A stretch of DNA of 42,988 nucleotides from NCBI GenBank assembly GCA_035710265.1, contig DASTDR010000472.1, positions 1 to 42,988 of the forward strand, written 5' to 3'. The notes under the pieces are model-generated. The model searched no databases, had not been told where the DNA came from, and saw only the letters and a program-made list of their open reading frames with translations. The stretch is from Gemmatimonadales bacterium. Lineage in GTDB: Bacteria > Gemmatimonadota > Gemmatimonadetes > Gemmatimonadales > GWC2-71-9. The position numbers were made by a program, and so were the translations under genes. Below are positions 1 through 42,988 of the stretch, in pieces. Position 1 is the stretch's first letter. The number at the start of each line of letters is the position of its first letter.

Positions 1-187
1 CCGGCACGTCTATGTATGCCGCCGACAGGTCCGGACCCACGTCGGCCTTGCTCCTGGTCACCTTGAGCGCGGCGATTGTGTGGCAATCGGAGCAGCCGCG
101 ATCCACGAGCAGGCTCGCGCGCGGGTCCTGCTGGGCAGCGAGGGGTTGCATGCCCATCGCGAGCGCGAGCGCCAGCAGTTTCTTCAT
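1..187 (-). CDS. c-type cytochrome, N-terminal 62 codons only (gene runs off the left window edge)
   Basis: Not in the ORF track because there is no stop in the window. Hand translation of the minus strand from ATG 185-187 gives MKKLLALALAMGMQPLAAQQDPRASLLVDRGCSDCHTIAALKVTRSKADVGPDLSAAYIDVP. This has a signal peptide and a CSDCH heme-c motif. It resembles the nos-linked cytochrome c at 28655-29080 (GCPQCHS...VGPDLTAAYEDV). ATGA overlap with the stop of the upstream hydrolase gene. Confidence 0.6.
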   Translation of the reverse strand, partial: MKKLLALALAMGMQPLAAQQDPRASLLVDRGCSDCHTIAALKVTRSKADVGPDLSAAYIDVP

Positions 188-885
188 GGCACAATCTCCA
201 TACGGCCACCCACTGCCACCGAGCGGCCCAGATGTTCGAGGAACCACAGCCGGGCGAGCGCGACCACCGATTCGAGCGTGCCGGGCTCCTCGAAGAGGTG
301 GGTGGCTCCCGGCACGATCTCGAGCCGCTTGATTCCACCCAGTTGCGCATAGGCGTCGCGATTGAGCGCGAGCACGGCGGTATCGGCGCCGCCGACGATC
401 AGCAGCGTCGGAGCCTGGACCCGCGGGAGGAAGTCGCCGGCCAGGTCGGGGCGGCCGCCCCGGCTCACGACTGCGTGCACGCGTGGATCCTCGGCTGCCG
501 CCACGAGTGCCGCCGCCGCCCCAGTACTGGCGCCGAAGTAGCCGATGTGTAGATCCGTGGTCGCTGGTCGCTCCGCGACCCAGTTGGTCGCGTGGCGCAG
601 CCGCCCGGCGAGCAGCTCCACATCGAAGACGTTGCGGCGGCTCGCTTCCTCTTGTTCACTCAACAGATCGAAGAGCAGGGTGCCGATGTTCGCCGCCACG
701 AGCGCATTGGCGACCCGCTGGTTACGCCGGCTGAAGCGTGAGCTCCCGCTGCCGTGCGCGAAGAGCACCACGCCCGCCGGATTGGGCGGCAACGTCAGCG
801 TTCCCTGCAGCGACACGCCGGCGGCGGGGATCACGACGGACGAGGGCAGATGGTCTTCGAACACGTCCATTGGTTTGTCGTTCAT
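184..885 (-). CDS. dienelactone hydrolase / alpha-beta hydrolase family protein
   Basis: Motifs VVLFAHGSGSSRFSRRN and nucleophile elbow GYFGASTGAAAAL. The ORF track extends to 984, but the ATG at 885 (MNDKPMDVF) is preceded by AGGAGTGGAG. That start also avoids an interlocked start with the divergent gene at 983. Confidence 0.7.
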   Translation of the reverse strand: MNDKPMDVFEDHLPSSVVIPAAGVSLQGTLTLPPNPAGVVLFAHGSGSSRFSRRNQRVANALVAANIGTLLFDLLSEQEEASRRNVFDVELLAGRLRHATNWVAERPATTDLHIGYFGASTGAAAALVAAAEDPRVHAVVSRGGRPDLAGDFLPRVQAPTLLIVGGADTAVLALNRDAYAQLGGIKRLEIVPGATHLFEEPGTLESVVALARLWFLEHLGRSVAVGGRMEIVP

Positions 886-982
886 GGGCCCACTCCACTC
901 CTGAAACGTGGCCGCCTGGCCATGAAGCAGCGGTGAATCGACCCTCACGATACCTTCAAGCGGGCCGCCGAAATTTCGTGGC

Positions 983-2440
983 ATGAAGCGCTACCTGTTG
1001 CTGATCGCATTGGCGAGCCCGATCGCCGCCGCAGCCGCGCAGGAGCCGATCGACTCAGTCCTGGCCCGCTTCTACGCTGCACGGTGGTGGCAACCGGCAT
1101 GGCTTGCACCGGTCGGAACCTCCCCGGCGGCGGATGCTCTACTCGCGCTCACCGCCACAGCCGACCGCAATGGTCTGAATCCCGCGGACTACCTGATCCC
1201 GGAGCTGGAGTCGTTGGTGTATGGGGGCCGGGTCCGGGCCGACAGGTGGCGCCTTGATTCACTCCTGACGCGCACGTTTCTCACGTACGCCCGGGATGTC
1301 TCACACGGACGGGTTGACCCGGGCGCCGTCGATTCGCAATGGACCGCTGCCCCCAGCCGCATCGACCTGGCCGACTTGTTGGAGCGGGCGCTCGCTGCGG
1401 ATGACCCGGAAGCGGTGCTGCGATCGATCGAGCCCGCCCAAGTTGGGTACCTGAATCTCCGCGCCGCCCTTTGGCGCTATCGCGACCTGGCGGAACAGGG
1501 CGCATGGCCCTCCGACCTTGCATCGCGTCTCACGGTCGAAGGCTACGATACGACCGCCGGAATCCAGGCGGCGGTTCGTCGCTTTCAGGCGCTGCATGGT
1601 CTCGTTCCCGATGGGAAAGTCGGACCGGTCACGCGTGCCGCGCTGAACGTCCCCGCCGCAGTCCGCGCCGGGCAGATTACCCTGAACCTCGAGCGCTGGC
1701 GTTGGCTGCCGCGCTCACTCGGCGAGCGGTATGTCGTCGTCAACAGCGCGGCATTCCAGCTCGACCTGGTGGAGAACGGCGCGGTCACGTTCTCCACTCG
1801 CGCCGTGGTGGGCCGTCCCGATTGGCCGACTCCGATCGTCAGCTCGCGCGCTACCCACATCGTCTTTCGCCCCGTCTGGCGCGTGCCGCGGGCGATCGCC
1901 GCGCAGGAACTGTTGCCCCTCATCCGCCGCGATCCCACCTACCTCGCGCGCGCGGGCATTCGCGTATTCGGCGACTCGTCGCGCAATGGCGCCGAGCTGA
2001 ATCCGCGTACCATCGACTGGCACGCCGTCACCGAGAGCACGTTTGCGTATCACCTCGCGCAGGAGCCCGGCCTCGACAACCCGCTCGGCGCCATGAAGCT
2101 GGTGTTCTGGACTCCGTTCAGCGTGTTCATTCACGACACGCCGATTCGATCCTCGTTCAAAGAGCTCTGGCGAGCCTTGAGTCACGGCTGCGTGCGGATA
2201 GAGGACGCGCCATCCCTCGCGGCCCGCCTGCTGCCTTCCTGGCCGGCGGACTCCTTGCACGCCGCGCTGAGCACGGGCCGCCAACGGTGGGTACAACTGG
2301 CCGAGCCGATCGGCGTGCATCTCGTCTATTGGAGCACCTGGGTGACCGAGGAGGGCCTGGTGGCATTCGGGGCTGACCCCTACGGCTGGGATGCGAAGCT
2401 CGCCCGGGCACTCGAACCGCAAGGAGCGCTGATCCCATGA
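983..2440 (+). CDS. L,D-transpeptidase (YcbB/YkuD family) with peptidoglycan-binding domain
   Basis: Signal peptide MKRYLLLIALASPIAAAAAQ. PG-binding-1-like AVRRFQALHGLVPDGKVGPVTRAALN. Catalytic motif LSHGCVRIED. Confidence 0.85.
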   Translation: MKRYLLLIALASPIAAAAAQEPIDSVLARFYAARWWQPAWLAPVGTSPAADALLALTATADRNGLNPADYLIPELESLVYGGRVRADRWRLDSLLTRTFLTYARDVSHGRVDPGAVDSQWTAAPSRIDLADLLERALAADDPEAVLRSIEPAQVGYLNLRAALWRYRDLAEQGAWPSDLASRLTVEGYDTTAGIQAAVRRFQALHGLVPDGKVGPVTRAALNVPAAVRAGQITLNLERWRWLPRSLGERYVVVNSAAFQLDLVENGAVTFSTRAVVGRPDWPTPIVSSRATHIVFRPVWRVPRAIAAQELLPLIRRDPTYLARAGIRVFGDSSRNGAELNPRTIDWHAVTESTFAYHLAQEPGLDNPLGAMKLVFWTPFSVFIHDTPIRSSFKELWRALSHGCVRIEDAPSLAARLLPSWPADSLHAALSTGRQRWVQLAEPIGVHLVYWSTWVTEEGLVAFGADPYGWDAKLARALEPQGALIP

Positions 2441-2676
2441 AGCACGCATTACAGCTGATTCTGCTCTTTGGACTCGCCGGGTTGACGTTCTCCGGCGTGC
2501 TCACGTATCGCGAGGTGTTCGCGTCCTCGGCGACCTGTCCCTCACCGGGGGCGCCCGGCACGATTCTCGGCTATCCGGCCTGCGTGTATGGATTCTTCAT
2601 GTATCTCGCGATTGTGATTACGGCGCTGGCCGGTTTGCGCGCCGGCTCGCGGTCCCCACGCGCGGTGCTGGTATGA
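2437..2676 (+). CDS. small 2-TM membrane protein with a loop Cys pair (faint resemblance to the N-terminal half of VKOR)
   Basis: ATGA overlap with the transpeptidase stop. Two hydrophobic helices flank TCPSPGAPGTILGYPACVYG. No CxxC motif. Confidence 0.45.
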   Translation: MKHALQLILLFGLAGLTFSGVLTYREVFASSATCPSPGAPGTILGYPACVYGFFMYLAIVITALAGLRAGSRSPRAVLV

Positions 2677-3053
2677 ACAGCAAAGTGATCGCGCTCCTCG
2701 TCACGCTGGCGTGGGCGGGCGTCGCCTGCAGCGACGAAACCGGGCCACAGATCTCGCTGGCCGGCACGTGGGACTTCATCGGGTTCAGCGATGCCGGGAT
2801 CGAGGCAGCCACGACCGGCACCTGGACGTTCGAGACCACCAACGCGTTCCATGTGCAGGGGACGATCACGTTTCCCGGTGAGCCCACCGATTCGCTCGTG
2901 GTGTCCGGCTCCTACAGCCAGCAGGGGAGTCAGGTCGAGCTGACGATCGGCATTGACACGGGCAGGTGGACGCTCAGCGGCGATGGAGACGTCGTGGTGC
3001 TGACCGAGGTCGAGCCGGCACCGGCGAACACGATCACGCTGCGTCGCCAATAG
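2673..3053 (+). CDS. lipoprotein, unknown function
   Basis: ATGA overlap with the preceding gene. Lipobox in MNSKVIALLVTLAWAGVAC|SDE. The rest is beta-rich and polar. Confidence 0.6.
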   Translation: MNSKVIALLVTLAWAGVACSDETGPQISLAGTWDFIGFSDAGIEAATTGTWTFETTNAFHVQGTITFPGEPTDSLVVSGSYSQQGSQVELTIGIDTGRWTLSGDGDVVVLTEVEPAPANTITLRRQ

Positions 3054-3089
3054 TGCAGCGTCACCTCGACCGACTTCCTACGGGCGCTC

Positions 3090-3656
3090 TCAGCGCGCCT
3101 CGCTTCCGCTGACTCGTCGCAGTCTGCGCTCCTCGTCATCGTAGGTGATCAGCACGATGTCGCGGCGCGCGATGCGAATCGTGTCGTGGAACGTGAGGGC
3201 GGGCGGGGTTTCACGCGCTTCGTGTGCGCGGTCTTCCTCCCCTTCGCGAAACAAGGCTCCGGCGGTCATGCGCTCGAACGCGACTTCAATGCGGTGCCGG
3301 CCGCTCGCAACGGGCAGCTCGAAGAACACGAACAGCGGTCGATCCTCGCGCACGCCGCCTGCCCGAGCGGTGTCGTCGAGAACGAGGACGCTGTCAATCC
3401 ACACACGGAGGTGATACGGGAGGATGTGCCGCGTGCAGACTTCTTTCTGACGCATGTGCACGGGCATCCTCGCCAGCTCCTCGGGCGCGACGCGGCGGCA
3501 GACCCGGGCCTGCTCGCCGAGCGCGCGCCACGACAGTCTGATCAGACCCTGGTCCGCCGCCGCGCCGCCGCTGGAGATCGCGGACAACAGCGCGAGTGCG
3601 CCGGCGCTGCCGGCGGCGACGGCCAGACCGAGCGCGCGCCACGGTCTCCACTTCAT
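3090..3656 (-). CDS. membrane-anchored or secreted hypothetical protein, translationally coupled to the cytochrome b fusion
   Basis: ATGA overlap (3653-3656) with the upstream gene. N-terminal hydrophobic segment WRALGLAVAAGSAGALALLSAI. No recognisable motif. Confidence 0.5.
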   Translation of the reverse strand: MKWRPWRALGLAVAAGSAGALALLSAISSGGAAADQGLIRLSWRALGEQARVCRRVAPEELARMPVHMRQKEVCTRHILPYHLRVWIDSVLVLDDTARAGGVREDRPLFVFFELPVASGRHRIEVAFERMTAGALFREGEEDRAHEARETPPALTFHDTIRIARRDIVLITYDDEERRLRRVSGSEAR

Positions 3657-5221
3657 GAGGGGAGCACCGGCTCGACCGTACAGTCGCGCACAACGTCGAC
3701 ATCGGTTTCACCCGCGGCCGCAGCCAGGGCGTCGATCGTCGCCCGGAAATCGTCGATCGCGTGCAGCACAACACCGGGTTCCCCGGGTCCGGCGTGAACG
3801 AACCGCACGCGCCGGCGGTCCACACGCGCCTGGAGCTCGGCTTCCCGTTCGTGATACAGGCGCTGCTCGGTCCATTTCGGGCCTTCGCGGTTTCGGCAAT
3901 CCCGCGGCGGGCAGGATACCACCAGGACACCGCCGGCGCCGGCTCGGATGCAGAACTCGATCACCGAGGTGTGCAGATTACCGGCGCAACTGATCGGACG
4001 AAGGTGCACGCCCGGCCGGCCGTTCCCCGCCACTGCGGCGCTGCGGTCACAGCCGATCACCACGAGGTCACGCGGTCCCAGGCCAGCCGCGGCGACGAAC
4101 GCGCGGATGGCCGAGAGCTGATCACGCCCCGTTCTCCCCGGTGGCCCGACGCCCATTGGCGCGCACGAGCCCGCGCAGATCCCGCAGCTCACACACAGCT
4201 CAGGATGGACGTGGGCAACGAGCGCGGAGCGCACGGTGTCCACGCCCCTCCCGCCCTCGCGGGAGATCATTTCTATCGCTTCGTAGGGGCAGTCGACATA
4301 GCACTGCTCGCACCCGGTACAGATGGTCTCGTCGACCACTGACTTTGGTGGCTCGAGCGCGGGAGCCGGCCGGGTCCACGGGGGCACCAAAAGCAGCACC
4401 ACGCCGAGGAATACGCCGATGACCCACACAATCCCGGCGGGCAAGGCGCGACTGAGCGGCAACCAGAATGTGTAGAAGGCGTCATAGGGTGCCGGGCCGG
4501 GCAGACGAAACAAATCGGCGGCGGGGCCGAGCGGAGCGGGCCAGAGCAGCGACAGGACCAGGAGCAGCGCGATCGTGCCCCACAGCAGCCCGCGCGGCGG
4601 CAGGAGGTTCGGGCGAGCCATGCGCGAGACGTGCAGCCATACGAGCAGTCCCAGCCCGATGGGCAGGGCAATATGGGCGAAGAGATTGAGGAAGAAGAAC
4701 GCCGCGGGGATCGGGCGCTCCCCAACGAACGCCCGGCCGATTGGCTCGCCGAAAATGGGGAGGACGTCGAGCAGCCGCGCGCCCTCTTGCGCCAGGACCT
4801 GCGCCGGGACGTCCCATACCATCACGAGTCCCGTCCACCCACACACCAGCGTCACCGCGACGAGGATCAACCCGGTGACCCACGCGAGCGTACGCGGCCC
4901 CCAACTCCGACCCTGGGCGAACATGCGGAGCGCGTGCACGAGGACGGCGACGACCGCGGCATCGGAAGCGTAGCGGTGCAGGGTCCGGATCCATTCCCCG
5001 AGCCACGGCTGCATGCGAAGCCCGGCGATCGACTGATACGGCGAGCCGACGCGGTAGACGAAGAGCAGGTAGATGCCGGTGACCAACAGCACGAGGAACA
5101 GAGCCACGACCAGGGTGCCGCTTTGGTACAGCGGGTTGTAGCGCCAGCCGTAGAGCCGGTTCATGGCGGCATCGAGCCACGCGAGGACGCGCCAGCTGCC
5201 TTGCCGGGTCCTAATTATCAT
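3653..5221 (-). CDS. fusion protein: di-heme cytochrome b (6 TM) + 2x[4Fe-4S] ferredoxin + MvhD/FlpD-like domain
   Basis: Two H-x13-H pairs sit in TM helices (LHRYASDAAVVAVLVHAL and AHIALPIGLGLLVWLHV), as in cytochrome b of bc complexes. Two Cys clusters: CTGCEQCYVDCP and CVSCGICAGSCAP. The C-terminus resembles the methyl-viologen-reducing hydrogenase delta subunit (VIGCDRSA...ISCAGNLH...VVSCPPRDCRN). Start moved from 5353 to ATG 5221 (MIIRTRQGSW) so that it does not run over the divergent Rrf2 gene. Confidence 0.75.
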   Translation of the reverse strand: MIIRTRQGSWRVLAWLDAAMNRLYGWRYNPLYQSGTLVVALFLVLLVTGIYLLFVYRVGSPYQSIAGLRMQPWLGEWIRTLHRYASDAAVVAVLVHALRMFAQGRSWGPRTLAWVTGLILVAVTLVCGWTGLVMVWDVPAQVLAQEGARLLDVLPIFGEPIGRAFVGERPIPAAFFFLNLFAHIALPIGLGLLVWLHVSRMARPNLLPPRGLLWGTIALLLVLSLLWPAPLGPAADLFRLPGPAPYDAFYTFWLPLSRALPAGIVWVIGVFLGVVLLLVPPWTRPAPALEPPKSVVDETICTGCEQCYVDCPYEAIEMISREGGRGVDTVRSALVAHVHPELCVSCGICAGSCAPMGVGPPGRTGRDQLSAIRAFVAAAGLGPRDLVVIGCDRSAAVAGNGRPGVHLRPISCAGNLHTSVIEFCIRAGAGGVLVVSCPPRDCRNREGPKWTEQRLYHEREAELQARVDRRRVRFVHAGPGEPGVVLHAIDDFRATIDALAAAAGETDVDVVRDCTVEPVLPS

Positions 5222-5235
5222 ATTAACATGATAAT
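5214..5235. promoter_or_regulatory. perfect 8-6-8 palindrome ATTATCAT-ATTAAC-ATGATAAT in an AT-rich island; candidate Rrf2 operator or shared divergent promoter
   Basis: Read directly from 5211-5246 ctaattatcatattaacatgataataatacgatatg. This is the only strongly AT-rich stretch I noticed in the core region. It overlaps the minus-strand ATG (5219-5221) and ends 9 nt before the Rrf2 ATG (5244). Confidence 0.55.
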
Positions 5236-5243
5236 AATACGAT

Positions 5244-5663
5244 ATGCTTTCGCAAACAGCGGAATACGCCTTGCGCGCCGTACTGTACCTGGCGGAGCAC
5301 AGCGATCCCAGCGTGCCGGTGCGCGTCGGGACCATCGCCGACAACCTCGGCATCCCTCAGAACTATCTCTCCAAGATCCTGCACCAGTTGGTCCGCGAAG
5401 GGGTCCTGGGATCGCTGCGCGGGAAAGCCGGCGGCTTTTGGCTCGCCGCTCCGCCGGAGAAGCTGGCGTTGAGCGCCGTCATCATGCCCTTCGATCGCGT
5501 CGAACAGCGACGCCGCTGTCTGCTGGGCCGGCCGCAATGCACCGATCGCAGCGCATGTGCTGCTCATACGCGCTGGAAGGAGGTCGCGGACCGGGTCGCC
5601 GAGTTCTTCCGCGAAACGACGGTGGCGGATCTGCTGGGTCGGGGCGCGGCACTCGTGGTATGA
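5244..5663 (+). CDS. Rrf2-family transcriptional regulator with 3-Cys Fe-S cluster motif (NsrR/IscR-like)
   Basis: N-terminal wHTH MLSQTAEYALRAVLYLAEH...IPQNYLSKILHQLVREGVL. Cys triad CLLGRPQCTDRSAC (C-x6-C-x5-C). Confidence 0.85.
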   Translation: MLSQTAEYALRAVLYLAEHSDPSVPVRVGTIADNLGIPQNYLSKILHQLVREGVLGSLRGKAGGFWLAAPPEKLALSAVIMPFDRVEQRRRCLLGRPQCTDRSACAAHTRWKEVADRVAEFFRETTVADLLGRGAALVV

Positions 5664-5690
5664 GAACCTGCAACGCAAAGGAGAGGTGCG

Positions 5691-5852
5691 ATGGCTAGGT
5701 CAGCCCAGCCGGACGAGCGCGCGCCGCTGCTGCAGCGCGTATATGACAATCCTTTTCTCCTGCTGATCGCCGGCATCGGCGTGATGGTGGTGTTCTATAC
5801 GGCCTGGGGCTTGTGGGAGATCCTAACGCTCCCGCCGGCTCCACTGCCCTGA
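5691..5852 (+). CDS. 53-aa single-TM protein, positional analogue of oxidase subunit IIa
   Basis: Too short for the ORF track. Hand translation gives MARSAQPDERAPLLQRVYDNPFLLLIAGIGVMVVFYTAWGLWEILTLPPAPLP. A strong SD (AAGGAGAGG) lies 5 nt upstream. It sits directly upstream of a CuA subunit II, as cbaD does in the second oxidase operon. Confidence 0.55.
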   Translation: MARSAQPDERAPLLQRVYDNPFLLLIAGIGVMVVFYTAWGLWEILTLPPAPLP

Positions 5853-5868
5853 TCCGCGAGGATTCTCT

Positions 5869-6447
5869 ATGCACACCGGTATGCAGTCGCCGCGCGGCAT
5901 CTGGTGGCGGCCCGCGCACAAGACGGAAAAGATGTGGGTGCTCATCGCGTTCGCGTGGTGCTTGGTGCTCTTCGCCATGATGCCGCTGTGGCACCTGAAG
6001 GGCGCGCAGAATCCATCGGGCATTCGTCACCGCGTGGACCCAAACGCGTACGCCCGGCGCACCAACGAGTTCATCCGGACGTACAAGGTCGGCATGGACG
6101 GCGCCATCCCGGTCGTCGAGCCGCCGCCCGGCAGCGACGTCTACCTGCTCGGTCGAATGTGGGCGTGGGAGCCGGTCCTCAAGCTGCACAAGGGTGTGGA
6201 ATACACGCTGCATCTCTCCTCGGTGGACGTGAATCACGGGTTTAGTCTCACGCCGGTGAATCTCAATTTCCAGGTTGTGCCCGGTTACGACTACGGCCTG
6301 CGGATCACGCCCACCCAGGCGGGCGACTTCCGGGTCGTGTGCAACGAGTTCTGCGGCATCCAGCACCATGCGATGGTCGGCCGCATCATCGTGGTTGACG
6401 ACAGCGCGAGCGGCGCCGCACCAACTCGCACCGGAGGTGGCCAATGA
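5869..6447 (+). CDS. heme-copper oxidase subunit II (single-TM, cupredoxin, CuA site intact)
   Basis: CuA ligands DVNHGF ... VVCNEFCGIQHHAM (C-x3-C-x3-H-x2-M). One N-terminal TM helix, as in B-family subunit II. GAGGA lies 6 nt upstream of the ATG. Confidence 0.85.
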   Translation: MHTGMQSPRGIWWRPAHKTEKMWVLIAFAWCLVLFAMMPLWHLKGAQNPSGIRHRVDPNAYARRTNEFIRTYKVGMDGAIPVVEPPPGSDVYLLGRMWAWEPVLKLHKGVEYTLHLSSVDVNHGFSLTPVNLNFQVVPGYDYGLRITPTQAGDFRVVCNEFCGIQHHAMVGRIIVVDDSASGAAPTRTGGGQ

Positions 6448-8177
6448 CCGCCGTCGCCGCTGCTCCCGCTCCCGAGGCGTTCCGCGAGTGCTCCACCACG
6501 GGACTGAAGATCAACGCGCAGGCGGAGGCGCTCATCAAGGTGAACGCCGTCGCCGCGACGGTCTCGCTGCTGATCGGTGGGATCGCGGCCGTGCTCGTGT
6601 TGCTGACGCGCTGGCAGGTCGTGCACCTGCTGTCGGCCGAATGGTTCTACCGCGTGCTCACGGTGCACGGCATGAGCATGCTGATCTTCTTCATCATCTT
6701 CTTCGAGATGGCCGTGCTGTATTTCGCCAGCGCGGTCCTGCTCAACAGCCGCGTTGCCACCCCGCGTCTCGCCTGGGCGTCCTTCTGGCTCATGGTCGGC
6801 GGTGCGCTGCTGGTCGAGTGGATGATGTGGACCGGGAAAGCGGACGTGCTCTTCACGTCGTACGTGCCGCTCCGCGCGCATCCGCTGTACTACCTCGGCA
6901 TCATTCTCTTCGCGGTCGGGGCCTTGATCGTCAGCGGCATCTTCTTCGCCACGCTCGTCGTCGCAAAGCGCGAACGTACCTACGAAGGATCCGTTCCGCT
7001 CGTGACGTTCGGGGCCGCGACCGCCGCCATCATCGCGGTCATCACGCTGCTACACGGCGCCGCGATCTACATTCCGACCTTCCTCTGGTCGCTCGGCCTC
7101 ATGCATGTCGATCCGCAGATCTATCGCATGATCTGGTGGGGCCTGGGTCACTCTTCGCAGCAGATCAACGTGGCGGCGATGGTGTCGCTCTGGTATTTGC
7201 TGGGCGCGCTCACGATCGGCGCCGTCGTCCTCAATGAGAAGATCAGCCGGACCGCCTTCGTGCTCTACGTCCTGTTCATCTCGATGGCCGCGGCACACCA
7301 CCTGCTCGTGGACCCGGGACTCTCGCCCGCGTGGAAGGTCTGGAATACCAGCTACGCGATGTACCTCGCCGTGCTCGCGAGCATGGTACACGGGTTCACC
7401 ATTCCGGCCGGCATGGAGGCATCACAGCGGCTCCGCGGCCTGACGAAAGGAATGTTCGAATGGCTGCGCAAGGCGCCGTGGAGTGATCCCGGGTTCAGCG
7501 CCCTGATCTTTTCAATCATCATCTTCGGCTTCCTGGGCGGAATTACGGGCGTCACGTTTGGAACCGAACAGATCAATCTCATTGCGCACAACACCTTCCG
7601 GGTCCCCGCGCATTTCCATGCCACCGTGGTCGGCGGAACCGCGCTCGCCTTCATGGGCATCACGTACTACGTGATTCCGTTGATCTTCCGAAAACAGGTG
7701 GCCTTCTGGCCGCTCGTGAAGGTGCAACCGTATCTCTTCGCGATCGGCATGACGATCTTCGCCGTTGCCGGGACGTTCGCCGGAACCTTTGGACTGCCGC
7801 GCCGGCACTGGGACACGACCTTCTCGCAGGCGCCGTTTGACGTTCAGTACCACCCGGCCGTGAACCTCATGGTCGGCATCATGGCGATTGGCGGTCTGAT
7901 CGCGGCGGTCGGCGGCGCGATCTACCTCGTGTCGACGGTGTGGTCGGTATTCTTCGGGAAATCGATCGCTGCGCTGTCGGGCGCCGAGATCCGAAATCTG
8001 CGCGCCGGCATACCGGCCGGCATTCTGCGCCCCCCGCCGCCGCTCCCCGCGGGGGACGTCGATCATCGGGGGCTGTCGCGCGGCACCCTGGTCCTGGTCG
8101 GCGTGTTTTTGCTGGCGTTCATCGCGTACTACTTCGTGAACTGGAAGCTGCTCTCCGTCGTCTGGAAGGTCGGATGA
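6444..8177 (+). CDS. heme-copper oxidoreductase subunit I, B-family-like but lacking the His-Tyr cross-link tyrosine (candidate NO reductase)
   Basis: All six canonical His are present (TVHGMS; WWGLGHSS; AAAHHLLVDPG; HNTFRVPAHFH). Where ba3 oxidases have GHPxVYFW, this protein has GHSSQQIN. A Glu lies in TM2 (FFIIFFEMAV). ATGA overlap with subunit II. Confidence 0.8.
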   Translation: MTAVAAAPAPEAFRECSTTGLKINAQAEALIKVNAVAATVSLLIGGIAAVLVLLTRWQVVHLLSAEWFYRVLTVHGMSMLIFFIIFFEMAVLYFASAVLLNSRVATPRLAWASFWLMVGGALLVEWMMWTGKADVLFTSYVPLRAHPLYYLGIILFAVGALIVSGIFFATLVVAKRERTYEGSVPLVTFGAATAAIIAVITLLHGAAIYIPTFLWSLGLMHVDPQIYRMIWWGLGHSSQQINVAAMVSLWYLLGALTIGAVVLNEKISRTAFVLYVLFISMAAAHHLLVDPGLSPAWKVWNTSYAMYLAVLASMVHGFTIPAGMEASQRLRGLTKGMFEWLRKAPWSDPGFSALIFSIIIFGFLGGITGVTFGTEQINLIAHNTFRVPAHFHATVVGGTALAFMGITYYVIPLIFRKQVAFWPLVKVQPYLFAIGMTIFAVAGTFAGTFGLPRRHWDTTFSQAPFDVQYHPAVNLMVGIMAIGGLIAAVGGAIYLVSTVWSVFFGKSIAALSGAEIRNLRAGIPAGILRPPPPLPAGDVDHRGLSRGTLVLVGVFLLAFIAYYFVNWKLLSVVWKVG

Positions 8178-9070
8178 GAGGTCTGGCGGGGCGCGAAGCG
8201 GGCGCCCTGGCGGCGCTCGGCATCATTCTGTCGATCACGGCGGTGTGGTGGGCGCTCGCCCTGTGGCCGCTGCCAGGCGATGTCGCGCCGTGGCTGATCC
8301 GCACGCGCGCCGTGTGCTTTGGTGCGGTCGCGAACGGGCTCCCGACGACCGCCGGTTGGATGGTGCTCATCGGCCAACCCGTGTACATGCTGGCGGCGCT
8401 CTGGCTGATTTCCGGTACCACGGTGCGCTCGGCGCTCAAGACCGTGGCGCGGTTTCGCGCCGGCCGCGGCGTGCTGGCGGCGACGGCAGTCCTCACCCTC
8501 GTGGGTATCTCGAGCGCCGCCATGCGCGTAGCGCGTGCCGCCGACCCCAACCTGCTCGAAACGGGTCAGCCCTCCCCCGCTCCGAGCGACCAGGTCCCCC
8601 GCCTGAACCGCGCGGCACCGCCGCTGACGCTGGTCGATCACCGAGGAGAGCAGCTCACGCTCGCGCGGTTTCGCGGTCGACCGGTATTCATCACGTTCGC
8701 GTTCGCGCATTGCACGACAGTGTGCCCGCTCATTGTGCACGACGTACTGGCAGCCCAGCGGGCGGCGGCCAAGCTCGAACCGGTCGTCGTCGTCGTCACA
8801 CTCGATCCATGGCGAGACGTGCCGGCCCGTCTAGCGACCATCGCAACCCGGTGGCAACTGGGACCGGATGCGTACATCGTCGGCGGCGCCGTTGCTGACG
8901 TCGAGCGAACGCTCGATGCATGGAGCGTCAGTCGGGCCCGCGACCCACGGACCGGAGACATCACCCATGCTCCGGTCGTCTACATCGTCGACCGGAACGG
9001 GCGCATCGCGTTTCCCGTGACCGGAGCAAGTAGCGCGGCGACCATTGCGCGCCTCGCGGATCGCCTGTGA
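8174..9070 (+). CDS. SCO1/SenC-family copper chaperone fused to a polytopic N-terminal membrane domain
   Basis: Thioredoxin-fold motif FITFAFAHCTTVCPLIVHDV (CxxxC) and downstream H in ITHAPVVYIVD. ATGA overlap with the subunit I stop places the start at 8174 rather than 7940. About 130 N-terminal residues carry 3-4 hydrophobic helices. Confidence 0.75.
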   Translation: MRGLAGREAGALAALGIILSITAVWWALALWPLPGDVAPWLIRTRAVCFGAVANGLPTTAGWMVLIGQPVYMLAALWLISGTTVRSALKTVARFRAGRGVLAATAVLTLVGISSAAMRVARAADPNLLETGQPSPAPSDQVPRLNRAAPPLTLVDHRGEQLTLARFRGRPVFITFAFAHCTTVCPLIVHDVLAAQRAAAKLEPVVVVVTLDPWRDVPARLATIATRWQLGPDAYIVGGAVADVERTLDAWSVSRARDPRTGDITHAPVVYIVDRNGRIAFPVTGASSAATIARLADRL

Positions 9071-9921
9071 GCGAACGACTGGCGGCGTACTGGGCGCTCA
9101 CCAAGCCGGGCATCACAGGGCTGGTGATGCTGACCACGGGGGCGGGCGTTGCGTTGGCGGCGCGCGACGCCATGGACATCGCGCTGCTTGCGTACACGCT
9201 CATCGGAACCGGCTTCGTGGTGGCCGGAACCAATGCCTTGAACCAGTGGTGGGAGCGCGACGCCGACGCGCGCATGCACCGGACGCGGCGGCGTCCGCTG
9301 CCGGCCGGGCGACTGGAGCCCGGGGCTGCACTCGTCTTCGCGCTCGGCATCTCGACCGCCGGGCTCGTCTGGCTGGGGACATTGGTGAATGGTCTCACGA
9401 CACTGCTGGCGGCGCTCAGCCTCGTGATCTACGTCGGCGTGTACACCCCGCTGAAGCGCCGCACGTCTCTGGCGTTGTTCGTGGGCGCCGTGCCGGGCGC
9501 GCTTCCGATTCTCGGCGGCTGGACCGCCGCGGGCGCTGGCCTCACGAACGCGGCGTGGGTGCTGTTCGCCATCCTCTTCCTGTGGCAGCTGCCGCACTTC
9601 TTGGCACTGGGGTGGCTCTATCGCGAGGATTACCGCCGCGGCGGGTTCGCGATGCTGAGTCGTCACGATGCCGACGGCCGGCTCACCGGCCGCCAAGCGT
9701 CGCTCTTCTCTCTGGCCCTGCTTGTGGCGAGCCTGCTTCCGGCGTCTGTTGATCTCGCCAGCAGCGCATATGTGATGGGTGCAATCGCCCTCGGTACGGT
9801 ACTGCTGGCTTGGAGTGCGATGCTGTGGCGCGCCCCAACCGCCGCCGGCGCCCGCCGGTTGTTTCTCGCCTCGATCGTGTACCTTCCGGGGTTGCTGTTG
9901 CTTCTGATTGCCACGCCTTAA
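9067..9921 (+). CDS. ctaB: protoheme IX farnesyltransferase (heme O synthase)
   Basis: UbiA-family motifs NALNQWWERDADARMHRTRRRPLPAGRL and 8-9 TM helices. GTGA overlap with the SCO stop. Confidence 0.85.
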   Translation: MSERLAAYWALTKPGITGLVMLTTGAGVALAARDAMDIALLAYTLIGTGFVVAGTNALNQWWERDADARMHRTRRRPLPAGRLEPGAALVFALGISTAGLVWLGTLVNGLTTLLAALSLVIYVGVYTPLKRRTSLALFVGAVPGALPILGGWTAAGAGLTNAAWVLFAILFLWQLPHFLALGWLYREDYRRGGFAMLSRHDADGRLTGRQASLFSLALLVASLLPASVDLASSAYVMGAIALGTVLLAWSAMLWRAPTAAGARRLFLASIVYLPGLLLLLIATP

Positions 9922-9928
9922 GCAGGTC

Positions 9929-9988
9929 TACGCCTGGGACGCGAAGCTGGCTCGGGCACTCGACCCCCAAAGAGCGCTTAGCCCACGA
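9929..9988 (+). pseudogene. 60-nt relic of an L,D-transpeptidase 3' end (homologous to 2381-2440)
   Basis: Hand alignment: 50/60 nt are identical to the last 19 codons plus stop of the gene at 983-2440. Frame is retained (YAWDAKLARALDPQRALSPR vs YGWDAKLARALEPQGALIP*). Five of the ten differences are synonymous third positions. The stop codon is lost. Confidence 0.6.
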
Positions 9989-12134
9989 CCTCCTTGACGG
10001 GCACCGGCCGAGCGGGCGGGGCCTCGGCGCGGCGCTGACGCACCAGCACCCGGGCGTCAACGGCCATTACGCCGGACGGAAACGCCAGCAGCGGATTGAT
10101 ATCGAGCTCCGCGATCTCGGGATGATCGGTCGCGAGCAGTGACACGCGCAACAAGACGTCCTCGAGCGCGGCGAAGTCGACCGGCACCGCGCCACGGATG
10201 CCGTTCAGCAACGCCACCCCGCGGATCGAGCGAATCATCTCGTGCGCATCGAGCGGGTCGAGCGGCGCCAGCCGGAAGGTCACGTCCTTCAGCGCTTCCA
10301 CGTAGATGCCGCCGAGCCCAAACATCACCAATGGGCCGAACGCGGGATCGCGACTCATGCCGACGATCGTTTCCCGGCCGCCGGTTACCATACGTTGTAC
10401 CAGCACGCCGACCTGCGCGCCGGGCAGCGCGCGCGTGACCGCCGCCGTCAGCTCGGCACTCGTGCGCTGAACTTCGCCGGCCGTCGCCAGGCCGAGGCGG
10501 ACCGCTCCCACGTCGGACTTGTGAATGAGTTGCGGCGCGACGGCCTTCAGCACGACCGGGAATCCCAGGGCCGTCGCGATCTCCGCCGCTTCCGCCGGGT
10601 GCTCCGCCAGCCTGGCCTCCGCGACCGGGATCCCGTAGGCGGCAAGCAGCTCGAGGGCGTCGAGTTCCGACAGTTTGTGGGTGCCGGCGTCGCGGGCGCC
10701 GGCCAGCGCGCGCGCCGCTCGGGCGCGATCCACGTCGATCGCCGGCGCAGGCTGCGTCGGCCGTCGAATCCATTCGTGCTGCCGGCTCAGCGCGGACAGC
10801 CCGCGAGCCGCCGACTCCGGGAACACGTACGCCGGAATGCCGGCGCGGTGCAGCTCGGCCCGACCCTGCGGCAGGCCCTCGCGACCCATCAACACCGCAA
10901 ACACCGGTTTCTGCCCGTGCCGCTCGGCGATGGTTACGATCGATTCAGCAACATCCTCCTGGCGAACGCCGAGCGGCGGCACGAACACCGCGAGCGCCGA
11001 ATCCACCTGCGGGTCGCTGAGGATCGCCTCGAGCGCGTGGCGATAATGCGTCGGGGTGGCCGACGCAATCATGTCGAGCGGATTGCGAATCGATGCTTCC
11101 TCCGGAAACAGCGGCTTCAGGCGCGTCACGGTCGCCGGTTGCAGCTCGACCAGCTCGAGCCCGTGGGCTTCGAGCGCGTCGGCGGCGAGGATCGCCGGAC
11201 CACCGGAGTTGGTGATGACCGCCGTGCGTCGCGAGCGCGGCATGGGACGCCCCGTAAACGCCATCGCCATGTCGAACAGCTCTTCGATCGACTCCGCCCG
11301 CAGCACGCCCGACTGCGCGAGCAGCGCGTCGACCGCGACGTCGCTGGCCGCCAGCGCGCCCGTGTGTGAGGAGGCCGCGCGGGCGCCCACCTGCGAACGG
11401 CCGGACTTCACCACGATGATCGGTTTGGTGCGCGTGATCCGGGACGCCAGCTCACGGAAGCGCCGGGGATTGCCGAAGCTCTCGACATACATCAGGATCA
11501 CACCGACCGCTGGGTCCCGCTCCCAGTATTCCAGGAGGTCGTTCCCGCTCACGTCCGGCTTGTTGCCCACCGACACGAATTGCGAAATCCCAATGCCGTA
11601 TTCGGCCGCATGATCGATGACGTTCAACCCCAGGGCACCCGACTGCGACACGAACGCAGCGCGTCCCTGCGGCGGCATCGCAGGCGCGAACGTCGCGTTC
11701 ATCGAGATTCCGTGGTCGGTGTTGAGCACCCCCATGCAGTTGGGTCCCACCATCCGCATCCCGTATTGGCGCACGATGTCCACGAGCTGCCGCTCGCGAT
11801 CGACGCCCACGCCGCCGATTTCTCGAAATCCCGCCGAGATGACCACGAGTCCGCGGACGCCGGCCTGACCACACCCGCGCGCCACATCCAAAACACGCTC
11901 CTTGGGCACCACGATGACCGCGAGGTCGATGGGCTCGGGAATGGCGCCGATGTTGGGATAGGCGCGCACGGACTGGATCGAGCTCGCGTTGGGATTGACC
12001 GGATACACGGCGCCGGTGAAGCCGTAGCGCAACAGGTTCGCGAAGATTTGATGCCCGATCGTATCGGACATGCGCGAGGCGCCGATCACGGCGATCGAGC
12101 GCGGCTTGAGGATGGCATCGAGGTTGTGCGTCAT
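9978..12134 (-). CDS. ADP-forming acetyl/acyl-CoA synthetase (fused alpha-beta, CoA-binding + ATP-grasp)
   Basis: PRSIAVIGASR CoA-binding start, VGPNCMGV, succinyl-CoA-synthetase-like ligase region, C-terminal ATP-grasp. 718 aa with no GNAT tail. Confidence 0.75.
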   Translation of the reverse strand: MTHNLDAILKPRSIAVIGASRMSDTIGHQIFANLLRYGFTGAVYPVNPNASSIQSVRAYPNIGAIPEPIDLAVIVVPKERVLDVARGCGQAGVRGLVVISAGFREIGGVGVDRERQLVDIVRQYGMRMVGPNCMGVLNTDHGISMNATFAPAMPPQGRAAFVSQSGALGLNVIDHAAEYGIGISQFVSVGNKPDVSGNDLLEYWERDPAVGVILMYVESFGNPRRFRELASRITRTKPIIVVKSGRSQVGARAASSHTGALAASDVAVDALLAQSGVLRAESIEELFDMAMAFTGRPMPRSRRTAVITNSGGPAILAADALEAHGLELVELQPATVTRLKPLFPEEASIRNPLDMIASATPTHYRHALEAILSDPQVDSALAVFVPPLGVRQEDVAESIVTIAERHGQKPVFAVLMGREGLPQGRAELHRAGIPAYVFPESAARGLSALSRQHEWIRRPTQPAPAIDVDRARAARALAGARDAGTHKLSELDALELLAAYGIPVAEARLAEHPAEAAEIATALGFPVVLKAVAPQLIHKSDVGAVRLGLATAGEVQRTSAELTAAVTRALPGAQVGVLVQRMVTGGRETIVGMSRDPAFGPLVMFGLGGIYVEALKDVTFRLAPLDPLDAHEMIRSIRGVALLNGIRGAVPVDFAALEDVLLRVSLLATDHPEIAELDINPLLAFPSGVMAVDARVLVRQRRAEAPPARPVPVKEVVG

Positions 12135-13924
12135 CTGACCCTGAGAGCGTTGAGGATCACCGCGGCATCCAGCGCTTCCTGCATGACGGCGCCCGCGGCG
12201 GGGGTGATGTGTCCAAGACTCGCGACGACCATCAGCGCGAAGCTCACGCCGAGGCCGACGCCGATACTCTGCAGCGCGATCTGGCGCATGCGCCGGCTGA
12301 TCGCCATGGCATCGCCGAGCCGCGCGATGTCGTCCACCAGCAGCACGACGTCGGCTGCCTCGGCGGACACCGCGGTGCCGTGCGCTCCCATCGCGACACC
12401 GACCGTCGCGGCCGCCAGTGCCGGCGCGTCGTTGATCCCATCGCCGACCATCAGGACGTTGCCGTGGCGCTTCGCCAGCTCCCGGACGGCGGCCACCTTG
12501 TCCGCCGGCAACAGATTGGCGCGCACGGTGCGGATGCCGGCCTGCGCGGCGATTGCTTCGGCGGGCGCTTCGCGATCCCCCGTGAGCATCACGGTGTCGC
12601 GCACGCCCAGGACCGCGAGGTGCTGCATCAGGGCGGGCACTTGATGACGCAGCCGGTCGGCGAAGTGAATCGCGCCCACGATTCTGCCATCCACGGCGAC
12701 GTGTGCGGTCGTGCCGTCGCTCGTGTGTTCGGGCGCGGAGATCCCCACGTCGCGCAGGTGCCGCACTGAGCCGATCTCCACTCGACGACCCTCGACCACT
12801 CCCGAGACTCCGCGCCCGGGGCTCTCGCGAAACCCGGTGACCGACGGGAGTGGGCGTCCGCCCGCGCGATCGCGGCTCGCATCCACGACGGCATGGCCGA
12901 GATGATGGGATGACAACTGCTCGACGGCCGCGGCGAGGCGCAGGACCTCCGGCGCGGCCATGCCGTTCAGTCCTTCGACATGGGCAACCATGGGCTGCCC
13001 CAGCGTCAGCGTGCCGGTCTTATCGAAGACCACCGCCTGGGCGCGGCCGAGCTGCTCGATCGCGCGGCCATGCTTCACGATCACCCCGAGATCCGCGGCG
13101 CGACTGATCCCCGCGATCACCGCGACGGGCGTCGCGAGAATCAATGGACAGGGCGTCGCCACGACGAGAACCGCCAGGATGCTCGTCGTCGTACCCGTCA
13201 CGAGGAACGCGATGCCACACATCAGCAGCGTGACCGGGGTGAACCACACCGCGAACCGGTCCGCCAGACGCTGGATCGGCGGTTTCTCCCGTCTCGCTTG
13301 CTCGACCAGCAACACGATCTGCTGGTACTGACTCTGCGCGCTCGCGCGCAGGGCGCGGACGCGCAACGCGCCATCGAGGTTCACGCTGCCGCTCAGGAGA
13401 TGCGTGCCGGCGACCGCGCGCAGCGGCAGCGGCTCGCCCGTAAGCGCCGACTGATCGACGCTCGACGTGCCGTCGATCACTTCGGCATCCACCGGCACGA
13501 GATCGCCGGGCCGCACCAGAATCTCGTCTCCCACGACCACCGTCTCCACGGGGACATCCTCGACCTCGGCGCCACGCATGCGATGCGCTACCTTCGGCGC
13601 CCGAGCCATGAGTGCCTCGAGTGAGCTCGAGGCTCGCCGCATCGCGTACGCTTCGAGCGCCTCCCCGCCGGATTGCATCAGCACGATGACGACGCCCGCA
13701 AAGTACTGCCCCAGGATGATAGCCGTGACGATCGCGAGCGTCGCGACGATGTCCGCGGCAAATCGGCCGCGGAACACCCCCGTCACCGTCTTCAGGACCA
13801 GCGGGATGCCGCCCGCGAGCACCGTACCGAGAAAGACTGCGTCGGAGCCCGTGAGGAGTCCCACCACCAGACCGGCGGCGGCGAGTAGCGCGATCAGCCG
13901 GTGCGCGTCAGCTTTGTTGCGCAT
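12131..13924 (-). CDS. P1B-type heavy-metal ATPase with TPCP transmembrane motif and no soluble metal-binding domain
   Basis: TGEPLP, DKTGTLT, GDGINDAPAL, and TM motif VVATPCPLILATP. ATGA overlap with the downstream synthetase. ATG at 13924 (MRNKADAH) preferred over TTG at 13933. Confidence 0.8.
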   Translation of the reverse strand: MRNKADAHRLIALLAAAGLVVGLLTGSDAVFLGTVLAGGIPLVLKTVTGVFRGRFAADIVATLAIVTAIILGQYFAGVVIVLMQSGGEALEAYAMRRASSSLEALMARAPKVAHRMRGAEVEDVPVETVVVGDEILVRPGDLVPVDAEVIDGTSSVDQSALTGEPLPLRAVAGTHLLSGSVNLDGALRVRALRASAQSQYQQIVLLVEQARREKPPIQRLADRFAVWFTPVTLLMCGIAFLVTGTTTSILAVLVVATPCPLILATPVAVIAGISRAADLGVIVKHGRAIEQLGRAQAVVFDKTGTLTLGQPMVAHVEGLNGMAAPEVLRLAAAVEQLSSHHLGHAVVDASRDRAGGRPLPSVTGFRESPGRGVSGVVEGRRVEIGSVRHLRDVGISAPEHTSDGTTAHVAVDGRIVGAIHFADRLRHQVPALMQHLAVLGVRDTVMLTGDREAPAEAIAAQAGIRTVRANLLPADKVAAVRELAKRHGNVLMVGDGINDAPALAAATVGVAMGAHGTAVSAEAADVVLLVDDIARLGDAMAISRRMRQIALQSIGVGLGVSFALMVVASLGHITPAAGAVMQEALDAAVILNALRVR

Positions 13925-14330
13925 GGTCGACAAGGCGGTGACGGCGCTGGCCAGGGCGAGCTACGATCGCTGCTGCAAGGCGCCCGATTTCCTGCAGGCG
14001 TTCTACCGGCATTTCCTCGCGGCATGTCCCGAGGCCGCGCCGCGGTTCGCCCGGACGGACTTCGAGCAGCAGACCAGGCTGTTGCGACACGCGATCGGCC
14101 TGCTGCTCATCTTCCCGACACAGCCACCGAAAGAGCCGCCACTGCTCGCGCGGCTCGCCGAGCGGCACAGCCGGCGCGATCTCGACATCGATCCCGCGTT
14201 CTACCGCCCGTTCATCGAATCCCTCATCGCGACGGTCAAACAGTACGACGGCGAGTGCACTCCTGCCATTGAAGCGGCCTGGCGGGAGACGGTTGCACCC
14301 GGCGTGCAGTACATGACGTCCAAGCATTAG
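13923..14330 (+). CDS. single-domain globin (sensor-globin-like lineage)
   Basis: MVDKAVTALARASYDRCCKAPDFLQAFYRHFL...LLRHAIGLLL...AERHSRRDLDIDPAFYRPFIESL has the helix pattern and His positions of bacterial single-domain globins. The start is uncertain: ATG 13923 or in-frame GTG 13938. Confidence 0.55.
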   Translation: MVDKAVTALARASYDRCCKAPDFLQAFYRHFLAACPEAAPRFARTDFEQQTRLLRHAIGLLLIFPTQPPKEPPLLARLAERHSRRDLDIDPAFYRPFIESLIATVKQYDGECTPAIEAAWRETVAPGVQYMTSKH

Positions 14331-14336
14331 CCATCC

Positions 14337-15959
14337 TCAGAACGGCTTGAACCCCGGCGAACCGAATCGGGGCATCTGCAAGTGGTGCCACAGCGGATAC
14401 GCGTACGCGATGATCACCAGGACCACGGCGACGCCGGTCCACACCCAGTAGCGGTCGAAGATCGTGCGTCCCGGCGCGAGGGGGTGCAGCGGCTCCGCCC
14501 ACTCGATCGTCTGCGATGCCGTCCGCTTCCCTGCCAGCCGCGTGCCGATCATCACCAGAATGAAAAACGCGGCGCTCGTGAACAGGAACAGCCCGCCGAC
14601 CGCGGACACACCGGTCAAGCCGCGCCACGCCTCGGCGACCGGACTGCCGCCGTAACTCGCGTCGTACACTCGGCGCGGCATGCCCATCAGACCGGTGATG
14701 TGGTTCGAGAACGAAAACAGCATCATGCCGATGAACCACAGGTAGGGCTGCACCCGCGCGAGCAAGGCCAGCTCGAGCTCGCGGCCCGACAGCCGCGGCA
14801 CGAGCCAGTAGGCCGCCCCCATGAAGGTGAGCGCGACCGCGCTGCCGACGGTGAGGTGGAAGTGGCCCTGAATGAATGCCGTGTTGTGCACGACCGCGTT
14901 CATCCCGAATGACGCGTTGATGGCGCCGCCGATCCCGCCGACTGCGAACAGGATCATGGACAGCGCCACGCTCGAGAACAGGGGATCGCGCCACGGCAGC
15001 TTGCCGATCCAGTCGAGCAGCCCCTTCGCGCCCTGCATCCGGCCACCGACCTCCATGGATGCCGTCACGGTGAACGCGGTGATGAAGCTCGGGAACAGAA
15101 TCGCGAAGGTGAGAAACGTGTGCAGCAGCTTCCAGCCTGACGAGACGCCCGGATCCATGAACTGATGGTGGAATCCGACCGGCGTCGAAAACAGAATGAA
15201 CAGCGCGAACACGAGCCGAGCGAGCGGATCGCTGAACAGCTTCCCGCCCGCGATCCGGGGCAGGACCGAGTACCAGATCACGTAGGCCGGCAGCAGCCAG
15301 AAGTACACGAGCGGATGTCCGAAGTACCAGAACAGCATGCGCGACAGCACCGGGTCCACGCCATTCGTCCAGCCCAGCGACCAGGGAATGAGCTGGAACA
15401 GCACCTCGACCGCGACACCGATCGTCGCGATGTACCAGACCACCACCGTCGCGATCATGCCGTGCATCGCGAGCGGCGCGGGCCGGTCGGGACGCGTCCG
15501 GCGCCAGCTGCGATACGACAGCAGCATCACCGCACCCCAGCACCACGACCCGACCACCACCAACGTGAGCCCGATGTAGAACGCGGGATGCGCCTGCAGC
15601 GGCGGATAGAACGTGTACAGCACGGTGGCTTTGCCGGTGAGAATCGCGAACGCCGCAGACGCAGTGCCCGCCAGCGCGAGCCAGAATCCCGCCCATGCGA
15701 GCTTGATGGGGGACGGTTCCTGATCCAGCGCGCGCGTGACGACGACGTAGCCGAACGCCATGATGAAGAACGTCGTGAACACGAGCGCCATGAGCACGCC
15801 GTGCGCGGTGACCGACAGGTAATACATCTTGGCCGAACGCCACGGCAGATCGAGGCTGGCGCGTGACAGCGACTGCATCAATGCCATCGCCGATGCCGCC
15901 CCGAACGCCACGACGGCGACCCACAGGTGGGACAGCGACAGCCGGTCGGCGCGCGTCAT
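14337..15959 (-). CDS. cbaA: cytochrome ba3-type (B-family) oxidase subunit I
   Basis: FWYFGHPLVYFWLLPAY (His plus cross-link Tyr), VGFHHQFMDPG, VVHNTAFIQGHFHL. Closely parallels Thermus ba3 subunit I from memory. ATGA overlap with subunit II sets the start at 15959. Confidence 0.9.
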   Translation of the reverse strand: MTRADRLSLSHLWVAVVAFGAASAMALMQSLSRASLDLPWRSAKMYYLSVTAHGVLMALVFTTFFIMAFGYVVVTRALDQEPSPIKLAWAGFWLALAGTASAAFAILTGKATVLYTFYPPLQAHPAFYIGLTLVVVGSWCWGAVMLLSYRSWRRTRPDRPAPLAMHGMIATVVVWYIATIGVAVEVLFQLIPWSLGWTNGVDPVLSRMLFWYFGHPLVYFWLLPAYVIWYSVLPRIAGGKLFSDPLARLVFALFILFSTPVGFHHQFMDPGVSSGWKLLHTFLTFAILFPSFITAFTVTASMEVGGRMQGAKGLLDWIGKLPWRDPLFSSVALSMILFAVGGIGGAINASFGMNAVVHNTAFIQGHFHLTVGSAVALTFMGAAYWLVPRLSGRELELALLARVQPYLWFIGMMLFSFSNHITGLMGMPRRVYDASYGGSPVAEAWRGLTGVSAVGGLFLFTSAAFFILVMIGTRLAGKRTASQTIEWAEPLHPLAPGRTIFDRYWVWTGVAVVLVIIAYAYPLWHHLQMPRFGSPGFKPF

Positions 15960-16429
15960 GGCTGGGCTTCCACGATGAGCTTGGCGGACATGAGGTGATG
16001 CGAGAGGCCGCAGTATTCGTTGCACACGATCAGGTATTCACCGGGCGCCTTGAACACGGTCGTGAACTGGCTGACGTAGCCCGGGACGACCATCGTGTTG
16101 CCGTTCGTGCCCACAATCTGGAAGCCGTGCGTGACGTCGGAGCTCGTCATGCGAAACGTCACTGGACGGCCCGCGGGGACCCGCAGCTCCGCCGGCTGGA
16201 ACGCAAACATCATCGCGATCAGCACCACGGTCGCGCCGTGCTCGTCCACCGTCACACCGCGGCTGGCGAAGCGCGCGTCGCTCCATACGCGCTTCGGATC
16301 GATCGTTTCGACGTGGCTGGGCGGCTGCAGCGCACTCCCCGCCACGCCGACCACGATCGTCGTCAGGAAGGCAACGATGATCAGCGCCGACGCCCACATC
16401 CAGAACTTCTCGTAGAGCGGCACGTTCAT
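15956..16429 (-). CDS. cbaB: cytochrome ba3-type oxidase subunit II (CuA)
   Basis: Single TM helix. CuA motifs DVTHGF ... IVCNEYCGLSHHLM. ATGA overlaps at both ends. Confidence 0.9.
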   Translation of the reverse strand: MNVPLYEKFWMWASALIIVAFLTTIVVGVAGSALQPPSHVETIDPKRVWSDARFASRGVTVDEHGATVVLIAMMFAFQPAELRVPAGRPVTFRMTSSDVTHGFQIVGTNGNTMVVPGYVSQFTTVFKAPGEYLIVCNEYCGLSHHLMSAKLIVEAQP

Positions 16430-16593
16430 GGCGTCACCCCGCCGCGCCGCAGATAGATGAAGACGTAGACCGCAAACCACGCGGCCACGAAGATCACGCC
16501 GTATAACCCGACCAACAACAGCGTGCCTTTGGGATGCTCGGTTGCGGGAGTGTGCGGAGCGGGTGGAGCCTGCGGTTTGGTTGGCGCAACCAT
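16426..16593 (-). CDS. cbaD: cytochrome ba3 oxidase subunit IIa (55 aa, single TM)
   Basis: This is the C-terminal part of track ORF 16426..16968. From ATG 16593 it reads MVAPTKPQAPPAPHTPATEHPKGTLLLVGLYGVIFVAAWFAVYVFIYLRRGGVTP. The HPKGTL...FIYLRRG segment resembles Thermus subunit IIa (KPKGAL...VFFARG). Confidence 0.65.
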   Translation of the reverse strand: MVAPTKPQAPPAPHTPATEHPKGTLLLVGLYGVIFVAAWFAVYVFIYLRRGGVTP

Positions 16594-16603
16594 CGGATCC
16601 TCG

Positions 16604-17665
16604 TCAGTGTGGTGGCTCGGGAAAATCCACTTCGAAGCGGGTGACCTGACCAGGGATGCTGGAGACGCGCGCATCGCCGCCGTGGAGCCGCGCGATCGAT
16701 GCGACCAGCGCGAGCCCCAGACCGCTCCCGCCGTCCTCGGAGCGAGTGCGCGCCGGATCGGCCCGGTAGAAGGGCTCGAATAGATGCGGCAGATCGGCGG
16801 TGGCGATCCCGGGACCGGTGTTTTCGACCGCGAGCTGGACGCCGCCTGGCTGCAGCGCATCGAGCACGATTCGAAGCTTCCCGTTCTCGGGGGTGAACCG
16901 CGACGCGTTGTCGAGCAGATGCTCGATGACGCGCCGCACGAGCGCGGGATCCACCGAGGCCGGACCACTGGGACGCAGCGCGCGTTCGACCGTCAACCCG
17001 CGTTCGACGAATCGACGGTTCATCGCATCGAGGCATTCGACGACCAGACGCGTCACGTCCGTGGGGACCCGCTGAGCCGACACCACATGCGCCTCGGCGC
17101 GCGTGATCAACAGCAGATCCTCGCACAGCGCGGTGAGCCGGTCGATCTCCTCCAGCTCACCGCGCAGCACCTGCTCGTACTCGCGTTGCGAGCGCGGTGC
17201 GCGCAGCGCGACTTCGATCGAGCCTCGCATCGCGGTGAGCGGCGTCCGCAGCTCGTGACTGACGTCAGCGGTCAAGCGTCGCTGCGCGGCAAAACTGCGT
17301 TCCAGCCGCTCCAGCATGCGGTTCAGGACCGCCACCAATCCCTCGTACTCCTCCGTATCGGCATGCGCCACGATGCGCTGGTCGAGCGTTCCGGCCTCGA
17401 TCCGTGTCGCCTGCGCCGTGATCTCCGAGACAGGGCGCACCGCGGACGACGTGAAGTGCCACGCGCCCATCAGTGTCGCCGCCGTTCCGGTAATCACGAC
17501 CGCCGCGAGTGCGACCAGGAGATCACGCTGCAGAATCGACCGGGAGACGGGCTCCTCGAGCGCGCGCACCGCAGCACAGTAGAAGGCGCCGGTCGCGAGC
17601 AGCAACCCGGCTGCCATCGTCGCCGCAAACCGAATCGCCAGCGTGCGGCGCAGCGATCCCTTCAC
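16604..17665 (-). CDS. sensor histidine kinase (2 TM, HAMP, HisKA, HATPase_c)
   Basis: H-box SHELRTPLT, N-box LLDNASRFT, G-boxes ENTGPGI and GGSGLGLAL. GTGA overlap with the response regulator stop sets the start at GTG 17665. Confidence 0.8.
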   Translation of the reverse strand: MKGSLRRTLAIRFAATMAAGLLLATGAFYCAAVRALEEPVSRSILQRDLLVALAAVVITGTAATLMGAWHFTSSAVRPVSEITAQATRIEAGTLDQRIVAHADTEEYEGLVAVLNRMLERLERSFAAQRRLTADVSHELRTPLTAMRGSIEVALRAPRSQREYEQVLRGELEEIDRLTALCEDLLLITRAEAHVVSAQRVPTDVTRLVVECLDAMNRRFVERGLTVERALRPSGPASVDPALVRRVIEHLLDNASRFTPENGKLRIVLDALQPGGVQLAVENTGPGIATADLPHLFEPFYRADPARTRSEDGGSGLGLALVASIARLHGGDARVSSIPGQVTRFEVDFPEPPH

Positions 17666-18348
17666 GCCTCCGCTCGATCCGGAGTCGCCAGGCGGAACCC
17701 CACGCCGCGCACCGTCTCGATCATCTCCTGGCCCAGGGCCTGGCGCAGCTTGCGGCGAAGGTTGCCGACATGCACGTCGACCACGTTGCTCTCCGGATCG
17801 AAATGCATGTCCCACACCTTCTCGAGCAGCTCCGTGCGGCGTACGACCTCTTCGGGGTGCAGCAGGAAGTGCTGCAGCAGGTGGAATTCCTTGGGCGTGA
17901 GATCGAGCATCTTGCCGTCGATCCGAGCCTTGTGCTTCAACCGGTCCAGTTCGAGCGGACCGTAGCGCAGCAGCTCCGTGCGGGCCGCCCCGCCACGCCG
18001 GACGAGCGCTCGCACGCGCGCGAGGAGCTCGTCGAACTTGAACGGCTTGGTGAGGTAGTCGTCGGCTCCGGCGTCGAGCCCTCGCACCACGTCCTCGGTC
18101 GTATCCCGGGCCGTGAGCATCAGGATCGGAATCGAGCGGCCCTCGCGGCGCAGCTCGGCTGCCAGTTGCAGGCCTGTCTTCTTGGGCAGCATGACGTCGA
18201 GCACGACCAAGTCGTAGTCGTAGACGTGAGCCATCATGGTAGCCTGATCGCCGTCACCGGCGACATCCACCACGTAGCCCTCTTCCCGCAGGCCCTGCTC
18301 GATGAACCCCGCGACCTTTCGGTCGTCCTCCACCACGAGAATCTTCAT
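17662..18348 (-). CDS. OmpR-family response regulator
   Basis: MKILVVEDD, phospho-acceptor region DLVVLDVMLP, C-terminal winged helix (LTPKEFHLLQHFLLHPEEV...VRGVGFRL). Confidence 0.9.
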   Translation of the reverse strand: MKILVVEDDRKVAGFIEQGLREEGYVVDVAGDGDQATMMAHVYDYDLVVLDVMLPKKTGLQLAAELRREGRSIPILMLTARDTTEDVVRGLDAGADDYLTKPFKFDELLARVRALVRRGGAARTELLRYGPLELDRLKHKARIDGKMLDLTPKEFHLLQHFLLHPEEVVRRTELLEKVWDMHFDPESNVVDVHVGNLRRKLRQALGQEMIETVRGVGFRLATPDRAEA

Positions 18349-18391
18349 GAAGACACTCTAGTAGTCGCGCGTTGAATCATTTCTAAAGGGG

Positions 18392-19654
18392 TCATGAAGG
18401 AATCTTAAGGATAAACGTCGCGCCGCCTCCCGCCGTCTCCTCCACCGTGAGACTGCCCCCCAATGCCTCCGCCAGGCGCCGTGAGACGGGTAAACCGAGC
18501 CCGGTGCCGTGTCCCGACTGCGGGTCGAAGCGCTCGAACGGCTCGAAGATCCGCTCGCGCAACTCGACGGGCACTCCCGGCCCATGATCCTTGACGGCAA
18601 ACCGAATCCCATCCCCGTCGCGCTCGACTAGTACGGAGACCGATGCTCGCTCCGGACTGTGCCGGATGGCGTTGGACAAAAGATTCACGAGGATCTGCTC
18701 GAGCCGGATCCGGTCGGTGCGCAAGGTGTCGGGCGCGCCGTCCCAGGTCACATCCAGGCGTACTTTTTTTGCCGCCGCCGCCGGCTCGCTCGTGCTGATC
18801 GAGCGCTGCACCACGGCGGCGGTATCCACTTCGCGGATCACCGGCGTGACCTTGCCGGCGTCGAGGCGCATCAGATCGAGGAAATTGTTGAGCAGCACGA
18901 TCGTGTGATCGGCAGCCTCGTACACTTCACGCGCCGCTTGATCGGAGATCTCCGGCGTCTTCCGGGACACGAGTCGCTCCGCCCAGCCGTAGACGCCGGT
19001 GAGCGAGTTGCGCAGCTCGTGGTTCATCATCGCGAAGAACAGATCGCGTTGGCGCTGCATGGTCCGAATTTGACCGATCAGCTGCTGGCTCTCCCCGAAC
19101 AGTCGCGCGTTCTCGATGGCGATCGCGGCCTGCCCCGCGAGCAGCACTGCAATCGCCTCGTCTTCGTCGCTGAACTCCGCCGCATCGAGCTTCTCGGTAA
19201 GGTACAAATTGCCGAAGACCCCGCCCCGCCCTCTGACGGGCACGCCGAGAAACGACGTCATGGGCGGATGGCGCGGTGGGAATCCGAACCGCTGCGGATG
19301 GCGGTTGATGTCGGCGCTGCGGATCGGCTTGCTCTCGCGGATCACCAGGCCCAGCAAGCCACGGCCCCGGGGCAGGTCGCCGATCCCGTTCCGGGTCTCT
19401 TCGTCGATGCCGGAGGTCACGAACCGGGCGAGGCTCGTCCGGTCTTCGCCCAGGACGCCGAGTGCGGCGTAGTGTGCCCCCACGACTTCGCGGGCGGCAT
19501 CCACCACCTCTTGCAGCACCTGGTCGAGGTCGCGCTGCGAGAGGATCGCCACCCCGGCTGCGAGCAGCCGTTCGAATCGCTCCCGGATACGGGAGGCTTC
19601 GGGTCCCGAGGTCACACGGGAACATGCTTCACGTTCGGTACAGTGACAATTCAC
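18392..19654 (-). CDS. cytoplasmic GAF-domain sensor histidine kinase
   Basis: GAF region (GAHYAALGVL...FLGVPV...GNLYLTEK), H-box MNHELRNSLTGV, LLSNAIRHS, KDHGPGVP, GTGLGLPV. No TM helices. Confidence 0.8.
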   Translation of the reverse strand: MNCHCTEREACSRVTSGPEASRIRERFERLLAAGVAILSQRDLDQVLQEVVDAAREVVGAHYAALGVLGEDRTSLARFVTSGIDEETRNGIGDLPRGRGLLGLVIRESKPIRSADINRHPQRFGFPPRHPPMTSFLGVPVRGRGGVFGNLYLTEKLDAAEFSDEDEAIAVLLAGQAAIAIENARLFGESQQLIGQIRTMQRQRDLFFAMMNHELRNSLTGVYGWAERLVSRKTPEISDQAAREVYEAADHTIVLLNNFLDLMRLDAGKVTPVIREVDTAAVVQRSISTSEPAAAAKKVRLDVTWDGAPDTLRTDRIRLEQILVNLLSNAIRHSPERASVSVLVERDGDGIRFAVKDHGPGVPVELRERIFEPFERFDPQSGHGTGLGLPVSRRLAEALGGSLTVEETAGGGATFILKIPS

Positions 19655-19734
19655 GGAGAAGGCCTCATCTTATGGACAGCAGCGCGCCCGCCGTCGCGCG
19701 TTACACTTGGAACCCACGACCCCGCGAGGCGATC

Positions 19735-20238
19735 ATGGCTCGGCTTTCACCGCTGCTCCCCCTTGTGGCATTCGCACTCTCCGCGTGCGGAGCCTCCCAC
19801 ACTCATGTCCCACTGGTCGGCGCATCCTCGGAGCTCGCCGCGCTCACGGGCGAATGGGCGGGCGAGTACAGTAGCGGAGAATCAGGACGCAGCGGCAGCA
19901 TCAGCTTCACGCTGCGCTCGCTGGACGACTCCGCCTTCGGGGATGTCGTCATGATTCCGACCGGGCTGGGCCGTCCGGTGAAGCCCTATTCCGAACAGCC
20001 GGTCGCGGGCAGCAACACGCCGTCGCCCACCACCGTGCTGAAGATCCGATTCGTGCGTGTCGAGCAGGGCCATGTGAGCGGGACGCTCGATGCCTACGCC
20101 GACCCGCAAACCGGCGAGCGCCTGTTCACGACGTTCACCGGCGAGCTCAAAGGCAACACGATCGAGGGTACCTACACGACGCGACTGCAGACCGGGGTCA
20201 CCCAGACCGGCCGCTGGTCGGTGCAGAAGCGCATCTAG
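19735..20238 (+). CDS. lipoprotein, unknown function
   Basis: MARLSPLLPLVAFALSAC|GASH lipobox. Start chosen at ATG 19735 inside track ORF 19462..20238. Confidence 0.55.
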   Translation: MARLSPLLPLVAFALSACGASHTHVPLVGASSELAALTGEWAGEYSSGESGRSGSISFTLRSLDDSAFGDVVMIPTGLGRPVKPYSEQPVAGSNTPSPTTVLKIRFVRVEQGHVSGTLDAYADPQTGERLFTTFTGELKGNTIEGTYTTRLQTGVTQTGRWSVQKRI

Positions 20239-20636
20239 ACTTTCGCGGTCGCGACCGCGCCGACGATGTCGGTTTGCGAGATCACGCCGACGAGCGCCCC
20301 GTCGTACTCGACGAATAGCCGCTGCACGTTGAGATAGAGCATTTCCTGGGCGGCTTGCCGGACGTCGAGGTCCGGCTCGACCGTCGCCGGCCAGGGAGTC
20401 ATGATCTCGAGAATACGCGTGCGCTCGAACAACCGTTCGCGCTCGGCTGCGGACTCGCAGGTGCTCTCGGCTTGCAGGATTTCCCGGGTCGAGACGACTC
20501 CAACGGCACGCCCCAACCGATCGATCACCGGTAGCGCCGAGACCTGTGCGTCGGTGAACACGGCGACCGCATCGGCAATGGTCGCTTCGGTGCTGATCGT
20601 CTTCAGGCTCGTCTGCATCAGCTCGGCGATCTTCAT
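20235..20636 (-). CDS. CBS-domain pair protein
   Basis: Two CBS repeats (TISTEATIADAVAVFTDAQVSALPVID... and TVEPDLDVRQAAQEMLYLNVQRLFVEYDGALVGVISQTDI). Confidence 0.75.
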   Translation of the reverse strand: MKIAELMQTSLKTISTEATIADAVAVFTDAQVSALPVIDRLGRAVGVVSTREILQAESTCESAAERERLFERTRILEIMTPWPATVEPDLDVRQAAQEMLYLNVQRLFVEYDGALVGVISQTDIVGAVATAKV

Positions 20637-20719
20637 AGCCTGGGCTCCATGGAGCGGGGTACGATCAACGTGCTCAAACCATCCTGAATGTCGACTGAAA
20701 AGACCTCGAAGGAGTGCTC

Positions 20720-21766
20720 ATGCGCCATCGCGTAACCACCTGCATCTGCCTGTTCGCTGCCGCCGTCCTCCTGCCCGCCTGCCGCGAGGATCGACCGCCA
20801 TCCCCCTCCGACGGCGGCCAGGTCCAAGTCCCCCCGAGCGAAATCCCGGCTGACGTCTCGCACGGTGAGGCGCGCGTCGGGTCGACAGCGGAGTCCCCGG
20901 CCATCGACCCCGTGGCGCCGCCGCGGGCTACCAGCCGGCTCCATCGCCTGCGTATCGCGATCACGCACGCGAAAGTCACGATTGCCGACGGAGTCTCGTA
21001 CGACGCGTGGACATTCGACGACCGCGTCCCCGGTCCCGTGATGCGCGTGACCCAGGGAGACACGGTCGAGTTCACGCTCGTGAATCGGTCCCCCATGCCG
21101 CACAGCCTCGACTTTCACGCCGCCGAGATCGCTCCGGATCGTGCGTACCGCAACCTCATGCCCAAGGATTCGATCAAGTATCGGTTCGTCGCGCGCGTAC
21201 CCGGGGCCTTCATGTATCACTGCGGCACGGCCCCGGTGGCGCTCCACATCGCGAACGGGATGTACGGAGCGATCATCGTCGATCCCCGTCAGGCGCGGCC
21301 GCGCGCCAAGGAGTTCGTGTTCGTGCAGAGCGAGTTCTACACCAAGACGCTGGCCGACTCCACGCGCACCATCCATTGGGACAAGCTGCTGGGGTTGGCA
21401 CCGGACTACGTTGTGTTCAACGGTCGGGAGGCCATCTACGCGAAACACCCGATCCCGGTGCGGGTAGGCGAGCCGCTGCGGATGTACGTGGTCAACGCGG
21501 GTCCGAACCGGTTCTCGGCGTTCCACGTGGTGGGCGCGATCTTCGATCGCGTGTTCATGGACGGGTCGCTCGCGCATCCGCTCGAGGGCGTGCAGACGGT
21601 GACGGTCCCCGTCGGCGGGGGCGCGATCTTCGAGGCGCGACTGGTCGAGCCGGGAACCTATCCGTTCGTGAGTCACGCGTTTGCGGACGCGACCAAAGGT
21701 GCGGTCGGGGTCTTCCAAGCTCAGATGTCGGACAACCCGGCCGGCGAAACGCGGCCCCAGAGATGA
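20720..21766 (+). CDS. nirK: copper-containing nitrite reductase
   Basis: T1/T2 Cu ligand motifs PHSLDFHAA and FMYHCGTAPVALHIANGMYG. Two cupredoxin domains. GAAGGAG lies 5 nt upstream of ATG 20720 (the track starts at GTG 20714). N-terminus MRHRVTTCICLFAAAVLLPAC suggests a lipoprotein-type signal. Confidence 0.88.
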   Translation: MRHRVTTCICLFAAAVLLPACREDRPPSPSDGGQVQVPPSEIPADVSHGEARVGSTAESPAIDPVAPPRATSRLHRLRIAITHAKVTIADGVSYDAWTFDDRVPGPVMRVTQGDTVEFTLVNRSPMPHSLDFHAAEIAPDRAYRNLMPKDSIKYRFVARVPGAFMYHCGTAPVALHIANGMYGAIIVDPRQARPRAKEFVFVQSEFYTKTLADSTRTIHWDKLLGLAPDYVVFNGREAIYAKHPIPVRVGEPLRMYVVNAGPNRFSAFHVVGAIFDRVFMDGSLAHPLEGVQTVTVPVGGGAIFEARLVEPGTYPFVSHAFADATKGAVGVFQAQMSDNPAGETRPQR

Positions 21767-22122
21767 ATGGCGAAGCTCGCCGCGGCGCCGATTTCCATCA
21801 CCCGGCCCGCGGCGAGCAGTACGCCGCCGAGCCCCACCAGCACCACGCCCGTATTGATCAGCACAAACGCAAGCCAGGCGGTGATCGCGCTTCGCGACGG
21901 TCTGCGGCGCAGCACGAAGCGCGGAAAGATCCATACCGCGATTCCCATGACGAGCTGGATCATCCACCCCACGAGCAACAGCTCGATGTGCACCGCGCGA
22001 ATCGCCCCCGGGTCGAATCCCAACGCAAGCCCTTTGCCCGCGAGCAGCACCGCGCCGATCGCAAAGCCGCAGACCAGGTGGACGAGCGCTGCCCGGACAA
22101 ACCACGCGCTGACGAGCGGCAC
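21721..22122 (-). CDS. 4-TM membrane protein, paralogue of 22122-22541, last gene of the nos operon
   Basis: GTG 22122 shares one base with the TAG stop of the upstream paralogue. N-terminus (V)PLVSAWFVRAALVHLV parallels MPPLSRWYVKAAMIYLV. Shared motif VH-x2-L-x-VGW-x2-Q-x3-G-x-A-x-W-x-FP. Confidence 0.55.
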   Translation of the reverse strand: MPLVSAWFVRAALVHLVCGFAIGAVLLAGKGLALGFDPGAIRAVHIELLLVGWMIQLVMGIAVWIFPRFVLRRRPSRSAITAWLAFVLINTGVVLVGLGGVLLAAGRVMEIGAAASFAIHLWGRVSPAGLSDI

Positions 22123-22541
22123 TAGCGCACCTTCACCCGAGGCCAGGTGTTGAGCGTGAACCCGACGCCGGCCAGCGCCTGAGCGATACCGGCCACCGCG
22201 AGCAGCCAGCCGGGAAGCGACTCCGGGCGCCACGCGCGGAGCGGCTCGACCACCACCCGCAGCACCAGCCCTGCGTTCAACAGCACGAAGGTCGCAATCG
22301 CGACGACATTGTCGCCGCGCGGGAGCTCCGCCGTGTACTTTGGGAACATCCAGTAGGCGACACCGAAGATCATCTGCGTAATCCAGCCGACCACCAGCAT
22401 GTGCACGTAGGCCGGACCGGTGACGGCGAACAGCTGCGGCAAGTGCAGCGGCTGTTGCAGCGCTCCCAGCACACCGACGAGCAAGCCAGCGACCAGATAG
22501 ATCATCGCCGCCTTGACGTACCAGCGGGACAGTGGCGGCAT
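22122..22541 (-). CDS. 4-TM membrane protein with conserved His/Trp/Gln motif, unknown function
   Basis: ATG 22541 shares one base with the TAA stop of the ZIP gene. The track ORF upstream of this ATG is Arg/Gly-rich junk. Motif YVHMLVVGWITQMIFGVAYWMFPKY. Confidence 0.55.
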   Translation of the reverse strand: MPPLSRWYVKAAMIYLVAGLLVGVLGALQQPLHLPQLFAVTGPAYVHMLVVGWITQMIFGVAYWMFPKYTAELPRGDNVVAIATFVLLNAGLVLRVVVEPLRAWRPESLPGWLLAVAGIAQALAGVGFTLNTWPRVKVR

Positions 22542-23323
22542 TACTTGAACGCGTTGTCGAGCGCCATCATCACGGTGAACCCTCCGATGAAGCCGACCGT
22601 GGCAACGTCGATGTTGCCGGTGCGCTGCGTCTCTGGGATGAGCTCTTCGACGACCACGTACAGCATCGCCCCGGCCGCGAAGGCCAGCGCGTACGGCAGG
22701 AGCCAGGACGCCTGGACCACGACGACGGCGCCCAGGACTGCGGCGACAGGCTCCACGACTGCGGTGAGTTGTCCGTACCACAAGGCGCGCCACCGGTTCA
22801 TACCCTCGCGGCGCAGCGGCAGCGCCACGGCGAGCCCCTCGGGAACGTTCTGCAGTCCGATACCGAGCGCCAGCGCGAGCGCCGCAGGGGCGGAGCCGCC
22901 CCCGAACGCGACGCCGATCGCGAGCCCCTCCGGAAAGTTGTGCAGTGTGATCGCCGCCATCAGCAAGGTCGAGCGACGCCAGGCCCGGGCGGGGGCCGGG
23001 CCCTCGGGCCGCGCCTCATCCGGGAACTCGGGATGCAGATGGGGCAGCGCCTGATCGAGGGCGTAGATGACGGCCGCACCAAGCAGGAGACCCAGGGCCG
23101 CCGGCGCGACTCCGCCCCGCGCTATTGCCGGGACGAGCAGTGACCAGCATGACGCCGCGACCATCACCCCGCCGGCGAAACCCATGAGACCATCCATGAG
23201 CCGCCGGGGCGCCCGCGACGTGACGAGCACGGGCAGCGTGCCCGCCGCGGTGAGTGACCACGTGCCGAGTGCCGCAATGCCCGCCTGCGCGAGCGGCGAC
23301 AGGGCGAGAAACCAGGCGGTCAT
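22541..23323 (-). CDS. ZIP-family (ZupT/GufA-like) divalent metal transporter
   Basis: Signature helices HNFPEGLAIGVAF and GLQNVPEGLAVALPL. About 8 TM helices. Confidence 0.8.
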   Translation of the reverse strand: MTAWFLALSPLAQAGIAALGTWSLTAAGTLPVLVTSRAPRRLMDGLMGFAGGVMVAASCWSLLVPAIARGGVAPAALGLLLGAAVIYALDQALPHLHPEFPDEARPEGPAPARAWRRSTLLMAAITLHNFPEGLAIGVAFGGGSAPAALALALGIGLQNVPEGLAVALPLRREGMNRWRALWYGQLTAVVEPVAAVLGAVVVVQASWLLPYALAFAAGAMLYVVVEELIPETQRTGNIDVATVGFIGGFTVMMALDNAFK

Positions 23324-23341
23324 GGCCGCGCCGGCCCGGGA

Positions 23342-24151
23342 CTACAGATCGCTGCGCGCGAGGCGCCGCGCGGCCCAGACGAGCGGCAGGGCACTCCAAC
23401 CGAGGAGCACGGCCACGAGCGCGGCGGCGCCGGTCCCACCGAGCAGTTCGCGTAACGCCGCGCCGGTCGGCCCGGAGATTCCGTCCGCGTTGAACAAGCC
23501 GATTCCGAGCACGCGCGCCGAGTCGATCGGATCGAGGGCGAGCAATAATGAAAGCGGCCACGCGGGACTGCCGCTGGGCAGGATCGCGAGCAGGCCGATC
23601 GCGAGCAGATCCACCCCGATGACCAGCACACACCACGCGACGATCGACACCGCCAGCGCGCGCGCGCGGTCGCGCACCCGGACGCCGATGGCCAACCCGA
23701 TCGCGAGGCATGCCGAGAGCAGCAACGTCGCGATGGCGAGCAGCCCGAGGTATCGCCAGCCATCGGCCATACCGGCGAGCGCTCCGATGACGAGTCCCGC
23801 CGCGCCGAGGCCGATGCAGAGCGCGGCACCCAACACCCCGAGCCACGCCGCCCATCGCGCCACCACGATCTCAACACGCTTCAGCGGCAGCGCGGCGATG
23901 AACTCGAGCTCGTAGCACTCGGCACCGGCCGCCGCCCCGGTGAGCAGCGCGAGCAGTGGGACGACCCAGAGGATCAGCTGGAGCAAGCTGATGGACGTAC
24001 GCGCGAATCCCTGCACCGCGATGACGCCCCCCGCCGAGAGGCCCACCAGCGCGATCGCGACACACGCGACCGCGAACCCCGCGGCAAACAACGGTGCGGT
24101 GCGGCCCTGGCGGGCCGCGGCGAGCTCGAAGCGCAGCAAAGCGGCCGTCAC
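23342..24151 (-). CDS. nosY: ABC-2 type permease NosY
   Basis: Six hydrophobic helices. GTGA overlap with the nosF stop. Position after nosD-nosF. Confidence 0.7.
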   Translation of the reverse strand: MTAALLRFELAAARQGRTAPLFAAGFAVACVAIALVGLSAGGVIAVQGFARTSISLLQLILWVVPLLALLTGAAAGAECYELEFIAALPLKRVEIVVARWAAWLGVLGAALCIGLGAAGLVIGALAGMADGWRYLGLLAIATLLLSACLAIGLAIGVRVRDRARALAVSIVAWCVLVIGVDLLAIGLLAILPSGSPAWPLSLLLALDPIDSARVLGIGLFNADGISGPTGAALRELLGGTGAAALVAVLLGWSALPLVWAARRLARSDL

Positions 24152-24870
24152 GCGACCCTCGCCGGTCCCAAGCCGCGGCTGCGGCGCACCAACACCCGAT
24201 AGATCCGTTCGATCGGCGGATCCGCCAAGTCCCCGTGACTCGGCACGCCCGCTGCGGCGGCGAGCTCGGCAAGCGATCCCTGCGCAACCACGCGGCCTTC
24301 GACCAGGAGCACGATCCGCTCCGCGAGCAGCGCCACGTCGTGCAGATGGTGCGAGGCGAACAGCACCGCCACACCACGGCGGCGCGCCGCTGCGATCGCC
24401 GCGCGCACGTCTTCGGCGCCATCGATGTCCAGGCTGATGCTTGGCTCATCGAGCAGCAGCGCGCCGACATCGCCGACCGTCGCGAGCGTGAGCATGATCC
24501 GTTGCCGCTGCCCGCCCGAGAGATCGCAGAGCGCGGCGTCGAGACGGTCTCCGAGGCCGGCCTCGTCGAGCGCGTCGCGCACGATAGTCGGCGCGAAACC
24601 GCGGGCGCGTGCGACCAGCGCTGCCAGAGCAGACACCTTTGTGGTTTGCGGCACGCCCAACCGCTGGGAGAGATACGCAAGATTGCCCTCGACCCGGGCG
24701 CTGCCGCCGCTCGCGTGCACCGTTCCGGCGAGAATGCGCAGCGCCGTGGATTTCCCCGCGCCGTTGGGTCCGACGAGCGCGACGGTCTCACCGGCCCGCA
24801 CCACGAGGTCGAGCGGATGCAGCGCGATCCGGTCGCCGAAGCGCTTCCAGACCTGGCGGAGCTCGATCAT
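24148..24870 (-). CDS. nosF: ABC transporter ATP-binding protein NosF
   Basis: Walker A GPNGAGKST, signature LSGGQRQR, Walker B LLLDEPS. ATGA overlap with the nosD stop sets the start at 24870 (the track ORF runs to 25251). Confidence 0.8.
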   Translation of the reverse strand: MIELRQVWKRFGDRIALHPLDLVVRAGETVALVGPNGAGKSTALRILAGTVHASGGSARVEGNLAYLSQRLGVPQTTKVSALAALVARARGFAPTIVRDALDEAGLGDRLDAALCDLSGGQRQRIMLTLATVGDVGALLLDEPSISLDIDGAEDVRAAIAAARRRGVAVLFASHHLHDVALLAERIVLLVEGRVVAQGSLAELAAAAGVPSHGDLADPPIERIYRVLVRRSRGLGPARVA

Positions 24871-26150
24871 GGACGCCGCCGCCACCGCCGCCTGCCCGCG
24901 CTCAACACCGCGAGACCGGCGAACAGCGTCAGTCCGGCGGCTACCGATTGCCCCGCAAGGCCGCCGGAGCGGGCGGCGGGAGCCGGCGGCAACCGAGACA
25001 GCATCACCGGGCGCGGCGGCGCCGCCAACGGACAACGATCGGTCGCCGCATTCAGCGCGAACACCGGGAACGTGCGCTCCGCCCACGCCAGCGTCGTCGC
25101 GGCCGGGCTGTTCAGCCACAGCCGCAATCCCTCGCGGGTCAGCGCCAGCTCGGCCAACGGCGACGACGCGGTATGCGGAACGTCGAGCACGCCGTCTCCG
25201 CGGAGATCGTATCCTCCCGCACCCCAGTAGTTGCCCCGGCCATCGACGCACAGCCGATAGGCGGCGCTGTCCGAACCGCCCGTCGTGGCGAACGTATTCG
25301 CCAGGATCGCGTTCCCCGTGATGCGCGTGGCTTCACTGTTCGAGAACAGCTTGAGTCCGAGCCAGTTGCCGGCGACGACGTTGTCGGTGAAGGTGCCGCG
25401 AATCACGTTGTCGAAAAATATCCCGACGCCGTTCCCCACCAGCAGGTTCCCGGTGACGATCGCGTCGGTCGCCTGCTGCAGCACCAGGCCGTACGAACGC
25501 GCGCCGGCGTTCCACGCGAACACATTGTCGGTGATCGTGACGCCACGGGAGAACATGATGACCGCGCCCGCGGCGTTGTCGGTGAAGACGTTGCGATCGA
25601 AGTGATTCGCGTGACTGAACATGTAGTGCAAGCCGAAGCGCACCCGGGTGACGGTATTGTCGACGACGGTAATACTGTCCGAATAGGAGAAGTACATACC
25701 ATCGCGCACGTGGGCGATGTGATTGCCCGCGGCCACCGCGCCACGCGAATGATAGAACGAGATCCCGTCACCCCGCTCGCTTTCCCGTGCCGCGGGACGT
25801 CCCGCGATGTCCAGACGCTGGATCACCACGCCGCGCCCCTCGCGGACGAACACACCGAACAGCACGTCGCGGATCACGAGATCCTCGAGCAGCACGGAGT
25901 CCGCCGCCACGAGCACGCCCGCATCGTACGCGTCGGGATCGCGCCCGCCGTTCTCGATGCGCAGGCCGCGCACGACACTGCCCGCGGCTCTGACCTCCAA
26001 CACGGTGCCGGCTCCCGTTCCGCGCAGCACCGCTCCCGGCGCGGCGAGTACGATGGTGGGCCGCGAGAGCACCAGCGGACCCTGATGCACGCCGGCGCCG
26101 AGCCGCAGCGTGTCGACGATCAGCACGCCCAGCAGGAGGCCGAGCGTCAC
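24867..26150 (-). CDS. nosD: periplasmic beta-helix maturation protein NosD
   Basis: Repeated parallel-beta-helix turns (ITDNVFAWNAG, VTGNLLVGNGVGIFF, FTDNVVAGNWLGL, ITGNAILAN). Context nosZ-nosB-nosD-nosF-nosY. Confidence 0.8.
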   Translation of the reverse strand: MTLGLLLGVLIVDTLRLGAGVHQGPLVLSRPTIVLAAPGAVLRGTGAGTVLEVRAAGSVVRGLRIENGGRDPDAYDAGVLVAADSVLLEDLVIRDVLFGVFVREGRGVVIQRLDIAGRPAARESERGDGISFYHSRGAVAAGNHIAHVRDGMYFSYSDSITVVDNTVTRVRFGLHYMFSHANHFDRNVFTDNAAGAVIMFSRGVTITDNVFAWNAGARSYGLVLQQATDAIVTGNLLVGNGVGIFFDNVIRGTFTDNVVAGNWLGLKLFSNSEATRITGNAILANTFATTGGSDSAAYRLCVDGRGNYWGAGGYDLRGDGVLDVPHTASSPLAELALTREGLRLWLNSPAATTLAWAERTFPVFALNAATDRCPLAAPPRPVMLSRLPPAPAARSGGLAGQSVAAGLTLFAGLAVLSAGRRRWRRRP

Positions 26151-26761
26151 GCCGCCTGCCTCCGGATCCGCCGCGTCTCGAAGAACAGCACGGCGGCGAG
26201 CGCGAGCACAAACAGGCCCAGCAGGAACGTCCCCACGCCCGGATAGCTGTAGACGTCGAAGTTGGCGATGCGCTGGTGGCCGAACACCGGCGGGGTGAAG
26301 GCGGCGACTGTGATCGGCGCGTCCGGGCTCAGTTCATGGCCATAGCTGTACATCCGATAGACGAACGCGGCGAGCGAAAACGCCGCGAAATAGCCGAACA
26401 GCACGAGCAGATCGACGACGTTCCCGACGCGCGCGAACACCGCGGTGCGCAAGCCGAGCAACAGGAAGATGCCCAGGACGAACGGGATGAACTTCATCTC
26501 GACAAAATCGGCGGCGTGGATTTCCCGCATGCCGATGTAGTGGTTGAGGATATTGATGCCCTGGAGATCCGTCCCGCCGTTGCCGCCCGTGAGTTGATGC
26601 GCGTAAATCGACAGCCGCAGGCCCTCCGGGAATTGATTGGCGAACATCGTGATCGTCCACAGCGGGAAGAACAGCGCGAGGATGAGCAGGACTCCCGCCC
26701 CGAGCACGGCGATCCGTGCCCGGAGCGAGAGGACCTGGCCCAGCCAGCCGACTAGTGACAT
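26147..26761 (-). CDS. nosB: NosB-like polytopic membrane protein (clade II nos clusters)
   Basis: Four or more TM helices, immediately downstream of nosZ. ATG 26761 lies 1 nt after the nosZ stop (alternative GTG at 26776). GTGA overlap with nosD. Confidence 0.6.
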   Translation of the reverse strand: MSLVGWLGQVLSLRARIAVLGAGVLLILALFFPLWTITMFANQFPEGLRLSIYAHQLTGGNGGTDLQGINILNHYIGMREIHAADFVEMKFIPFVLGIFLLLGLRTAVFARVGNVVDLLVLFGYFAAFSLAAFVYRMYSYGHELSPDAPITVAAFTPPVFGHQRIANFDVYSYPGVGTFLLGLFVLALAAVLFFETRRIRRQAA

Positions 26762-26762
26762 G

Positions 26763-28658
26763 TCAGTTACCGCCACCGGCGCCGCCCGCGGCCACCGGTG
26801 TTCCGGCGCGCGGCTTCACCAGCAGATAGCCCTGCATCTCCTGGTGCATCGCCGAGCAGAAATTCGTGCAATAGAACGGATAGACGCCGGGTTTCGTGGC
26901 GCGGAACGCAATCGTCTTGGTCTCGCCCGGATCGACGACCACGTTGATGTTGTAGCCCGCGAATCCGAGGCCGTGCAGCATGTCCCGCTCCTGCTCGGCG
27001 TTGGTGACGTGGATGATCACGGAATCGCCTTGCTGCACTTCGACTTCGCCCGGGGCGAAGTAGGAGCGAATCGCGAACATCTTGACCTCGACGATGTTGC
27101 CGCGCCGCGTAATCCGCCCGTCGGCCGCCGCCCAGATCGCCTGCGGATGGCGATTCTCGGCCTTCGGATACACTTCGATCGGCTTCAGCAGATCGGCACG
27201 CACGAGCTGCGCGAAATGCGGCTCCGGCTCGGTGTACGCCTCGTACAGCATCGTCAGGCCGTCGCCGGTGATGTCGATGAGCTGGCTCGATTCCGGCTGC
27301 GACGGTCCCACGTTCAGATGGCGGCCCTTGGAGAGCTTGTTCATCGAGATCAGGTAGCGGCCCACCGGATGACGCGTGTCGCCGTGCGCCGTGACCAGAT
27401 GTCCCACCGAGAAGTGCACGGGAATCTTGGCGACCACGAGCGCCGAGTCCTTACCGTCGAACGGCCCGAGCTTCCACTTGGCGACCGCCGACTCCACGAA
27501 CAGCGATGTGTACGCATAACCCTGATCGTCGAATTGCGTGTGCAACGGCCCGAGGCCGACCGGCACCTCGGCGACACGGATCGACTCGAAACGCAAGACG
27601 GGAATCCCGTCCTCGTTGCCAACCGTGTCGTTGGCGGTGGTCGCGGTGAGGAACTTCTGGAAGTCGAACACCGTGACGAACGGCGCCAGCTTGCCGCCGC
27701 CCACCACGTACCGGCCGTCAGGCGAGAAGTCGGCACCGTGCGGACTCTTGGCGAGCGGCACGAGATACATCATGCCCGGCACCTCGCGCGGATTGAGCAC
27801 GCGCACGCCGCCGATCATCTTGCCTTTTCCCGCCGCCGCGGCCGCCGCAGCCTTGCGCCAGTTCACGAACGTGATGTAGTCGCGATCGCGCTGGCTGGCG
27901 GTCACCTCGAGCCGGCCGGTGGCCCGCTCACTGTTGTACGAGCTCCACACCACCCAGTCGGCGGAGATTTCGCGGCCGGTCGCCGCGAGGTCCCAGTCGA
28001 ACGGCGGGGTCACGATCTGCCAGGAGACCGACATCTCGCCGCTCGCGCTGTCGATCTTGATGCCGCTCAGGATCCCCTTGTAGTCCGTCGCGTACCGGGA
28101 GGTTGGGGCGTACGTGCCCCGGGGGATGGGAATCGAGAACCGGCTCGCGACGAGCGCGTACTCGCTGTTTTCGGTCACGAACGCCGAGCCGTGATTGCCG
28201 CTCGAGTTGGCGATCGGACCGAGAATCTGCTTCGTCTTGAAATCCCGCAGGTCCACGCGCGCCAGGCGGTTGTTGGCGTTGTCGTTCACGAACAGCCAGC
28301 GACCGTCGTAATCGCCCTTCGTCTTGGACAGCGCGGGGTGGTGCACGTCGCCCCAGGTGTACTCGCCCAGCATCTCTTTACTTTCGATATCGAATCCGTA
28401 CCCGGTGGCCGGGTAGGGGGCGAAGACGGGAATGGTGGCGATGTGCCGCATCGAGGGGACGCCGGCGACATAGATCTGGCCGGAATGCCCGCCGCTGTAG
28501 AAGAGATAGAACTCATCCAGCTTCCCGGGCTCGACGAACGTGCGCTGCGCGGCTTCACGGGCGTCCGCAAGTCGGCCACTGCTGCCGCCTTGCGGCCCCT
28601 TGGACGGGGCGCAGGCAGCGAGGGCGAGCACCGCCGCAACGGCGAGATGCTTGTTCAT
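26763..28658 (-). CDS. nosZ: nitrous-oxide reductase, clade II (Sec/lipoprotein-type signal)
   Basis: C-terminal CuA site YCTNFCSAMHQEMQGYL. Long beta-propeller region with conserved His. N-terminus MNKHLAVAAVLALAAC has no twin-arginine motif. Flanked by a cytochrome c and nosB, as in clade II clusters. Confidence 0.92.
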   Translation of the reverse strand: MNKHLAVAAVLALAACAPSKGPQGGSSGRLADAREAAQRTFVEPGKLDEFYLFYSGGHSGQIYVAGVPSMRHIATIPVFAPYPATGYGFDIESKEMLGEYTWGDVHHPALSKTKGDYDGRWLFVNDNANNRLARVDLRDFKTKQILGPIANSSGNHGSAFVTENSEYALVASRFSIPIPRGTYAPTSRYATDYKGILSGIKIDSASGEMSVSWQIVTPPFDWDLAATGREISADWVVWSSYNSERATGRLEVTASQRDRDYITFVNWRKAAAAAAAGKGKMIGGVRVLNPREVPGMMYLVPLAKSPHGADFSPDGRYVVGGGKLAPFVTVFDFQKFLTATTANDTVGNEDGIPVLRFESIRVAEVPVGLGPLHTQFDDQGYAYTSLFVESAVAKWKLGPFDGKDSALVVAKIPVHFSVGHLVTAHGDTRHPVGRYLISMNKLSKGRHLNVGPSQPESSQLIDITGDGLTMLYEAYTEPEPHFAQLVRADLLKPIEVYPKAENRHPQAIWAAADGRITRRGNIVEVKMFAIRSYFAPGEVEVQQGDSVIIHVTNAEQERDMLHGLGFAGYNINVVVDPGETKTIAFRATKPGVYPFYCTNFCSAMHQEMQGYLLVKPRAGTPVAAGGAGGGN

Positions 28659-29080
28659 GGGTCGTTCCCTTTCTCGTGCTCCGCGCGCTCCTCGCGCTCT
28701 TCATGGAGCTCTTTGAGAATGTGGACAATGGAATCCCGCTCGGCGGGTGTGAGTGTGATCATCGAGCTCAGCACGACCTGCATCGTTCCAGTGGGCGTGG
28801 CGAGGAATTGATCCAGCTTCAGTCCGAAACGCGTTTGCACGTCCTCGTACGCGGCTGTGAGATCCGGGCCGACTTCAGTCGGAGACTTGATGCCAAATGC
28901 TGAGATGGAATGGCATTGCGGGCAGCCTTTCCGAACGAAGAGCTCGCCGCGTGCGTCCGTATAGGTGACGGCCGTCGCGGCAGGAGCACCGGGAGGCGGC
29001 GTGGCCTCAGCGGATCCTTTGCCACCACCGCAGGCCGCAGCGAACGGGACAAGCAACAGCCCCAGATGAACTCGACGCAC
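28655..29080 (-). CDS. mono-heme c-type cytochrome, first gene of the nos operon (NosC-like)
   Basis: CPQCH heme motif. N-terminus MRRVHLGLLLVPFAAAC|GGG. ATGA overlap with the nosZ start. GGAG lies 9-12 nt upstream of the GTG start. Confidence 0.75.
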   Translation of the reverse strand: MRRVHLGLLLVPFAAACGGGKGSAEATPPPGAPAATAVTYTDARGELFVRKGCPQCHSISAFGIKSPTEVGPDLTAAYEDVQTRFGLKLDQFLATPTGTMQVVLSSMITLTPAERDSIVHILKELHEEREERAEHEKGNDP

Positions 29081-29134
29081 CGAACTGCTCCGTGTTTGAA
29101 GTGACCAGAGCTTATCCGGTGCGGGCTCACATCT

Positions 29135-30868
29135 TCATGAAGGGTTTGTGAGGGAGTCTTTAGACTCGCGGGCCACGGTGGGAGTCGCGAACGCGGGACG
29201 CGCAATGAGTGGCAGGCCAAGATGCTGACGCGCCCGGTTCAGGGCGTCGTCGATGTTGCCGTGGATGTTCTGTTCCCCAAGCTCGTCATAGAGGCCCGAG
29301 CGCTCCAGGGCGACCACCGGTTGCGCGTGCACGTCGGAGAGAATGACGAGCGTGCCTTCCCCGCGGCTGCGGTGCACGAGATCGCGCAATGCATGCAACC
29401 CGGTGGAATCGACTGCCGGCACGTGTCGCATCCGGATGATCAATACGGTGGGCTTTCCCGCGATCCGCCCCACCCGGTCCTTGAACATCTCCGCCGCACC
29501 AAAGAAGAACGGTCCCGTGATTTCGTAGACCTGAACGCCAGCCGGAATGGCACGATTCCGCACCGCGTTGGGGTCACGCTCGAAATCATCGACCGGATCG
29601 GTGAGCTCGTGCGTGAGCACGCTGATGTTCGTGACCTCGGCCATGCGGCGCATGAAGAGGAACGCCGCGAGCACCATGCCGACTTCGATGGCCACCGTGA
29701 GATCCACCAGCACGGTCAGCAGGAACGTAGTGAGCAGAACCGCAACGTCGCTCTTGGGCGCCCGGAACTCCGAGACGAATGTGCGCCACTCGCTCATGTG
29801 GAACGCGACGACAACGAGGATTGCCGCCAGCGTGGCGAGCGGGATCAGCCCCGCCCACCTGCCAAAGAACAGTGTGATGAGCAGGAGCGTAAACGCATGG
29901 GTGATGCCGGCAACCGGCGTGCGGCCGCCGTTCTTGACATTCGTCGCCGTGCGCGCGATGGCACCCGTGGCCGGCATCCCGCCAAACAGCGGGGAGGCGA
30001 TGTTCGCAACGCCCTGCGCCACGAGCTCCATGTTGGATCGATGTCGCCCGCCGATCATGCCGTCCGCCACCACCGCCGACAGCAACGATTCGATGCCGGC
30101 GAGCATGGCAATCGTGAATGCGGGGCCGGCCAGGGCCTGAACGGTGGCCAGGGAAACGGGCGGAATGTGCGGCTGTGGAAGACCCGCATGAATGGCGCCG
30201 AAGCGCGCGCCGATGGTTTCGACCGGCAGATGCAGCAGTTGAGCCAGGACCGTCGTCCCGATCAAGGCGACGAACGGGCCCGGCACGCGCGTCGAGATTC
30301 TGGGCCACACCATGATGATCGCCAGCGTCGCCACCGCTACCAGCAGCGCCCACGGATTGACCGTGTCGAACGCGTGCACGTACGCGTCCCACTTGGGCAG
30401 GAATTCGGAGGGCACGGACGTCATCTCGAGGCCGAGCAGGTCGCGGATCTGACTCGAGAAGATGATGAGCGCGATGCCGCTGGTGAATCCGATCGTGACC
30501 GGATACGGAATGAACTTGATCGCGGCGCCCAACCGCAGCAGGCCAAACGCCACCAGGATGAAACCGGCCAGCACCGTGGCGAGCACCAGGCCGTCCACGC
30601 CGTGCTGCTGCACGATCCCCGAGACGATCACGACGAACGCGCCCGTCGGCCCGCCGATCTGGACACGCGACCCGCCCAGCAACGAGATCAGGAATCCCGC
30701 GACAATCGCCGTGTAGAGGCCGCGCTCGGGACTCAGACCGCTCGCGATGGCGAATGCGATCGCCAGCGGCAGCGCGACGATGCCGACAATGACGCCGGCG
30801 ATGACGTCCCGGGTGAGCTGCTCCCGGTCATAGCCTCGAAGCGTGGTGACAAGTTTGGGGACGAGCAC
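29135..30868 (-). CDS. SulP-family anion transporter with C-terminal STAS domain
   Basis: N-terminus LRGYDREQLTRDVIAGVIVGIVALPLAIAFAIASG. 10+ TM helices. STAS region VLIIRMRHVPAVDSTGLHALRDL. Confidence 0.88.
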   Translation of the reverse strand: MLVPKLVTTLRGYDREQLTRDVIAGVIVGIVALPLAIAFAIASGLSPERGLYTAIVAGFLISLLGGSRVQIGGPTGAFVVIVSGIVQQHGVDGLVLATVLAGFILVAFGLLRLGAAIKFIPYPVTIGFTSGIALIIFSSQIRDLLGLEMTSVPSEFLPKWDAYVHAFDTVNPWALLVAVATLAIIMVWPRISTRVPGPFVALIGTTVLAQLLHLPVETIGARFGAIHAGLPQPHIPPVSLATVQALAGPAFTIAMLAGIESLLSAVVADGMIGGRHRSNMELVAQGVANIASPLFGGMPATGAIARTATNVKNGGRTPVAGITHAFTLLLITLFFGRWAGLIPLATLAAILVVVAFHMSEWRTFVSEFRAPKSDVAVLLTTFLLTVLVDLTVAIEVGMVLAAFLFMRRMAEVTNISVLTHELTDPVDDFERDPNAVRNRAIPAGVQVYEITGPFFFGAAEMFKDRVGRIAGKPTVLIIRMRHVPAVDSTGLHALRDLVHRSRGEGTLVILSDVHAQPVVALERSGLYDELGEQNIHGNIDDALNRARQHLGLPLIARPAFATPTVARESKDSLTNPS

Positions 30869-30897
30869 GCGCGCGAGAAAATAATAGATTCGAAGCC

Positions 30898-32232
30898 ATG
30901 CTTCTATTCACGACCTTCACACTCGCCGTCGCGCTGCAACAGCCGGCCCTGCCGTCCGACTCCATCATCCGGTCGTTCCTTCTTCCCCGCGTCGCGTCAT
31001 TCCCGGACACCGGCAAGCACGGCACGGGGATCGCGATCGGCTTGCTCGACGCGACTGGCGGCCGGCGGATCATCGCGGCCGGCGTGCACCCGGGCGGGCT
31101 GTTCGAGATCGGCTCGATCACGAAGGTGTTCACCACGTCCCTGCTCCAGGACATGGTGGACCGCGGCGAGGTCCGGCTCGGCGACGCGGTGTCGGACTAC
31201 CTGCCCCGATCGGTCCGCGTGCCCACGCGCGCCGGCCGCGAGATCACCCTCCTCGATCTCGCCACCCAATCGTCGGGACTGCCGCGCATGCCCCCGAACT
31301 TCACGCCGCGCGACTCGCTGAACCCGTACGCGGACTACAGCGTGCGCCAGCTGTATGATTTCTTGTCGAGCTACGAGCTCCCGCGCGATCCGGGGGCGGA
31401 ATACGAATACTCAAACCTCGGCATGGGCCTGCTCGGCCACGCCCTGGCCCTCAAAGGACGCGCGACCTATGAGGAGCTGGTGCGGCGGCGCATCCTCACA
31501 CCGCTCGGCATGCGTGAGACCGTGATCACCCTGACGCCGGCGCTCCGCGCGACGCTCATGCAGGGCCACAACGCCGAAGGCCGAGTCGTCCCAAATTGGG
31601 AGCTCCCGACGCTGGCAGGAGCGGGGGCACTGCGGTCGACCGTCAGCGACATGCTGACGTTTCTCGCGGCCAATCTGGATTCTGCGGCGACTCCGCTATC
31701 CCCGACGCTGCGACGCACCCACGGGGAACGACACCCCACGAACAACCCGAGTCTCAAGGTCGGCCTGGGCTGGCACATTCTGTCCCGGCCGGTCGGCAAC
31801 ATCGTGTGGCACAATGGCGGAACGGGAGGCTATCGCTCGTTTGCCGGTTTCGATCCCGTCCGGCGGCTCGGCGTCGTCGTGCTCTCGAACTTCGACGCGA
31901 GCGTGGACGACATCGGATTCCATCTGCTCGATGAGACGTTTCCGCTCCGCCCCAACGCCAAGCGGCGGATGGAAGTCGCGGTGGATTCCACAGTGCTGAT
32001 GCGCTACGTAGGCGAGTACGAGCTGGCGCCGACATTCCACGTCGTGGTCACGCGCGAGGCCGCGCGGCTCTTCGTGCAGGCGACCGGGCAACCGCGGTTC
32101 CCGATCTTCGCCGAAACCGATTCGACCTTCTTTCTGCGCGTCGTCGACGCGCAGATCACGTTTTCAGGAGAAGGAATGACGCTGCACCAGAACGGGCAGA
32201 ACATTCCCGGGCGTAAGATTCGAGCGAATTGA
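30898..32232 (+). CDS. serine hydrolase, beta-lactamase/PBP4* fold (class C-like)
   Basis: SITKVF (SxxK), YEYSNLG (YxN), WHNGGTGGY (HxG box). Confidence 0.8.
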   Translation: MLLFTTFTLAVALQQPALPSDSIIRSFLLPRVASFPDTGKHGTGIAIGLLDATGGRRIIAAGVHPGGLFEIGSITKVFTTSLLQDMVDRGEVRLGDAVSDYLPRSVRVPTRAGREITLLDLATQSSGLPRMPPNFTPRDSLNPYADYSVRQLYDFLSSYELPRDPGAEYEYSNLGMGLLGHALALKGRATYEELVRRRILTPLGMRETVITLTPALRATLMQGHNAEGRVVPNWELPTLAGAGALRSTVSDMLTFLAANLDSAATPLSPTLRRTHGERHPTNNPSLKVGLGWHILSRPVGNIVWHNGGTGGYRSFAGFDPVRRLGVVVLSNFDASVDDIGFHLLDETFPLRPNAKRRMEVAVDSTVLMRYVGEYELAPTFHVVVTREAARLFVQATGQPRFPIFAETDSTFFLRVVDAQITFSGEGMTLHQNGQNIPGRKIRAN

Positions 32233-32245
32233 ACGGGGAGAAAGC

Positions 32246-32282
32246 AACGAGCACGGCGCCTGACGTGAACGCCGTGCTCGTT
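32246..32282. terminator. 13-bp-stem hairpin between convergent genes (bidirectional terminator candidate)
   Basis: AACGAGCACGGCG (32246-32258), an 11-nt loop, then CGCCGTGCTCGTT (32270-32282). The T-tracts are weak on both strands. Confidence 0.5.
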
Positions 32283-32296
32283 CCCCACCGACTGAA

Positions 32297-33715
32297 TTAG
32301 GGCTGTTCCCGCAGCTGCACGCGCCGGTTCCGGGCGCGACCTTCCTCTGTATCGTTGGGTCCAATCGGCTGGTCGGGCCCGATTCCCACCGACGTGAGGC
32401 GGGCGGCCGCGATGCCCTTGGCGATGAAGTACGCACGCACCGCGTCGGCCCGCGCCTTCGACAACCGCAGGTTGGCGTCGCGATTGCCGACGTTGTCGGT
32501 ATGGCCCTCGATCACCACGCGCAGCTCGGGGCGCTCGCGCAGCGCCGTCACGACGCGATCGAGCGGACCCTGCGAATTCAGCGTGAGCTTCGCGCTCCCG
32601 GTCAGGAAGGACACGCCCTCGAGGATGACGGGTCCTGACGCTGGGCAGCCGGACGCGTCGACCGCCGTGTTCGGGCCCGTGCCCGGACACGTGTCTCTCG
32701 CATCCGCGACGCCGTCGCCATCGGCGTCGGGCGGGCACCCCGCCGGATCGACGCCGATGCCCGCGGCCGTACCGGGACATCTGTCTTGCGCATCGACGAC
32801 TCCGTCACCATCGGCGTCGATCGGGCAGCCGCTGGATGCGTCTACGCGCACACCCGCGGGTGTGCCCGGGCAACGGTCGCTGGGATCCGCTACGCCGTCG
32901 CTGTCACTGTCCGCCGGACAACCCGTCGCATCGACGCGCGTGCCGGTCGCTGTATTGGCGCAGCGATCCTGCGGGTCGACGACGCCGTCACCATCCGCGT
33001 CCGTGCAGCCGATCGCGTCGACGGCGAGTCCGGTCGCCGTGTTGGCGCAACGGTCGCCCTGGTCGGGTACGCCATCCCCATCCGCATCGGGGCAGCCGTT
33101 CACGTCGACTCGGGAGCCCTCGGGCGTGTTCGCGCAGCGATCGGCGTTGTCGTTCACGCCGTCTTTGTCCTTGTCACCCGGCCCCCCGCGCAGCATCAGG
33201 CTGGCACCGGCCTGCACGGCGTAGTGCACCGTGGGATCCGCGACGCCGTCCGCCTGATCGAACATGTAATCCGCGATCACCTCGCCGCGCAGCGACAGGC
33301 GTTTGCCGAGACTGATCCGCAGTCCTGCCAGACCGCCGATCCCGTTCTCGGTGGCATCCACCCCGTTGCTGAATTTGTTGTACGCCCAACCTCCGCCAAG
33401 CAGGAAGGCCATCCGTTTTCCGAACGGCAGATTGCCCATCAGGCGGAGGTGGATCGGGGTGTGATCGACGTCGGTGGCACCACCCAACTTCGTGGGCGCG
33501 AGGCCGCCATCCGCTTCGATCAGGAACTTGGGAGAGAAAAAGATGCCGAGCCGGCCACCAAATCCTGGAGCATCGTCCAGGTTCAGTTGGCTGTCGTAAG
33601 CACCGTAGCGTGCGAAAGCGCCGAGCTCGATCGTCCCGCCGTGTTGTGCCGCCAGAGGGACAGCGGAGCAGGCCAGGACGGCCAGAATCCCCGCAAGACG
33701 TGTCGATGTTTGCAT
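32297..33715 (-). CDS. outer-membrane protein: N-terminal beta-barrel, thrombospondin type-3 Ca-binding repeats, C-terminal OmpA domain
   Basis: Signal MQTSTRLAGILAVLACSAVPLAAQ (start moved to ATG 33715). Repeats of DxDGDGVxDxxDxC. OmpA motif GHTDNVGNRDANLRLSKARADAV. Confidence 0.85.
   Translation of the reverse strand: MQTSTRLAGILAVLACSAVPLAAQHGGTIELGAFARYGAYDSQLNLDDAPGFGGRLGIFFSPKFLIEADGGLAPTKLGGATDVDHTPIHLRLMGNLPFGKRMAFLLGGGWAYNKFSNGVDATENGIGGLAGLRISLGKRLSLRGEVIADYMFDQADGVADPTVHYAVQAGASLMLRGGPGDKDKDGVNDNADRCANTPEGSRVDVNGCPDADGDGVPDQGDRCANTATGLAVDAIGCTDADGDGVVDPQDRCANTATGTRVDATGCPADSDSDGVADPSDRCPGTPAGVRVDASSGCPIDADGDGVVDAQDRCPGTAAGIGVDPAGCPPDADGDGVADARDTCPGTGPNTAVDASGCPASGPVILEGVSFLTGSAKLTLNSQGPLDRVVTALRERPELRVVIEGHTDNVGNRDANLRLSKARADAVRAYFIAKGIAAARLTSVGIGPDQPIGPNDTEEGRARNRRVQLREQP
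32642..33175 (-). repeat. six or seven tandem ~27-30-codon TSP3-like coding repeats
   Basis: DKDKDGVNDNADRCANTPEGSRVDVNGCP / DADGDGVPDQGDRCANTATGLAVDAIGCT / DADGDGVVDPQDRCANTATGTRVDATGCP / ADSDSDGVADPSDRCPGTPAGVRVDASSGCP / IDADGDGVVDAQDRCPGTAAGIGVDPAGCP / PDADGDGVADARDTCPGTGPNTAVDASGCP. Confidence 0.85.
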
Positions 33716-33803
33716 GGGCTCCACGATGCGCACGAGGCCGGGAGGGCCGGAATAACCCCTTAGTCTTATGCCGTTTTCGGGCTCCGGCCGCGACTTTCCG
33801 GCC

Positions 33804-36113
33804 ATGCGTACAACTCTCTTCATGGTCCTCGTTGTGTGCGCGTCGGCGCTCGAGGCGCAGGACTACAGCTGGCCGCGCGAGATCCCCGTTTCAGGGGGCG
33901 CCGCCGGAACCATTGTCCTGTACCAACCCCAGGCCGAGCAACTCCAGGGGAATGCGCTCACCGCCCGCGGCGCGATCGCGCTGAAGGTCGCCGGCCGCGC
34001 GGACCCCATCTTCGGCGCCATGTGGATGTCGGCGGCCATTGAGGTGGATCGGGACTCCGGGATGGTCTGGATCCACGATGTCAAAGTCAGCCGCGTACGC
34101 TGGCCCGATGCCACCGAGGATCAGCAGCGCCGCTTTACGCAGCTCGTCGAGATGGACTTCCCGAAAGAAGGGTTCCGCATGACGCTCGCGCGGCTCCAGG
34201 CGAGCCTCGCGTCCGCGGACGCGGAGCGGAGCCACACGGATGGACTGAAGAGCGACGCGCCCCGGATCGTGTTCAGCGAACAGCTCGCCGTGCTCCTGCT
34301 CTATGATGGCGAGCCCCGCCTGCAGCCGATTCCGAATGCGCCGCTCGCGCTCGTCGTGAACACGCCGTTCGGTGTGGTGAAGGACACAACCACCGGGACA
34401 TTCTGGCTCGGCGCAGGTGGCGCGAGCTGGTACTCCGCGCCCGACGCGAAGGGCCCGTGGACGGCGGGAGCGAATCCACCAGCGGCGGTTTTGAAGCTGA
34501 CCCAGTCTGATACGATCACCGCGACGCCCGCGAGCGTCGACACGTTGTTTGCGCCGGCGCCGGCGGCGGTGCCCCCCCCCACCGACACGGCGAGAGTGCG
34601 AACGGACTCAGCCGCGGCTCCAGGCATCCTGGGAGCGACAGTGCCTCCGGCAATACCGACCACCGCACGCACTGATACCGCGACCCCAACCCCTGCGGCT
34701 CCCCCGGCCCCGGTCGCGCGTGCTGATAGCACGGCACCGCCACCGCCGGCGATCGTGACCGCCACGGAACCCACCGAGCTCGTCTCCACGCAAGGCCCAC
34801 CCAGATGGAAGACGACCGCGGGCGGCAAGCTGCTGTACGTCGAAAACACCGAGACGCCGTGGATTCGCGAAACGGAAGGCAAGGACAACTACCTCTTGAT
34901 CGCAGGGCGCTGGTTCAAGAGCCCGGCGCAGGCGGGACCGTGGAGCTCGGTGCGGCCCGATTCGCTGCCGGCGTCGTTCAACGACATTCCGCCTGATTCG
35001 CCGATCGGCGGAGTCCGGAGCTCGATCGCGCTGACCGTCGAAGCGCAGGATGCAGTCCTCGATCTGCAGATCCCGCAGACGACCGTGGTCGTCCGCAGCC
35101 AGGCGACGTTCAACGCGAAGTACGACGGGCAGCCCAAATTCCAGACGATTCCGGGAACGCTGGTGGCGTACGCGACGAACACGGCCTCGTCGGTGCTGTT
35201 CGTGGGCGGCGCCTATTACGCGTGCGACAATGCCGTGTGGTTCAAGGCGACGAACCCGACCGGCCCCTGGGTCGTGGCCGACAGCATTCCCCGCGACGAG
35301 ATCGCGAAGATTCCGCCGAGCGTGCCGGTCTACAACGTGACGTTCGTGCAGATCTACGGCTCGACGCCGGAGGTCGTGTACGTGGGGTACACGCCGGGTT
35401 ACGTCGGGACGTATCCGTATTACGGCGTGCCGGTGTACGGCACCGGCTACACGTATCCGCCCTACGTCGGCACGGTCTACTATCCGTATCCGGTGACCTA
35501 TGGCGTATCGGCGACCTACAATCCGTACACGGGATATGGGATGGGGACGACGTGGGGGAGCGCATTCTTCGCGTTCAGCATCGGCGTCGCGATCGGCAGC
35601 AGCTATCGCTATTACCCGCCCGGCGGCTATCGCGGGTGCTTCAACTGCACCATCAACGTGAATCGGGGGGGCGGCAACGTGAACCGGGGGGGCGGGGCGG
35701 GCCGGCAGAACGTGAACATCGGAAACTCGGCAGGCGGCGGGAACCGGCAGCGCCCGTCGAGCCGGCCATCGGCCGGAACGCGGCCTGCGACCGGCAACAA
35801 CAACCTCTACAACCGGCCTGAGAACCGCGCCCGCAACGCGGATCGCTCCACGCGCCAGCGCGCGTCGTCGCAGATGGGCGCCAATCGCACGGCGCGGGGC
35901 CAGAACAACGTGTTCGCCGATCGCAACGGCAACGTGCACCGCCGGACGTCCGGCGGCTGGGAGTCGCGCCAGGGCAACAACTGGTCCCGCGATCGCGCCG
36001 GTTCGAACTATGGTCGTAGTGGCGGGAACCGCGAGTATCAGGCACGCCAGCGCAGCTCGACTCGTTCGTACGGTGGTGGCGGTGGCCGCGGCGGCGGCGG
36101 GCGGAGGCGCTAA
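33804..36113 (+). CDS. large secreted protein of unknown function with Pro/Thr/Ala linker, Tyr/Pro/Gly-rich segment and Arg/Asn/Gly-rich tail
   Basis: Signal MRTTLFMVLVVCASALEAQ (ATG 33804 inside track ORF 33768..36113). Globular N-terminal and middle regions. No catalytic motif recognised. Confidence 0.6.
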   Translation: MRTTLFMVLVVCASALEAQDYSWPREIPVSGGAAGTIVLYQPQAEQLQGNALTARGAIALKVAGRADPIFGAMWMSAAIEVDRDSGMVWIHDVKVSRVRWPDATEDQQRRFTQLVEMDFPKEGFRMTLARLQASLASADAERSHTDGLKSDAPRIVFSEQLAVLLLYDGEPRLQPIPNAPLALVVNTPFGVVKDTTTGTFWLGAGGASWYSAPDAKGPWTAGANPPAAVLKLTQSDTITATPASVDTLFAPAPAAVPPPTDTARVRTDSAAAPGILGATVPPAIPTTARTDTATPTPAAPPAPVARADSTAPPPPAIVTATEPTELVSTQGPPRWKTTAGGKLLYVENTETPWIRETEGKDNYLLIAGRWFKSPAQAGPWSSVRPDSLPASFNDIPPDSPIGGVRSSIALTVEAQDAVLDLQIPQTTVVVRSQATFNAKYDGQPKFQTIPGTLVAYATNTASSVLFVGGAYYACDNAVWFKATNPTGPWVVADSIPRDEIAKIPPSVPVYNVTFVQIYGSTPEVVYVGYTPGYVGTYPYYGVPVYGTGYTYPPYVGTVYYPYPVTYGVSATYNPYTGYGMGTTWGSAFFAFSIGVAIGSSYRYYPPGGYRGCFNCTINVNRGGGNVNRGGGAGRQNVNIGNSAGGGNRQRPSSRPSAGTRPATGNNNLYNRPENRARNADRSTRQRASSQMGANRTARGQNNVFADRNGNVHRRTSGGWESRQGNNWSRDRAGSNYGRSGGNREYQARQRSSTRSYGGGGGRGGGGRRR

Positions 36114-36115
36114 CC

Positions 36116-36742
36116 ATGCCCCATCTCGTACTCCTTGGCGACGGCATTCTCGCGAACCGGGCGCACACGAACAAAGCGCCCGATACCGCCACGACTATTC
36201 GACAGCTGCTGCCCGACTGGACGGTGACGCTGCTCGCGGCCGAGGGCTCGGCCATGGCCGCGATCCCCCCTCAGCTGCAGCGATTCCCGGCCAATCCCGA
36301 TCTCGCCGTGCTGAGCGTCGGCGGGAACGACGCGATGGGACACGCCGATTTGTTGCAGCAACCCGCGAAGTCGAGCGGCGAGACGCTCGACGCGTTGATC
36401 AAGATGGTGGACGGGTTTTCGGAGAAGTACGAAGCAGTCGTAGCGAGCGTGCGCGGCCGCGCGCCGCGCGTCGTACTCTGTACGATTTATGAGCCGCCGC
36501 TCGTTGGCAAGGACACGGCCAGTCGCGCGCGCATTCTGCTCGCACTCTTGAACGACCGGATTCTGCGAACCGCCTACCGCTCGGCTTCGGATGTGCTCGA
36601 TTTGCGCGCCATCTGCACGAATGCTGACGATTTCCGCATGCAGATCGAGCCGTCGGCGTCGGGCGCGGCGAAGATCGGCCGCGCGATTGCCGCCCTTGCG
36701 GCAGGGACAGAAGGCAGGCGGATCACGGTGATTGCGGGTTAG
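36116..36742 (+). CDS. SGNH/GDSL-fold protein with substituted catalytic residues
   Basis: Block III SVGGNDA is present. Block I reads LLGDGIL (Gly where Ser is expected). Block V reads MQIEPSASGAAKI (Met/Glu where Asp/His are expected). Confidence 0.6.
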   Translation: MPHLVLLGDGILANRAHTNKAPDTATTIRQLLPDWTVTLLAAEGSAMAAIPPQLQRFPANPDLAVLSVGGNDAMGHADLLQQPAKSSGETLDALIKMVDGFSEKYEAVVASVRGRAPRVVLCTIYEPPLVGKDTASRARILLALLNDRILRTAYRSASDVLDLRAICTNADDFRMQIEPSASGAAKIGRAIAALAAGTEGRRITVIAG

Positions 36743-36991
36743 GCGGCGAGAACGGTTGTGCCCCAGCTGTGCCCCTCGGTTGTACGGTGTAAGGAACGCG
36801 TCTAGGCGCGGGCTTTGATGGTCTGCCGATCGATCCCGATAGACGATTCAGCAGCCGGGCGATAGACGTCGACCCTAGGGAAATCCCTACGCGTGTCGCG
36901 CGGGGATTTCCCGGCTTGGGCTGCGCGACCCGAGGTGGGAGCTTCAAGCAAACGCCGTTCCCTTGTGGTCCAGTCGCCAGCTGCCAGGCAC

Positions 36992-37549
36992 ATGGCTCAG
37001 CAGTTCCTGATTACCGATCACGCGTTACAGCGCTTTGCCGAACGGCACGTCGATTCTGATGATTTGGAATCGGACGAAGGTCGACAACTGCTTCTCTCCG
37101 AGCTTGAGCGGGCCATTCCATTCGGAGGCCAGCTTGGTGGCGAGGAACTTCGCCTGCTCCCGTGCGGCTCCGTCGCCGCCATTGCGTGGCGAGATGGCGT
37201 CGGAATCGTCAAGACCGTTCTCACCAAAGAACAAGCCATCGTAAACATGGAGTCCGCGGGTGCGATTCTCAGGCAGCCTTTTGGCGTGACGCACCTGCCC
37301 GCGTTCGGGCAGCGCTTGGACACCGCCGGCGAAGCTTCGCTGGAGGATGAGCTGCGCTTCCTCGCCGAGTGGCACCTACTTAACGGCGTCGGGAAGAAGA
37401 AAAGAAATGCGCTGCTGCGTGAGCTGGGATACGACCCCGCCGGCAAGGCCGGTGACATCTATCGCGCCGCCTACCGCGCATTACGAGTGGCGCATCCTGA
37501 GAAGGATCGCGGGAGCTATAAGCGGTTGAACAGGCCTGACGAGGGCTGA
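36992..37549 (+). CDS. hypothetical protein ending in a truncated J-domain-like segment (HPE instead of HPD)
   Basis: C-terminus LLRELGYDPAGKAGDIYRAAYRALRVAHPEKDRGS matches J-domain helices I-II plus the loop. The protein ends 13 aa later. Lower GC than the core. ATG 36992 lies inside track ORF 36893..37549. Confidence 0.45.
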   Translation: MAQQFLITDHALQRFAERHVDSDDLESDEGRQLLLSELERAIPFGGQLGGEELRLLPCGSVAAIAWRDGVGIVKTVLTKEQAIVNMESAGAILRQPFGVTHLPAFGQRLDTAGEASLEDELRFLAEWHLLNGVGKKKRNALLRELGYDPAGKAGDIYRAAYRALRVAHPEKDRGSYKRLNRPDEG

Positions 37550-37799
37550 CTCGTTTTGCAATAGTCCAGGGGCGCCCGCGCACACCTCTATCCCGCTCCG
37601 AGTCCCTTTGATTTGACGCGCCCGATGAAGGGCATTCCACGAGGTCGGCAGCTGTCTCCCCATCTGGGGCTAACCCAATTGGGTCATGCATTGGAAGGAT
37701 TCCTCTGGGATAATCTGCGTTATTCCTTCAACCACCAATCGGTGGGGGCGACATGCCAACCTGCGGGCCAAGAAGTTCCTAAGCAAAGGAGGAACTCAA

Positions 37800-39017
37800 A
37801 TGCCTTCATCTATTATCAAAGCGACGATGCTGATCGGAATCTGGGTCGCCTCCGCGTGCGGAACGAAGTACGAGGAAGAAAATTCGGGGCCGCAACCGAG
37901 CGGAGCAGCTCCAGCCGCTGACGATCGGTCGCCGCAGACGCTCGCAGAAGGACAGCGAATCTTCCGACACGAGACATTCGGCAACGAAAAGTTTTGGACG
38001 GATACGGCGCGGATGCATGAGGTCGTGCAGAGCTCCGTCAGCCCCAACCTGGCGCTGAAGGTGGGACTGAAAGTCGATGCCGACGTCATTCCCCCTGAGG
38101 TCGCGGCAGCCATTAAAGCCGGACAAGTCGACCTCAATAGCCCCGCTACAACGGTGACGCTTCTAAAGCTCAATGCAGTTGTGGGGCTCAGGGGAACGGT
38201 GCAGACCATCGGCGGCAGGGACACACTGGTCCGTCTAGGTATCACGTGCGCGCTCTGTCATGCGACGGTCAGCAATTCATTTGCACCCGGCATCGGACAG
38301 CGGCGCGATGGTTGGCCCAACCGCGATCTCAACGTCGGTGCGATCATCGCCTTGTCTCCTGCCATAACGCAGGCGCAAAAAGCAGTCTATAACTCGTGGG
38401 GGCCGGGCAAGTACGATCCGCGGTTCAACGTCGACGGGAAGAGCACGCCGCTCGTTCTTCCTCCGGCATACGGTCTTGCCCAGATACGGAACGAGACCTA
38501 CACGGCCGAGGGGCCGATCTCGTACTGGAATGCCTACGTGGCCGTCACGCAGATGCATGGGCAGGGCAATTTTTCCGATCCACGTCTTGGCATCAACATC
38601 ACGCAGTCGCCCGACCTCGTAACCCCAAAGCTCGCGGCGCTGCGCAGTTATCAGCACAGCTTGCCTGCGCCTGAGCCGCCCGCCGGCAGTTTCGATCCTG
38701 CGGCCGCTGGACGCGGGCGCGTCGTCTTCAATCGGACCTGCGCGAGCTGTCACGTCGGCGCGACCGGCACGGATAACAACACTGGAAAACTCCATCCGCC
38801 CAGTGAGACCGGTATGGATGGCGCATATGCAGCGCGCACCGCAAATAAGGCGCATCGCACGACGCCGCTGCGCGGCCTGTGGCAACATCCGCCCTACTTC
38901 CACGACGGCAGTGCGGCAACGCTGGACGCGGTGGTCTCACACTACAACCGCGCGCGAAGCCTCAACCTGTCTGCCGACCAGCAACGCGATCTCGTTGAGT
39001 TCTTGAAGACCCTTTAG
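37800..39017 (+). CDS. lipoprotein di-heme cytochrome c peroxidase/MauG-family-like enzyme
   Basis: Strong SD AAAGGAGG. MPSSIIKATMLIGIWVASAC lipobox. Two CxxCH motifs (CALCHA, CASCHV). Family-typical LRGLWQHPPYFHDGSAATLDAVVSHYN. Confidence 0.7.
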   Translation: MPSSIIKATMLIGIWVASACGTKYEEENSGPQPSGAAPAADDRSPQTLAEGQRIFRHETFGNEKFWTDTARMHEVVQSSVSPNLALKVGLKVDADVIPPEVAAAIKAGQVDLNSPATTVTLLKLNAVVGLRGTVQTIGGRDTLVRLGITCALCHATVSNSFAPGIGQRRDGWPNRDLNVGAIIALSPAITQAQKAVYNSWGPGKYDPRFNVDGKSTPLVLPPAYGLAQIRNETYTAEGPISYWNAYVAVTQMHGQGNFSDPRLGINITQSPDLVTPKLAALRSYQHSLPAPEPPAGSFDPAAAGRGRVVFNRTCASCHVGATGTDNNTGKLHPPSETGMDGAYAARTANKAHRTTPLRGLWQHPPYFHDGSAATLDAVVSHYNRARSLNLSADQQRDLVEFLKTL

Positions 39018-39056
39018 GGCGCCCGTCTTCGGCTGAGCAACGCTCCAAAAAACGAA

Positions 39057-39080
39057 AGCGCCCACCAAGCGGTGGGCGCT
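39057..39080 (-). terminator. rho-independent terminator downstream of the tRNA-Cys 3' fragment
   Basis: Stem AGCGCCCACC/GGTGGGCGCT with loop AAGC. On the minus strand it is followed by TTCGTTTTTTGG. Confidence 0.7.
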
Positions 39081-39120
39081 TCAACGCTTACGGAACCGTG
39101 TAAGTCATTGTCCAGCTGGG

Positions 39121-39147
39121 AGAGGCGCCGGTCGGAATCGAACCGAC
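39121..39147 (-). repeat. 27-nt exact copy of the T-arm/acceptor 3' end of tRNA-Cys (att-type direct repeat; partner at 42052-42078)
   Basis: agaggcgccggtcggaatcgaaccgac occurs identically at both positions. The sequence diverges immediately outside the repeat. Confidence 0.85.
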
Positions 39148-39283
39148 CTCCTTTTGCGCGACTTGCCTCACGGGTGCGTCGCACCGCGACCTCTCCGCCA
39201 GACAGTCGCAACGTCGTCCGCCGGCTGCGCATCTGCTACAAGAGGACTCGCCCGCCCTCTCGCCGCACCTGAGGAGTGTCACG

Positions 39284-40951
39284 ATGCGACTGCCCCTATC
39301 AATATCTTTGAGCCTCCTCGCTCTGTCTCCAGTACTCGTGCTCGCCCAGCGTGTTGGCGGCGGCCCTAGGGACTCGACCCGAGCGCAGGCGCCCAAGCTC
39401 CGGATAGACCCACGGCTGATCGCTGAAGCGGCGGAAGTCTGGACCCTAATCGCGGCGCCGCAGAACCCCATCTGGCCCGGCTGGGACGCATCCGATACAC
39501 CCATCCTCTTTTACCTGCCCGGTGAGCAGGATGTCCTCATTAATCACCCACGAGCGCCAGCGGGATTCGTCCCCTATGAAGGGTTGATCCGGTTCGCGGG
39601 GGGCCGAATCCTGATCCGGGATGGACCCACGACCCTTGACGCGGACGGCCAGAACACGTCGCGCGACATCGCAGGCGTTCGGACGCTGGTGGTTTCCGAT
39701 GCTCTCTCGAACCTGAGACAGCAGATCCGCAGCTTGTTGGAAGACCCGCGACCCACACGCGAGAAGATCCAGGACCTCAGCTTCTCTCAGTTGGCTACGG
39801 ACCCCTATGAGCAACTCATGCTCATCGTTCACGAGGCCTTCCACGTGTTCCAGCATCGTGTGGCTCCCGCCCGCGGTGCCAATGAGATGCTCCTGCTGCA
39901 CTACCCTGTGCTCTCGATCGAGAACAACGTCGGCTTCGCGCAGGAAGGAGCCGCTCTCGCCTCGGCTCTGAGGTCCGACGCTGGACCGGCATTCAGAGCT
40001 GCCGTCATACGGTGGTTGGCGCTGCGACGGCAGCGTAGATCCCTGCTCCCTCCTCAGGCAACAGAGTACGAGAACGGAGTAGAGTTCGGCGAAGGGCTGG
40101 CCAAGTACGCCGAGTACCGGCTGCTCGAATCGCTCCAGGATCGACAGCCCCGTCCCGAGATGTGGTGGGCTCAAGGATTCTACGGATACGACGATCTGGC
40201 GTCCCGACGCTCCGCACTCGTCGACCGGATGCTCCAGCACATGCGCGGCGAGATTTCGGTCAACAACGACCCCTACGGCACCGCACCGCTGCGCATGAGA
40301 CTGTATTTCTCCGGTATGGCAATTGCTGCCGTGCTCGACCGCCTCTCCCCGCGGTGGAAGGATCGAATCCTCGAACCCCCGCGGTCCCTTACCGATCTCG
40401 TAGAGGATGCGGTCGCCGCCAGCGCAACCGATCTGGGCGGGGCGCTGGAAGAATCGCGCAGGGAGCCGGACTACGAGGCGCTCGTCGCCGCCAAGCGACA
40501 CTTTGCGCGGCAAGGTCGAGCGCGAATCGACACGATGCTCGCGCAGATCGAACGGGGCACCGCGACCGGGATCGTTGTTGAGTACGGGGCCCTCGAGACT
40601 CCACGAGTGGGGCTGGCGTTCACGCCGTTCGGCATCATCGTCGTTGACAGCAATCGTACCATCTATACGCAAGTCCCTATCGAGGCCCGCTTTCCCGACG
40701 GCTCCGAGATCGTGCAGACGGAAGCCACGCCCCTCTTGCACGACAGGAACGGCAGGCTGATCCGGTTCCGGTTGTCGAGAGCGCTATCCTCCGGGGAGGT
40801 ACTGCGAGCCCTCGGCACTGACATGCGGGCTACGCACGACGCCCGGGAACTGAGGCTGGAACTCCCAGGGGTTCGGGTGAGTGCTCCGCGTGCGACGATC
40901 CAATGGGATGGAACGGACCTTCGGATTCTCCTCACCCCACACCGAGAGTAG
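39284..40951 (+). CDS. secreted HExxH-motif protein (putative zinc metallopeptidase-like), unknown family
   Basis: Signal MRLPLSISLSLLALSPVLVLAQ. LMLIVHEAFHVFQH motif. GAGGAG SD lies 6 nt upstream. Confidence 0.5.
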   Translation: MRLPLSISLSLLALSPVLVLAQRVGGGPRDSTRAQAPKLRIDPRLIAEAAEVWTLIAAPQNPIWPGWDASDTPILFYLPGEQDVLINHPRAPAGFVPYEGLIRFAGGRILIRDGPTTLDADGQNTSRDIAGVRTLVVSDALSNLRQQIRSLLEDPRPTREKIQDLSFSQLATDPYEQLMLIVHEAFHVFQHRVAPARGANEMLLLHYPVLSIENNVGFAQEGAALASALRSDAGPAFRAAVIRWLALRRQRRSLLPPQATEYENGVEFGEGLAKYAEYRLLESLQDRQPRPEMWWAQGFYGYDDLASRRSALVDRMLQHMRGEISVNNDPYGTAPLRMRLYFSGMAIAAVLDRLSPRWKDRILEPPRSLTDLVEDAVAASATDLGGALEESRREPDYEALVAAKRHFARQGRARIDTMLAQIERGTATGIVVEYGALETPRVGLAFTPFGIIVVDSNRTIYTQVPIEARFPDGSEIVQTEATPLLHDRNGRLIRFRLSRALSSGEVLRALGTDMRATHDARELRLELPGVRVSAPRATIQWDGTDLRILLTPHRE

Positions 40952-41016
40952 CCCTCCAACCGCGAACGAACCCTGAAGCCTGGATCATACCTGACTGGAT
41001 GATGGCGGGCGGCTGG

Positions 41017-41793
41017 TCACCGGTGGCTGTCGGCGTGCAGCCCCGGTTGGACGGTGCCGGCCACGTATAGCGTCCACGGCGCGATTGTCTTCTCACTAAC
41101 CCACTCGATCGGTTCTGCGCCCGTTGCCAGCGGGCTCGCGGCCTCGACGACGCTGAACCCAGCCTGTCCAAACAAGGCTCGGTAGTGCGCATCGCCGCAC
41201 ACGACGTCCTCGACCGGACGATGATCAGCGACATCCCGCATCACGATCCGGACTGTGTCACCATCGCACGCCTTGCGATTCTCCGGGTAGTCGCGCGTGC
41301 TGAAGGACGCCCACTCGTTTACGTAGATCGCAGGAGAGGACACGATGACGATGAGACGACCGCCGGGCGCCAGCAACTGTCTCAGCGCGCGCAGGGCTTG
41401 AGCCTTCGCGGCGTCAGTCGGAATATTGTCGAACGTGAACGCGGCGAGTATCAGATCGAACGAGCCGGCGCCGAGATCGATGAGGTTCTCCGCAGTGACT
41501 AGGCGATAGTCGCCATCCGCATCGATGGCGCGCGCTTGCTCCAACATGGGCGGGGCGATGTCCACCCCGATCGCGTGGAAGCCATGGCGCTGCAGGAATC
41601 GCGTGGAGCGGCCGGTGCCGCAACCGAAGTCGAGCGCACGACGACCACGCACATGTTGCTGGAACAGCGCCGGCAAATCCCGGAACGCGAGGTAGTACGT
41701 GCCAGGAAAGCCCAGCTGGGAGTAGGCGCGGGCGCGCTGGACATCGTTGTAAACGTTACTGAGGCTCCGGTCCATCGGCTCCTTGTCTGGCAC
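41017..41793 (-). CDS. class I SAM-dependent methyltransferase
   Basis: Motif I RALDFGCGTGRST, motif II-like HAIGVDIAPPML, post-I acidic residues, FDLILAAFTFDNIP. Confidence 0.8.
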   Translation of the reverse strand: MPDKEPMDRSLSNVYNDVQRARAYSQLGFPGTYYLAFRDLPALFQQHVRGRRALDFGCGTGRSTRFLQRHGFHAIGVDIAPPMLEQARAIDADGDYRLVTAENLIDLGAGSFDLILAAFTFDNIPTDAAKAQALRALRQLLAPGGRLIVIVSSPAIYVNEWASFSTRDYPENRKACDGDTVRIVMRDVADHRPVEDVVCGDAHYRALFGQAGFSVVEAASPLATGAEPIEWVSEKTIAPWTLYVAGTVQPGLHADSHR

Positions 41794-42053
41794 AAGGGGG
41801 ACAAGTAGCTATCGGCTAGTAGCCATGGGCGAGGTCGTTGATTGTTGTCGCCCTCTCCAGCAGCCCGACCCAGCGGGTGGTGAACACCCCGTCCTCGAAG
41901 AAGCTGGTGAGATCGCGCGCCGCGGTTCGGCTGGCAAAGGCCACGAAATCTCGCGTCGTGCCGCCATTGACGAAGTTCGAACGTGACGGTTGGAAGCGAG
42001 ACGATGACGCGATCTTCACAGGACGCCCTTCAGGGTGGAGCCGGAGGAGCTAG

Positions 42054-42125
<72 letters not shown>

Positions 42126-42127
42126 GG

Positions 42128-42988
42128 TTATGCAGGGCTTGAACTTACCTGATCCGAAGCCACGGGTGAACCCTTGGACTGTGCCGCAACTGTGCCATTG
42201 TACCGCTTGGCCACGGCCGCGGCGAGATCGGCGTCGTTGACGATGTTGTAGCGGTCGAACATGGCCCGCGTTTTCCATCCGCACAGGGCCATGATCGTAC
42301 CCTCGTCCACGCCCGCTGTACGGAAATCCCGCGCTGCGGTGCGCCGCAGATCGTGGATCAGGCGTCCCTCGCAACCAGCCCGCTTCGTAGCCGCCTGCCA
42401 CTTATGCACCAGGGTTGTGTAAGCGATGGGCTTGCCGTTCCGCTGGAACACGAATTCACCGTCGCGGCCCTGCCACGCGGCCTCCAACACGCTCTTCAAG
42501 TCCGGGGCCAGGCCGAAGGGGAACAGCCGCGCTTTCTTTCCCTTGGTCTGGCGGGCGGACAGCCGAATCCCTTGACGCTCCCAATCAACCCGGTCCCACG
42601 TCAGCCCGAGCGCCTCCATGACACGCCAGCCCGTGACACGAAGCAATCGAATCACCGGCTGCAAGTGAGCGGGTAGCTCCAGGAGCACGGCGGCGAAGTC
42701 GTCATCCTCGAAGAACCCCTCGCGCGCATTCTCTACCTTCGCGAGCTTGATCTTCGGCGCGGTCGCGAGGATGCCCTTGTCGATGGCAAGATTGAACGCG
42801 CGCCGCAGCGCCGACAGCTCATTGTTCACCGTTTGCCGAGCGGCGCCGCTCTGAAGCCGTGCCCTGGCGTACTCGTCAAGCCGAACGGCAGTCACGGTCG
42901 TCACTCGCGTCGGCACCGGAAAGAATTCCTCGATGTGATGCCAAGCCTGCTGCATCCGCTCCTTGGAGCGCAGCTCATCGAGATCATA
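42128..42988 (-). CDS. tyrosine recombinase / phage-type integrase (N-terminus beyond the window edge)
   Basis: The frame is open to the window end. Catalytic region RLLRVTGWRVMEALGL...LIHDLRRTAARDF...GWKTRAMFDRYNIV (R...HxxR...Y). Confidence 0.85.
   Translation of the reverse strand, partial: YDLDELRSKERMQQAWHHIEEFFPVPTRVTTVTAVRLDEYARARLQSGAARQTVNNELSALRRAFNLAIDKGILATAPKIKLAKVENAREGFFEDDDFAAVLLELPAHLQPVIRLLRVTGWRVMEALGLTWDRVDWERQGIRLSARQTKGKKARLFPFGLAPDLKSVLEAAWQGRDGEFVFQRNGKPIAYTTLVHKWQAATKRAGCEGRLIHDLRRTAARDFRTAGVDEGTIMALCGWKTRAMFDRYNIVNDADLAAAVAKRYNGTVAAQSKGSPVASDQVSSSPA

Follow-up and report, generated by a model that had tools for sequence, protein, structure and literature searches.

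A membrane cytochrome b protein with cytoplasmic iron-sulfur domains encoded beside eNOR-type NO reductases

The locus and the domains of the 522-residue protein

The window, i.e., the whole 42,988-nucleotide stretch analyzed here (contig DASTDR010000472.1 of the Gemmatimonadales bacterium assembly GCA_035710265.1), contains a minus-strand pair of genes, for a cytochrome b fusion protein and its 188-residue partner (p188), that diverges from a plus-strand series beginning with an Rrf2-family regulator. The features are as follows.

3090..3656, minus strand: gene for p188 (open reading frame, ATGA overlap, synteny, fusion in relatives, AF2 model with pLDDT 79.6)
3653..5221, minus strand, stop codon included: gene for the 522-residue fusion of cytochrome b, a 2x[4Fe-4S] ferredoxin and an MvhD/FlpD domain (open reading frame, Pfam, PDB profile, AF2, Foldseek, homologues)
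4352..5221, minus strand: its cytochrome b6/bc1-like membrane core, residues 1–290 (Pfam, PDB profile, a weak hhalign match to PetD, alignment, AF2, Foldseek)
4142..4351, minus strand: its 2x[4Fe-4S] ferredoxin module, residues 291–360 (Pfam, HdrA2 match, alignment, PDB profile)
3707..4069, minus strand: its MvhD/FlpD-like domain, residues 385–505 (PF02662, PDB profile, TM-scores of 0.70–0.73 to 8rvu_F and 5odc_D)
5214..5235, no strand: palindrome ATTATCATATT/AACATGATAAT with the core ATCAT-N6-ATGAT, conserved in homologous intergenic regions
5228..5255, minus strand: candidate sigma-70-like promoter of the cytochrome b gene, by consensus match (-35 TTGCGA, 16-nt spacer, -10 TATCAT)
5244..5663, plus strand: Rrf2-family regulator of 139 residues, divergent from the cytochrome b gene (PF02082 at 102.7 bits; NCBIfam rrf2_super above cut-off)
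5691..5852, plus strand: unannotated 53-residue protein with one transmembrane helix, just upstream of eNOR subunit II (GGAG-type ribosome-binding site; tblastn)
5869..6447, plus strand: eNOR subunit II, in which a transmembrane helix precedes a cupredoxin domain; the sequence shows the CuA motif to be intact (C-N-E-F-C-G-I-Q-H-H-A-M)
6444..8177, plus strand: eNOR subunit I, 577 residues (Pfam COX1 at 216 bits; alignment to ba3)
8174..9070, plus strand: SCO1/SenC copper chaperone (PF02630 at 74.5 bits), its start overlapping the eNOR subunit I stop by ATGA
9067..9921, plus strand: heme o synthase-type prenyltransferase of the UbiA family (PF01040 at 173 bits), with which the eNOR operon ends

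The minus-strand open frame around the fusion gene spans 3653..5353; the ATG at 5221 yields 522 residues and, as judged by comparison with homologues, is the sole start retaining the conserved N-terminal ~20 residues. The three-part architecture put forward in a preliminary description of this DNA is borne out. Pfam places Cytochrome_B (PF00033) at residues 31–198 (45.6 bits, cut-off 27.2), several Fer4 families above cut-off at residues 295–353, and FlpD/MvhD (PF02662) at residues 402–499 (44.9 bits, cut-off 22.3). Profile searches against the PDB return cytochrome b6 (2e-30), the HdrA C-terminal ferredoxin domain (1.5e-14), and chains of MvhD (1e-12 to 1e-10). The AlphaFold model (pLDDT 89.3, pTM 0.86) is matched by Foldseek to bc1 cytochrome b over ~285–295 columns comprising helices A–F, with a probability of 1.00 to many bc1/b6f cytochromes b. 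The supposition that the Cys-rich C-terminal region is MvhD-like likewise holds, both in the Pfam score and in the structural match by Foldseek. The model and the predicted topology also agree with the six transmembrane helices proposed earlier; the N-terminus lies on the positive-inside side, and the iron-sulfur domains and the C-terminus are cytoplasmic.

Conservation of the ligands is pronounced. Helices A–D bear the heme ligands; the H-x13-H pairs H82/H96 and H183/H197, located in helices B and D, are invariant in 56 diverse homologues, as are the cysteines of the two CxxCxxCxxxC(P) motifs (C301/304/307/311, followed by P312, and C343/346/349/353). The core carries one b heme near each membrane face. 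In the MvhD/FlpD domain, C391, C412, and C437 are invariant in the same 56 homologues, and C442 reaches at least 90% conservation there and is present in every sequence of a 13-sequence alignment; these four residues form a putative [2Fe-2S] site. Helices E and F are connected by an ef-loop with a PEWY-like D247-x-x-Y250 motif, in which D247 is invariant and Y250 at least 90% conserved in the 13-sequence alignment. The family consensus of this loop, xDWWYLFP, aligns weakly with PEWYFFP of PetD, subunit IV of the b6f complex (hhalign E 0.019); the window sequence reads YDAFY.

The core resembles b6f (cytochrome b6 plus subunit IV) and bc1 in its fold over helices A–F, in its two H-x13-H heme sites, and, by that weak alignment, perhaps in a D-x-x-Y loop at the PEWY position. 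Unlike these complexes, it lacks helices G/H and a cysteine for heme cn, its gene cluster has no Rieske protein and no cytochrome c1/f, cytoplasmic iron-sulfur domains follow helix F where bc complexes have, on this side of the membrane, the quinone-reduction site, and the partner is a heme-copper NO reductase. No Rieske or c1/f-type cytochrome gene was found among the conserved neighbors in ~200 loci, and the Chloroflexota alone add a cytochrome c domain. The soluble part has its counterpart in the Hdr systems (Mvh-Hdr, HdrA2 fusions, QmoB): residues 289–501 match HdrA2 positions 567–773 as one unit, the ferredoxin module is a homologue of HdrA's C-terminal ferredoxin domain, and MvhD chains match in sequence and fold, with the four cysteines conserved. 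Unlike in those systems, the flavin-containing HdrA core, HdrBC, and hydrogenase are missing, and the module is covalently joined to a membrane cytochrome b. Neither hydrogenase nor Hdr genes occur near the cytochrome b gene in the window or among its conserved neighbors, which is in line with the earlier observation.

The partner protein and the breadth of the family

The start of the p188 gene overlaps the stop of the cytochrome b gene by ATGA, the translational coupling noted before. The encoded protein consists of an N-terminal transmembrane helix and a periplasmic β-sandwich with a conserved cysteine pair, C53 and C74. It has no match in Pfam or NCBIfam, and a fold search against PDB structures gave nothing below E 0.001. 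A recognizable cofactor site is absent from the periplasmic domain, and its His-Met pair is not kept in Gallionella. Its earlier portrayal as a neighboring protein without recognizable motif nevertheless needs correction. Elsewhere, the majority form is a single protein of ~700 residues with the order cytochrome b, ferredoxin, MvhD, transmembrane helix, p188. In most lineages, p188 thus forms the periplasmic C-terminus of the cytochrome b protein itself, joined via a seventh transmembrane helix, and it is this extra helix that places the domain in the periplasm. We read the two genes of the window as encoding, in two pieces, a membrane redox protein that is widespread.

The family comprises 422 clusters at 50% identity (E<=1e-30) from more than 10 phyla. 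In Gemmatimonadota, 120 proteins are 59–90% identical to the window protein, and the fused and alphaproteobacterial forms are 33–38% identical to it; PGAP names the homologues “hydrogenase iron-sulfur subunit” or “cytochrome b N-terminal domain-containing protein”. Such breadth bears on the question whether the 522-residue gene is a fusion artefact, a frameshifted pseudogene, or a chance open reading frame. The sole hint of this kind is a low-coverage metagenome contig (L033/L107) in which a split tblastn match suggests a frameshift. Thousands of full-length homologues share the architecture with every ligand intact, the structure model is confident, and homologues also occur in isolates and complete genomes; we reject this explanation as practically impossible, which also settles the concern raised in the preliminary description.

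Two variants are instructive. In Gallionellaceae, a cytochrome b of the family is fused to Fer2, FAD_binding_6, and NAD_binding_1 domains that replace the ferredoxin and MvhD parts, and its gene sits between those of SCO and the p188 homologue in ~45 genomes of Gallionellaceae and other betaproteobacteria. The fused protein of Chloroflexota carries a periplasmic cytochrome c (CxxCH) at its end and adjoins a CuA-containing B-family oxidase.

The neighboring oxidase, gene order and regulation

The neighboring oxidase is, judging from its sequence, an eNOR-family NO reductase. In subunit I, H236 and the HH pair 286–287 are the CuB/FeB histidines, and the signature reads WGxGHSSQQINV. Gln240 stands where the cross-linked tyrosine is expected, aligning with Tyr237 of ba3, and it is this glutamine that assigns the enzyme to the eNOR class. 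Replacement of the cross-linked tyrosine by glutamine is diagnostic for eNOR (Hemp & Gennis 2008, as cited in PMC8756737). The GHSSQQ signature is common to the Gallionella, Paramagnetospirillum, and Methylomirabilia enzymes. Assignment to sNOR, our first guess, was rejected owing to the eNOR glutamine; the enzyme also keeps the equivalent of Ser309, reportedly missing in sNOR. As to the sNOR cluster norSY-senC-orf1 of ammonia oxidizers, whose orf1 was considered as a candidate homologue of the cytochrome b fusion, no Nitrosomonas, Nitrosospira, or Nitrosococcus locus is among the loci listed from any of our scans.

Synteny was scored in 56 distinct loci that have 4.5 kb or more of flank on each side. 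An eNOR-like subunit I is encoded in 54 of these, the CuA subunit in 53, SCO in 53, a 188-residue homologue in 55, and the Rrf2 regulator in 38; the set of cytochrome b, p188, oxidase subunits I and II, and SCO was counted as together in 54/56. Gemmatimonadota have a divergent arrangement; in Methylomirabilia, Rokubacteria, Oligoflexia, Spirochaetia, and Gamma- and Alphaproteobacteria, the genes are colinear (II>I>SCO>cytochrome b>p188). The genes also occur together in isolates, as on a Defluviimonas plasmid, where the prenyltransferase homologue at the same position is annotated cyoE, and in Paramagnetospirillum marisnigri L179. Heme o synthase is present in 16 of the ~117 loci compared, and the 53-residue protein has counterparts at the equivalent position in 151 related loci (tblastn). 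The window's own ba3-type O2 reductase (14337–16480) has no cytochrome b fusion partner.

The Rrf2 regulator carries a cluster-binding motif, C92-x6-C99-x5-C105. Its scores for the NCBIfam equivalogs are below cut-off (45 versus 182 bits for NsrR, 73 versus 207 for IscR). The palindrome is kept in 53 of the 78 intergenic regions between divergent Rrf2 and cytochrome b genes, versus 6 matches in 918 kb elsewhere, and the regulator gene together with the ATCAT-N6-ATGAT element is conserved in Gemmatimonadota. This pattern suggests that the palindrome is probably the operator of the Rrf2 regulator. The link of the fusion gene to a NOR-like oxidase and to Rrf2, claimed in the preliminary description, thus proves stronger than was claimed, and the oxidase can be specified as eNOR. 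The accompanying claim that the start codon lies inside the palindrome applies to the window, where positions 5219–5221 fall within the left arm; in most of the relatives aligned, it is found tens of bases ahead of the cytochrome b gene and does not overlap the start codon. The -10 box of the candidate promoter is within the palindrome, and transcription is predicted to start at ~5221, the A of the ATG; the mRNA may therefore be leaderless. In the model we propose, the three-cysteine regulator would control both divergent transcription units through this operator, which in the window would overlap both the -10 box and the beginning of the cytochrome b transcript, itself probably leaderless. 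Responsiveness to NO would be expected of such a circuit.

Shared control bears on another explanation, in essence that of the preliminary description, according to which the protein would be a quinol-to-cytoplasm redox loop of the NarI/NarH or HdrE/HdrD kind. It would oxidize quinol at the outer face and pass the electrons via MvhD to some cytoplasmic acceptor, outside eNOR catalysis, and would merely be co-regulated with eNOR in a nitrosative-stress regulon. The shared Rrf2 operator is consistent with this, as are the resemblance to QmoC/HdrE-type anchors with cytoplasmic iron-sulfur partners and the role of MvhD as an inter-protein electron adaptor in Hdr complexes. However, co-regulation alone leaves unaccounted for a synteny that extends across more than 10 phyla, in differing gene orders and in some cases without Rrf2, and it does not account for fusion to a periplasmic domain or to cytochrome c. 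Moreover, no conserved candidate for a cytoplasmic acceptor is encoded nearby. We therefore regard this explanation as very improbable.

Proposed electron transfer to eNOR and alternatives

Since the cytochrome b protein is nearly always encoded beside eNOR, it is probably an electron-transfer partner of this N2O-producing enzyme. The reading that we favor, and to which we give an even chance, is that the fusion protein and p188 constitute a dedicated transmembrane electron wire feeding the eNOR-type NO reductase encoded on the opposite strand. Electrons would pass from the [2Fe-2S] cluster to the two [4Fe-4S] clusters, then to the cytoplasmic-side and on to the periplasmic-side heme b; the source would be a cytoplasmic carrier, possibly also quinol bound in the retained pocket, and the sink the periplasmic CuA of eNOR. 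The wire would supply the electrons for 2NO -> N2O, and p188, or the seventh transmembrane helix with the equivalent domain, would set its β-sandwich on the periplasmic face.

The direction of this flow is suggested by the two variants. Characterized Fer2-FAD-NAD relatives, the oxygenase reductases, pass electrons from NAD(P)H via FAD and [2Fe-2S] to a partner, and cytochrome c, with which the Chloroflexota protein ends, is the canonical donor to CuA. By analogy, both variants favor flow from the cytoplasm to periplasmic CuA. The earlier idea of a wire between the quinone pool and the cytoplasm is thus kept as far as the wire is concerned; the direction it assumed becomes only one of the possibilities. 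Some points fit less well. As p188 has neither a recognizable cofactor site nor a structural relative, no path for the electron between the outer heme and CuA is apparent for Gemmatimonadota; no cytoplasmic donor for the MvhD cluster is encoded nearby; and a retained Qo-like pocket (D247, Y250) is superfluous for a simple wire and better suited to bifurcation (see below). It should be noted that both the complex with eNOR and the transfer to CuA are what we infer, and that the main text of the paper on the purified Rhodothermus eNOR names no such subunit (PMC11214002).

Several known systems offer partial parallels. NarI/NarH, HdrE/HdrD, QmoC, and DsrM/DsrK likewise wire two membrane-spanning b hemes to cytoplasmic iron-sulfur clusters; they belong to other cytochrome b folds or families and serve cytoplasmic catalytic subunits, and we know of none that partners a heme-copper enzyme or bears a periplasmic domain. 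The NOX and ferric-reductase wires, in which electrons pass from NAD(P)H and FAD through two b hemes across the membrane to an external acceptor, resemble the Gallionellaceae variant alone; their membrane fold is unrelated, and the Gallionella protein adds a 2Fe-2S domain and a bc-type core.

The literature contains, as the preliminary description supposed, no characterized member: we found no biochemistry for any protein of the family, and one 2026 preprint mentions the Ferrigenium homologues. In Ferrigenium straubiae, two cytochrome b homologues, “bc1 chain C-like” genes IMG 2878407319 and 2878407323, belong to the eNOR operon, which also encodes heme o synthase and sco1; the preprint presents 2878407323 as a cytochrome b with an [Fe-S] domain (bioRxiv 10.64898/2026.01.22.701106). 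All four proteins, by the preprint's count, were detected in the proteome of culture KS during nitrate-reducing Fe(II)-oxidizing growth, and the abstract lists eNOR among the features specifically upregulated in that condition. The authors call the genes “rather unusual”, treat them as Ferrigenium markers, and present a hypothesis without biochemistry. In the Gallionellaceae loci that we retrieved, the 2878407323-type gene is a paralogue of the cytochrome b-ferredoxin-MvhD type, 33–37% identical to the window protein and located in the same cluster, and the oxidase, classed as eNOR in Ferrigenium, has the same eNOR signature as that of the window. Unlike in the window, SCO is immediately followed by the Fer2-FAD-NAD variant, whereas the copy of the MvhD type comes after a 470-residue HCO-like gene. 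What is new beyond the preprint is that the association is seen across all phyla sampled and that the 188-residue partner is recognized as part of the unit.

The constant company of SCO raises the question of a role in eNOR assembly or maturation, in which the protein would export reductant to the periplasm for the SCO/CuA cysteines, for copper/iron, or for heme modification. Besides SCO, some loci, the window included, encode a heme o synthase, the periplasmic domain has a conserved cysteine pair, and the preprint mentions an “eNOR scaffold protein of unknown function” in such operons (bioRxiv 10.64898/2026.01.22.701106). Nevertheless, the window also encodes an A/B-family-type oxidase that has its own subunit II and the same CuA centre and yet does without such a protein, and a seven-cofactor protein of 520–800 residues would be lavish for a chaperone. 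The cytochrome c end of the Chloroflexota variant is typical of a catalytic electron donor, and the variant with an NAD(P)H reductase points to sustained flux. A function in assembly thus seems to us improbable.

The retained pocket gives more substance to a further alternative, a Rieske-less, Qo-type bifurcating complex that oxidizes quinol in a periplasmic-side pocket and in which NO reduction powers reverse electron transport. One quinol electron would enter the highly oxidizing eNOR branch (CuA, then NO reduction), and the other would pass via the two b hemes to the Fe-S/MvhD domains (FAD/NAD(P) in Gallionellaceae), so that ferredoxin or NAD(P)+ is reduced. Conservation extends to helices E and F and to the D-x-x-Y loop, which aligns, if weakly, with PEWYFFP of subunit IV, and the structural match spans helices A–F. 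In bc complexes, helices E and F and the PEWY loop make up the quinol-oxidation pocket on the periplasmic side. The layout is bc-like, with a high-potential periplasmic branch (the Chloroflexota cytochrome c) and a low-potential branch reaching into the cytoplasm. Many hosts, such as Gallionellaceae, Methylomirabilia, and Sulfuricaulis, are lithoautotrophs in need of reverse electron flow, and the preprint's authors propose a “quinol:NAD+ oxidoreductase” that couples the free energy of NO reduction to NAD+ reduction (bioRxiv 10.64898/2026.01.22.701106). On the other hand, the pocket lacks an obvious first acceptor, be it a Rieske protein or another, and the second electron would move against the membrane potential, uphill to ~-320 mV or lower. 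With CuA (~+250 mV) as the immediate acceptor, the reaction is, by our estimate, endergonic for ubiquinol. Characterized Fer2-FAD-NAD relatives oxidize NAD(P)H, and the hosts in Gemmatimonadota and Rhodobacterales, being heterotrophs, do not obviously need such a device. On balance, we consider bifurcation unlikely though worth serious attention, and its fullest form, a new kind of Rieske-less bc-type complex that has this protein as its core and is docked on eNOR, somewhat less likely still.

The two readings differ in what they mean for the hosts. Electrons that are exported and re-enter through eNOR conserve no energy, so the wire that we favor would be a route of detoxification or an electron sink. 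If bifurcation were true, the protein would be part of an NO-driven device for reverse electron transport in denitrifiers and lithoautotrophs, yielding reduced ferredoxin or NAD(P)H.

Domain architecture of the fusion protein and its partner

The minus-strand ORF 3653..5353 contains an ATG at 5221, from which a protein of 522 residues is read (3653..5221). This is the best start, because the ~20 residues preceding the next Met are conserved in homologues (pattern RRxLxxxDAxMNRLYGW) and no alternative start codon lies in between. Pfam assigns Cytochrome_B to residues 31-198, Fer4 modules to 295-353 and FlpD (MvhD) to 402-499, all above the curated thresholds, and NCBIfam aligns residues 289-501 as a single block with the C-terminal ferredoxin and MvhD part of HdrA2. 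Searched against solved structures, the family profile retrieved cytochrome b6 (2e-30), the ferredoxin domain of HdrA, and MvhD chains (1e-12). An AlphaFold model computed with 56 homologues as input is confident (pLDDT 89.3, pTM 0.86); in Foldseek it matches bc1 cytochrome b over ~285-295 columns, corresponding to helices A to F, and MvhD with TM-scores of 0.70-0.73. Hydropathy and the model agree on six transmembrane helices with a cytoplasmic N-terminus, which places the Fe-S domains in the cytoplasm. Across Gemmatimonadota, Alphaproteobacteria, Myxococcota, Verrucomicrobiota and other lineages, both H-x13-H pairs are invariant, as are the two CxxCxxCxxxC motifs and three of the MvhD cysteines; the fourth MvhD cysteine, C442, is conserved in at least 90% of aligned homologues. 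Thus, the three-part architecture given in the preliminary description, including its ligand motifs, topology and MvhD-like C-terminal region, is fully upheld.

The cytochrome core also retains helices E and F and the loop between them, with the consensus xDWWYLFP, whose alignment to the PEWYFFP motif of subunit IV is weak. D247 of this region is invariant and Y250 nearly so in the family alignment. Judging from these residues, a periplasmic-side quinol pocket may survive, although no Rieske protein is encoded.

The family is large. A word-indexed search returned more than 3,000 matches, of which the best 120 are all full-length and identical in architecture, share 59-90% identity with the query, and come mostly from Gemmatimonadales MAGs. 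The exhaustive search of 50%-identity representatives gave 422 matches at E<=1e-30. Genome scans located the family in Gemmatimonadota, Alpha-, Beta-, Gamma- and 'Delta'-proteobacteria, Myxococcota, Methylomirabilia, Rokubacteria, Acidobacteriota, Verrucomicrobiota, Spirochaetia, Oligoflexia, Nitrospinota and Chloroflexota; taxon labels were obtained for two cluster-representative members (Nitrospinota and Thermodesulfobacteriota). Homologues occur in isolates of Defluviimonas, Paramagnetospirillum marisnigri, Limibaculum and Marivita, and in complete genomes. Annotation pipelines name them 'hydrogenase iron-sulfur subunit' or 'cytochrome b N-terminal domain-containing protein'. In the Gemmatimonadetes MAG Ww581 (loci L033 / L107, 4777-6513; coverage ~2.5x) the homologue appears as two overlapping tblastn segments in different frames; either this copy is frameshifted, or the contig, whose coverage is very low, contains a sequencing error.

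The stop codon of the cytochrome b gene overlaps the start of the 188-aa partner gene (3090..3656, minus strand) as ATGA, as had been read from the sequence earlier. The partner was also described there as a membrane protein devoid of motifs and as a separate neighbor. The first part holds, insofar as neither Pfam nor NCBIfam assigns it to a family; the second does not hold for most cluster representatives, which are ~700-aa proteins in which cytochrome b, the ferredoxin module and MvhD are followed by a seventh transmembrane helix and then the partner domain. The partner is a separate gene in Gemmatimonadota and Alphaproteobacteria and not elsewhere. This Rosetta-stone fusion through a seventh helix fixes the partner domain in the periplasm. 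Its model comprises one transmembrane helix and an 11-strand β-sandwich (pLDDT 79.6), for which Foldseek found nothing below E 0.02 among solved structures and only generic β-sandwiches at E>=0.02. The Cys pair C53 and C74 is widely conserved, and the adjacent His-Met is not conserved in Gallionella. Conserved Cys, His and Met residues had suggested a copper chaperone or redox protein; this assignment was dropped in view of the missing His-Met in Gallionella, the lack of a Pfam or NCBIfam match, and the generic folds. Thus, with His-Met unconserved in Gallionella and no solved relative, there is no sign of a cofactor in the partner.

Downstream of the partner gene, the plus strand carries a 79-aa VKOR-like fragment just under the Pfam cut-off (2437-2676) and a 126-aa ORF of no family (2673-3053). 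Both are conserved solely in the closest relative, L001, and for this reason are placed outside the unit.

The neighboring eNOR-type enzyme and the conserved unit

The plus strand carries the genes of a heme-copper enzyme, and a second such enzyme is encoded further on.

Features of the neighboring operon and of the second heme-copper enzyme
5244-5663, plus: Rrf2 gene
5691-5852, plus: 53-aa ORF with one transmembrane helix and a good ribosome-binding site, previously unlisted, between the Rrf2 gene and subunit II
5869-6447, plus: eNOR-type subunit II
6444-8177, plus: eNOR-type subunit I
8174-9070, plus: SCO
9067-9921, plus: UbiA-type heme o synthase
6444-6447, 8174-8177 and 9067-9070, plus: 4-nt gene overlaps (ATGA or GTGA), subunits II/I, subunit I/SCO and SCO/heme o synthase
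14337-15959, minus: ba3-type oxygen reductase subunit I, GHPLVYFW, with cross-link Tyr
15956-16480, minus: ba3-type CuA subunit II, the second enzyme's own

By its sequence, the neighboring enzyme is of the eNOR type. Aligned to the Thermus ba3 oxidase, subunit I has retained all three CuB histidines and the two heme ligands, and Gln240 replaces the cross-linked Tyr237; Gln at the cross-link site is diagnostic of eNOR relative to other NORs and oxygen reductases (PMC8756737). Subunit II has a complete CuA motif, and the downstream genes of the operon, for SCO and a UbiA-type heme o synthase, agree with descriptions of eNOR operons. The motifs WGxGHSSQQ(I/V)NV, AHHLL and IIFFE are common to this enzyme and those adjoining the cytochrome b gene in Gallionella, Paramagnetospirillum, Methylomirabilia, Defluviimonas, Woeseiaceae, Oligoflexia and Verrucomicrobiota, and the Gallionellaceae member in Ferrigenium straubiae has been classed as eNOR by authors who include a heme-copper specialist (bioRxiv 10.64898/2026.01.22.701106). 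An sNOR had been assumed initially, with the cytochrome b gene as 'orf1', because a norSY-senC-orf1 cluster adjoining an NsrR gene is described in ammonia oxidizers; this was dropped given the eNOR-diagnostic Gln and the retained equivalent of Ser309. None of the loci listed from any genome scan is an ammonia-oxidizer locus.

No cytochrome b partner adjoins the ba3-type oxidase of the window (14337-16480), next to which lies a P-type ATPase gene (12131-13933).

Neighborhood maps were drawn with the window proteins as queries against all fetched loci. In essentially every locus of sufficient length, the cytochrome b and partner genes adjoin those for a small transmembrane protein, a cupredoxin subunit, heme-copper subunit I and an SCO chaperone. 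Of the distinct loci, 56 have 4.5 kb or more of flank on both sides; among these, subunit I is present in 54, subunit II and SCO in 53 each, a partner homologue in 55 and the Rrf2 gene in 38, which bears out the linkage anticipated in the preliminary description. Gemmatimonadota have the two units in divergent orientation, and the Rrf2 gene usually separates them; in other lineages all genes run in one direction (II, I, [heme o synthase], SCO, cytochrome b, partner). That the gene set has stayed together despite rearrangements and in different phyla speaks for a functional unit and not shared regulation alone; a redox loop in which the cytochrome b protein works independently of eNOR is a less likely reading. 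The 53-aa protein probably belongs to eNOR as a small subunit, much as subunit IIa does in ba3 oxidases, since tblastn finds it at the equivalent position in 151 related loci. The 4-nt overlaps within the eNOR operon and between the cytochrome b and partner genes make both transcription units tightly translationally coupled.

The plasmid search gave a single useful record, from Defluviimonas, with the colinear order and each gene annotated by PGAP. On this 165-kb plasmid of an isolate (L116; Defluviimonas sp., NZ_CP156080.1, 13852-20598), the full eNOR-type cluster comprises the small protein, subunit II, subunit I, cyoE, SCO, the cytochrome b fusion and the partner, followed by a hemerythrin-family gene.

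In several lineages the partner homologue is followed by a 445-476-aa membrane protein (L124:3736-5145, L105:9058-10425, L034:9997-11334, L111:1610-3040), distantly related to heme-copper subunit I (22-26% identity to the window enzyme; Pfam COX1 28 bits, below the cut-off). In Gallionellaceae its gene precedes a second, MvhD-type cytochrome b paralogue. Possibly this protein is what the Ferrigenium preprint calls the 'eNOR scaffold protein'.

The probable Rrf2 operator and the predicted promoter

The start codon of the cytochrome b gene does lie inside a palindrome, as proposed earlier, which was located at 5214-5235. The 43-kb window has a single exact copy of the core ATCAT-N6-ATGAT. Allowing one mismatch, the core is found in 53 of 78 distinct intergenic regions between divergent Rrf2 and cytochrome b genes (13.8 kb in total), 32 times exactly, against 6 matches in the remaining 918 kb of the same loci; it is therefore a conserved operator. 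A predicted sigma-70-like minus-strand promoter for the cytochrome b gene has its -10 element, TATCAT (5233-5228), within the palindrome. This position predicts a transcript start at ~5221, the A of the ATG, and thus the mRNA may be leaderless. The pattern scan of the window found no second operator upstream of subunit II, so the plus-strand genes are probably transcribed from the Rrf2 promoter. The Rrf2 protein carries the C-x6-C-x5-C motif of cluster-binding members and scores below the NsrR and IscR equivalog thresholds. Responsiveness to NO is plausible.

Proposed direction of electron flow and significance of the family

Two natural variants bear on the mechanism. In ~45 genomes of Gallionellaceae and other betaproteobacteria, the cytochrome b core carries a tail of Fer2, FAD_binding_6 and NAD_binding_1 in place of the ferredoxin module and MvhD, and is encoded after SCO and before the partner homologue (L124:1270-3207, a Gallionella MAG; also L209-L246). 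The cytoplasmic end thus appears to be an exchangeable module toward cytoplasmic electron carriers, in Gallionellaceae pyridine nucleotide. In Chloroflexota/Anaerolineae MAGs (L175, L178, L196, L203, L160), a single ORF of ~775-880 codons encodes cytochrome b, ferredoxin module, MvhD, transmembrane helix and β-sandwich, and ends in a cytochrome c domain (CxxCH, CRICH). This form, a protein type listed in a table of PMC8756737, adjoins a true B-family oxygen reductase (GHPLVYFW, Tyr-containing) with a CuA subunit, not eNOR. The periplasmic end can therefore carry a classical CuA donor.

The reading that fits the evidence best is a transmembrane electron wire that serves eNOR specifically. A cytoplasmic carrier would deliver electrons to the MvhD [2Fe-2S] cluster, from which they would run by way of the two [4Fe-4S] clusters and then the two b hemes to the periplasmic side and on to CuA; quinol would be a possible second entry point. 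Complex formation, flow direction and donor identity are what we infer here. The preliminary description had also proposed a wire, running from the quinone pool to the cytoplasm; a wire is still the favored reading, and the two variants favor the reverse direction. Flow from the cytoplasm to CuA is downhill and aided by the membrane potential, and it agrees both with the Gallionella module, whose relatives oxidize NAD(P)H, and with the cytochrome c found in the Chloroflexota form. Because such a wire conserves no energy beyond eNOR's own, it would serve for detoxification or as an electron sink.

The main rival is quinol bifurcation, proposed for the FAD/NADH variant of Ferrigenium by the preprint authors (bioRxiv 10.64898/2026.01.22.701106), in which NO reduction would pull one electron and the other would be forced inward onto NAD(P)+ or ferredoxin. 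It accounts elegantly for the retained quinol pocket, but it is thermodynamically demanding and offers no first acceptor in place of the Rieske cluster.

The novelty of the protein lies in the combination of known parts. Bc-type cytochrome b, the HdrA-type ferredoxin domain and MvhD are all familiar, and di-heme anchors wired to cytoplasmic Fe-S subunits follow a similar logic; what differs is a bc-type core that lacks a Rieske protein and runs on into Fe-S domains, the periplasmic domain, and the tie to a heme-copper NO reductase. The literature yielded no biochemical study of the family, in line with the earlier remark that no member is characterized. The sole mention found is in the 2026 Ferrigenium preprint, where the genes are presented as a local peculiarity (bioRxiv 10.64898/2026.01.22.701106), and the main text on purified Rhodothermus eNOR mentions no such partner (PMC11214002).

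In our opinion, the interest of the family derives mainly from eNOR, an environmentally abundant N2O-forming enzyme for which we found no description of the physiological electron donor in the literature. With 2,709 IMG metagenome hits and 547 GTDB genomes (PMC11214002), it is among the most abundant NO reductase families in nature and, by this abundance, a substantial N2O source. The only purified eNOR was assayed with ascorbate/TMPD and turned over less than 1 NO per second (PMC11214002). Being cofactor-rich, membrane-bound and associated with eNOR across more than 10 phyla, the cytochrome b protein readily suggests itself as the missing redox partner; a role in assembly is less likely. Its gene would sharpen genome-based prediction of N2O producers, because eNOR is routinely misannotated as cytochrome c oxidase and the cytochrome b protein as a 'hydrogenase iron-sulfur subunit'. 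With a wire fed from the cytoplasm, denitrification by way of eNOR may circumvent the pool of quinone and cytochrome c; if the protein bifurcates, it would represent a new energy-coupling mechanism, with a Qo-type site operating without a Rieske protein.

What the first reader, a model, noticed from the sequence alone, without database searches (positions are those of the whole stretch)
5691..8177. Tyrosine-less heme-copper oxidase operon headed by an Rrf2 Fe-S regulator: candidate non-canonical nitric-oxide reductase
The window holds two HCO sets. The minus-strand set (14337-16593) is a textbook B-family ba3 oxidase with GHPLVYFW.

The plus-strand set keeps all six heme/CuB histidines (TVHG, GLGHSS, AAHHLL, HNTFRVPAHFH) and an intact CuA site in subunit II. 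It differs in three ways:
- Gln replaces the cross-link Tyr (GHSSQQIN).
- The FW that follows is lost.
- A Glu is buried in TM2 (FFEMAV).

This set is co-operonic with a 3-Cys Rrf2 regulator as first gene, a small TM protein, SCO and heme O synthase, through overlapping or near-contiguous junctions. nirK and a complete clade II nos operon lie within 20 kb, but no norB/norC/qNor-like gene is visible.

Tyr-less B-family-derived HCOs have been proposed as NO reductases (the eNOR/sNOR/gNOR/nNOR naming). To my knowledge only one eNOR has biochemical support. I cannot assign a subfamily by eye.
Basis: partly seen in the sequence, partly recalled or inferred. Interest (0 to 1): 0.8.

Follow-up and report, generated by a model that had tools for sequence, protein, structure and literature searches.

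The report
eNOR-type nitric oxide reductase operon
This operon in a Gemmatimonadales genome encodes a member of the known eNOR family, heme-copper enzymes that have lost the oxygen-reducing tyrosine and turn nitric oxide into nitrous oxide; the call is sound but the enzyme kind is not new.

Summary
All quoted motifs, coordinates and gene junctions are in the sequence.

Subunit I (6444-8177) is a B-family-derived heme-copper oxidoreductase. All six metal-binding His are present, and Gln240 sits at the cross-link Tyr position (ba3 Y237).

It can be placed in the eNOR family:
- Gln at that site is the published eNOR diagnostic.
- The proton-channel signature is Q240, Y251, S313, H316 plus Glu20 of subunit II. 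It matches the residues and the spacing published for the biochemically proven Rhodothermus marinus eNOR (Q245, Y256, S318, H321, E-II-21).
- 67 of 67 full-length relatives from more than 10 phyla keep Gln240. They form a clade with 100/100 bootstrap support, separate from Tyr-bearing relatives.

The lost FW and the TM2 Glu88 are shared with Tyr-bearing sister oxidases.

Murali et al. already counted 22 eNORs in Gemmatimonadota, so this is a new member of a known kind.

Two side findings have modest novelty:
- A Cys3-His Rrf2 regulator with a conserved operator-like motif is linked to eNOR.
- A cytochrome b–2[4Fe-4S]–MvhD fusion gene lies beside eNOR in 69 of 85 loci.

The parts
5214..5235 (.). 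Perfect 8-6-8 palindrome ATTATCAT-ATTAAC-ATGATAAT in the divergent promoter region. Candidate operator of the Rrf2 regulator. It overlaps -10-like hexamers on both strands.
   Evidence: The related motif CTTGC-N10-13-ATCATAT(C/T)A(A/T)CATG lies upstream of Rrf2 in most of 11 other Gemmatimonadota loci (near-variants in L074, L080, L081). The minus-strand promoter-like site TTGCGA-16-TATCAT spans 5255-5228. Binding is inferred, not shown.
5244..5663 (+). Rrf2-family Fe-S transcription regulator and first gene of the operon. Candidate cluster ligands are C92, C99, C105 and H108.
   Evidence: Pfam Rrf2 at 103 bits and TIGR00738 at 112 bits, above their cutoffs. IscR (73 bits) and NsrR (45 bits) equivalogs fall far below theirs. 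The Cys3-His motif is conserved in all 16 aligned orthologues, including divergently encoded ones in other phyla.
5691..5852 (+). 53-aa single-TM protein, probably a small third subunit. This is by analogy with subunit IIa, which is encoded upstream of subunit II in ba3 operons.
   Evidence: No family hit. tblastn finds it directly upstream of subunit II in 66 of 85 eNOR loci. The subunit role is inferred.
5869..6447 (+). eNOR subunit II: an N-terminal TM helix plus a CuA cupredoxin domain. Glu20 is the predicted K-channel entrance.
   Evidence: COX2 and CoxB hits. H123, C158, E160, C162, H166, M169, E20 and W23 are invariant in 81/81 orthologues. E20 corresponds to E-(II)21 of R. marinus eNOR.
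6444..8177 (+). eNOR subunit I, the catalytic subunit.
- Low-spin heme ligands: H75 and H392.
- High-spin heme ligand: H390.
- Non-heme metal site: H236, H285, H286.
- Q240 replaces the cross-link Tyr.
- K-channel residues: Y251, S313, H316.
8174..9070 (+). Membrane-anchored SCO1/SenC copper chaperone with a CTTVC motif, for copper-centre assembly.
   Evidence: Pfam SCO1-SenC at 74 bits. Present next to eNOR in 68 of 85 loci. The start codon overlaps the subunit I stop codon.
9067..9921 (+). Heme O synthase (CtaB/CyoE). It supplies the farnesylated or geranylgeranylated heme precursor.
   Evidence: TIGR01473 at 254 bits, cutoff 210. Present in 32 of 85 loci. R. marinus eNOR uses heme As in both heme sites.
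3653..5164 (-). Divergently transcribed fusion protein. It has a 6-TM di-heme cytochrome b (two H-x13-H pairs), a 2x[4Fe-4S] ferredoxin domain and an MvhD/FlpD-like domain. It is a conserved eNOR neighbour of unknown role. An alternative start lies at 5221.
   Evidence: Pfam and NCBIfam hits. PDB sequence matches: cytochrome b6 at 7e-14, HdrA ferredoxin domain at 5e-7, MvhD at 9e-5. Adjacent to eNOR in 69 of 85 loci, co-directional in most phyla.
3090..3656 (-). 188-aa protein with an N-terminal signal or anchor and no known family. It is encoded after the cytochrome b fusion.
   Evidence: No family hits. Found in 41 of 85 loci. In L002 it maps inside the 715-aa cytochrome b fusion gene (12713-14860), so it is fused there.
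20714..21766 (+). Pathway context: NirK-like copper nitrite reductase, the predicted source of NO.
   Evidence: TIGR02376 at 204 bits, below its 296-bit cutoff. Multicopper oxidase domains present.
26763..28658 (-). Pathway context: Sec-dependent (clade II) NosZ, the predicted sink for the N2O made by eNOR. nosD/F/Y-like genes follow at 23342-26150.
   Evidence: TIGR04246 at 827 bits, cutoff 625. NosD, ABC ATPase and ABC-2 membrane protein hits.

Best explanation
The operon encodes an eNOR-family nitric oxide reductase of a Gemmatimonadales bacterium.

Catalysis (inferred by homology):
- A periplasmic donor reduces CuA in subunit II.
- Electrons pass to the bis-His low-spin heme (H75/H392).
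- They then reach the binuclear centre: the high-spin heme on H390 and a non-heme metal held by H236, H285 and H286, with Gln240 where oxygen reductases carry the cross-linked Tyr.
- There 2 NO + 2 e- + 2 H+ give N2O + H2O.
- Without the redox-active Tyr the enzyme should not reduce O2.

Proton supply: protons are predicted to come from the cytoplasm through a K-channel analogue (Glu20 of subunit II, Y251, S313, H316). That would make the reaction electrogenic. This is proposed for the family, not proven.

Assembly: SCO and heme O synthase in the same operon serve cofactor assembly.

Regulation (inferred): the Rrf2 protein (C92, C99, C105, H108) probably binds the palindrome over the shared promoter region. 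It would release the DNA when NO or O2 damages its Fe-S cluster.

Pathway: with the nearby NirK-like and clade II NosZ genes, the enzyme would close the nitrite -> NO -> N2O -> N2 route.

Shown versus inferred: sequence membership in the family, conservation and gene linkage are shown here. Activity, metal identity, proton uptake and regulation are inferred.
For: 1. PDB sequence search and fold search both give B-family ba3 as closest. Sequence: 7deg 8e-45, 1ehk 1.7e-42. Fold: TM-score 0.72-0.77. No cNOR or qNOR appears in the top 50.
2. ba3 Y237 aligns with Q240. Gln at this site is the stated eNOR diagnostic.
3. Published R. marinus eNOR residues are Q245, Y256, S318, H321 and E-(II)21. Here they are Q240, Y251, S313, H316 and E20, with identical offsets +11, +73, +76. 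His at the ba3 T312 position is listed only for eNOR, not for bNOR, sNOR or nNOR.
4. In 67/67 full-length relatives, Q240, the six His, Y251, S313 and H316 are invariant. The taxa include Myxococcota, Verrucomicrobiota, Rhodothermales, Balneolaceae, Planctomycetota, Nitrospirota, Gammaproteobacteria, Gemmatimonadota and a haloarchaeon.
5. In the NJ tree the Gln-type clade has 100/100 bootstrap support and the classical B family 100/100.
6. R. marinus eNOR reduces NO (0.68 per s) and does not reduce O2.
7. Gene content matches the 'very common' eNOR operon of II, I, heme O synthase and sco1.
8. A 57%-identical homologue sits next to nirS and napA. nirK-like genes lie beside 5 of the 85 loci.
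9. Murali et al. counted 22 eNOR in Gemmatimonadota genomes, against 1 cNOR and 1 qNOR.
Against: - No activity data exist for this protein or for any Gemmatimonadota member.
- Only one eNOR has been assayed.
- The NJ tree uses simple distances and is unrooted.
- NirK is only NirK-like, below the curated cutoff.
- Most of the 85 loci show no denitrification gene within the flank retrieved.
- The nature of the non-heme metal (Fe or Cu) is unknown for the family.
- Rrf2 sensing of NO is conjecture. The ligand pattern resembles IscR (Cys3-His) more than NsrR.
Confidence: 0.85

Rival explanations
1. It is still a terminal oxygen reductase that works without the His-Tyr cofactor, or uses Tyr275 or another residue instead.
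For: The closest solved structures are O2 reductases. The nearest sister sequences keep the Tyr and share E88, Q239, N242, Y275 and H316. A conserved Tyr275 lies on helix VII.
Against: The characterised eNOR showed no O2 reduction with several donors. Tyr275 is 10 residues before the HH pair, not 6 as in cbb3 (my knowledge), and it is equally conserved in relatives that keep the normal Tyr. Murali et al. report no migrated Tyr in models of these families. The genome already has a normal ba3 oxidase 6 kb away.
Confidence: 0.04
2. It handles NO for detoxification or another N-oxide reaction, such as NO dismutation or N2O reduction. It would not be the respiratory NO reductase of a denitrification chain.
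For: - Most eNOR loci retrieved have no nir or nos gene nearby.
- Here the operon is 12 kb from the NirK-like gene and under its own Rrf2 regulator. NsrR-type Rrf2 regulators typically control NO detoxification genes (abstracts listed).
- Other Tyr-less heme-copper families are proposed NO dismutases or N2O reductases.
Against: The R. marinus enzyme produced N2O from NO, and the organism denitrified to N2. [quoted passage not shown]
Confidence: 0.08
3. It is a decaying or inactive paralogue of the ba3 oxidase.
For: It lacks the catalytic Tyr of its parent family.
Against: The ORFs are intact with translationally coupled junctions. All metal ligands are invariant across 67 sequences from more than 10 phyla. 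More than 8000 database relatives were scored.
Confidence: 0.01

Closest known systems
eNOR of Rhodothermus marinus DSM 4252 (Murali et al. 2024, PMC11214002)
   Same: It is B-family derived. It has Gln at the cross-link Tyr site, an identical K-channel signature and spacing (Q/Y/S/H plus Glu in subunit II), a CuA subunit II, and three His at the non-heme metal site. Heme O synthase and SCO are typical operon partners.
   Different: The phylum differs (Gemmatimonadota versus Rhodothermota). Sequence identity is unknown because that sequence was not on hand. Here the operon is headed by an Rrf2 gene and the cytochrome b fusion is divergent. There is no biochemical data.
Cytochrome ba3 oxidase of Thermus thermophilus (B family; PDB 1EHK/1XME)
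   Same: Best sequence and fold match. It shares all six His ligands, a CuA subunit II, a small extra TM subunit, Y248, S309 and E-(II)15 of the K-channel analogue, and a single-channel architecture.
   Different: Y237 becomes Q240, W239 becomes N242, T312 becomes H316, Y244 becomes V247 and A85 becomes E88. Only about 24% identity. ba3 reduces O2.
'Cytochrome a1-like hemoprotein' of Magnetospirillum magnetotacticum MS-1
   Same: Murali et al. state that it is an eNOR family member with the same unusual heme a spectrum.
   Different: Its function was never determined. Its sequence was not compared here.
bNOR (qCuANOR) of Bacillus azotoformans, and sNOR
   Same: Both are B-family-derived NORs lacking the Tyr, and bNOR is CuA-containing; bNOR keeps K-channel Ser, Tyr and Glu-II, whereas sNOR lacks the Ser and Glu-II equivalents.
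   Different: They have Asn, not Gln, at the Tyr site, and Thr, not His, at the ba3 T312 site.
cNOR/qNOR (NorB)
   Same: They catalyse the same overall reaction and have no cross-link Tyr.
   Different: [quoted passage not shown] They have Glu at the Tyr position ligating FeB, heme c or quinol as electron entry instead of CuA, and no conserved cytoplasmic proton channel. None appears among the top 50 fold matches.
NsrR and IscR (Rrf2-family Fe-S regulators)
   Same: Rrf2 fold with three Cys near residues 92-105. There is an AT-rich inverted repeat of about 22 bp at the regulator's own promoter. The gene is linked to an NO-metabolising enzyme.
   Different: It scores far below both equivalog cutoffs. 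The spacing is C-x6-C-x5-C-x2-H, with the IscR-like His present. The signal it senses is unknown.

Membership tests
eNOR | Gln in place of the cross-linked active-site Tyr (H-x3-Y becomes H-x3-Q) | tested here: met
   H236-S-S-Q-Q240. ba3 Y237 aligns to Q240. Invariant in 67/67 relatives. The criterion comes from PMC8756737 Table A4.
eNOR | All three non-heme-metal His and the three heme His retained | tested here: met
   H236, H285 and H286 for the metal site; H75, H390 and H392 for the hemes.
eNOR | K-channel signature of R. marinus eNOR: Y256, S318, H321 and Glu21 of subunit II | tested here: met
   Y251, S313, H316 and E20(II), with the same offsets from the Gln (+11, +73, +76).
eNOR | CuA-binding cupredoxin subunit II encoded next to subunit I | tested here: met
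   H123, C158, E160, C162, H166 and M169 are present and invariant in 81/81.
eNOR | Derived from within, or beside, the B family and monophyletic with other Gln-type sequences | tested here: met
   In the NJ tree the Gln clade has 100/100 support. It includes haloarchaeal and Rhodothermales members. Tyr-bearing relatives and the B family fall outside it.
eNOR | Same clade as the biochemically characterised R. marinus protein in a tree that contains it | not testable with these tools
   The R. marinus sequence could not be retrieved. Only its published key residues could be compared.
eNOR | NO reductase activity without O2 reductase activity; heme As in both heme sites | not testable with these tools
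   This needs biochemistry. Heme O synthase in the operon is consistent with it.
B-family oxygen reductase | Cross-linked His-Tyr cofactor (GHPxVYxW) | tested here: not met
   GHSSQQIN here, against GHPLVYFW in the window's own ba3.
C-family-style oxidase with Tyr migrated to helix VII | A conserved Tyr 6 residues before the HH pair that replaces the helix VI Tyr | tested here: not met
   Y275 is 10 residues before H285. It is also invariant in sister sequences that keep the helix VI Tyr. The cbb3 geometry is from my own knowledge.
sNOR / bNOR | Asn at the Tyr site; Thr at the ba3 T312 site | tested here: not met
   Gln240 and His316.
gNOR | One metal-site His replaced by Asp; subunit II lacks the CuA ligands | tested here: not met
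   All three His and the full CuA site are present.
nNOR | Glu at the Tyr site; low-spin heme ligated by His and Met | tested here: not met
   Q240, with bis-His ligation by H75/H392.
cNOR / qNOR | Glu at the Tyr position; C-family relationship; heme c subunit or quinol site instead of CuA | tested here: not met
   Gln240, a CuA subunit, and best matches all B then A family.
NsrR (equivalog NF008240) | Score above the curated cutoff (182 bits) | tested here: not met
   45 bits. Only Rrf2 superfamily membership is met (112 bits against a 73-bit cutoff).
IscR (TIGR02010) | Score above the curated cutoff (208 bits); Cys3-His cluster ligands | tested here: inconclusive
   73 bits, below the cutoff. 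A C92/C99/C105/H108 pattern is nevertheless present and conserved.

The most novel reading that the evidence does not exclude
The bacterial eNOR is not a two-subunit enzyme fed only by periplasmic cytochrome c. It would instead work with a dedicated, conserved module: a di-heme cytochrome b fused to a 2x[4Fe-4S] domain and an MvhD-like domain, plus the 188-aa protein.

Evidence for linkage:
- The module is next to eNOR in 69 of 85 loci across more than 10 phyla.
- The 188-aa protein is fused to the cytochrome b fusion in some lineages.
- It is absent from the two Tyr-bearing sister loci examined.

This module would link NO reduction to the quinone pool or to a cytoplasmic redox partner. Alternatively it would carry out oxygen-independent maturation of the heme A-type cofactor.

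In several phyla a dedicated Cys3-His Rrf2 sensor controls the whole set.
Probability: 0.25. Interest if true: 0.65.

Novelty: new member of a known kind. Interest (0 to 1): 0.3.

Why it matters
[quoted passage not shown] Read that way, a Gemmatimonadales genome with NirK and NosZ but 'no nor' looks like an incomplete denitrifier. Recognising the eNOR closes the NO -> N2O step, so the organism becomes a potential complete, probably microoxic, denitrifier. That changes how such soil and sediment bacteria are counted in N2O budgets.

The family itself, and its presence in this phylum, are already published.

What could still be followed up is the conserved gene neighbourhood:
- the Rrf2 sensor with its operator-like motif;
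- the cytochrome b–Fe-S–MvhD fusion with its partner protein.

A 2026 preprint on Ferrigenium noticed cytochrome b–Fe-S genes and called them 'rather unusual'. Here they turn out to be the rule.

Tried and rejected
1. Getting the R. marinus eNOR sequence as a direct anchor.
   - I scanned genome contigs with an alignment headed by the 57%-identical P0121. It returned 80 loci, all from MAGs, and none was R. marinus.
   - A second whole-database protein search with the Rhodothermales homologue listed 120 hits. None was named Rhodothermus.
   - The anchor finally came from the published residue table.

2. Supplementary files of the PNAS paper are not held. The bioRxiv version's tables were used instead.

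3. Testing whether Glu88 or Tyr275 face the binuclear centre.
   - Confidence around H285-H286 and residues 370-382 is low, so the model would have been weak there anyway.

4. Glu88 as an FeB ligand like the Glu of cNOR: rejected. The cNOR Glu sits at the Tyr position on helix VI. Glu88 is on TM2, 13 residues from H75, and is shared with Tyr-bearing oxidases.

5. The two ~140-aa COX1-like proteins near nirK as fragments of the 497-aa HCO-like paralogue seen in other phyla: no significant similarity.

6. Terminators inside the operon: 4 terminator-like sites against 2.2 +/- 1.6 expected, so not informative.

7. A first literature search with 'eNOR' as a word start matched 'enormous' and was useless.
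Full report
**Observation.** The six plus-strand genes are as described:
- Rrf2, 5244-5663
- a 53-aa TM protein, 5691-5852
- subunit II, 5869-6447
- subunit I, 6444-8177
- SCO, 8174-9070
- heme O synthase, 9067-9921

The gaps between them are 27 and 16 nt, followed by three 4-nt overlaps.

Family searches confirm Rrf2, COX2 (weak), COX1, SCO1/SenC and heme O synthase. Every quoted motif is present. The residue numbers are H75, E88, H236, Q239, Q240, Y275, H285, H286, H390 and H392. Subunit II has the full CuA ligand set.

The minus-strand oxidase at 14337-16025 is an ordinary B-family enzyme with GHPLVYFW. A NirK-like gene lies at 20714-21766 but scores below the curated cutoff. A clade II nosZ (827 bits) with nosD/F/Y-like genes lies within about 20 kb. 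No other nor-like gene is among the ORFs of the window that were searched. The closest database relatives are annotated as Gemmatimonadales, up to 96% identity.

**What subunit I is.** Sequence search of the PDB gives only B-family oxidases as strong hits (7deg 8e-45, ba3 1.7e-42). The printed alignment places ba3 Y237 on Q240, the second Gln of GHSSQQ. An AlphaFold model (pLDDT 77, pTM 0.82) matches ba3 best (TM-score 0.72-0.77), then A-family oxidases. No cNOR or qNOR is in the top 50, and no eNOR structure exists in that library.

**Literature.** Hemp and Gennis, and later Murali et al., defined several Tyr-less families derived from the B family. Gln at the Tyr site is the stated diagnostic of eNOR. 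The other families differ: sNOR and bNOR have Asn, cNOR, qNOR and nNOR have Glu, and gNOR has an Asp replacing a metal-site His and lacks CuA.

The R. marinus eNOR was purified. It reduces NO at 0.68 per s, makes N2O, does not reduce O2, and carries heme As in both heme sites.

The preprint's Supplementary Table 1 lists its proton-channel residues as Q245, Y256, S318, H321 and Glu21 of subunit II. The window protein has Q240, Y251, S313, H316 and Glu20 of subunit II, with the same offsets from the Gln (+11, +73, +76). His at the ba3 T312 position is listed only for eNOR.

Supplementary Table 2 counts 22 eNOR in Gemmatimonadota genomes, against 1 cNOR, 1 qNOR, 2 sNOR and 1 gNOR. The family was therefore already known to be the main NOR of this phylum.

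**Conservation and phylogeny.**
- A profile-free search of 1.84 billion cluster representatives found 1392 relatives.
- Those with GH-x-x-Q-Q-[IV]-N include a 57%-identical protein (P0121) and a 41%-identical one from the haloarchaeon Natrarchaeobius (P0125).
- A scan of GTDB species genomes found 378 relatives. The best 80 come from Myxococcota, Verrucomicrobiota, Rhodothermales, Balneolaceae, Planctomycetota, Nitrospirota, Gammaproteobacteria, Gemmatimonadota and others.
- In 67 full-length sequences, Q240, E88, Q239, N242, Y251, Y275, S313, H316 and all metal His ligands (H75, H236, H285, H286, H390, H392) are invariant.
- A neighbour-joining tree with 100 bootstraps recovers the Gln-type clade in 100/100 replicates and the classical B family in 100/100.

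Between the two clades lies a grade of Tyr-bearing sequences with GH-x-x-Q-Y-[VI]-N, from Hodarchaeales, Thermoproteota and unnamed sources. These share E88, Q239, N242, Y275 and H316. Only the Tyr->Gln change marks the eNOR clade. The lost FW and the TM2 Glu are older traits of a wider lineage that includes apparent oxygen reductases.

**Glu88 and Tyr275.** Glu88 is 13 residues after H75 on TM2 and aligns with ba3 A85, next to Q86. From my knowledge of ba3, that region was once proposed as a D-pathway analogue. It is well below the hemes and is not part of the binuclear site. Glu88 is thus unlikely to be a metal ligand. Its invariance suggests a role in proton handling, but this is untested.

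Tyr275 is 10 residues before the HH pair. The cbb3 cross-link Tyr is 6 residues before its pair (my knowledge). Tyr275 coexists with the normal Tyr in the sister grade, so it is not a substitute cofactor. Murali et al. likewise found no migrated Tyr.

**Gene neighbourhood.** tblastn of the window's proteins against 85 related loci gave these counts:

| Gene | Loci out of 85 |
|---|---|
| subunit II | 82 |
| cytochrome b–2[4Fe-4S]–FlpD/MvhD fusion | 69 |
| SCO | 68 |
| 53-aa protein | 66 |
| 188-aa protein | 41 |
| heme O synthase | 32 |
| Rrf2 | 24 |
| nirK-like | 5 |

In Gemmatimonadota the cytochrome b fusion and the 188-aa gene are divergent from Rrf2. In most other phyla they follow SCO in the same direction. 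In L002 the 188-aa protein maps inside the 715-aa fusion gene. That L002 locus also lies beside nirS and a nap cluster.

The fusion has six predicted TM helices with two H-x13-H pairs. It resembles cytochrome b6, the HdrA ferredoxin domain and MvhD. It is absent from two Tyr-bearing sister loci and from the haloarchaeal locus.

A 2026 preprint on Ferrigenium describes the common eNOR operon as II, I, heme O synthase, sco1 and a scaffold protein. It calls its cytochrome b–Fe-S genes 'rather unusual'. In my sample they are the rule.

**Regulator.** The Rrf2 protein belongs to the superfamily but to no curated equivalog: IscR 73 bits, NsrR 45 bits. C92, C99, C105 and H108 are conserved in all 16 aligned orthologues. 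These include divergently encoded ones at eNOR loci of Myxococcota, Rhodothermales, Verrucomicrobiota and Balneolaceae.

Upstream of Rrf2, most of the 12 Gemmatimonadota loci carry CTTGC-N10-13-ATCATAT(C/T)A(A/T)CATG; three (L074, L080, L081) show close variants. In the window this is a perfect 8-6-8 palindrome at 5214-5235. It overlaps -10-like hexamers for both divergent transcription units. This fits an autoregulated Fe-S repressor controlling both units. The signal (NO, O2 or Fe-S status) is unknown. No paper in the library mentions eNOR together with Rrf2 or NsrR.

**Verdict.** It is an eNOR, which makes it a new member of a known, biochemically validated family in a phylum where that family was already catalogued. 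The practical value is corrected annotation: these genes are labelled cbb3-type oxidase. It also closes the NO -> N2O step for this organism. The conserved cytochrome b–Fe-S–MvhD module and the Cys3-His Rrf2 regulator are the parts that still hold open questions.

Noticed in passing
window 3090-5221 (-), and L002 12713-14860: A cytochrome b (6 TM, di-heme)–2x[4Fe-4S]–MvhD/FlpD fusion gene plus a 188-aa unknown protein lie next to eNOR in 69 and 41 of 85 loci respectively. They are divergent in Gemmatimonadota and co-directional elsewhere. In L002 the two are fused into one 715-aa protein. Both are absent from two Tyr-bearing sister loci.
   Followed up: partly
L002/L003 7844-9337 (+), and about 30 other loci just upstream of eNOR: A roughly 450-500-aa paralogue resembling heme-copper subunit I, 26% identical to eNOR subunit I. 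It keeps both heme His ligands and GGGH-x-x-Q but lacks the HH metal-site pair. It is the same type as representatives P0230 and P0234. It is encoded directly upstream of eNOR in Myxococcota, Verrucomicrobiota, Planctomycetota and Balneolaceae, and is absent from Gemmatimonadota loci.
   Followed up: partly
window 21721-22233 (-), 22122-22541 (-), 20235-20636 (-): Two paralogous ~130-140-aa 4-TM proteins give weak Pfam COX1 N-terminal hits and no NCBIfam hit. A CBS-domain protein and the NirK-like gene (20714-21766) lie just downstream of them, and the ZIP transporter that ends the nos cluster lies just upstream. The same trio follows the eNOR operon directly in locus L005 (12596-13960).
   Followed up: partly
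representatives P0173, P0177, P0208, P0249: A well-supported clade (100/100) of heme-copper subunit I proteins with FH-x2-HY at the helix VI site and 'YH' in place of the HH pair. One is from Dehalococcoidia. I could not assign them to a named family.
   Followed up: no
window 13923-14330 (+): A 135-aa ORF with a globin-like sequence lies between a P-type ATPase and the ba3 oxidase operon. It has no NCBIfam hit (Pfam was not run on it).
   Followed up: no
window 16426-16968 (-), C-terminal part: A short hydrophobic ORF upstream of the ba3 subunit II gene is probably a subunit IIa-like peptide. It parallels the 53-aa gene of the eNOR operon.
   Followed up: no
window 22541-23323 (-): A ZIP-family metal transporter gene sits at the end of the nos cluster, between nosY and the small COX1-like proteins.
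   Followed up: no
window 42128-42955 (-): A phage-integrase-family gene lies at the edge of the window.
   Followed up: no
L087 8001-12825: A Thermoproteota contig carries two tandem sets of subunit II and subunit I. The first is the Tyr-bearing GH-x-x-Q-Y type that is sister to eNOR.
   Followed up: no
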